Below, one piece after another: positions 1 to 64,000 of a DNA stretch of 64,000 bases (within the stretch, counting starts at the first letter, position 1; each line of letters begins with the position of its first letter). The stretch covers positions 7,688,001 to 7,752,000 of the forward strand of contig NC_134480.1 in assembly GCF_964194025.1 (NCBI RefSeq), written 5' to 3'. This stretch comes from Convolutriloba macropyga (Eukaryota). The translations under genes and the position numbers were made by a program. The notes beneath the pieces were generated by a model, which searched no databases, was not told the DNA's origin, and saw only the letters and a program-made list of their open reading frames with translations.

Positions 1-13500: not shown

Positions 13501-15516
13501 CTTCGTTTGAGAGCAGTTAAAAAATTAAGATTAAAAACAATTCAAAACGCGAGGGAAGAAAATTACAAGAAAGTCACAACAATGTCTTCCATTTGTAGCT
13601 GCTGATTCCGCTTACCTAAGAATCTAATGCTCTATGCTAGCCAAATTCTGTCAAATTATCTTTGTATATATGATTGTGTGGCGTGGAACGCTACGTTATA
13701 AGAAGAAATTTAACTAATTCTTTTAATAAAGCGCAGGCAATGAATCTCAAGAGATACATCAATTAAGCTTTTTTTGTGTTCACTGGTTTTTGGTCACTAC
13801 AAACTGAGATGAATCAGAGCGTTTTTAGTCTAAATTCAGCATCTCGTGAGCGGCATTTATATCAAAAATCGACATTTATTTGGACCCCAATTTGGCTGCT
13901 GATACATAAATAAAAATTAAGCTGTGCAAGGACACTAAATTCGAGGATTTTCAAGTAGTAGTAGTAGTAGAAGACTTAATTCCTTTTAAATAAGGATTAA
14001 GAAAAACATATATGTATGACTTATGCACGACAAAATGTACAATAACACTTGAAAAAATGTGAACACGAATATTTCATATCATAAAAATTAGATGTTCTGG
14101 ATTTCAGGTAATTGATGAGGGAATTTTTCAGAGTTTTCAATGGCATTTCAAATGAAACGATTTTCAACCAAACGGGTTCACGTTATGTTCAATTTTTCAC
14201 ACCTCTTTCCACATATATTTTTTAAAAATTCGCGGCTACAGTGTGGTAGAGGAATTGGGCGAAAAACTGAGAAAGACTATGCAAAAATTGATGTGTATCT
14301 TAAGTCAAGCTTCTTGAATACTTGGAAGCCGAAATATAATTTAAAACTAGCTGAGGCTCAATTTTGCATTACCCAAGTGGAAAGAAGACTTCAACACAGA
14401 AACTGCCCCTACAAACGAATTGCGTGATTATTTGAGCATGGAAATGCATCTCCACAGACAAAAGAAGTAGGATTTTTCCCATCAGTTAACTCAGTTTTTC
14501 ATCATTTTATCTACATATACCCCATGAAAGAGCACAGTTGGGGTCTAAATAAGCTTGAATATATTTCTGAGAATCATTCGCAATTCGATCTCAACCACAG
14601 GCAAAAACGCCCTCGACTCTGAGCCCTAATTACCTTACTAACTCTAGAAAAGTAATAAACCCTAAAAAGTAGAAACAAATCCTTAACATACCAGAAACTC
14701 CAATGAAAAGTTGATGCACTCCATCCAAGTTTACCGTGAAAAGAAAGCTGTTGCAAAATCAGAATTCAATCACATCTTTACAGCAGCTTTCTTAACCGTC
14801 AAACTTAGCTGAAGTTTATCAAGTTTAAAATGGGGTTTAACATTACTTACCACAATTTTCAGGTAGGTAAGAACAGTAGTGTAGGAAATAAATGGTGTAA
14901 AAAACTAACATAAATTGAGTTTTTACTTCACAAACTAACAGAGCACTAACTTACTTGCTAATAATGGTGAAATTACAGTTGCTGATAGTGAAATTATCAA
15001 AAATTAAAAATTTCCTCGCAAATCTACAGCTCGCTAACTTACTTCTGATAAATTTACTTATTAGATAAAAACATATCTTGAAGGAAGCAAAAATTACGAG
15101 AAGCATTGGTTACTTGTTTCATGGCTCAGCAATTGCAGTTTTATTGTTTATAGATGTACGAAATATAACATTTATTGTACCTCCACAATGCAACGAGTTT
15201 CAGAGATACACTTCGAATTACATTTGATACACAAAAACTTCGATCACAAAAATTTAGTAAGTTAAGGTGCCCCCGCAACTACGCGCGTAGATCGGAAAAT
15301 GATCGGTGTGACTATACAATACTCAAACAAGAGTTGACATTGTTTAAACAATTAAACGTTGTTCAACTTCGCATATGTTCAAAGTTTTATCGGCACAAAT
15401 GATTCTTGTTTTCAGGATCCAAACGACCTTCACAACAATATAGTATTTGGTTGATGAATATATTTGTTCCAATAATCTGATATTGTGTCACTGATTCTAT
15501 ATATAACTGTAATTGA

Positions 15517-15881
15517 TTAATATTTGTCAATTAGTTTCTGTTCATCAAAAATGCTCAAACCATCACAAGTACAAAACATCTTTGGGTTTTCATATACTCC
15601 GGCACTACGCGCGACAATTCCAACAGCTGCAACCTCTTTTACGCCATACTTGGTTCTCGTAATCACGCAAGACCTTCCTATAAGTCTACTCATATCCATA
15701 TTTAGATTGCTTAGGTAGAAAGCCGTTGGGGAGGTAAAATGCCCCAACAATCCGTCACAAACTCCCTCCAATGCAAATACAGGTCCACAAGAATAAGGTG
15801 GACTCGACAAATCTCCAAATTCGTGGATTGAAACGGAATAGCGATTTTCATTGGATTCATCCGGTAAACCAGCGAAGGAAC
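15517..15881 (-). CDS. CCS: Copper chaperone for superoxide dismutase, coding exon 2 (SOD-like domain II and CXC domain III)
   Basis: Acceptor ggtttag|GT at 15882/15881. Reads GSFAGLPDE..SIHEFGDLS..SCGPVF..LIGRSCVI..AAVGIVARSAGVYENPKMFCTCDG. ARSAG..N.K..CXCDG is the CCS signature. Confidence 0.92.
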
Positions 15882-16142
15882 CTAAACCAATGTCTATGCT
15901 AAGTTTACAATCATTCACAAACCGGATCTTTCTCATTGTAGCCCCCCTCCAGCTTAGTGGTCAGATAACCTATAGCCCCCCCCCCCTCAAAAAAAATCAT
16001 GGTAATTATACCATAATGGGGCTATAATTTCATGAGGGTTAATAATGGGAACGACCCCCACAAACAAGTTAGATTATTTAAAGCACTGTAGAAGATTTCC
16101 AAGCAAGACAAATTCGGTTTAACAAAATCGAATGCTACATAC

Positions 16143-16515
16143 CTTCCAAAACGTAAAACAGTCTTGACAGAGGAATAAAACGAACAACTCCAACAACACC
16201 ATTTTTCAAAACGTCGTGAAATTCCGTCACTGCAGCCGGATGACTTGGATTTCCAGCACTCTTCAGGCGCACCTCTAAACCAGAGCGGCGCAATATTTCT
16301 AACATTTTAAAACCAGGCAAGCTTGTTTCGCAATAAAATGTTTGAGTTGGTATATTCACGTTCCAATTCTTAATGAAATTCATATAATTTTTATTCTCAA
16401 ACTCTGGGGCATCTTCAATAGCCTTTGTGATTTTACATACACACTTCTCGCAGGTAACTTGGACAGCAAACTCAAAAGGAATAAGTTGTATATTTGTCAA
16501 TTCTTTATTAGTCAT
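16143..16515 (-). CDS. CCS: Copper chaperone for superoxide dismutase, coding exon 1 (Atx1-like domain I and start of domain II)
   Basis: EFAVQVTCEKCV (Atx1/HMA-type xTCxxC) ..AAV..GVVGVVRF..LE G|gtatgt donor at 16142. Phase-1 intron 15882-16142. Joined product is 245 aa. Confidence 0.9.
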
Positions 16516-16869
16516 TTTACCTCAAAATCAGAAAAACTATCCCCAATTGTCTGAAAATAAGGCTGTTAAACAAATTACACCATTGAGCAGTGAGCGTAAT
16601 GAATCACAATACAGATAGTATAGTATGCAGTATAGTTTGAAGGCTTTTTTAGATACTGATAGGCTTGTCAATAGGAGTTTGACTCCAGTCAAGAATAGGG
16701 CCCATCATATCACTCGTGCACACGAGCAATGAATTCGACAAGTAAGGCGGCTACTTAAGAAATCTTATTAAACAATAATTCATAAGGGATATGATACGGG
16801 AAGATAACCTAAATAGTTGCTCAGTAAACATGAAAGTTTCGAAATGAACTAAGAGTGTTAGAGTCAAAA

Positions 16870-18488
16870 ATTTCATGCACAGTGAACTTGTCGGTGAAAC
16901 GATTCTCACTCTTTTTTCTCAACGCAAACAAGCTGTAACTCTGGTTCATAACATTAAAGATAAATCTAGCCATTTTTCCCCGTTTGCATCATTAAATGAA
17001 TACGTTAGTGGATTAAAGGTTGGTAATTTTTCGACTTCAAAAAGTTCGTCGGTGAACGATGGTTTATATCTTTTCCTGAAGGCTTTGTTTTTTTTGACAA
17101 TTGTAACAAAATCTCCAACGTAAAATTTGGGTCTCTGAGACTTGTTAGTTTGAGCACTCAAAGATAAAAGTCGTGGAACATCCATTTTAGTGATTTTATT
17201 TGGAGCAAGTTTGTTTACTCGGTTAACCCGCGAAAATTTTGTTTTTACAAATTGATCCAGTTTATCTATGTAAGAGTATGCAGAGAAGTAATTGTCAATT
17301 AAAACTTAAATTGATTAACTAAAACGAACGTTTTCGAACATTGCGTTCATCGTCAGGTTTAAAAATTAAATGAAATCATTTACAAAGTATATAAACTTGT
17401 CTTGACTATAATTCTAAGAAATGAGTTAAAATAACATCGAATTTTTAAAATTATTTACAGTTAAAATCACATTTACAACATTTTATTTACACTTATTACA
17501 CTAAAATCAATTCATTTAATATTCTGGATTTTATGAAAATTCCGGGTATAATGCTTTAAAGGGATTTTTACATTCATTCCTCTCTGTTTTTACTTTTTAC
17601 TTTTTGGGACTGACAAAATTTCGAATTAACATGTACCAGAAATTTTTTTGAATTTCAAAAGTCAAATTTTTGTATTTGAACTAGTACTTCAATGTCAATT
17701 CCCTATGTTGGCCAAACCAGCCGACATGTTACTACTAGAAATTCAGAGCATCAAAAGAAGGACAACACCTTGTTGAATGTGGTGCAACGCATAACGTAAA
17801 ATGGGATATTCTTGATGCATGTCCTGGGGTTGAAAAACTAATGACGATAGAAGCCATCTACATCAAAAAGCTGAAATCGCAATTAAATACGCGCGATAAA
17901 TATCGGGTGAGGGAATTGACATTGAAGTACTAGTTCAAATACAACAATTTGACTTTTGAAATTCAAAAAATATGTAAGAGTATGTCCTTTCCTTCAAAAT
18001 ACTTGTTGATAATGATTTTCGAATGTTCCACTCTGCCATTGCCGACTTGTTTTCGCTAAAAGTGCTGTATAAATGAATTTCTCCTTTGTTGCATAAGGTT
18101 TTGAAGGCTCCAAGAAACTCTGCACCATCATCAACCCTATGTTTTGCTTATGTTTTATCATTTTCTTAAAGGCCAAGGCAGCTTCCGTTGCAAACTTTGT
18201 TATAAAGGGCTCCACACAAAGGTATCTGGAAAGACAGTTGACCGCAAACAATAAAAAATTAGCATTCTTGTTGTATTTTGCTAGTTTGTCCACATAGGCC
18301 AAGTTAACGGACCATATTTCATTTATGTCTTATACTATTACTTTAAGTTTAGGAAATCGTAAAGGAATTGATCAATATTTTTTGTAAAAGGTGGCTTGGT
18401 TTCCAAATATGACTTAACGTTACCAAATGACAATTGGCCTTGGGTTTGTAACCGCACTGGGTCCCTTCAGATACAGTTGGTCTAACAT
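16870..18488 (-). pseudogene. Polinton-type DDE (rve) integrase, frameshifted and interrupted by a Penelope insertion
   Basis: Fragments: INEIWSVNLAYVDKLAKYNKNANFLLFAVNCLSRYL..; TYSYIDKLDQFVKT..RVNRVNKLAPNKITK..; PKFYVGDFVTIVKKNKAFRKRYKPSFTDELFEV..NPLTYS. These are typical Maverick integrase motifs. Confidence 0.85.
17281..17970 (+). mobile_element. 5'-truncated Penelope-like retroelement (GIY-YIG 3' end with inverted pseudo-LTR), 14-bp TSD
   Basis: 17703-17933 encodes YVGQTSRHVTTRNSEH..(frameshift)..HLVECG..WDILD..KLMTIEAIYIKKLKSQLNTRD..stop. ~60-bp inverted repeat 17643-17703/17910-17970. TSD TATGTAAGAGTATG at 17267-17280 and 17971-17984. Confidence 0.88.
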
Positions 18489-19399
18489 TTTTTCTCAGAA
18501 GAAGTAAGACCATTTTTGCAGTTTGGACTCGTCTTCTGCCGACTTTTTACTTGTGCCTGTTTTGTTTAGTTAGTAACTTGATAACCGCTTCCTGATTGTC
18601 CTCGTGGGCTTGCAAAACTGTGTTCTTTGCTTTCAGTTTCTTCCAAGAATTGTTTGGCATAGGTATTCAAAATTAAATCAGGTGGAATTTCAAGAGCTAT
18701 CAACAACTTAGAATACATTTGAATATCAATTTTCATTGTTGACTCGTGTATTATTTAACAAATTTGGCACTTTTAAGCCAAGTGGTTGATTATCAATATG
18801 TATGATACCTCCTGAATCATCAATGGATACCGTCGGGATTCTAATATCTTGTTGACAAGGATCTCTGGTCTTCAGATTTAGTTTTTCTCCATTACTCCCA
18901 AATCTCTCATTATAAATTTTTGACTGAAAATTTGTAGTTGTACATTTTGACAAAAGGTTCAAATTCACTGTCATTACTCATGGACTCCCTTTTTTCCCCA
19001 TGATCTGTTTCAACATTTACGCTGGGTTCTGTCTAGACTGCTCCATCCTCTTCTTGACTTTTTCCGGTTTTTGTGACATGTTGGTTTGAATTAGAGACAA
19101 TTGCGTGGCTTTTTGTTTGTAGACAGGTTTATCAAAAATCTCACTTCTTGCCGGTTTTGTTGACATGAGCATTCTTTTCTGAATTGAAACAAAGTTTTTC
19201 GGTATACATAATCACTTCCTAAAATGAATTTAACACGAGAGACCCTGTTTTTTCATGAAAACTGCTTTTTATTTTTTAAACTTATTTGTTAAGATAAAAT
19301 TTTTTTATATGAGTTTTCATGACCTTGCATTGATTAATTTTTGGAAGAATTGTGACCATTGACAACATTGAACAAATACTCACAAATGAAGTCTATAAA

Positions 19400-20131
19400 A
19401 CATTTTGGTGCGGAATTGATTAGTTCTTTTGATTTTATGTTGATATCTCCAACATTCACTTCAGCATACAAAACTCATTCTCACTCATTACTCAAGTTAG
19501 TTACAGGAGCTTTAGTTGTTGAGAGGTTAAACAAGGATGGTTTTTTTGTGGGACAACATTGGTGCAGCAACGTAAAATGTGCGATGTTTTTGGATCCATA
19601 TCGATCAGTAAATGAAAAAATGATTGTTTGGTTGCTAGCTTGTAGCTATTTTTCGAAAATTAGGTATTATTCAGCTGTCGACCTTTTAAACCAATCTGTT
19701 GAAAATAACGGGGTGATTGAAATAAAATTATGTGTGTTGAATTAAGATCCAAATTTCGTGACCACTTACATTGTTGAAATAAATTGTGTCTTGCGTATAT
19801 TCCACCAATGTTTTTGTGACGTCCTGCTGTAGCAAACTTCGAAAACTCTTTGTCATTGTAAATTTTTTCGCTTGAATTGTCAAACACTAACCGACACTTT
19901 TCGAGCTCCGATATAAAATCGAAGCTTAAAAATTTGGTAATATATGTTTGTTTTTGCCTCTAGCGACCTAAATTTGGGTTGTTCATGTCGGTAGAAACAA
20001 AAAACCGAGAGGAACTTTGGAGAAAAAGTGTTTTGAAGCAACGTTCTGAAAATAAGCTCTGTTTTTCCCCAACTTGACGGACCGCAAACAACCATAAACG
20101 AAAAGTCAGTTATTAAAATTATTTTGTTCAT
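19400..20131 (-). pseudogene. A32/FtsK-like DNA packaging ATPase of Polinton/adintovirus type (frameshifted)
   Basis: Walker A-like MVVCGPSSWGKTELI, Walker B-like LVFDN, then FATAGRHKNI..HNLFQQCKWSRNLDLNSTHIILFQSPR. Confidence 0.88.
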
Positions 20132-22326
20132 AATATTGGGTAGGGAAGAGCGTATCAAACGGTACAAGAAAGAAGAGAAATCGAAAATGTAGACTCTTCC
20201 ATATCAAGCTGAAAAAACACCAGCTTTGCCAGAAAACCGATTATCTAAAAAAATGTGATGAAAACTCGTGTGAAATAAATAACTTCTGATCGTGGTGTCC
20301 TTGAATTACAAAACTTCCATGATCGTCATTCAAGGTAAATTATCATCAAACACTAAGTCGGTTATCGCCCCGCCGGTATCTAACTGATCCACTGCTTTGC
20401 TCATTTCAATTAAAATCTTTGAAAAAAAATTAAATTCGTCTATTTCATTATATAAATTTCATAAGATACAGCGTGTGAGTTTTGATTATCACTCATTCTT
20501 CTATCTACACCATTCTTTTATTAAAAGTAATGGTGTAGTTTTCATTTACTCTGTCAGTTTTGTCTCTGAATACAATTCATTGTACGTTGTTCTCTTCATT
20601 TTGTTATCTTATTTTAGCCGGAGGGTTCTGAACTGTCAGTGACATCAGAACTGGTACCGCACGCTTGGGCACAGGTAAAGGGGTTATTTTCAGCTTTCGT
20701 TTTTTCTATTCCAAATACATGGTACAATAGAAAGTACTCCAAAAGGGAATGGATTTTATTGAAAGCTTCTATTTCCGCTCCAGTACAGACCAGTTGCTGT
20801 TTCTTCAGTATCATTTGACAGCGACTGTCAATTTTTCTTTATTTGACAAATATAACTGTCAATTGATCTCCATCCGCTATACAACTGGAAACCACTAATT
20901 TTGGGGACAATTTCACTTGAAGTAGAGACTGTGCTGCTTTCTCGGACCGTCGATTCATTCGTTAGCCAAATGTAAAAATGCGTAGCCTTTTTGTTGCACA
21001 GTGTTTGTTTCTTTGTTGCTTAGGGCAGCTTAAAACATGTGAAGCACAATTTGGTGTCTCGTGAAAAAATTTCAAATTTTTTATTTTTAACATAATAAAA
21101 TTTCTAGTTTGATAATGTTTGATGCAAATAACAATATGGGTAAACTTCCCTCTCCCAATTCAAACCATGAAGATATTTTGACACCCAGTTTGATCGCGTC
21201 TCGCTTGATGAGAGTATGCTGAATTAAGTTGGGGGTATAATTGACACAGTATCGCATTAATTTACTTTCAAAGAAACAGCTAGTTGTTTGATAATTAAAA
21301 CAGACTTTATATATATCGAAAGCCTTCAAAATCAAGAATAACTGGTCGTGATTTCAACATTCTACCAAACTGAATAAACTGCTATTGGAAAATTTCCACA
21401 TAAAGACAGAAGAGAAGTCCTGTCACGTGACCAATGTACTTGTTCGTTACTGGACAGGGTAGGATATACGAATAGCTCACCCCTTTTTCGCTATAATCGA
21501 AGACAAAACCTGAAGTATAGTATAGCATGCAGCTCAAAATTTTAACTTGAAATACTTGTCCAGGGATGAATTGTTAATATCAATCAGTCCACCACAGGGT
21601 CTCAATCTCATCGCATTATCCAAATCAACATCAGGATCCAAGTACTGACATGTTGCCATGAAATGAAGAATCCTTTCACCGTATTGAAGATAATCCTTTT
21701 TCCATTCCTTGTAAGATTCATGATTAGTTTTCCAATCAACCGTCGCTAGTGCTTTCATGGCGCAAAAATGAGTTTTAAAACGGTAGTAGCCGAGTCCTCT
21801 TCATCCCTTTTCGTCCAGGATAACCCCCTATTATCCCATGTTTAAATATCGTAGGATAACCCCCTCTCTTGAGACAATATTTACCTACTAATTACATGAT
21901 AGTATTCATGAGACAGTTAATATTGTGCAAGAGCATTGGTAAGATACGTTTTGTAAAACTTTTACAGGAGTCTTCTAATACAGACATTTTTCTGCAAGAT
22001 GTCAAAGACAGCCTTCTTTTTAACGAGATACTTGAAAGTAGGTGGTTGTGGGCAAAAGCTTACAAGAGAACAGTTGTTGTTGCATTGGGTTGGCGGCAAC
22101 CTTTTTTTTTCATCAGATTATTCATTTTTTCTTTAGTTTTTGAGCTTCTTTTTTGTGGATAATTAGAAATACAGTATACGTGACATCGGACAAACTTCTC
22201 ATTCAAATAAGATACCCTGCAGCAACCCTGTGATTTCTCAAAAAAAAGAACATATAAGCACTTTTTCGGAAATCGATTATATTACAGGAATCTGGACACA
22301 ATATCGACCACAAATTTCATTTTTTT

Positions 22327-24918
22327 TTCCAACCCCACTTGCTGTGGGAGGAACTATATACTAAAATGAGTTGTTCAGAAAATTTTGGCCGATCAATTTA
22401 TTCATCGTAGAGAAATGTGAATGGTATCATTAAAAAACTCGTTCAGCTTAGAATTCAAAATTAAAAATATAATTTTTGAATTTTCATTTTTCGTGGAGTT
22501 ATCGAGGCTTAAAGTTTCCTTTGATCACGGGATATTTGGTTCACTTTTGCTCACTTTAGCGTAATTTTTGTTCGAATTAACATTTCCTGTATATAAATTT
22601 TAATTCGAAGTTACATTTCACGCTACCAAATTAATTATTTGGTGTTCCTAATAGAGCAAAAGCGATTAAAAAGACTGGTTCTGGACTCATTGGAAATTTT
22701 ATTATCAAAAAAATCGAATTCTATTTGAGAGCTGTTTTTTTATGAAAACATTTCATATTTTTTTGTCCTTAAGTCATTAAGAGAAAGGCCAACTTTCATA
22801 TCGAGGTTGCAAAAAAGACAAAACTCATATACAGTCCAATGATGCCCAAAGAAGAGAAAATTAGCTTTCAAAGGATCACTCATATTTTTTTAAATCATAT
22901 TTTTTAAATAAAATTTTGATTTTCTTTTTGAGAATTTACTGAAATTTTGAAATCCTTTGCCAAAAATATAATGACTGAAAATCCAATAGACTTTCTAATG
23001 AGCATTTGGTGAATCTATCTAGTGCCTTGAGCGGACAGCTAATGGCTGTCAAGACTTTAAACATAATTTTTTCAATAAACTTTATTTGAACTTTAGCAAA
23101 TCTTAAACTGATTTTTGCCAATTCTAAGTCAATCTCAGTGAGAACTTACACCCGCGTTTTCTTCTGCAAACAAAACTAATTTGGTTAGCTGTTTTATCTT
23201 CAATTTTTGACTTCGATAGGACGAACTTTAATATTTTTTTTTTAAGTTTTTGTATGTTTTTATAAAATAATTTTTATCACTTTCAAGTTTATCCTAATTT
23301 TATTAGATCCCATTGGCCCAGAGAAAACTTTAAAAGAACTATGGATAAAATTTTGCGAGAAAAACTTTTGGATTAAAGGGCTTCGACACTTTCTTCTTGC
23401 ACTTTTGTAATGAACTTTGTTTTTTTCCCTGTATTTGTTTCTGTTTTCACAGCCATAAGACTTATTCTGATATCAGTTTGATGAGTGGTCAGCAAAAAAC
23501 AGCTTCGTTTCCTATCAAGGCAAAACGTAACGTTTTTATTGACTTCTGATGAAAGCTACTGAATAAAGTGTCGTTGATACTACGGGTTTTCTCAGATGTT
23601 TTGTAGTTTTAAAGTATTTGTCCATGTTTGTTGATTCTTTGAAGTCTTATAGCCAAAGGAAAACCAATCTTAGTGTTGCTAAAAGTTTAAGGAAAATGGA
23701 AATGTTAATTCTGAAAATTTCAGTTTTATTGGCTGTGACAGTTTTGTTTTATCTATTTTTAGAATTTGCTGTTTTTGCTGTTTTTTTATTCTTTATATAG
23801 TCGCTAAATGCTGAGAGGTCTCATGAGCTTCTAATTGAGGATTGTATAAAAAATATTACTAATATTACTCTAGTCATTTCATAGCGAATACTGATGAGGT
23901 TTATTGTATAATTCTTTCGAAATTGTTTCGTTTTTCGTTATTTGTTTAGTTTTTTGTATAGTTTTTTTTGTTCTTTTCGTCAACTTGTAATTTATTCTCA
24001 TCATTGAGAGGAGAGGTCCCATTCAAATCCTTGTAATTCAAAAATAAACTTTCTATTGATATTTTGACGTACCTGATGTTTTGTTTGTTGGACAATATGA
24101 TTTTTCATATACGTTTTGTGATTGGTCAATATTTGTGTTCTTTTTCTCTTCTTTTACCACATTCAAGTAATAACAGAGCTCAACTATTTTCATATGAGGC
24201 TCAAGTAAACTCATTCAGTTGTTCAGTATAATTTCAGCTCAATTAGTTTAGATAAAAATGAAATAAAAAAATATTTATGTGATAGGTAATGATTGCAATG
24301 TCTTCGATATTTTGCGTTTTCGAAGATTGTTTGTAATTTTTTGAGCTTTTCTGCATCTTTAAACCATTTCTATGGCTTTGTCTAACCAGGTTCTATCAAT
24401 TTCGTGATGACTTTTTAGTAAATTTATTCAGAAATAATCTGTGAAGAGCTAAATTTTTTAAGACGTTGGAAATTGTTTGACCATCTATTTGGTTTAAAAG
24501 AAGTTGATAGATTTATGAACTTCTTCTCAAATTTTTTCTTTTCATTTACCTAGTCTCATTAAGAAGAAGTCCCATCTGCTGTATAGTTAAGATAAAATAA
24601 AATTGGTGCAGTTGAGATTTTATCTGATTGCATTTTGACGTTGTTTACTAGGTGCTTTGACATTTTGATATTGAGTACTCGCCGTTTTGCTTTTTTGTTT
24701 GTTTTTTTCTCGTAGTTTTTTTTTCACAGATCTCGTAAGCGCTGTAATGAGGCATGGTTTTATGCATTTCAATTAGTGGTCGGGGTTTAAAACGATTTTT
24801 TAAAACTCAAATATCTATTTCTGTTTATCTCTTCATTTGGTTGACAATCAAGACAAAAATGTAGATCAGCTCGGGTCGGAACTTCATGTGCGAACGCACA
24901 TTAACGAGCCTCCTTTTT
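22327..24918 (+). mobile_element. HINE/DINE-1-like element, copy 2
   Basis: 5' TTCCAACCCCACT..GGAACTATATA..GAGTTATCGAGGCTTAAAGTTTC matches copy 1. 3' GCTCGGGTCGGAAC, perfect hairpin ATGTGCG-AA-CGCACAT (24886-24901), then a T-run. Confidence 0.65.
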
Positions 24919-25929
24919 AAAATGGCGTCAAATTGGACCCACAAGAGAGACGAATTGATGCAAACGTAAAACTGTTTAAATAAAAAATGTTCTTTATTTT
25001 TTTCATCTCATGGAGGACTTCTATAAGTTCAAAGATCTCTACCTCCAATTTTTTTGTTTACATATAGTGAAAACTTGTGCTTTTTATTTTCTGCGTCATT
25101 CTTTTGGGCAAATGAATGGATCGTTTTTCTGAATGAATGCAAATATTTTTTTCATAAAAAATTTTAATCTTTCATGAAAATGAAAGTTTTTCAGAGAAAA
25201 TTATCCAAAGAAAATTATCCAGAAAGTTTCCAAAGTGCATACTTCGAAGTTTAAATATCCCCATATCAGAAGTTATTTAAAGACTGAATTTCAAAGAAAA
25301 TTTTCTTGTCATCAAGCTGTTGTAATTCTTTGCTCCTAACTCAAGTTCCCGAAAAACGAAGACATTATCAATATTTAATCTAGACAGCTGCCTCGGCTGA
25401 TGCTATCAAAATTTCACTTTGATGCAAATCCAAATAGGAAAAACCATTCATTCAACCAGACGCAAAAACAATTTTTCATTCTAAAAAATGCTTCCGTGGT
25501 ATAAGTAGGGTCATTAAAAAGTTTTTTGCTGACAGGATGTTCACTTGAGAAATTTCATAGATTTGCTGAATAAAATTTTATTATTAAGGTTTTTCTTATC
25601 AATTCAACCAATCTGCACAACTTTGAAGTTCCTGTCGTCAAATATTTAAAGACCATTCACTCCGAATGCTTGCCAGAATTTTTGTCTTTTTGTGTGAAGG
25701 GAAATTAAGCTGATCCTCTATAATTTCAGTCATATTATTTTCTGTAATATATTTATCCATAACAATAGAATCACCGCTGTCATAGAAGTTTAATTAATGA
25801 GAAGTTCCCATCATGATTATATTCAGTTTGAAAAATAAACAAAAGTTTGTTGTTCACTAATCAGTTTAATTAAAATAAACTTTTTTTAAAAAAATGCTTA
25901 AGAATTGTATCAAAAAGATTTCCCGTGCA

Positions 25930-26263
25930 ATGATGAAAATATCTAATTTCCGTCAATTTACCTTAACCAGTGTTATTATAACAAACTTTGCGGTTTTATT
26001 ATCCGGTGCATCCTTTATTTTGCAAACAAAACGTGACTTGTTTTCGATTAATGAAAATATCCTAGAGCCTAATTACGTTTTATGGTCTAAAAACGCAAAA
26101 ATTTGTTTCAAAGAATGCTCAAAAAACCTACCAAACGCGACAATGTTAGTGTCTGCCTTTTCCGAAGACTCCCAAAAGTGTAATTGTTACAGTAGTAAGA
26201 GAGAAAAGCTGATTGATTTCTCGAAAGCAGAGAAAAACACAAGACGTTCATGGATCTATTCAA
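25930..26263 (+). CDS. First coding exon of a secreted mosaic protein: signal peptide and PAN/apple-like Cys domain
   Basis: Hydrophobic N-terminus (FTLTSVIITNFAVLLSGAS), Cys pattern ICFKECS..SAFSEDSQKCNCY, strong donor A|GTGAGT at 26264 (phase 1). Alternative ATG at 25894. Confidence 0.6.
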
Positions 26264-26409
26264 GTGAGTTTCTCTAACTGTGCATTTAATAAATCTCTTT
26301 GTTTAGTCTTCTCGTTTGATGGTGGTCATTCAAGCCGATAGGCAAGCACGCCGAATTTTGAAAATGAGGTCCAGTAATCCATAAAATTTTGAAATACCCG
26401 TATTTTAAG

Positions 26410-26540
26410 TTGACCTTGGCGGGCCGGTGGGCGCGCTTCGCCGCGATAACTGGCCCGCGGTTTCCGGATAACATCTCATAGCGGATGAGAGGCATGGCCA
26501 TGGACAGCCGTCCGCTGAGACCCGTACCCACTAGATGTAT
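26410..26540. other. GC-rich island forming two long hairpins (unidentified structured element)
   Basis: GCGGGCCGGT..ACTGGCCCGC stem with GCTTCGC apex (GCGAAGC on minus), then TCTCATAGCGGATG..CGTCCGCTGAGA stem. Sharp GC contrast with the flanks. Confidence 0.55.
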
Positions 26541-27222
26541 AAAAATTGACGTATTTTTGTTTCTTGGGTGCATTGGAATACATTATGCACTATAATACTA
26601 CGCAAAGTATTGATTGTAACGACTAAAAATGTGTTATTTTTGATAGATTACATAACTATTACATATGTTTCGGCTTGCTTTTCTGTCGGCTTACTTTTAC
26701 TTCGGCTTCCTTTGCGTTCTCCTTCTCGTTTATATATATGGTAACTTATTTAGCTATGTTAATACCTATAGAGTGAATAATATTTACTATGAAATTCATA
26801 GATTTTATTGTATTCACATGTTCATTGATAATCGACGGACTACCGGATTTTAAAATTGGTCCAAAAACATTAGAATGGTCTGGTGTTTAAAGGAAAAATC
26901 TCAAGACCCATAATTTGTTTTGTAAGAGGGTTGGTGACCGTTTCTAAAATTTGTGGTTAATTGTCCTTTCGTTCTGAAGACATTGATTATGAGTTCAATT
27001 TTACGAAATGTAATTATTTTTTCCACATTTCTTTTGTCCAAATATTTTTAGGATAATCAGATCACATTTCTGAAATCAACCATGAATTAAAAAAAAATTC
27101 TGGAGAAAAACAAAACCTGGCATTGTCTTCTTATAGGTCTTTTTCGTGAGATGAAGACAATAGATCACACTGGTCCCGCTCTATTTGAGATAATGACCAA
27201 TGCCTTGTCTTTTTTTCTTCAG

Positions 27223-27600
27223 GTCTTTCAAACACCTTTGCTTGCAAAAAATCTCTATCTTAACTGAGTAGGGAGGCATTTAACTTCATCACAACCTTAT
27301 AAATTGAGACGGTGTTTGCAATACTACATGAACAAATATGTGAACGGAGTGCTTTAAAAACAGGAAATTCAATTTTTGAAAAGCTAATTAGACTGTTTTT
27401 GAACAAGGTGGAGGTCATACTGGTTTCCATCTATAAATCAACATAAGTTCACTGGAAATTAGTAACCCATTGATGAATAAGAGATACGTCATAGCAATGA
27501 AAAAACTCAACACGGTCTGAAAAAAATTGTAATGAAAACGATAATTCACAACAAGCCCACAAAAAACGAAGACATCATCAACTGTTTAGAGTAACTTAAT
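27223..27600 (+). pseudogene. Decayed C-type-lectin-like exon
   Basis: After acceptor ttttttcttcag: RCLQYYMN.. then GGH(frameshift)LVSIYKS.. with stops. Resembles a CTLD N-terminal half. Confidence 0.35.
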
Positions 27601-28417
27601 TCAAAGAAACAACTCTTATCGGCCTAATTGAATGAACAATTATATCAATGGTACAGTCAATACATCTTTTTGTATATTGTTTGCTTGTTACTGTAGCGCA
27701 AAAAAAACAATATTCAAAGTTCTTTTTGGATCAGCCAAGCAACTATCAGAGATAGTGTACTAATAATACAAGATGATTAGCAAAAAAATGTAAATAAAGC
27801 GTTACTGATTAATCGACCGATTTATTATAAAGTTGCTTTCGTCCACAGATAACAACCTTTGGTTGAAAGCCTAACTGGGCTTATAAAAAGGCATATTTAC
27901 TTGTTCATAGAAACCCATGAAACGAAAATTTTGCTCAAATATGGGAAAAAAATCGCACGTTTACTCAAAAAAGCAACATTGGGGCTAGAATTTAAACCCT
28001 TTTCTAGTATTTTAGTGATGTTTAGCAAATTTAGTTTCTCGATTTCGTGCCAGTGATGAGAAAAAAAATCTGTCCAAACAATTACTTTTTCATTGTTTTT
28101 CAGTTGCCAAACGTTAATATGACCGTTTTCTATACAATCTTTCATATAACAAGATTTGGAGCTTGCTATATTCAATGCGCATGTTTCAGGCGAGATGGGC
28201 CCAATGACAGAAGTTGAAGGTGAGTGGAAATTTTTCAGTAATCTCGAGCATGAAGTCTTATTAAACGTACAATAGAAAAAAAGATTCCCTGAAAACTATA
28301 AATCGGATTTCAGGGAAGAGGTCCCTTTTCCCATTGAAAAACATATTTAAGATCCGGTCACCCTAGATAATTGGTCGTGGAATACTTTTAAACACATTCT
28401 TGACACATCGAGAGCGA

Positions 28418-29050
28418 CCCTAGTGATGAAAAAATTTAAAATCTTGCAAGAATCTTGCAAGAAATCTTGCAAGGAATGCATAGTTCTTCCTTTTTTCTTG
28501 AAAGATTCTTGCAAGATTTGCATCCATCTTGCAACAGACTTGCAAGATTTTGAATCCATCTTGCAAGAATCTTACAAGATTTTAAATTTACATTTACCTT
28601 TTTGTCCTGGTTACCTGGCTGCTTTTTTGCTGTTGGTTGAGCTGAAATAGTTAATCAACTGTCGGAAAATCTTCTGAAGTCAAGTTAAAACCTGACTTTT
28701 TTGAGATTTTCCAGTATGGTTCTGGTGGTTCTTTCCTCCTCCTTTTTCTTTCCGAGCTTTGGACTGAAAAAACTATAGCAGTACTGATATAGTACGGTAA
28801 AAAAAACCGCACTTACACAGTTTTCCAAAACAAACAACGACAAAAACTAGACGAAGTAAATCACTAAATATAAGGTTTTGTAATTTGTTCAATAAAAAAT
28901 AATTTGCTTTAAAGATCTTTCCTAAAACATTTGTACCCCGATTTATTCTTTTGCCTTGATTGATATCTTGCAAGATTCTTGCAAGAATCTTGCAAGTTTT
29001 GAATCATCTTGCAAGATTCTTGCAAGAGTTGAATCCGCTCGTCACTAGGG
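28418..29050. mobile_element. MITE with CCCTAGTGA TIRs, 2-bp (GA) TSD and TCTTGCAAGA subterminal arrays
   Basis: GA|CCCTAGTGATGA ... TCGTCACTAGGG|GA. Many copies of the palindrome TCTTGCAAGA at both ends. Confidence 0.8.
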
Positions 29051-29310
29051 GAGAAGCCGATTTGTGCCAACTATTACTTATCAAAAAAATATTTGAAAAC
29101 ATACTAAAAAGCATTATCTTCCTGGTTAGAGAATAAGCTTTTGCCGAGTATTCAGCACAAAAAATGCTTCTCACTCGCTGTATCCCACAGAATTTTGCGC
29201 TTTAATTTTTAAAAAAAAATTAAGTCTACTATTTTTTATACTTTATTTTTCTTAGTCTAATCGGTGACTTTATCCTTTTAGATATATCGTCTCAACAAGT
29301 TATTTCATAG

Positions 29311-29568
29311 ATGCCATTTTGGGGTGTACTTTTGCTCACTATTTGCCAGGTAACAGATGATAGTTTATGATTTATGACAATGTTGAGCTTCGAAACCATA
29401 CCAAAGACCAAAAAATCTGCTTTCGAAGATGGCAAATCCAAGATAACCAAATGTTTTCAGACTTCTAGGATACATAGAAATCATAGAATGGGAGTTAATG
29501 ATATCGCTGTCACAGGGAATCATAGAAAAAGTTATACAGGACAATTTCATTCTGTGTAGATAAGCTAG
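29311..29568 (+). pseudogene. Decayed C-type-lectin-like exon
   Basis: Acceptor tttcatag|AT. One frame reads DAILGCTFAHYLPGNR**FMIYDNVELRNHTKDQKICF..YRCHRES*KKLYRTISFCVDKL with many stops. Donor G|GTGAAT. Confidence 0.4.
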
Positions 29569-30080
29569 GTGAATGATAGACAGAAAAACAAGCGGCTTTT
29601 TTCGCTTGCACCTTTATCTCTGCCGCTTTAGAGTAGTAATTATCAAATCAGGGTGCTAAAAACGTTTTATGAAGTGAAAACAAAAGCGATAGGGGGGTTC
29701 AAACAATTAGGAGCTAAATAAAAGCAATATTGGCCAGTAAATTCCGTTATCCGAAGAAATGCCAACACGTACAAAGCAACGCTCATACACGGACCCTGTT
29801 TTAACTGTTTTTGAGCACACGTATTCTGATAAACACAAAATTTTGCTGGTGATTAATCAAGTTGTCAGTTATACATTTTGTTCTGAACCATTTTATAGTT
29901 TTGTTTAGATTTCAGATCCTGTGAACACTGGATACCCTAATTACTAAAATTTAACCACAGCAACGTAACGAGTTATAATTATCTGGTGCAACTATAACGG
30001 GCACCAAAAGTCAATATTAAGCTTTTTTATCATAGCTTTCAATGAAAACAGTTTTGATCAATAACTTGCTTCGATTTTAG

Positions 30081-30197
30081 ATCCGTGCGAAACTGGGCAT
30101 CATTTCTGCAGTGACCTGGCTACCTGTTCGTTCAACGGAAAAAAATATTTCTGTTTGTGTCCGCCGCACTTAAATGGAAACGGATTGTTCTGCACAA
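30081..30197 (+). CDS. EGF-domain exon (phase 1-1) of the mosaic protein
   Basis: attttag|AT..CACAA|gtgagt. 117 nt encoding DPCETGHHFCSDLATCSFNGKKYFCLCPPHLNGNGLFCT, with six Cys in EGF spacing. Confidence 0.85.
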
Positions 30198-30206
30198 GTG
30201 AGTGCC

Positions 30207-30707
30207 NNNNNNNNNNNNNNNNNNNNNNNNNNNNNNNNNNNNNNNNNNNNNNNNNNNNNNNNNNNNNNNNNNNNNNNNNNNNNNNNNNNNNNNNNNNNNN
30301 NNNNNNNNNNNNNNNNNNNNNNNNNNNNNNNNNNNNNNNNNNNNNNNNNNNNNNNNNNNNNNNNNNNNNNNNNNNNNNNNNNNNNNNNNNNNNNNNNNNN
30401 NNNNNNNNNNNNNNNNNNNNNNNNNNNNNNNNNNNNNNNNNNNNNNNNNNNNNNNNNNNNNNNNNNNNNNNNNNNNNNNNNNNNNNNNNNNNNNNNNNNN
30501 NNNNNNNNNNNNNNNNNNNNNNNNNNNNNNNNNNNNNNNNNNNNNNNNNNNNNNNNNNNNNNNNNNNNNNNNNNNNNNNNNNNNNNNNNNNNNNNNNNNN
30601 NNNNNNNNNNNNNNNNNNNNNNNNNNNNNNNNNNNNNNNNNNNNNNNNNNNNNNNNNNNNNNNNNNNNNNNNNNNNNNNNNNNNNNNNNNNNNNNNNNNN
30701 NNNNNNN
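30207..30707. other. Assembly gap (N run)
   Basis: 501 Ns. Confidence 1.
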
Positions 30708-32292
30708 TTGCAATCAGAGTGGTCTCCATTATTAAATAATATTGGTTTATCTTGATTAAAAATCAAATGTTGCTGATTATTTCTTATCGCCAATCTTGAT
30801 GTTTTCTCTGATCTTTGATGACTCTTCCTCTCTCCCTCAGCCTTTTAACTCTCGTTTTCTCCTTCCTCGATTTATTGAACTTGAAATGAGCACAAGTTCC
30901 CTCCTGTTGGATGACATTGCTGAAGAAAAGGCTCCCATCTCATTGGATGAGTTCAATAATGATTCTGGGCGTGTTTCTAACTTCTCAAGAGATTGATTCA
31001 GTTCAGCAAAAGCGAATAGGAATAGTTACCTTCACTTTGCGTCCCACTTAATCGGGTCGCTAATTAACAGACAATTTCAACTACGGAGTTCGCAAGAACA
31101 GCGTAGTAGCCGATCCTCGTATGATGACAACAGAAATTGATTGAACTGCTCTATCGAAGGCAATGAATGTCCCCTTGACTGATAGTTTCTGCTATCAGCT
31201 AAAAAGAAATGCGAAGTAAGTTCTTCTTCAGAGTCTTCGAGAGACCGCCCAAAACTTCGATTGCCAGAGGGACGAACGAAATTTCTTGTTGAGCTTAGTG
31301 GATATATTTGGTGGATTTTGCCCGATAAACTCAAACAGAAAACTTGTCAATCCAAATGGAGGATTTTGAAAATTTTTGTCCGTTCTTCTCGTCTGTCAGT
31401 TAGTGTAGGGAAATAATATGTTTTGTCTGGCGTTTTTCGATTCAGTTTTTGCTTCAGATAATATTTTTTTTGCTGCTGAATCGTTTGTAAGTGACAGTGC
31501 AATTTGATCTTATCAGAAAATTGGTCATAGATAAAATATTTAGCCTAGGAATAAACGTATGTGAGAAGTTTCCAAAATTTCCGTCCATTTTCAATTCAAA
31601 TCATGCAAGATAACCCTTTTCCAAGTAGTTCTTGCTTATAGTTGTTTCTAACGCTATAGCTTAAGTCAAAGTTTTTCTATATGCCAAAAACAGAGAAGCA
31701 ATATAAAATTGAAGCAGAAAAAACTCTATTTTTTTCTAACCGACTTTATTATTGTGGCTACTCTGAAGTTAATTTTGTCAGATTGATTTCTCAATTTTAA
31801 ATCAAATTAAAGAAACAGAGCAGTTCACTACCGAACCCCTTCCATAGCAACTAGAGCAAAACAGCCAAAGTTGAACGAATTAGAAAAACTCGGGCGGAAA
31901 AATCTTAGTTGATCGTACAACAATATTTTTCCGGATCACAGTTTCTTAGTCTTCTTAGAAGAATAATGTTTGGTATTAACGTGGTCGATAACACGGGTCA
32001 AAACAATTCAGTATGTTAAATTTTAAAATAAATTTGGAACTGAAAATATACAAAATTTCGCTCGTACTTAAAATAGTTGTTTATAAAAAATATACAGAGA
32101 AAAACTACATTAGCTGAAAAACATTTTTCTTGATTGACATATGAATAGATGTTAGTTTTTAATCCCGGAGTTGATTTTGTATTTTCTGCAACATTTCATG
32201 AGAATCATATGTGGCCTAGATACAATCTAGCTCATTAGTTGGAAGTCATTGGCTGTAAGAATTAGGTTTCTATTGATGGGAGAATTAACTTT

Positions 32293-34010
32293 TGATATAT
32301 GGTTGATGAACCAATAAGATAAGGATAACGCCAAACAAAATTAGAATCGAGTTTGTTGTGTGGCCAATACTTATCGACATAGCAGAAAAACTCGTCAGAT
32401 AAGTGTTTCTTTCGTACTTTGAAACTTTAATACTATAACTTCGAATTTTTCGATATTTCTTTGAAACCATCACATACTGCCTCCTTTTTAAGCAAGTTTG
32501 TGGGTATAGGTTCTCCAAGTCTGTCAAATTGTTTTCTTTTTCTTGTTGATGATCGCCAAGGTTCTGATGATTCAGGTTGTTGTTGCTCTGCAGCTGATGT
32601 AGCTGCAGAAGCTTTGTTTTGATATGAAGGTCCCACATCTGTGCGCTGAACTGTGGCTCTGATTGGTATATTGTCTGCTCCACTAGTGGTTCAGTTTTCT
32701 CATTGTCCTCATCCAGTATTGGAAATTGGTTGTCGCTCACTAGGATAGTCTTAGTTGAGGTTTCGAGTTTTATGAGAGATATGTTCAAGCTCTTCCTGCT
32801 GATAAAATTTACAGGAACTTTGGTCTTGAATAAAATGGGTTTCAAAGTCTGCTTTTGCTTGTAGTCTCACTCTGCGTCCCAATAGAAGTTCAACTGGAGT
32901 TTTGCTCTCAATGCAACGATACCCAGGTTGAGGTGGCCAGACCAAATTGAGCTCTGATCAGACCATCTTCGAGCGCACACATGTTCTCGGTGCGCTCGAA
33001 TTACAGTGTCTGGAAAAGGCTTCGAGCGCACTGTTGTCTGGACAATGGTCTTGGAACTTGCCTGATCAGAGGCTACTTTGGTCTGGAACGGTCTGAACAG
33101 TGGTCAATCTGGTCTGGGACGGTCAGGTCAGAGGCATTTTCGAGCGCACACTAGTCTGATCAGAGGCTTATTGGAGCGCACACTAGTCTGACCATAGACC
33201 AAGTCGAGCAAATTTTTTTTCAAGTTTTTTTACTGATATTTTTTGTCTATGGTAAGAGTCAACAAGAAAGCAGCTTGCTGATCAGAACTCCATCTAAAAA
33301 TCTGATGGGTTTGATCAGAACCAAGGGGTCCAGCTGATAGCAACTTCCCTTCGACAAAAGATTTTGAATCTAAGTAGATCAAGACGTTTTCATGCAAAGC
33401 TGTCTAAGTTCATTTATTCAGTTAAAAACATAAAAAATGGCATGCTCAATAAATTTATTTGAGAATTTTTTTGATTTTGTTTTCTTTAGCAATACTTTTA
33501 GAATAGGCTTTTCGTTAGTTGAAGATTGAAAACATCAATTTTCATGAGATGAATATATTACAACGAGAGATTTGTTTATGTTCAAAATCATTCTCTGATC
33601 AGACTATTTTGAACGCACTTTAGTCTAAAAAGAGGCAACTTCGAGCGCACTTTTGTCTGATCATAGGCAATTTCGAGCGCACTTCATTCTGATCAGAGGC
33701 TATATCGAGCGCACTTCAATCTGATCAGTTGCGGATTCGAGGGCACACTAGTCTGATCAGGGTATGACTTTCGAGCTCACAATAGTCTGATCAGAGGAGC
33801 TTTTTGAGCGCATTTTAAGCGCACACTGAGCTTCGAGCGCTCTATAGTCTAATCAGAGGACACTTCAGTCTGGGTCGGTCTGATCAGAGGTCGCTTTTGT
33901 CTGGGACGGTCTGATCAGAAGCCATTTTGGTCTGGACCTCAACCTGGGTAGCAACTGCCGGCTTTCAGGGCACCGAAATCAGCCAAAACGTGCACCAAAC
34001 ATGAGCTCAT
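32293..34010 (-). mobile_element. Gypsy-type LTR retrotransposon 3' remnant (integrase tail, PPT, 3' LTR), interrupted by a MITE
   Basis: KTPVELLLGRRVR and WRSSTRKRKQFDRL motifs typical of the Ty3/Gypsy pol C-terminus. PPT AAAAAGGAGGCAG, then a candidate LTR TGTGATGG..ATATCA (32474-32293). Confidence 0.65.
32922..33948. mobile_element. MITE with CCCAGGTTGAGGT TIRs, TA TSD and TCTGATCAGA/TCGAGCGCAC subterminal arrays
   Basis: TA|CCCAGGTTGAGGT ... ACCTCAACCTGGG|TA. ~30-bp tandem units at both ends. Confidence 0.88.
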
Positions 34011-34189
34011 GTTTTTGTAGCTTTGAAAGATTAATGTTTGCTTCGCCAGATCTTAAAAAAATATCTTATCATAAGAATCGTGCCAGATCTTATAGAAAAG
34101 CCGTCCAGTTTTAACGAGTCCTTATGAAAATATCAATTAATCTGAATATAGGGCCATAATTGATATATTTATAAATTTTTCAAAAATTC

Positions 34190-34550
34190 TGATAAGCGAG
34201 GATTTGCATTGGACGAATAAAAAGTGGCGAATTCTTGGTGTTGATTTATATAAATGAATCCAAATAAAAATTGATGAAAAAAATGATCAAAAAAGACAGG
34301 CGATGGTTAAGAAATTCTATAGGTAAGTCAGTTATTTTCAAGAATAACAAAATCTAAGCTACGAATTTGAGAAGTTTGGTCTCCGTTAGTACCGGATTAC
34401 ATTAAACAGTTCATGAGAGTTATGACCACTAATATCAGCTCACTAATATGCCCATATCCAGCCCAAAAATTTAGCCTTATGGTTGCGGCACCGATTATGA
34501 TATAAACTACAGCTATAAACTAATTTGTTTCTGGGCAACAACGTAATTCA
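34190..34550 (+). pseudogene. Decayed C-type-lectin-like segments
   Basis: ICIGRIKSGEFLVLIYINESK*KLMKK.. and ..STGLH*..YGCGTDYDINYSYKLICFW with in-frame stops. Confidence 0.3.
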
Positions 34551-34663
34551 TGCATAACTTTGGGTTTATTTTTCATTCAGCTGGCGGGAATGGTGATAGA
34601 TAACTGCCTTTCCATTAATTTCGTTTGTAATGGCTTTACAGTATTTTTTATCACTTGTTTCAG

Positions 34664-34726
34664 GCTACCAACGACTGGACATCGGAAACAGGGCTGTGAT
34701 TTCATCTACCAACGCCCACATTTCAG
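34664..34726 (+). CDS. Phase 1-1 exon: start of an F-type lectin / galactose-binding-like domain
   Basis: ttgtttcag|GC..TCAG|gttaa. 63 nt encoding YQRLDIGNRAVISSTNAHIS, which joins in frame to the exon at 35356. Confidence 0.55.
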
Positions 34727-34909
34727 GTTAAATGACCTTTTTCGAGAGATCTATATCACGTTTCATATTGCACAAATCCAAGGTCAAAAGGTCAACAGTT
34801 GGGCGAACTTTTGTCAATTGCAGCTAAAGAGCCCTCATGATTTAATTGTGTTATTGTCAGCAAAATCTTGACTCACAAAAAGTGGTTAAAGTAGCGCATA
34901 AATCCGCTA

Positions 34910-35215
34910 CCCGTGTTGAGGACAACGACGAAAAAACGACAATCTTTTGGTAAGAAATCGTTGTTTTCGTCGTTTTGTCGTCATTTTAGCCGTTTTGTCG
35001 TAGTTTTCTTCGTTTTCATTAATTTCCGTTGTTTAAATCGTCTTTTGCGTGTAAGAAATTATCGTTTTTTCGTCGTTTTTTGTCGTTTCTTACGCCGTTT
35101 TCATCAAATAAAATAGTCATTTTTTGATCGTTTTTTTTGTCCTTTCTTACGTCGTTTTTTTTTCGTTTCCTACGACGATTTCTTATAAGTGAAAAACAAA
35201 ATTCCTCAACACAGG
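34910..35215. mobile_element. MITE with CCCGTGTTGAGG TIRs, TA TSD and GTCGTTTT arrays
   Basis: TA|CCCGTGTTGAGG ... CCTCAACACAGG|TA. Confidence 0.82.
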
Positions 35216-35355
35216 TAACCTGGGCTAGCCGCTGAGTTTTTTTTTACCGAAACTTCGATGAAATGAAGACGTCTAATAAACTTGAGATACTATTTCAAAT
35301 CAGGTCGAAAAACGTCAATTCTTTTCGTAATGTATGATGAAGCTACAAATTTTAG

Positions 35356-35526
35356 GTCCTATCAGCACCCTTCATGACCTCAATGTGGGCATGAGTCCAT
35401 GGAGTGGTCACTGCTTGTCCATTTCAAGTACGAACTCTGGACAAATTTGGGAAATCAGAATTGAGTTTGAAGAGCGTCATTACGTCAAAGCTGTCGGAAT
35501 CTTCAACGATATCAGTCGATATAGTG
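35356..35526 (+). CDS. Exon encoding the core of an F-type lectin (fucolectin)/F5-8C-like domain
   Basis: aattttag|GT. Reads GPISTLHDLNVGMSPWSGHCLSISSTNSGQIWEIRIEFEERHYVKAVGIFNDISRYS, similar to the FTP pattern (A.DG....C.H......W..D......V..V.I.N). The donor position is uncertain. Confidence 0.55.
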
Positions 35527-37463
35527 GTGCGAAATTTTGATAGCCATTTCTTCAATGTGATGAGCGATACCAAGTTTTAGATTACAGGTCGAATCGATCT
35601 CTGATGCGAAAATCCGCAAGGGAAAACCACGTAAATCTTACATATCGGCTCACAAATTCTGATCTTAGATCATTTTGATCTGATCATAAAAATTCTTTAA
35701 TATCAATACTTTAATACTTTAATCTGAATTTTGCGAAAATCCGAAAATCCAAGCAAAGGGAAGACATGATGAAACCCACAATTGTATGATAGAACAGACG
35801 TAAATGTTCACACCTCGATATAATAAATGTGCGCAGACGTCACAATTTTTGTGATTTTTTTAGTAGAGTGCGAGGAGGTTTCAGTTTTGGTGAAGATTTC
35901 TGTTGATGAAGTTGAGACGCGTTAGTTTGGGCAAAATATTTGGAAGTGAAAAATGATTTTTCCGACAAAACATTCCGCAATTTCAGCTTGCCTTATCCCA
36001 GAAATCTTATTCTCTTCAGATCAGTTCTAACTTTTAAGCCACATGTGAAAAAATGTGCTTTTTTTACATCGAAAAAAATTCTGGACAATTTTTTTCTCAT
36101 AACTTTCAGACCTGTTCTCCAACTTTTTAGTCGTTTCCTGATCTTATGCCATTCAGTTAGTACTAACAACTAAACCAACAAATCAACCGCTCTGTGTCGA
36201 ACGAGATTCAGCTCTAAACGTAAAAGCAGGGATGGAGCGAAAACTCGACGAATCTCTGAGACGTAGGAATAGTAAAATATCGCAGTAGGAACTACGCAGC
36301 CTGGAATAAGGTAGCACGATTGAGAGACAAGTTGATGTGCTCGCAAGAACAACTGAGATCTTAATAGGCGATTCGTCAAACTCTTTTTTTCGTACCGGTT
36401 GTCCAGCACATCGAGCTGCTAGAAATGCAGAGAAGAACAAGAGACTGAAGCGTCAATTAGTACTATATTTCTCTTCAAGAAATCGTTGGCGCTCTGTTTC
36501 TGTCTCGAGAACGGTTGAGCGTTTTGACAACAGAATTATCAATTCAATGTTATTGCCATTATATTGATTCTTGAGATAAATTGGTAGAGTGTCGAAACTT
36601 TAGCAAAAAAACATGTTCATTTAAACCAATGGTGTCTGTTGAGTGCCTAATCGAGTTTCAATTGGCACCTTTTTGGATAACCTGTCCAATGGAACTTACC
36701 AATCGGCACTTAGGTGGTCTGTAGAGTATCTAATCGAGTTTCAACTTGCACCAGAACAAAACCTTGTTGAAAAACAATTTGAGAAAAAAAACTGTGTGAA
36801 TATAAATCACATTCAACTACGCTAAAAGCGTTAGGTATTACAAGATTTTTTCCATTCTCTTGATTATTAAAACTCCACTGTTTTTCAAACTTACGTGATT
36901 TACTTCATGAATCATTTTTTGTTTCAAATTCATCTCTTAGGTAGGAAGTTTCTGAATTTATATATTTTTCTTTTTTAGTCTAAATAATTTAAACTCTTAG
37001 TAAAAAAACAAGGTGAAACAAAAAGTTGGGAGTTTAAGCACCAAACAGGAGACATTATATGACAACCTAGAACCACTTGCTGAAGAGAAAAATTTCGAAA
37101 TTATTGTCCTAAATAATCAATTCCACTTGAAAAAAATTCTGTCAAATTGTTGTGCGAGAGTACTTGTGAAAAATTTTTCAGCAAGATGAATTTAGGGAAT
37201 GTATATTGAATTTTGCATCTAACACTTCCCTGGTTAAGCAAGAATTGAAAATTTACGAGATTCTTGCAAGATTATAAATTCTCTTGGAAAACAATACTGT
37301 CACTTTTTGAGAAACTAAAATTGAAAAACAAAATACTTCAGTTTGAAAAAAAACTTCACAACCAAATTTTGCTACACCGTTTTTGTCAAAATTTTTTAGT
37401 GTACATAAATTGCTAATTTGCTATTTAGCTAATTTGCTAATTTGCCAACACGCTATTTTGCTA

Positions 37464-37663
37464 NNNNNNNNNNNNNNNNNNNNNNNNNNNNNNNNNNNNN
37501 NNNNNNNNNNNNNNNNNNNNNNNNNNNNNNNNNNNNNNNNNNNNNNNNNNNNNNNNNNNNNNNNNNNNNNNNNNNNNNNNNNNNNNNNNNNNNNNNNNNN
37601 NNNNNNNNNNNNNNNNNNNNNNNNNNNNNNNNNNNNNNNNNNNNNNNNNNNNNNNNNNNNNNN
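37464..37663. other. Assembly gap (N run), preceded by an AATTTGCT-type simple repeat
   Basis: 200 Ns. 37405-37463 is a short tandem repeat. Confidence 1.
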
Positions 37664-37795
37664 CGAGAGGGGCTTTACGTGATTTGCGTTACTTTGTCTG
37701 AAATACTAACTCTTTCACACTATAGAGGTCTAGTGTTTGAAAACTTTTACGTTTGCTTCATTTTTTTTAAAGAGCTTCCCATCGTTCCATTTTAG

Positions 37796-38052
37796 GGGGT
37801 GGTGACGAGATATGCACCAGTAATTATTCAAACTCCGCCAGTCTCGACGGACAATGTACATTTCTCACGGCAACCAATCTCTCCAAATTTGAGTTCGACG
37901 TTAACATCATTGTCACAGGATCCAATGGAAAAACCAAGGAATCTGTTTCCACTCTCAGGAGTCAAATAGTGTTGCGTCGTTTTTTCCCTTCCATTACAGC
38001 TCATCGGTATAACGTTGCGATACCTAAAATTTGCTCAAAACGTGCACGTTGA
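37796..38052 (+). CDS. Candidate terminal exon of the mosaic protein
   Basis: ccattttag|GG opens a phase-1 frame of ~85 codons (GGDEICTSNYSNSASLDGQCTFL..) ending in TGA at 38050-38052. Confidence 0.35.
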
Positions 38053-38700
38053 GGTCTTTAAGGACAGAATGAACATATAGGCCAACACTTAATTATAGAG
38101 GTCTTCCTAATAATTTAAGAGACCTCTGAGAAACTAAATTACGTTAAAAGCTGGTTTGCAGTTGCTCTTTTTAGTCTGCACGTAGAATTGCGAGGTCTAT
38201 CGCTGCACTTTTTTTTACAAATTGGATTCTTTCGATTAGGCATAGCTGACACGTTGCTAAGAGCAATTTTTGAAAACTGTGACAAATGCGAGAGTTGAAA
38301 TACTTGAGCAAATGTATTGCTCTGAAACTATCTATTAATTGGACCACCAAAGGCGCATACTATACGGGGGGGGGGGTGTTGGTAACATTTTTTTGAAAAT
38401 TTTTGAGGAGGTGCCATTGCAACCCAGGTGCAGGCCTCAATTTATAAAAATGAAATAAAAGACGCTAAAAGTGAAACCGTAACAAATAGAACTCTGGCAT
38501 CAGAATTATTGTTCAGAGAATTATTGTATCAGAGATCCAAATCCGTAACACGGACTTGGATCTCTCTGTTCTCTTTTTAAACAACTAGTGCTTTGTCATT
38601 TGTAGGTAGTCTATCCAAATCATACACCATGGGTTTACTTGTGACTCTGGCAACTTATATTCTCAGCGCCGTTTTAATTGAAGTTTTCATTCGAGGTCCC

Positions 38701-38841
38701 GGATCTATTCTGTTTGCCCCCCCCCCCCCAGCTTAGTGGGCTTATATTTTTTACGCCCCCCAGGAGCACGTGCTATTTTTTTTACATAGTAACGTGCTAT
38801 ATTGGGGGCTAAAACACTGAGGGGGGGGACAGAATAGGTCC
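38701..38841 (+). mobile_element. Short MITE with GGATCTATTCTGT TIRs and C/G runs (second copy 40493-40654)
   Basis: GGATCTATTCTGT..ACAGAATAG(G/A)TCC, flanked by an imperfect GAGGTCCC-like duplication. Confidence 0.7.
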
Positions 38842-39130
38842 GAAGGTCCCTAATGCCCGATAGAGTCAGTTAGTAGTTTAGAGATAGGAAACTTTACTTT
38901 GCATAAATTAGTAGCTCTCTCTATACCATCTTAAAGGCTGAAAAAGAACACTTCGGGCGTCTTCTCTAACTGTTGCCACCAGCGATTTCAGAAATTCTAA
39001 CCATAAAAACTCGCCAGTAGTCAACTCGAAACAAATTGACTACTCCGTTTTATATATAAACCGTCAGACGAACGAGCTAAAATTAATAAATGCCAGGATG
39101 CTTTTCTCAAAATAACATTTCTTCAAAATA

Positions 39131-39336
39131 CCCGGGTTGACGTCATAATTGAAAAAGTTATAAAATTACAACTTCCTATTATGTCTATGAAAAGTTGTAA
39201 TCCTAAAACTTCCATATTATGAAAGTTGTAAATTAACAAATTTTCAGAGAAATGAACACGGCTAAAACAAAGCACAAATGACATTAAGGATCCATAAGAG
39301 GAAAGTTCTAGGATAGCAACTTTTGGTTAACCCGGG
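39131..39336. mobile_element. MITE with CCCGGGTT TIRs and TA TSD (duplicate at 40943-41151)
   Basis: TA|CCCGGGTTGAC ... GTTAACCCGGG|TA. Internal AAAGTTGTAA/TTACAACTT repeats. Confidence 0.75.
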
Positions 39337-42300
39337 TAACCAGTACTAAACCAGACTACTTACTATCATATACGCCTACTAATTTGCGACTACAATTCTC
39401 TTACACCTCCTATGCCTCTCATTTTCCCCAAAATTTGTAGCTCCGGTCACAGTCAGTGCTCTCCAACATCAGGAACTACATTCTCTGCAAAAAAAGTCAA
39501 CAAGCAACGAAAAATTTTCAGCCATTTTCACTGGCTGAAAATATATCAGCAGACGAATTTCAGTTTTAGTAAGCTGAGCCGCACAATTAAAATATCACAA
39601 CTTCAAGTGGGAGAAAATTTATATTTCCTCGGTCGCTGAAAATGTCTGGTCCATTTCTAGGATCGCCTATTAGTCCTAATCGATAGAAACTTTAGGCAAA
39701 GTCCATAAGAAGGGAAAGATTATCTTTCTTCGGTATCCTCAATCTTGCAAACTTGATTTTGTTTTGTCTGAAAAATTACACTGTTCTTTTTCAGATAATT
39801 TAAACTAAAATTTAAAATCCAAAGAAGGCGAAAATCATTCGATTATCCAAACGATCAACCTAAGCGATGTTTAATTAAATTCACAAAAAATTAGCACTAG
39901 TTGCTAACACATAAATCGAATGTTTCCTTCGTATTTTACAGATATTTTTAAAACCATCACAAACAGAAACTCACTCTCATAAACTGACCTAATCAAAATT
40001 ATATTCTGGCAGGTTTTTGGAAAAATTTATTAATATTTATAAAGCTATAAAAACATTGGAAAAATTTTTCAACCACGAACAATGACTCGCAGAGGCCTTT
40101 CAAATATCCATATATCTCCCCGAAATCGGTTTCCCCGTGAGTATAGGTGTATCATAGAAGTTTTTTTCCAACTCTTTAAAATTTTTCAAAATTTTTAGGA
40201 AGTGCAATTGTAACCCAGGTGCAGGCCTCAATTTATAAAAATGAAATAAAAGACGCTAAAAGTGAAACCGTAACAAATAGAACTCCTGGCATCAGAATTA
40301 TTGATCAGAAAATTATTGTATCAGAGATCCAAGTCCGTAAAACGGACTCGGATCTATCTGTTCTCTTTTTAAACAACTAGTGCTTTGTTATTTGTAGGTA
40401 GTCTATCCAAATCATACACCAAGGGTTTACTTGTGACTCTGGCAACTTATATTCTCTGCGCCGTTTTAATTGAAGTTTTCATTCGAGGTCCGGGATCTGT
40501 TCTGTTTTGCCCCCCCCCCAGCTTAGTGGGCTTATATTTTTTACGCCCCCCCCCAGGAGCACGTGCTATTTTTTTACATAGTAACGTGCCATATTTTAAC
40601 ATATAATTTGTAATTGGGGGGCGTAAAAAACACTGGGGGGGACAGAATAGATCCGAGGCCCCTAATGCCCGATAGAGTCAGTTAGTAGTTTAGAGATAGG
40701 AAACTTTACTTTGCATAAATTAGTAGCTCTCTCTATACCATCTTTAAGGCTGAAAAAGAACACTTCGGGCGTCTTCTCTAACTGTTGCCACCAGCGATTT
40801 CAGAAATTCTAACCATAAAAACTCACCAGTAGTCAACTCGAAACAAATGGACTACTCCGTTTTATATATAAACCGTCAGACGAACGAGCTAAAATTAATA
40901 AAAGCCAGGATGCTTTTCTCAAAATAACATTTCTTCACAATACCCGGGTTGACGTCATAATTGAAAAAGTTATAAAATTACAACTTCCTATTATGTCTAT
41001 GAAAAGTTGTAATCCTAAAACTTTCATATTATGAAAGTTGTAATTTAACAAATTTTCAGAGAAATCATGAACACGGCTAAAACAAAGCACAAATGACATT
41101 AAGGATCCATAAGAGGAAAGTTCTAGGGTAGCAACTTTTGGTTTACCCGGGTAACCAGTACTAAACCAGACTACTTACTATCATATACGCCTACTAATTT
41201 GCGACTACAATTCTCTTACACCTCCTATGCCTCTCATTTTCCCCAAAATTTGTAGCTCCGGTCACAGTCAGTGCTCTCCAACATCAGGAACTACATTCTC
41301 TGCAAAAAAAGTTAACAAGCAACGAAAAATTTTCAGCCATTTTCACTGGCTGAAAATATATCAGCAGACGAATTTCAGTTTTAGTAAGCTGAGCCGCACA
41401 ATTAAAATATCACAACTTCAAGTGGGAGAAAATTTATATTTCCTCGGTCGCTGAAAATGTCTGGTCCATTTCTAGGATCGCCTATTAGTCCTAATCGATA
41501 GAAACTTTAGGCAAAGTCCATAAGAAGGGAAAGATTATCTTTCTTCGGTATCCTCAATCTTGCAAACTTGATTTTGTTTTGTCTGAAAAATTACACTGTT
41601 CTTTTTCAGATAATTTAAACTAAAATTTAAAATCCAAAGAAGGCGAAAATCATTCGATTATCCAAACGATCAACCTAAGCGATGTTTAATTAAATTCACA
41701 AAAAATTAGCACTAGTTGCTAACACATAAATCGAATGTTTCCTTCGTATTTTACAGATATTTTTAAAACCATCACAAACAGAAACTCACTCTCATAAACT
41801 GACCTAATCAAAATTATATTCTGGCAGGTTTTTGGAAAAATTTATTAATATTTATAAAGCTATAAAAACATTGGAAAAATTTTTCAACCACATACAATGA
41901 CTCGCAGAGGCCTTTCAAATATCCATATCTCTACGAAATCGGTTTCCCCGTGAGTATAGGTGTATCATACAAGTTCCTTTCCAACTCATACAAAAGTCCA
42001 ATTTTTTTCAGTTGCTTGCCACAATGCGGAAAATCACGCCATCACGATTGATATTACAAAAATTTAAAAAATCCTTAAAAGCGTGTCCCCAAACTCCTTA
42101 AAAGACCAACTAATATAGCAATAAATTTAATCAATCGCAGTCTATTTATGTTCAATAATACCATACTGCAGCTAGAGATATCAAACACATTCACCTTTAT
42201 GATGGAAGAATGATTTTTGCACAAGTACTGTCAGTTCAAATTCACGTGGAGAGCAACAAACTATACTAACGAGTCACAGCCAGTACATATAAACGATTTG

Positions 42301-43109
42301 CCTGGAGGTAGTTTTTCAACTCTCATAAACCATCTTAACCAAAGGTAATTTCACTTTTACATCGAATTAGTTGTCACAGTTGTGTCCATTTTAAAACTCA
42401 ACCTGATAATTTTAATACAGACTCTCAAACACGGGGGCACCGACCAACAAATAAAGCAGGCAACAGCAAAAAAACTTTTTTAAACACATACTCACCTTAG
42501 CACAACAGATACTAAAACAATATAATTACATTATAACAAAGTTTTTATTAATTCCTCGTGAGATCAGAAATAAACTAGTGATTTATGCGTTCATTAGAGC
42601 GCTGGATTCTGATGTAGTCCAAATAGCGTAACAAACAGACGAAAAAAAAAACAAAACATAAATCTGCAAATGTTGAACCTCACCTTTCATTTGCATAATT
42701 ATCAGGAAAGATTTACAAAGAAGATATAACACACATTGATCGAAACAGATACAAAATGAACAGCTTAAGCAAACACGTATACAAAATTTCTTTTAAATAT
42801 CTTTTGAAAAAAGAAAATGACGCTCCCGCAGCTTTTGCCAAAATTGTGCAAGATTGTCCCCTTTAGAAAAACAGCTTTCAATCAAGCCATATCTTTGACA
42901 TATTGCACCAAGAGCAATAGACGCGAGAGCAATGTTTCCAGTTGGTGAATTACATAGAGTAGATTTATACAAAGAAATGATACAATTGATTCGAAAAACA
43001 AAATTGAAACTTTTAAGCAACTTGACAGGCCTGAATTACGTTATCCAAGAACAAAAAACACCAAATAACTCAATTGCAGTTATAAGAACTCTATTTGATC
43101 AAACGTACT

Positions 43110-46100
43110 GGCTAATGAGAACGCAAAGACAAATCCTGTAACCGAATATTTTAATTAGAATTGATGGTTGAAAACAGTGGCATTAAGTACAAGTTTCTGT
43201 CCCTGTTTTTTACCTCAAAGTAAATCGACCAGTGGATAGAGGTACGTGTAAAATCTCATGCTACAATCAATTAACATTACACTTTCAACACTCCTCCTAT
43301 CAGGTTAGGTGATTGTTTTGAGATGGACATCACAAAAAAGCAAAACTTCGGTCATCCCAAAAGCTTTTTTAAGAGTGTCTGCTTGCTTGCCATCGGTAGG
43401 TAAAGAGTTTTGCTCGAATATTCAACTTTTGACAAAATTCAAAGCAGCGTGCACTTCTAATGCAAAGTGCCTTGTCTTCCATGATTTCTAGATTACTAAC
43501 TTAGAGCAGAACTAGCTCGATTTTCTAAAAAGATGTTTACTGGCTGCTTAAATTGTAAATTTATTTATTGTAGGAGATTTGTTAAATGGACGATGGACGG
43601 CTTTCTTACTTGACTCTACTACAGCGTGACGTACTCAGCTTGCTCTCTTACCAGCTCAGCTTCGGCTGTTGAAATAGATACAAACGTTTGTAACACTAAC
43701 CCAACAGATCACACCTGAATCACCTGAACAATTGTTCAGGTTAAAACAATAACCACTTATACTTTTTCTAACGTATAAGTTGCCTGCCCAATCTGTATAA
43801 AAATTTTGCTCAACTCCAGGTGCTCGCTTTTTTTCCAATAATTATCTTCTCAAGCTTTGTGTCTTTTAGATAAAGCAAAGATCTCTTTTCAGCATTCAAT
43901 GGTCGCATTCCAGGGTTTTGAATAAAAAACTCACAAAATTAGTTACGTCCGCATTGCCAGATAATTCAAGCATCCTACTAAACCTCTATAATCATTGACT
44001 GCCATTGCTATGCTCTTTGCTACCTACTTCTGCTGAATCTTTTTCTGAGTTTCAGGCTAACATCTGATGGTGTTTCTCGTCTCTTTGATTCGTTCATGTT
44101 AAACTCCTCTAGGAATTTTTCCACATAAACTTCTTGACTTAAGCTTTTTTTTAGTTTTTCTTTGCTAAGCTTTTATTTTTAAGAACTAACAAAAAAACTG
44201 CGTAGCTGTTGATTTAGAAATGCTCGATTACTTTTTTTAAATTGTTTCGCTAAAGTCTTTGCACGAACTTGATACCACCATATAATCCCCCTAAAGACAA
44301 ACCAATCTTATTAAACGAATTTGAACCATTCTTTATGAAAAAGCAATCATCTCAAAAAGCTGGCCTGAAATCTAATTGGCCCGCGGAGATTTTTGAAAGG
44401 TGGGTATCAACTTCTACCCGACTGTTTTAATCCATTTAGATTTTCCCTCAGCTTAAAAACTAACATGTTTCGTTGCTCCTAAACTTTTCAATGATTTCGG
44501 GTTGTTAGATAGAAATTTCTTCTTCAATGGCAGCATTAAGATAGGCTGCTCCAATGTCCATTTTTGTCAACTTGGCACCTCAAACTCCAGAATAACTTTA
44601 TCAGTACTCTATTGTTGAGAGGCATGTTGTTGGTGAGTATGTTTCATTTTTATCCCGATCTAGACTTGGCTAAAGCTTTTTGCTAGGAAACTTGCCTTAT
44701 GCCCTCTAATCTCTAGGCTAGGACCGACTTCTAGAAAAAAACGCAATTGGTTTCCAAGGGGTCCAACTCTTTTGTTCTGTACCAGTTCTCAAATTTCATT
44801 TTCAACTCATTAGTTCGCCAATTCAATTGCTTCATACAAATTTTTGTCCCTAATGACTGCATAAACGCACTTACGTAGTAATTCTTTATCTATTATTACC
44901 CCAAGTAATGCTACCTACAAAAAATGACCATCGAACTGATCTTTATTGACAAGCCCATCCTTCAGTTTTTTACTCTAGGGTTCCATTACAAAATTTTTTA
45001 ACTTTAAAGGTCCCTTTGTCAATTGGAAAACCTGTGAGAACAGTCTGAAGATATCTGAAGACCCCATTTGATCTTTTTTGAGAAGTTCTGTCAAGTTTGC
45101 TTGAAAATTTTTTTCAAAATGATCAAAAATTGAGCAGCCAAGTACACTAATAGACCCTTAGTTAGCTTTCTTATCGTACGTACACTGCCCCAAAAAGTGT
45201 CTTCTGATTTCATGAACGGAAACAATGTTTTTGATCTTGCTCGCCATGTTGATTGCATTTGGACAACACGCTCTTAGTCCTGAATGCTCTAGAAGGCATC
45301 TAGCCATCAGTGTTACTGATTCCCAATTTCTCTCACCATTGCTACTTTGTTTTGTCGTATACAGTGCTCAGAATTCTAACCTAATACCTTTTGCGTCTAC
45401 CTATTTGTTTTATGTCATTTGAGACATACTCTACTGATTCAGCAGAAACTAAGGTTCCTGGTTGTCCTTTTTCCGCAAAGAATGATTAGACGTTTCCAAT
45501 CTCTTCATCGCTGGACCTCCAAAAATAAAGCTATTGATACCTGATAAAATTTTCCACGAACCCAATTGCATACCTGTGGCCATAGACCGTTTTGAGGTGG
45601 ATGCGCCCCAATATGTCAGGATCATTTATGTAAGTGAGGTCTCGCGGAGCTTTTGAAGCGTTTACAGGCAAGTTTGAAGCTCTAGTGCTATCAACATTTT
45701 GTGGTTTTGGAAAAAGACGGATTTTTTGTCAAAGTTTTGTACTAATTTCCACCATTAGGTATTTTTTTCTCTTCTAATTCCTCCAGCTCTTTTGTCTATA
45801 GCTTGCCAATGTTATTACTCTGAAGAATTATATCAAGGAGCTTGCACATAATATTGATAATTGGCCTCTCCACGAAGAGTACAAAAAAAGATTTATTGAC
45901 AAAATTTTGCAATTGCATACGGGCCTCAAATTGTTAGCAAAAAATGAATCATTTCCATGCCCACTGAATGCAGTTCTTTTTATTTGAGATCACTGTTATG
46001 GCTGCCTTGTTTACCAATTTTTTCCGTTTGGATAACTTAGTCTTTGACTCATAGCACCTCTTAACACTAAGTGCCCGCTACTAAAATAATGGCTTATTCG

Positions 46101-47250
46101 TTATTGTTTTCACTCTCCCAACTACTCTTTACTCTTTTTTTGCTAATCCAACATTGCCCTCAAAATCTTGATCGGATATAGATCAAAATTCTACAGCGTT
46201 ACAGACTCCGTTGCCTGTTGGTGGCTGTGCTGTAGGACGACGAAAAGGTGTGTCATTGTAATTGAGTACTAAAAATGATTTATAGAAGTAGGTTAGCGCA
46301 TGTCTTATAAGATACCAATGTTAAAAAAAAAACACCCAGCAAAAAAAGTATAGTCAATTAAACAAAACTAGAAATTGGTGTTCGGTTTGATTCCGGTAGC
46401 ATTTTTGACAAAATTGGAAGCAGGACACTGATATTGACCCAGCGTTCTTCTGCAGCAGTTATGCACGCAGAAAAGGCCAACAGCCTCCTTGGATAATGTA
46501 CTCGAACCTTTATTTTGGTTCTTTTAACATCAATTTATTTGATTTTCGAATAAACTTGCATCTCACGGAAGCACACAGCAGCCAATTGGAAGATAAAGAG
46601 TTGTTTAGGCTGACCCGTTCTCAGCTATACTAATCAGTCCCGGTTCCCCAACAACACTGGTAGACAGTTGAACATCCACACTCTTTAATGCTCCCCGCAA
46701 CTACTTTAATGCTCCACTGAAAAACTACACAATTTGAGCACTCCACGATTGAATTCCCCCAATCAGATAACAACCTCTTGACTCCTTAGATGGAGTCTAT
46801 CACCCAGCTACAGAGGCCTTTCTCTCCATAGTGGAAGTCTCCCAATCAGCTACACAATCTGTTCACTCTTGCTCTTTTTAACGAGCTGCGAACTCCTTTC
46901 TCTTGGCCATTTCTTGATTGTGTCTCCTTGTCCTATTTGCCTTTCTCACCATTGATTTCAGCATTCCTGTATTATAGCGCAGAGGCTCAACAACAATGTT
47001 TTTATTTACGAGGTGGGAGGGGTTGATTATTTATCTTAAAAGAAACCCGGACCCATAATCTAATTTTTACTGGAAACGCAGAGAAAAATCCTGCAGTCGA
47101 TTGTTTTAATTAAAATTGATAGCTAACAACAGTGGTAAAAAGCACAACTTTCAGCGCCTATTATAAGCCTATTTAGATGTCAATATACCGCAATTGTACA
47201 TTCCTAGTAAATATTTTTATTTTAAAATTTCTTGATTTCTAATGACATCC
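43110..47250 (-). mobile_element. Old Ty1/copia LTR retrotransposon with both LTRs and a heavily mutated gag-pol
   Basis: RNase H YTDWAGN..RKSISGYCF..STAEAE; RT-like TYSPT..MDIGAAYLNAAIEEEI..LKQSGR. PPT AGGAGGAG then TGTTG at 43290. Copia-type start GATTATGGGTCC at ~47060. ~47065-47160 aligns with ~43110-43205 (diverged LTRs). Confidence 0.85.
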
Positions 47251-47730
47251 TCATCTTTACTAGAATTTTACTATGTTAATATACAACTCTGAAAGATCCT
47301 GGACTATTAGTTCACGCACAACAAAATGAATGGTTGGCGAAAAAGATGGCATAGATAGTAGGTGTTAGCTTCTTGTTACATTTACCCAATTTGTATATAA
47401 CTAAGATATATCTAAGATGTAAATCAGCACGTGGATTGAGATACGTATAGAATTTCATACTACAAGCAATTAACATAATACTTTCAATAAAACACAAAAC
47501 ATTGTAAAAACTGGAAAGACTTGATCAGATTTTAGAACTATGAAATCACTCCCTAGAATTCGTCTCAGAAGAGTTCAAACTTTACTGATTAACTATTAGA
47601 CGAAGCAGCAATTGAACGAAAAACAGATGAAAATCTTTTCCATAAAATATCAATAACATAATATAGTAAAAGCTAATTTTCTAATGCTTTTACAAAGCAA
47701 TCTCGATACTAGGAAACACAATCAATTTTT

Positions 47731-48035
47731 TTAACTCATTCATTTTTGTCTATCATCGAAGTTAAAAGTTTAGATTACCTTTACCATTTAGAGGCAGTAT
47801 AATGATCAAAACCCATCATCAATTCATCAGCTTCTTCGATATATTATATCGACTTCGCACTTTAGTGATAGATAATGAATGTATTAACTCATTCATTTTT
47901 GTCTATCATCGAAGTTAAAAGTTTAGATTACCTTTACCATTTAGAGGCAGTATAATGATCAAAACCCATCATCAATTCATCAGCTTCTTCGATATATTAT
48001 ATCGACTTCGCACTTTAGTGATAGATAATGAATGT
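47731..48035 (+). repeat. Perfect 154-bp tandem duplication
   Basis: 47731-47884 is repeated at 47885-48035. Confidence 0.95.
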
Positions 48036-48574
48036 AATGAGTCATGATGTAAAACTAATTGAATGAAAACTGAAAATATCTTTCAATACTTCTGCTCTGG
48101 CACAAACAGGTATCAAATTCATCGAAATGTTTAATTCTGAAATGTTAAGAAAGCATCCAGCAATTCGGTTACCAATCCAGTTACAAAAAAACTGCCTTTT
48201 TGTTGGTTGATAACAATCAATATTATCAATCAAAAATCGAAAACATTCCCGGGCCGAGGAATTTGGCCAAAATTATGTAAGATCAGCGGCAAATTGCGTT
48301 GACAAGTCGGAAAATTCACCGCAATTTTCTTACATAATTTTGCGTTGAATGCGTTGAATTTAAAGACAAAAATTCAACGCATTCAGCGCAAAATTATGTA
48401 AGAAATGGCGGTGAATTTTCCAACTTGTCAACGCTAGTTGCCGCTGATCTTACATATTTAGCGTTGAATTTAGCGTAGATCTTACATATTTAGCGTTGAA
48501 TTTAGCGTAGATCTTACATATTTTTGCGTTGAATTTAGCGTTGATCTTACAAAAAATCAACGCGTAGAACTCTG

Positions 48575-48640
48575 GGTATGGGACTCGAACCACTGACCTC
48601 CTGTATACTTGTCCCCTCTTCTACCAATGCGCCACCGTAC
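48575..48640 (-). mobile_element. tRNA-derived Pol III head (SINE-like) or tRNA pseudogene embedded in the satellite
   Basis: A box TGGCGCATTGG and B box GGTTCGAGTCCC on minus. D and anticodon stems do not pair. Confidence 0.6.
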
Positions 48641-48889
48641 CTTGGTTTCCTTAAGAGCCGAAAACCTTATAAAGCGTAGATCTTACATGTTTTGCGTTGA
48701 ATTTAGCGTAGATCTTACATATTTTGCGTTGACTTTAGCGTAGACCTTACATATTTTGCATTGAATTTAGCGTAGAACTTGCATATATTTCGTTGAAGTT
48801 AGCCTAGATTTTACATATTTTTCGTTGAATTTAGCCGAGATCTTACATAATTTCAACGTATTCAACGCATTTATCATGTGAGAAGTACT

Positions 48890-49510
48890 GGGAAAAAATT
48901 AAAATATTTTTTATGTTTTGAAAAAAATTTGAATTCCTAAAATGGTCTGAAATGGTTTTTGCACCGTAAGAGAGCAAATGGTTATTTTTTGCTGACTTCA
49001 TTTTTCTCAATTGTGCAGTATAGGGGTCGAAACAGTAAAAAAATTAATTTTTCGTAAAAAAAACTTGAAAAGTTCGAAATTTTCAAATGGTCTGAATTGG
49101 ATTTTGCACTATAAAAGAGCACTAAAAAGGATTTTTTCTGACTTCTTGTTACTCACCTTTGGAGTATACGGGTTCGAAATAGTGAAAAAATTAACTTTTT
49201 GAAAAAAAACTTGAAAGATTTGAAATAAAAAAATTGGTGTCAATTCGATTTTGCACTATAAAAGAGCACTTCACATTTCTCACCTTTGCAGCGTAGGGGT
49301 CGAAACAGTGAAATTGATTTTTCCAAAAAAAAAATGTAAAATGGTCTCAAATGGATTTTGCACTATAAAAGAGCACTAAAAAGTGGTTTTTTCGCTGACT
49401 TCGCTTTTCTCACCTGTGAAGTATAGGGGTCGAAACAGTGAAAAAAATGACTTTTTGAAAAAAAACTTGAAAAACTTTTGAAATCATAAAGTGGTCTGAA
49501 ATGGAATTCA
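48890..49510 (+). repeat. Degenerate tandem repeat (~105-150-bp units) between the opposed satellite arrays
   Basis: AAATGGTCTGAAATGGATTTTGCACTATAAAAGAGCAC..GGGGTCGAAACAGTGAAAAAA recurs 4-5 times. Confidence 0.85.
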
Positions 49511-50959
49511 AAAAATTCAACCTTAAATTTGTAAGATCTAAGCCAAAATTCTACGCAAAATATGTAAGATTGGTGTTGAAAGCGTTGAATTTATGTAAGA
49601 TCTAAGCCAAATTCAACGCTAAATATGTAAGATCTACGCTACAATTCAACGCTAAATATGTAAGATCTACCCCAAATTTCACCGCAAAATATGTAAGATT
49701 GGCGATGAATCCGTTGAAATTAGGTAAGATCTACGCTAAATTCAACGCTAAATATGTAAGATCTACCTTAAAATTCAACGCTAAATATGTAAGGTCTACG
49801 CCAAAATTCAACGCAAAATTATGTAAGATTGGCGTTGAATGCGTTGAATTTATGTAAGATCTACGCTAAATTCAACGCTAAATATGTAAGATCTACGCTA
49901 AAATTCAACGCTGATTATGTAAGATCTACGCTAAATTTTAATGCAAAATATGTAAGATTGGCGTTGAATGCGTTGAATTTATGTAAGATCTACGCTAAAT
50001 TCAACGCTAAACATGTGAGATCTACGCTAAAATTCAACGCTAAATATGTAAGATCTACGCCAAATTTCAACGCAAAATATGTAAGATTGGCGTTGAAAGC
50101 GTTGAATTTATGTAAGATCTACGCTAATTTCAACGCTAAATATGTAAGATCTATGCTAAAATTCAACGTTAATTATGTAAGATCTACGCTAAATTTTAAT
50201 GCAAAATATGTAAGATTGGCGTTGAATTTATGTAAGATCTACGCTAAATTCAACGCTAAATACGTAAGATCTACGCTAAAATTCAACGCTAAATATGTAA
50301 GATCTACGCCAAAATTCAACGGAAAATTATGTAAGATTGGCGTTGAATGCGTTGAATTTATGTAAGATCTACGCTAAATTCAACGCTAAATATGTAAGAT
50401 CTACGCTAAAATTCAACGCTAAATATGTAAGATCTACGCCAAAATTCAACGGAAAATTATGTAAGATTGGCGTTGAATGCGTTGAATTTATGTAAGATCT
50501 ACGCTAAATTCAACGCTAAATATGTAAGATCTACGCTGAAATTCAACGCTAAATATGTAAGATCTACGCCAAAATTCAACTTAAAATTATGTAGGATTGG
50601 CGTTGAATGCGTTGAATTTATGTAAGATCAACGCTAAATTCAACGCTAAATATGTATGATCTACGCTAAAATTCAACGCTAATTATGTAAGATCTACGCT
50701 AAATTTTAATGCAAAAAATGTAAGATTGGCGTTGAGTGCGTTGAATTTATGTAAGATCTACGCTAAATTCAACGCTAAATACGTAAGATCTACGCTAAAA
50801 TCCAACGCTAAATATGTAAGATCTACGCCAAAAGTCAACGCAAAAATATGTAAGATTAGGGTTGAATGCGTTGAATTTATGTAAGATCAACGCTCAGGCG
50901 TAGATCTTACATAAATTGAACGCATTCAACGCCAATATATATGTATAGAATTTTCTCCA

Positions 50960-51152
50960 CAGTTATAATAAACACTGATTGATAAACCGATAGTTTTTCT
51001 AAACTTAATTTGGTTGTATTAAGTAAAGATGCATTAAAATAAAGTTTGTCTAATGATCTTGCCATTCTAAAGTTAAACTTAAGTTCATCTTTAGCCTTAT
51101 TTGAGGCATCACGTATTTTTTGTAGCTCATATAGGACCAAACTTTCAGTCAT
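50960..51152 (-). pseudogene. 5' fragment of a Polinton-like/adintovirus ORF (possibly minor capsid)
   Basis: MTESLVLYELQKIRDASNKAKDELKFNFRMARSLDKLYFNASLLNTTKLSLEKLSVYQSVFIIT. Divergent from the MCP remnant and truncated by the satellite. Confidence 0.45.
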
Positions 51153-51192
51153 TTTGATAACTTAGATAACACTTAATTTTTTGTATCACAAA

Positions 51193-52140
51193 ATGAGACT
51201 TAAAAGGATACAGTTTACGGTTATAATAATGGTAAACCCAAGAGTTAAATTTCAAAAAATAAACCCAATTCTCTAGCAACAACTAACACAGTTAAGACAT
51301 ATAATAATAACATTCTCAATAAGGAAGAGAGCCATTTAAATTATACATGACTCAATTTTAGAAATAGAGTTTATTTTATCAGATAATGCTGGTGCAAAAT
51401 TTACAAATTATGCTGATATTGGACTGGTTAATTATGGCATCTTGACACTATTTAGTTCAATTTATCTCGAAACTGTTAATGGTAGAACAATTGAATATAT
51501 AGATCTTTGTCATACTAATCTTTTGATGAATAGTTTATAAACAAGCCCTGATGATGAATATGAAAGTGGATTTCTTGGAAATCAAGGTGAAAGAGATAGT
51601 CAAATTAAGGTTGATAATATGCTGCTGAAAGTGATTATATATACATGGCGAGTAAGATGAGCAACCTATTTGGGTTTTACATATGATTTAGAGAAGATTG
51701 TATATGGTTTTAGGATCAAACTAATTTTAACAAGAAATAATAATGATAGAGCATTATATAAATTAATGATGGTGATAATGCAGTAGCTAATGATGATAAA
51801 ATAAAGATTATAAATATATCATGGTATGTACCAAGTTTTGGTCCCAGTGATGATGATAGAATAATTGTACAAAATTTTTAAATAAAAAGAATTCTACTTT
51901 AGTTTTTTTTAAAGTTTAACATTCTAAAGAAATGTACCGAATGCTAACAACTTTTTATTTGATCTTCTTATGCAGAGTGGTATGAAGAGACCTCAATAAA
52001 AACTGCTAGGTTTTAAAAATAATAGTGTTAATGAACAAGTTCATAATGCAAGTATAATTAATATATTGAATGTTACTGAACGTTATTGTAAGATTGGTAG
52101 TGAGTTAATCCAGAAGATAGAATATTCCAGAAGACAGAAT
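51193..52140 (+). pseudogene. Decayed double-jelly-roll major capsid protein of a Polinton-like/adintovirus element
   Basis: DSILEIEF..IGLVNYGILTLFSSIYLETVNGRTIEYID..; NLFGF..DLEKIVYGFRIKLILTRNNNDRALY..; KIKIINISWYVP. Frameshifts and stops present. Confidence 0.7.
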
Positions 52141-55100
52141 AGATCTCTTTTTAAATCGTATATTTTTTCAGCAAAGATCTGTAATATTTGGTCAGCGATC
52201 TTGCATAATTTTCTACATGAAATTGTATTATTTTATTGAGTATTTTGTGATATTGACATAACTGCTAAGTTCAATTCATGAATGAATTTCTTACGAACAG
52301 TATAATGATACTTCCCGAGTCCAAAAATATTTTAGAAAAAAATTGAGGTAAGTGGTAACAAGTGTTTAGAAGAACATTCAATATTGTTTTTTTTTTCAAA
52401 AAAACTTTACGATGAAAACAGCAAAAAGCTTACAAATTGTGCAACATAAACGCTGAATCGGGTATAAGGTCAATGCTAAAACCCATTAAAAACGGTAAAC
52501 ATCAACACTATATTGATTTTTTAGGATCCAAGTTATAACGTGGTGAAGTTTATTTTTCAACGAATTAATGGCTATTCTTATATATTTTTTTAGACAATTT
52601 TTAGCATTCACACCGCCGCTCGAGTTGAGAGTCATTTAGGGCTGAAGAAATACCAACGTGAAGAGTTAAGAATTGAAGAGTAAAAAAAGTTTCACTTTTT
52701 GTTCATCTGATTGGAATCAAATTTTTAAACCAGCAAACCGACTCTCCATATGCGTTGGTGTTTTCGCCACCTGTGCCCGAATTCCTTGGATGTATTGGTT
52801 ACAGACCACACACGAGTACACCGTCGGAGATTTATTGCTTAGCGACATGGAAGAAGCCGGCATTAATCTCCAATTTTTACGGCTTGTTGAAGACAACTTC
52901 TGGTGGAAAAACGTCGCACTTGAAAGGTAGAAACTATGATTTTACATTACTGTGTTCTGAATTGCTCGGTTTGACGTGAAAAGTAATAGGTTTTTTTTTG
53001 TTTATAGAAGAGAACGGCATTAGTAGGAGCGAGACGAGATTTTTATCTTTTCGAAACTGACAGATCCCCGCTCAAAAAATCTGTATCATAAAAGTCTATG
53101 ACACGAATTGCTATCTTGTAGAAGAACGTATATCTTGTGAGAGTCTGTCAGAAAATATTGCAGAGCAATACTCCTTCTCACGTTCACCAACTGAAAACCA
53201 TTTTTCAACTAAAACCATCGTTTTATTGATACATAACATTAATATGCATATACAATCTTCAATTAATTTTACAAAGCCGATGAAGATTTTGTGTAATCTC
53301 CAAAATGACTAAAAGTAACTGATGTTGAATTAGATTCACGGATTCCACAATTTTGGTTCAGCTTGTTAGATGAATAAGAAAAAATATTATGAAAGTGAAG
53401 TGCTGTAAATAAACTTAGCAATTTTAAATTAGCCAAAGTTGATAATCAGAAAACTGCTTCATATATTAACAAAAAGAAAAAAACTGGGAAAATTCCTCGC
53501 GGATTAAAATAATACCCTCGAAGAACTAGTTAAAATAAAAAAAAGAAAATAGGGGGAAAATATTACAACAATCAAAAAAACAAAAAGGTTCAGAAAATTT
53601 AGAACTTTTTGATCATTTCACAGAACCGTTAAATAAACAAACAGATAACGGATGACACAAAAGGTATAAGCAAATAAAACGAAATCTATTGGGTACAGAA
53701 ATACTAAAATTGGTAATTCGATAGCATAGATATTTAATGTTCTTTTTTAATAATGATATGGGTATATAGTAGTAGAATTAATTGACAACGAAATTTTGGT
53801 ATATATATATCTTAGTTGGACAATTGAATCTTGGGCAATCATGCAAAGAATCAGTCAAACTCATTGGGCAGCATATCACTCCTTTGGACATTTCCCGTTC
53901 TTCATCAATTGGAATCTATCGTATTTTGGAGAGTTTTGAAACACAAATCTAATTGGTTTATACAGGTCTTCCCGCTCACCCAATAATGAGAAATGAGAAA
54001 AGAAAATAATAGCCGATTGGAAAAATTTTTCAAGCAGTTTTAACGAAAACGCTGTTGATTATCTCCATGAGTCAACTGAAAAGAAGTTCAAATTGATTTC
54101 TATTTTTGACTAAAGAATTTTCTAAGTTTGTTCCTAAACAAGATTTTTGAACAAAATATGAGACATAAGAAAGACACATGAGATAATAAGAAACATGATG
54201 ACTTTTTAAAACTTAATTTAAATCTGAACGAAAAGATGATGCATAGATTAGTAGAGCATGAGTGACTAAAACTGTAAAAAAAGTTTTCCAAAGGAATTGA
54301 CAACAGTAGAAGGTACTGTTCGCAAATGGATCAAAGAAGCTGCTCTACTGTGTCTTTTTATGAAGTTTTAAGTTTATGAAGATCATTACAAAAAATAGAT
54401 CAACTAGGCTTACTAGCTTTTGATACAAAAACTGGCCAATATCAATTGTAAAATTGACTGTTTATCAGGTCAAATGAAGTATTAGGACATATGAAAATAA
54501 GCAATGGACATATCAACGGTTTTGTTTTTTTTAATAACGGAAAGAAACAAAACTTAGAAAATATCCATTAGAAAATCTGTTTCGCAGAGGAGGCAACAAA
54601 AAAACCAACAAAACAACAACAACAATCTAATTTGAAAAGATAAAACATTCTATATTACCTTCTTTTAGAAGTTATCTCTGAGTAAAAAAAATAGCGATGA
54701 AAAATGTCGCTACAGAATTGAAGATTGCGCATAATCTCATACATAAAATTTAAATGTAAATAAATTTGAGCATTCAAAAAAATTATTTCCAAGCATTGCT
54801 CGAGAAAGGTTCCTTTCTGACGGGAGTAAAGTCTTCTTTAATAAAAGTCATCTTAAACATTAATTTAATATATTATGTTGAATCGTATTAAGCTTATAGT
54901 GTGTCTTCACAGCTGCTTTCAAAAAGAGATTAAACAAATCACTTTTACATATTATCGTTCAACCAATGTTTATCGGCGCTAATGAATAAACTTATCCATT
55001 GATGCTATCACAACATACATTAGTAACAGTGTTCACTGTACTACAAAATTAACAAATGTAAATGTATGAATTTCACTCGAAATCCAACCAATGAAAATGT

Positions 55101-56099
55101 ATTTGTTTGGAATATTTGAATTGCAGAACTCTTAAAATAGGATTGATTATCGTTTCAGAGATGTAAAAAAAATAATTATTACGTTTTCAAAAAGGTATAG
55201 CTTTTATTGACGCAGAGAATTATTTCAAGTAGAGAAATTTTGGTGGCAAACCCAAAAAAAAAATTAATGCAAAATAGGAATGGAGATAGATTGGAGGGAT
55301 TAATATTTTAAAACTTTTGAAAACAAAACTTGGTTTTTAAAGACTTGATTATCTATTATTTGGATAAGACAAAAAAGAATATAACTCAATCAGAAATAAA
55401 AACAAACATCACGGGCAACAAAAAAGACTCTACTTGAATAAGCCTAACCGTTTCAAAACAAGATGCTAATTGCAAATTCCAATTGTCTGAAAACAGATTA
55501 AACGATTCAGAATAAACTTAAATACAAACAGAAAGAATACAATACACATTAGAGATTTGTATTAAAGCAAAACTCGTAACTATTAAAAAATTTATAACTT
55601 TAGAACCTATACTAACCTCGCAGAAGCCATGTCAGTTACATTATTTTCAGTAGTAGCAAAAGGAGCCTCATTATTTGCTGCCTTAACATGAATAGATTTT
55701 TTTTTACAATTTAATGAATTTGAATTGTTTTGGGGCGCTGTTTTTTTTAAATATTTGTTCACACATTTTCATGATTTCTGAAGTCATATTGGAGTAGTGA
55801 TTTTGGTCACGCCGAAACAGGAAATGGAGCGAAAAAGCGAGTAGTTTTGTGGCGTGAATTTTCTTCATTCTTTTTTAAAGTAGAGTGAGAAAAGGGTGAA
55901 GAGTATAATGAACCTTAAAACGTATCTGAAGAAAAGAATAAGAATAAGAACATGAACATTTGTGTTTCTTAATTTCTTCAATGGCTGTTCAGCGTTGGAT
56001 TTTTTTTCAACAACAAAAACTTAGTAACTCCAACATTTTCAACTGCCACAAACTCCAACGTTCAAAAAAATTTTTTGTGAAGGACCAAAACATTACTTA

Positions 56100-56976
56100 A
56101 GTTTCGAAGGTAAAAATTAAATGAAAGACTTTGATCGATGGCAGTTCCCAGTGGCTTCTTATTTAAGTAGATTTAATGTATTTAAGCGTCCTGTTGAGAA
56201 TTAAAATATTTTACGTTCCTTTTAATACGAGTTTTTTCTAAATTTGATTTTTTTATAGTTTTTCATAATTGTTAATCTTTCTGATGTCGCATTATCACAC
56301 ATTGACAGTTCTTTACAATGAATTCGTGGTTTTAGCCTGTATTTGATTTTTTTTGTGGTGGTAGGGAGAATTCTTATTTAAAGCATTTGTTAATATTTCT
56401 TTTGGAGGTGTAAGTTAACTTAGTTAAACCCTCAGTTTAAAGCTAAACGTTAATAGGATTTCATTTTTATTTGTTCCCAAAAAATTGATAGTTTTTTGAG
56501 CTTGGCTCTTTTTTCTTCTTTTCGTCGGTTTGTAGCATAGTCCCTTTCTCTTCAGTGAGATCTCCTATCCACAATTTTATAAAGCAAAGTCGACCCGATA
56601 CATAGTCCCGTCAAGAACAGGCCACATCTTTTCTAATTAAGGACAGGTGATTTTATATAGTTTAGGTTTTATCTGACTTTATCTTGACCTCATTACTGTG
56701 TTATGATTAGATGTTGAGTTTTGGCCGGAACTAATGTTTTCTATTTTTGATTTCGCAGTCCTTGTTATGGCAGATTTTATGGGCAATCTAAGGCCTCATA
56801 GTGTTTTTTAAGTTATTTAGTAATATGTGTCTGGAATTTTTTAATGTGTCTGGAAAAATTATTCTTTTTGAAAATTATTTTCAAACATTTCCTCATTTGG
56901 TAGACAATTAAGTTAAAATTGTGGATAAGCGGGCTCGGAACATTATGTGCAAACGCAAATCACAAAGCCTTCTTTT
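56100..56976 (+). mobile_element. HINE/DINE-1-like element, copy 3 (3' part; 5' boundary uncertain)
   Basis: TTTGGTAGACAA..AGCGGGCTCGGAACATTATGTGCAAACGCAAAT..CTTTT matches the 3' ends of copies 1 and 2. Confidence 0.6.
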
Positions 56977-59900
56977 AAGAATTTTTTTTTAGCTTTCTTC
57001 ATCCAATCTAACTTTTAATAGTAGCTTTAACAGTATCATTCAGCCTTCTCTAAAGATCATACTTAGCTGTTTCATAACAAAATGCTTCAAGTTTTCAGTA
57101 ACAAGATTCGAAATAAACAAATTGGTTTCTGTTTATTGTTGTGGACGGCATTTAGTTGTAGATGTAGATTCAGAAAATTATTTATTAACAGAGCTTCTGA
57201 AAATCTAATGATAGAAGTTGTAACTTCTTGAACGACTCGTTTCAAAAAACAACTAAACAGCATAATGTAGAATGGTGCTAAACCTATTTGTTTTAAAAAC
57301 TTGTTGCGAATAATAAGGATGAAAGAGAATTTTTGTATGTCCTCGTTTTAAAAAATGTTCATTAACGATGATGGTATTCAGCTAGATTTTTTAAATTGGT
57401 GATTTGATAAAACATCATAAAAATAATTTCTGCCACCAAAGAACTTAATAATGATTTCTGAAAGTGCAACAGAAAATAAAATTTCTTTTCTGAAAATTTA
57501 TAAAAAAATCCTGAAAGGGGTTGCTGAAAATTTTTGAGATGAATATTGAAGTACTTTTTTAAAAACAGGATATTCTTATCGAGACAGAGAATTATTTCAG
57601 TAAAAAAATTGTTGAAGAAAAATCCACCAACGGACATAGTGAGAGATATAAATGCACAAATAGTTGAAGAGAAACATGATTGTCAGTGGTTTTTGAAAAT
57701 TAATAAAAAAGTGTTTGAAGAGTAAAATTGAATTGAAACTCTAAATAAAGTAAAGAGAAACTCATCAATAGCAACCACCTTAATTATCTAAAATGATTAT
57801 TATGTTTACAATAAGAAAAATTCAGCATTTTATATTTAAAAAGTCATTTTTTAGGGAAGTTGTTGTCACAAGAAGACAAAGAGTGGTAGGTAGACTAAAT
57901 CAAGAACAAAGAATCAAAATTATAAGCTTTTTTTGACCCCTACTAATCCCCGAAAATTACGGCATCGTTGCGACGTGGGGCCTAGAAGTTAAATTGCTCC
58001 CCGATTATTGGTAGTAGTTTTACGATTGTTGGAAGCTGTTTATCTTCCTATGGGTTTATTTATCTTCCTACGTCTAATTGTGTTTTTTTAAATTATCGGG
58101 CCGTGATCAATATTTCGAGCTTCATCATTCCTTGGAAGCCGAAAACTTAAAAACAAAACAAATTGTTTTTATACAGCTCAAATGTGTTTCAATTTTGAAA
58201 TAATAATAATAATAATAAAGCAATACAGTTAGTTTCTTGATTATATGCATCCATAGATTATTTTTTAAAAAATCAAAACGGGATATTTTGCGTTTGCGGG
58301 TCTCACGACTCGTTAAGAGACCTCAAGATGCTAAAGAATCACATTGGATATCGTCTAGAGTATAATTTTTGAAACTGAGCTAATTCACACCAAACAGTTA
58401 CCAATTATTTTACTAAGTAACGTTTTGACCAATGTGTAACGATGAATAAGTTTTCGAAAACTTTTACCTCATCAGCAAGACCACAAAAACGTAGGTGTGA
58501 TCTTTGTCTTGAACAGAGATGAAAACAGGATCAAAGTTTTTGGATTTTTAATCTCCGGATACAAATTGTTAGTACAATTTCCCCCCAGATTTTTACTGTG
58601 ACCCCTGGATAACATCTGCTCGTCAAAACTGTCAGAAAAATCTTTAATTGTTGCTGTTTTAGTTACTGTTTTCCGATTGAATTTCTAGCAAAATCGCGGC
58701 AAATTTCCTTCGCCAAATCTTTGTGTTAAAAATAGTCAATGATTTAAATCCTGGCATTTGACAAACATTGACTACAGTTTTTACCGAATGTTTTTTTGCT
58801 GGCAGGAATTTGTCAATAATAGCCTGCCAAAGCAGGCTTCAATGTGTGCTTTTTTGAAAAACTTTCAAATAAAAGATAAGCGCAATATGTGACAAAGCAA
58901 TGTGGGTTCGTTCACATTAGTGTAAAGAGGTCATTTACTTGATTGAGTTCAGACAAAATATGAAAAAAGTTGGCCGCAACCCAATAACGGAGCATACTTT
59001 GGCATTAATTTTTTTGCATAGGAATTACCGCCATATTTCTTAATGTGAGGTTTCCAAATGTTAGTCGATTTGTTTACTAGGAGATTTCGTTTTTTTTATT
59101 CAGATAAGAGCATTTCTTTAAGTTAACATGGCAACATAGGTACAAACCAGGAGCGAAACAGAAGAATGGATAAAAAGAGAATCAGAGGAACAGTTTGAGA
59201 AGTTGAGACTTAGATTTAATTAGACTATATTTATAGAGCGGTACTTAGCTTTTTGTGATAATCAAAGAGTGCTAGAAAAATTTTATTCCATTGAAGTTAA
59301 ACTGTTTAAAAGTCCACCAAATGCCAAAAAGTTACAATTTTGTCACCATCGGATATGAGGGGACGCTTATTTGTGACCCACGTAATTTTTTATTTTTAGA
59401 AACTACTGTTCTAAATTATTTTGAAATTGTGGTTTCCGTGCTAGTATTTGTAGTTGACTTGCTTCTGTTAAGATTTCCAGGTTTTTGGATTACTGGCATG
59501 ATCGCAAGTGAGCTATTTTTGAGCCAATCTAAACTGAGACAGTTTACAAAAGCGTTATAGCGAAATTAGCAGATTATCGAGGTTGCACTTTCTCCACTAA
59601 TTGAAACGCTTTGGTTTTTAAGTTTGATAAAACATCGGGGTGTGTCCCCTCGCTGTAAATCTAGCAGGAAATAAAAAAACTGCAGTGACTCCTCTACTTT
59701 GGTCGCCTTTTGTTTTGCAATAATTCTTGATTAGTCGGAGTGTTGTTTCTTTACTGTTCTTGTATTAAAATTATGACATCATACTAAACGGTGATTTATC
59801 TCAACTGATTTACATTTGATCGGCTTAATTGCGTTTCGATCTCAATTGGTAAAGCGCTTTCCTTTACCGAGATACTTTGGAATTTTTGCGTGAACGTTGT

Positions 59901-60317
59901 AACTCTTGGCTTGAAACTGCGATGGAGGGAACAAAAAATGATGAATAGTTTGGCTGAAAAGATTTGTGAATGGGTGTCGATTGCTTACAGTGATTTACTC
60001 AAAATTTATTGACGGTTCGGATAAGCGAGCCCTGACCTTAACAGCGCCTTTGTATATGTTAGACCTAATAGTGCAAGACCTTGTGAATTATCTACAAGAA
60101 ATCCTAGGAGTTGTTTGCTCCATCGAACAAAAAAGCTGTTAGTGAGGCGACTCGCTGCGAGAGAAATTGAACAAGTGGGGGGGGGGGGGGGGATTTAGAC
60201 TGCGGAATTCTAGGGAAATTTTCCGCACTTAATCTCAAACATTGAATTGAGCGATTGGACAGATTTTGAGCGTACCAGATTTAACGCAGTCAACTGATTT
60301 GAATAGTTCGGATTAAA

Positions 60318-62975
60318 ATTGCAACGGATCTGTAGTGGGTCAAAGAGGGCTGCATCCGTTTGTTAAGCAAGAAAGGAAAGAAAAGCGCTAGTCAGTCATT
60401 CATTGATTAAATTCCCCAGCACAGGAACCTCTGAAGAACGTAGCATGCGTCTCCTTCAAAAACATCGGGTATTTATTCTTTTAATACGAAACAATTCATA
60501 GAATTGAAAAATTGGAGAACTACTGACAGAAATATTGTTTCGAGCTACAGTGATTAACTTGAAAATGTACCTGTAGACGTTCTTCCAGAATAAATGAGTG
60601 GTCGAGCAAGTCACAAAGTTTGCAGGCCGGAGCAAAATTGAAGACGGGAAATTCTTGAGTATAAGGTTCTTGAGGGGCAAAATTTTATAGAATTTTTTTT
60701 ATTTGAGGAAATAGTTGGTGAACACGTTGATAATGGCTTTGAATTTTCTCGTAGATGGTTCAGAATTTTCTCGTAGGGACCAAGTTCTTAGCAATGCACT
60801 AAAAGAAGTCAGCTTTGCCATCAGTTTTAACTTTGAAGCAACTGAATGTTTCGACGATGTGCCTTTAACGGCCAGGAACCCGACAAAAGAGTGACATTTT
60901 TTAGGAGCGATTTCTCGTCAGCTCTGAATATGATGAGTTGGAATGCAAAACAGCCTGGAGATGACCTTTTCAACGCAGCAAATGTGACTGATAGGCCGCA
61001 ATTTTTAATTGTGAACCACTAATACTAATGTGAAAGATTTAGAGAAGTCATCTGGTATAGAAGAAACTGACTGGCAGACGGTACCTAAAACACACAATGA
61101 GCTGAAAAATGAGACACCAAAAGTTTGGAGTAAAGAAATCACCGAATTAGAGAAAAAATCGGGGAATGGTTTAACAACATCTCATCGAAAATTAATCTAA
61201 TGATGTTTGGTCGGCCGAACAAAATATTGAGCATAAAAAAGAACGTACTGGAATTGTTATTGAATAATATGCAAAGGAGTTTTGACTGCTTGGATGTTTG
61301 ACTAAAAGAAAGGAAGATTAGGAGTGCAAAAGGTAATAATATGACAGCAGCTTATTATCAAGGGAAATTAAAGACAAACTAGAGAAAAGAATTGGAGTGA
61401 GACTTCCACTGAGATAGTAAAGCTGTTGATGGAGGGATTACCGTTGAACCTTAAAGAGGGTTTAAAATGATTGGTAGCGTCAATTTATTGCAGCTATTGG
61501 AAACATGCAGTAAAAATGGCGACAATGGCAGGAGAGGACTTGGACATCTATTTTAGCAACAGAAAAAGATTTTCAACTTAAAATCTGCAAATGTGAAAGC
61601 TAAAAGAAAAACTTTAGTTATTTGAGCCCTGCATAAGAAAGTGCTAAGTTTTTCGAGCCATGTTCTGATTCATTGCTGTACTATTGGAAATAAGGACAAG
61701 CTGGTAAAGAACAGAATGGTACTGAAATTTTTTTGAGTGTTGGTTTGAACGTTGAAAATCTTATTCTCTCGTTAAAATGGATGTCCACGTCCTCTACTGC
61801 CATTTTTGTCATTACTCCTGCAAGTTTTCGATAGCTGCAATAAAATTATGCTACCAATCATCTTAAACCCTCTTAAAGCCTCAATAATATTTTTTCCATT
61901 AACAGCTTTACTATCTCAGTGGAAGTCTCACTTCAATTGTTTTCTCTACTTGTCTTTAATTTCCGTTGAGAATAAGACGCTGCCATATTACTAACTTCTG
62001 CGCTCCTTATCTTCTTTCTTTTAGTCAAACCTCCAAGCAGTCAGAACTACGCTGCAAATTTTTCAATAACGATTCCAGTACGTTCTTTTTTCAGATCAAT
62101 ATTTTGTTCGGCCGTCCAAAAGTCATTAGACTAATTTTTGTTGAGATGCGGTTAAACCGTTCCCCCGACTTTGACTCTAAACCGCTGATTTCTTTACTCC
62201 GGTCTATTGGTGCTGTAATTTTTCAGCTCTTTATGTGTTTTAGGTACCGACTGCCAGTTAGTTCCGTCTATACCAAATGACTTCTCTAAGTCTTTCACAT
62301 TACTATTAGTGGTACACAGTTAAATATTTCGGCTTATCAATCACGGTTGCTGTGCTTAGAAGGTCACCTCCAGGTTATTTTCCATCCCAAGCCATAATAT
62401 TTAGAGCTGACGAGAGATTTCTTCGAAAAATTTTCACTCTTTTCACGTTTCTGGCCGCTGCAGGCACATCGTAGAAACACTTAAGTGATTTTAAGTTAAA
62501 CCTGATGGCCAAGCTGGCATCTTTTAAATCTTTTATTGCCTTGTTGACAACTGTGTATCTACGAGAAAAAAATCAGAACCTTTGGTAGAACAACTAGGTC
62601 ACCAAATGATTCCTCAAATACAAAAAGTTTTTCTATGAAAATTTGTCCCCTCAGGAACCCTGTATTCTTTTTTTGCTTGTCACTTTTGCGCCGACCTGCG
62701 AATTTGGTAATTTCCTTGACCACTTATTTATTCTGGAAGGATGTCTACAGATACAATTTCAAGTTAATCACTGTAGCTTGAAACACTAATTCTGTGAGTT
62801 CTGTCAGCAGTTTTACAATTTTTCAATTCTATGAAATATTACGCATTGAAAGCTTAAATATTAGATGCTCCAGAACAAGACCCCCTTACTTTACTGCATG
62901 AAGGACTAACTAGCGCTTCGTTTTCCATTCTTACTTAACAAACTTATTTGTTACCTGTTTCAGACCCGTTGCAAT
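60318..62975. repeat. Large diverged inverted repeat (~1.25-kb arms, ~100-170-bp spacer)
   Basis: 60318-61580 aligns in reverse complement to 61750-62975 along its whole length, with many substitutions. Confidence 0.9.
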
Positions 62976-63305
62976 AAAACGCTTAGAAATTGCTCTGTGT
63001 CAACTATCTACTTTCCAATACTTATTTTACTGAGAATATTCGGTGTCAATCTTTGGAAATTGAGGTCTCTTAGCAATTCGTGAGTAACCGGAAGGAAAAA
63101 ATTTGACAGCGCAAAAATATTTCGTCACCAATTTTTTAGGGTTATCTAATTTTTTTCCGATCGCCAGGAAATTTAGGCGTTAGATAAACGTACTCTTCGG
63201 TTTTTCGTTTTTATCTCATCCCGAAGCTGCAATCTCCCGTCAGACTTATTGTTAAATTAAGCAAAATCGGAAAACTTTTGATATTTCAGATTTTTAGATG
63301 TCTCG

Positions 63306-64000
63306 ATCTATTAGTCAATTCAATCCTGACTGAAAGCTTGCTACGATCTCAATCCTAGATTACTTTCCGCCAAATAAGTAAAAGCTTTTCAGCTATAACT
63401 TCAGTGATATGCAAATACTGAATGTCACTGTAATTTCCAAGGACGTGAGGCACATATCTTTAGTCAAAAATTAACTGAATTATTATTTTGACAAAAATTG
63501 AAAAACCCATATTAAAACAAAACTAAATTTGCAGATTGTCAGTTGTTATCAATCAAATTTCTGTGACCGTAAAAGTACTTATTCTTAACCTTCGATGAAA
63601 AATTTCGAAGTAAAAGTTTGTACAACTAATCTACACGAAAAGCGTTTTTATTATAATAAAAACTCGTTTTGTGTAGATTGGTAGTACAAGTATTTACTTC
63701 AAAATTTTTCATCGATTGAGAAAAAGATGTAATTTTACGGCCACATAGTTTTGATTGAAAAGAACTGGAAATCTGCAAATTTAATTTTGTTTTATTATGG
63801 GTTTTTCAATTTTGTCAAAATAATAGTTCAGTTAATTTTTGGCTAAATATATGCGCCTCACGACCTTGGGAAACACAGTGACATTCCGTATTTGCATATC
63901 ACTGAAGTTATAGCTGAAAAGCTTTAATTTATTTGGCGGAAAGTAATCTAGGATTGAGATTGTAGCAAGCTTTCAGTCAGGATTGAATTGACTAGAAGAT
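63306..64000. repeat. Spacerless ~700-bp palindrome (foldback element) running to the window edge
   Basis: Centre TTTTTATTA|TAATAAAAA at 63653/63654. Outer arms near-identical, inner arms more diverged. Confidence 0.92.

What the first reader, a model, noticed from the sequence alone, without database searches (positions are those of the whole stretch)
25930..38052. Mosaic secreted lectin gene that may have shed its C-type lectin domains by exon decay
Seen: a chain of open exons with canonical or near-canonical splice sites, all joined in phase 1. They are 25930-26263 (signal peptide + PAN/apple-like), an optional 30-nt exon 28190-28219, 30081-30197 (EGF), 34664-34726 + 35356-35526 (F-type-lectin-like) and possibly 37796-38052. 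Between them lie three same-strand segments (27223-27600, 29311-29568, 34190-34550) with CTLD-like Cys/motif patterns but many stops. There is also a degraded copy of the EGF exon start at 29916. Established: symmetric phase-1 exons can be skipped without a frameshift, which underlies exon shuffling in extracellular proteins. Inference: this is a PAN-CTL-CTL-EGF-CTL-FTL pattern-recognition or adhesion gene whose CTL modules died while the others stayed in frame. The ORF track largely misses it. Two gaps may hide more exons.
Basis: partly seen in the sequence, partly recalled or inferred. Interest (0 to 1): 0.7.

Follow-up and report, generated by a model that had tools for sequence, protein, structure and literature searches.

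The report
Acoel mosaic gene; no lectin relics
The chain of small exons is a real, already annotated but uncharacterised gene of the acoel worm Convolutriloba macropyga. It encodes a secreted apple-domain/EGF mosaic protein from a family seen only in this worm's genome, and the supposed dead C-type lectin exons are ordinary intron; the part really missing sits at an assembly gap.

Summary
**Exons: real.** A paralog on contig C860 matches them exon for exon. About ten other loci keep the same order. They are also exons of RefSeq model XP_075260599.1 (LOC142352112, Convolutriloba macropyga).

**Domains.** Exon 1 models as a PAN/apple fold. Exon 3 is EGF_3.

**CTLD relics: not supported.** The three segments are unique intron. 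Their stop and Cys densities equal intron background. They give no Lectin_C signal and are not conserved in paralogs. No paralog examined has a CTLD there.

**"F-lectin-like" exons.** They open a divergent domain that is possibly galactose-binding-like. This is a lead only; no HMM recognises it.

**What is really missing.** A full-length paralog (XP_075247820.1, 1283 aa) has about 670 residues with no counterpart in the window. They belong between 35526 and 37796, where the 200-N gap lies. Every exon whose boundaries I read there is phase 1-1, so the frame closes whatever is missing. Hidden exons and a true deletion cannot be told apart here.

**Extent.** The gene continues to 52926 and past the window.

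**Verdict.** An ordinary gene; the exon-decay story fails.

The parts
25894..26263 (+). Exon 1: start codon (25894 in RefSeq, or 25930), signal-peptide-like hydrophobic stretch, then a PAN/apple-fold domain with 4 invariant Cys; donor A|GTGAGT, phase 1
   Evidence: - Open frame.
- 18 hits at E<1e-3 in the own genome, self included.
- Family alignment A3.
- AF2 model with pLDDT 72, core 80-89.
- Fold matches are almost all apple/PAN.
- 100% match to RefSeq protein P0007 aa 1-125.
28190..28219 (+). Exon 2: 30-nt phase 1-1 microexon (linker); probably constitutive rather than optional
   Evidence: - Same 30-nt exon with the same splice sites in paralog C860; 6 of 9 whole codons identical.
- Included in RefSeq model P0007.
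30081..30197 (+). Exon 3: EGF domain, 6 Cys, phase 1-1; donor GTGAGT lies 4 nt before assembly gap 1
   Evidence: - Pfam EGF_3 E 4.2e-7, 30.5 bits, above the cut-off.
- 92% identical in amino acids to C860, with pN 0.049 against pS 0.73.
29901..29931 (+). Short degenerate copy of the EGF exon's acceptor and first 16 nt, 165 nt upstream; not coding
   Evidence: Local alignment score 16 against a maximum of 13 in 2000 natural-intron controls; stops follow at once.
30207..30707 (.). Assembly gap 1 (501 N), inside the intron between exons 3 and 4
   Evidence: - The EGF exon is complete to its left.
- Gap-free paralog C860 and RefSeq paralog P0011 pass from EGF straight to the next exon.
- Some paralogs have two EGF exons, so a hidden exon cannot be excluded.
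- Letters not looked up.
34664..34726 (+). Exon 4: 63-nt phase 1-1 exon, start of the first beta-rich (galactose-binding-like?) domain
   Evidence: Same length and the same CAG|GTTAA donor in C860; in RefSeq P0007.
35356..35526 (+). Exon 5: 171-nt phase 1-1 exon, middle of that domain (family motif DLNVG ... C ... PW ... VKAVGI)
   Evidence: - 18 own-genome matches.
- Conserved acceptor, donor and phase in 9 paralogs.
- Alignment A1.
- pN 0.24 against pS 0.60 versus C860.
35864..35920 (+). 57-nt phase 1-1 exon used only by the RefSeq model; doubtful
   Evidence: Maps to P0007 aa 251-270. It has no counterpart in any fetched paralog locus.
37464..37663 (.). Assembly gap 2 (200 N), at the place where paralogs carry the exons for about 670 residues
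   Evidence: - P0011 aa 235-907 have no match anywhere in the window.
- The middle exons of paralog contig C3009 have none either.
- In paralogs the corresponding interval is 19-56 kb.
- Letters not looked up.
37796..37968 (+). Exon 6: first half of the GG.DE...CTF...TG.NG module; acceptor TTTTAG|G in phase 1. The 3' end is unresolved: 37944 or 37968 (both phase 0, from homology) or 38006 (RefSeq)
   Evidence: - Seven own-genome matches, self included.
- Alignment A2.
- Comparison with C3009 and with ORF fragment P0002.
- RefSeq mapping.
52734..52926 (+). Exon 7: second half of that module (PY...P.F.GC...C..W). The acceptor AG|CAAAC is shared with C3009, while RefSeq starts the exon at 52805. 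Donor G|GTAGAA, phase 1, leads to exons beyond the window
   Evidence: - tblastn with paralog exons.
- Same split in C3009.
- A2 tiling.
- RefSeq tail exons at C13:7753064-7753156 and 7759609-7759782. By my reading of the two printed sequences they resemble P0011's following exons; this was not aligned with a tool.

Best explanation
**What it is.** The finding covers the 5' part of one large gene, LOC142352112 of the acoel Convolutriloba macropyga.
- The gene belongs to a family with about 16 other loci in this genome, some of them clustered on scaffold C12. No relative was found in other organisms.
- As read from paralog XP_075247820.1, the family protein contains, in order:
  - a signal peptide;
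  - a PAN/apple-fold domain;
  - a short linker;
  - one EGF domain;
  - two divergent beta-rich domains that may be galactose-binding-like;
  - a long beta-rich stretch coded by one 1.3-kb exon;
  - further Cys-bearing modules.
- Each exon boundary I read in the domain-coding part is phase 1-1.

**What the window holds.**
- The window has the exons for the signal/apple domain, the linker, EGF and the first two thirds of the first beta-rich domain.
- A 200-N gap follows. After it come the exons of the GG.DE module, which this subfamily splits by a 14.8-kb repeat-filled intron.
- The gene then runs on past the window.

**The CTLD relics.** The sequence between the exons is ordinary intron with MITE-like and tandem repeats. 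It contains no decayed C-type lectin exons.

**What is missing.** About 670 residues of family architecture are absent at the gap.
- I put about 60% on these exons lying in unassembled sequence.
- I put about 30-35% on this copy truly lacking them, as the 462-aa RefSeq model assumes.

**Function (inferred, not shown).** A secreted extracellular binding or adhesion protein, possibly glycan-binding.
For: **Species and annotation**
- G000 has 1,175,981,408 bases in 4694 scaffolds, the figures of the published assembly (PMC13650328).
- The exon-1 ORF clusters with XP_075260599.1 of C. macropyga.

**One gene, real exons**
- Collinear exon-only conservation with C860, with identical exon lengths and splice sites.
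- The same exon order recurs at many loci.
- pN is below pS in every exon: EGF 0.049 against 0.73.
- The RefSeq model uses the same exons.

**Domains**
- EGF_3.
- PAN/apple fold.

**No CTLD**; the segments are unique in the genome.

**Family architecture and the missing middle**
- P0011 sequence and exon map.
- Window matches only for P0011 aa 25-110, 119-158, 175-234, 908-968 and 957-1013.
- C3009 keeps the middle exons and the window holds none of them.

**Restricted to this lineage**
- A profile search of 1.84 billion representatives with the GG.DE module found one 83-aa exon-like fragment and only marginal bacterial repeat proteins.
- Word searches and PDB searches found nothing.
Against: - No RNA evidence could be obtained. 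All four listed runs hold 85-90% of a mostly intronic stretch, so they are DNA. Expression and every junction are therefore inferred from conservation and from the RefSeq model, whose own evidence I cannot see.
- The RefSeq model joins the two sides of gap 2 through a 57-nt exon, giving a 462-aa protein. If reads support that, the short form is real.
- The donor of exon 6 is weak under the homology-based model (GTTTCC or GTGTTG). RefSeq uses other sites (38006 to 52805), which skip a Cys-bearing segment conserved in the family.
- The galactose-binding-like reading rests on a sub-threshold language-model look-up and on motifs. Pfam, PDB and hhalign see nothing.
- My own-genome CTLD HMM loses power beyond about 10-20% decay, so a very old loss of a CTLD cannot be formally excluded.
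Confidence: 0.8

Rival explanations
1. This copy is truly shortened. An internal deletion removed the end of the first beta-rich domain, the second one and the 1.3-kb exon. Because the exons are phase 1-1, the frame stayed open. The gene then makes the 462-aa protein of the RefSeq model, or is a young pseudogene.
For: - RefSeq XP_075260599.1 joins 35526 to 37796 through a 57-nt exon.
- All remaining exons are open.
- The assembled distance is only 2.3 kb, against 19-56 kb in paralogs.
Against: - The missing part coincides exactly with an assembly gap of unknown size.
- The left flank ends in a simple repeat.
- Paralog contig C860 also breaks off in this same intron.
- The 57-nt exon has no family counterpart.
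- A first beta-rich domain lacking its last third would probably not fold (inference).
Confidence: 0.32
2. One reading: a PAN-CTL-CTL-EGF-CTL-FTL gene whose three C-type lectin exons decayed in place at 27223-27600, 29311-29568 and 34190-34550 while the others stayed in frame.
For: - Phase 1-1 exons do permit such a loss.
- True PAN_1 + Lectin_C proteins exist elsewhere in this genome (L021, L026, L027).
- My HMM cannot see relics more than about 20% decayed.
Against: - Stop and Cys densities equal intron background.
- No Lectin_C signal by Pfam on the stop-free pieces, by tblastn with nine own CTLDs or by an own-genome HMM read through stops as X.
- The segments are not conserved with any paralog.
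- C860 introns are only about 600 nt.
- No family locus holds a CTLD.
- The PAN-CTLD genes are single-exon, and their PAN profile shows no relation to exon 1.
Confidence: 0.03
3. The whole locus is a decaying pseudogene whose exons happen still to be open.
For: No RNA holder was listed. The architecture looks incomplete, and exon 6 has a weak donor.
Against: - Seven exons are open with intact GT-AG sites.
- pN is well below pS against a paralog at saturated synonymous divergence.
- NCBI models it as protein-coding.
- A recent death cannot be excluded by these tests.
Confidence: 0.1

Closest known systems
XP_075247820.1 (LOC142340926, C. macropyga, 1283 aa) and the other paralogs of this family
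   Same: - Same exon order and phases.
- Exon 1 is 36% identical, EGF 62% and exon 5 43%; the GG.DE module is shared.
- By my reading of the two sequences, the following tail exons are shared too.
   Different: - The window copy has no counterpart of aa 235-907.
- Its GG.DE exon is split by a 14.8-kb phase-0 intron. The same split is seen in C3009; five other paralogs have a single exon.
PAN/apple domains (factor XI and prekallikrein apple domains, HGF N domain, plasminogen PAp, Toxoplasma MIC4, Sarcocystis SML-2)
   Same: The predicted fold of exon 1 residues 27-111 matches them: Z 6.9-4.5, rmsd 2.4-3.5 A over 64-79 residues. They make up nearly the whole top-50 list.
   Different: - No PAN_1 or PAN_4 HMM match.
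- No profile similarity to this genome's own PAN_1 domains.
- Only four invariant Cys.
- Z under 8 is not decisive by the tool's own note.
F-type lectin / F5/8 type C (galactose-binding-like) domains
   Same: - General pattern of exons 4-5, and the paralog's closing CEVEIFG motif.
- The nearest language-model clusters carry PF00754 or PF22633, at scores 0.89-0.86.
   Different: - No HMM match in single exons, in either full RefSeq protein or in a genome scan.
- hhalign against this genome's own discoidin domain gives probability 1%.
- The fucose-binding His/Arg motif (recalled from memory) is not evident.
- The fold could not be tested.
PAN_1 + Lectin_C proteins of the same genome (loci L021, L026, L027)
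   Different: They are a different family. They are coded in single exons, have true PAN_1 and Lectin_C matches, and show no detectable similarity to this gene.

Membership tests
C-type lectin-like domain (Pfam Lectin_C, PF00059) | HMM match to the about 110-residue CTLD | tested here: not met
   - The genome-wide PF00059 scan lists no hit in the window or in any family locus.
- Pfam on the ten longest stop-free pieces of the three segments finds nothing at E<=10.
- RefSeq proteins P0007 and P0011 have no Lectin_C.
C-type lectin-like domain (Pfam Lectin_C, PF00059) | Residual similarity of the intron segments to real CTLDs of the same genome | tested here: not met
   - tblastn with nine own CTLD frames: best E is 0.59 anywhere in the window, and no hit falls in the segments.
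- Own-genome HMM on frames read through stops as X: nothing.
- Power is limited to relics less than about 10-20% decayed.
EGF domain (Pfam EGF_3) | HMM match above the curated cut-off, and six Cys | tested here: met
   30.5 bits against a cut-off of 28.5, full profile length 1-36. Six Cys are present in the 38-residue translation.
PAN/apple domain | Sequence-profile match (PAN_1 / PAN_4) | tested here: not met
   No PAN family at E<=10. hhalign of family alignment A3 against this genome's PAN_1 domains gives probability 0.1%.
PAN/apple domain | Fold: beta-sheet packed on one helix | tested here: met
   AF2 model with pLDDT 72 and strand-helix-strand order. Foldseek and VIA-align lists are dominated by apple/PAN structures, Z up to 6.9 over 72 residues. 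This is a predicted model with middling Z.
F-type lectin / F5_F8_type_C_2 (PF22633) | HMM match | tested here: not met
   No match for single exons, in the own-genome scan, or in the full RefSeq proteins P0007 and P0011.
F-type lectin / F5_F8_type_C_2 (PF22633) | Jelly-roll fold of the whole domain | not testable with these tools
- Only a sub-threshold language-model lead exists.
LOC142352112 / LOC142340926 family of C. macropyga | Collinear homologous exons with the same phases | tested here: met

The most novel reading that the evidence does not exclude
The family is a previously undescribed, Convolutriloba-restricted set of large secreted recognition proteins. Its two orphan beta-rich domains would be extremely divergent galactose-binding-type lectin domains. 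It would have expanded in tandem in a photosymbiotic animal reported to lack major immune signalling pathways (PMC12849515). The window copy would be a naturally shortened member that lost about 670 residues of phase 1-1 exons without breaking frame.
Probability: 0.15. Interest if true: 0.5.

Novelty: new member of a known kind. Interest (0 to 1): 0.22.

Why it matters
For the scan, this corrects a tempting story. Cys-and-motif patterns in AT-rich introns are chance. An open chain of phase 1-1 exons across an assembly gap says nothing about whether a gene is complete.

For acoel biology, the locus points to an uncharacterised gene family of about 16 further loci, coding large secreted apple-EGF-beta-rich proteins. 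No relatives were detected among 1.84 billion protein representatives. Such a family could be a candidate for extracellular recognition in a photosymbiotic worm. Nothing here shows that function.

Tried and rejected
- **Pfam on single exons.** Only EGF_3 matched. Pfam on paralog open frames found nothing.
- **PF22633 own-genome scan.** It hit only a BTB-type protein with discoidin domains and unrelated loci. hhalign of exon-5 alignment A1 against that domain gave probability 1%.
- **PDB sequence searches.** Searches with A1, P0007 and P0011 found nothing.
- **Word searches.** Exon 1 found only itself. P0007 and P0011 aa 157-475 found nothing. The full-length RefSeq proteins sit in clusters represented by short exon ORFs, which hides them from length-limited searches.
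- **Structure of the GG.DE module.** AF2 gave pLDDT 52, which is unusable, so no fold search was run on it. The first protein-atlas call had no usable hit.
- **RNA evidence.** Only DNA-like holders were listed. I did not use read laying, because it could only have shown DNA and might have exposed gap letters.
- **A reading I dropped.** I first took the paralogs' single GG.DE exon for a terminal exon, because conservation stops there. P0011 shows further exons follow.
- **Repeat, not exon.** A tblastx match at 48213-48293 to paralog introns lies among tandem repeats and breaks the exon order, so I treat it as a repeat.
- I never joined the exons into a protein. All full-length evidence comes from public proteins returned by the listing of cluster members.

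Full report
**Organism and locus**

The window is G000:C13:7688001-7752000. G000 has 1,175,981,408 bases in 4694 scaffolds. The published Convolutriloba macropyga assembly txConMacr16.3 has exactly these figures: 1 175.98 Mb, 4 694 scaffolds and 6 645 gaps (PMC13650328). The exon-1 ORF also clusters with a RefSeq protein of that species.

The window is AT-rich, at 28-39% G+C. The finding holds two N runs, at 30207-30707 and 37464-37663.

**The exons are real**

All are bounded by AG and GT.
- The four internal exons measure 30, 117, 63 and 171 nt, so all are symmetric in phase 1.
- Each exon has paralogous copies in the genome:
  - 18 hits for exon 1 at E<1e-3, self included;
  - 18 matches for exon 5;
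  - many for the EGF exon.
- The copies lie in the same order (exon 1, EGF, exon 5, GG.DE exon) at loci on C12 (29.2 Mb and a cluster at 36.1-37.3 Mb), C6, C9, C11, C1 and C7, and on small contigs.
- Contig C860 (16.2 kb, no N) carries the closest 5' paralog. tblastx between it and 20-42 kb of the window gives collinear blocks at exactly the five exons and nowhere else in the gene.
- The 30-nt microexon, the 117-nt EGF exon and the 63-nt exon have the same lengths and nearly the same splice sites there. The microexon is therefore probably constitutive.
- Nine paralogs of exon 5 keep the same acceptor, donor and phase.
- By the Nei-Gojobori method against C860, synonymous sites are near saturation while non-synonymous change is lower in every exon:
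  - EGF: pN 0.049 against pS 0.73;
  - exon 1: 0.34 against 0.61;
  - exon 5: 0.24 against 0.60.

**What the modules are**

- Exon 3 is an EGF_3 domain, above Pfam's cut-off.
- Exon 1 gives no PAN profile match. It also shows no profile-profile similarity to the true PAN_1 domains of this genome.
- An AlphaFold model built from the eight-sequence family alignment has pLDDT 72, with 80-89 in the core, and a strand-helix-strand layout.
- Foldseek's best matches to that model are apple/PAN structures, at probability 0.9-0.98 but E only 0.05-0.5.
- A VIA-align second look gives Z 6.9-4.5 and rmsd 2.4-3.5 A over 64-79 residues. Nearly all 50 rows are apple/PAN domains.
- I accept a PAN/apple fold as likely. 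The signal peptide is inferred from the N-terminal hydrophobic helix only.

**The supposed CTLD relics**

- In every + frame the three segments carry 3-13 stops.
- Their best-frame stop density is 3.5-6.7 per 100 codons, which is not lower than the gene's other intron sequence (mean 3.9).
- Their Cys density is 2.4-4.7 per 100 codons, inside the background range, whose 95th percentile is 5.9.
- A genome-wide scan with Lectin_C finds ten good CTLDs elsewhere and none in the window or in any family locus.
- tblastn with nine of those CTLD frames gives nothing better than E 0.59 in the window and nothing in the segments.
- An HMM built from them, run on six frames read through stops as X, finds nothing in 24-40 kb, in the whole window or in 17 paralog loci.
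- Pfam finds no Lectin_C in the ten longest stop-free pieces.
- The segments are single-copy in the genome and are not conserved with C860, whose introns are only about 600 nt.
- One honest limit: a held-out CTLD scores only about 20 bits with my HMM and disappears after 10-20% simulated decay. A very ancient loss cannot be disproved.
- The genome does hold PAN_1 + Lectin_C proteins (L021, L026, L027). They are single-exon genes of another family.

**The public gene models**

The cluster look-up returned two public proteins.

P0007 = XP_075260599.1, 'uncharacterized protein LOC142352112', 462 aa, is the RefSeq model of this very gene.
- It adds a 57-nt exon at 35864-35920.
- It continues with 37796-38006 and 52805-52926.
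- It ends with two exons beyond the window, at C13:7753064-7753156 and 7759609-7759782.

P0011 = XP_075247820.1, 1283 aa, is the model of the paralog at C6:30.9 Mb. Its order is:
- signal and apple domain, then a linker, then EGF;
- a first beta-rich domain in three phase 1-1 exons, the last of about 229 nt ending in a CEVEIFG motif;
- a second similar domain;
- a 1.3-kb exon with a weak fn3 hit;
- the GG.DE module as a single exon;
- at least three more exons within the stretch I fetched.

**What is really missing, and the gaps**

- tblastn of P0011 on the window matches aa 25-110, 119-158, 175-234, 908-968 and 957-1013. Nothing matches aa 235-907.
- Contig C3009 carries the closest paralog of the 3' part. 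It keeps the exons for aa 317-907, and none of them has a counterpart anywhere in the window.
- The missing exons belong between exon 5 (ends 35526) and exon 6 (starts 37796). That interval is 19-56 kb in paralogs, but 2.3 kb here and interrupted by the 200-N gap.
- The left flank of the gap ends in a simple repeat. C860 also breaks off inside this same intron.
- Every exon whose boundaries I could read in this region is phase 1-1, so exon 5 and exon 6 join in frame however many exons lie between them. The frame tells nothing about continuity.
- I rate hidden exons at about 60% and a real deletion at about 30-35%. I did not look up gap letters.
- Gap 1 is harmless for the model:
  - the EGF exon and its GTGAGT donor are complete 4 nt before it;
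  - C860 and P0011 pass from EGF straight to the next exon;
  - some paralogs carry two EGF exons, so a hidden extra exon cannot be excluded.

**The 3' part**

- Homology of the 37796 exon to paralogs covers about 50-58 residues. The rest of the paralogs' single exon lies at 52734-52926.
- C3009 has the same split and the same AG|CAAAC acceptor. Five other paralogs have one undivided exon.
- The 14.8-kb intron is full of a 1.8-kb tandem duplication and satellites.
- The donor is unresolved:
  - 37944 (TCT|GTTTCC) fits the paralogs' spacing best;
  - 37968 (ATA|GTGTTG) ends the block that can be aligned with C3009;
  - RefSeq uses 38006 to 52805, which drops a segment holding a Cys conserved in the family.

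**Is it a lectin?**

- No F-type lectin or F5/8-C HMM matches the single exons, the own-genome scan or either full RefSeq protein.
- PDB sequence searches and hhalign are blank.
- The protein-atlas look-up on P0007 aa 172-381 lists F5/8-type-C and galactose-binding clusters first, at 0.89-0.86. That is under the tool's 0.9 line.
- Taken with the motifs, this is a lead and not a membership.
- The profile search of 1.84 billion representatives with the GG.DE module found one 83-aa exon-like ORF and only marginal bacterial repeat proteins. The module looks restricted to this lineage.

**Expression**

No RNA holder was listed. The four runs hold 85-90% of a mostly intronic stretch, so they are DNA. 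The genome note says a poly(A) RNA-seq run exists. Expression and all junctions remain inferred.

**Verdict**

This is a real, already annotated but uncharacterised gene of a lineage-specific mosaic family. The CTLD exon-decay idea is not supported. The only 'shed' part sits at an assembly gap.

Noticed in passing
window 37796-37968 and 52734-52926; C3009 (L047 8646-8485 and 4946-4860); L052-L056: One module is a single exon in five paralogs. In the window gene and in C3009 it is split by a phase-0 intron, 14.8 kb long here and about 3.5 kb in C3009. This is an intron gain or loss inside the family; its direction is unknown.
   Followed up: partly
window 38006 and 52805 (RefSeq junction) versus 52734-52804: The RefSeq model XP_075260599.1 skips a segment that is conserved in all paralogs and holds a family-conserved Cys. 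It includes about 20 non-conserved residues instead. This may be a mis-modelled junction or an alternative form.
   Followed up: partly
window 28420-29045 and 32900-33950: The introns hold MITE-like elements. One has inverted arrays of a TCTTGCAAG motif. The other is a foldback with 32-nt tandem units, and pieces of it also occur on C860 and C3009.
   Followed up: partly
window 38391-42000 and 47731-51000: There is a 1.8-kb tandem duplication, 93-99% identical and carrying identical 75-aa ORFs at 39412 and 41227. Satellites with periods of about 129-130, 145-147, 153 and 32 nt fill the large intron.
   Followed up: no
window 10186-10908 (-): A single-exon ORF of 241 aa has Thioredoxin and Glutaredoxin domains (Grx3/PICOT type); it is an upstream neighbour on the opposite strand.
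   Followed up: partly
window 15520-15936 and 16138-16515 (-): Two adjacent open frames of 139 and 126 aa look by eye like parts of one gene. Pfam finds nothing at E<=0.01.
   Followed up: partly
loci L021, L026, L027 (C5:47.57 Mb, C1307, C5:61.80 Mb): These are single-exon genes coding PAN_1 followed by Lectin_C, with WSxWS-like stretches between. They are the true PAN-CTLD proteins of this genome and are unrelated to the finding.
   Followed up: partly
window 5251-5532 and 6001-6282 (-): Two identical 93-aa ORFs lie 750 nt apart, which indicates a tandem repeat upstream of the gene.
   Followed up: no
C1:34439519 and 34442256; C9:19825250 and 19828472: Some family members carry two EGF exons or two exon-5-like exons, so module number varies within the family.
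   Followed up: no
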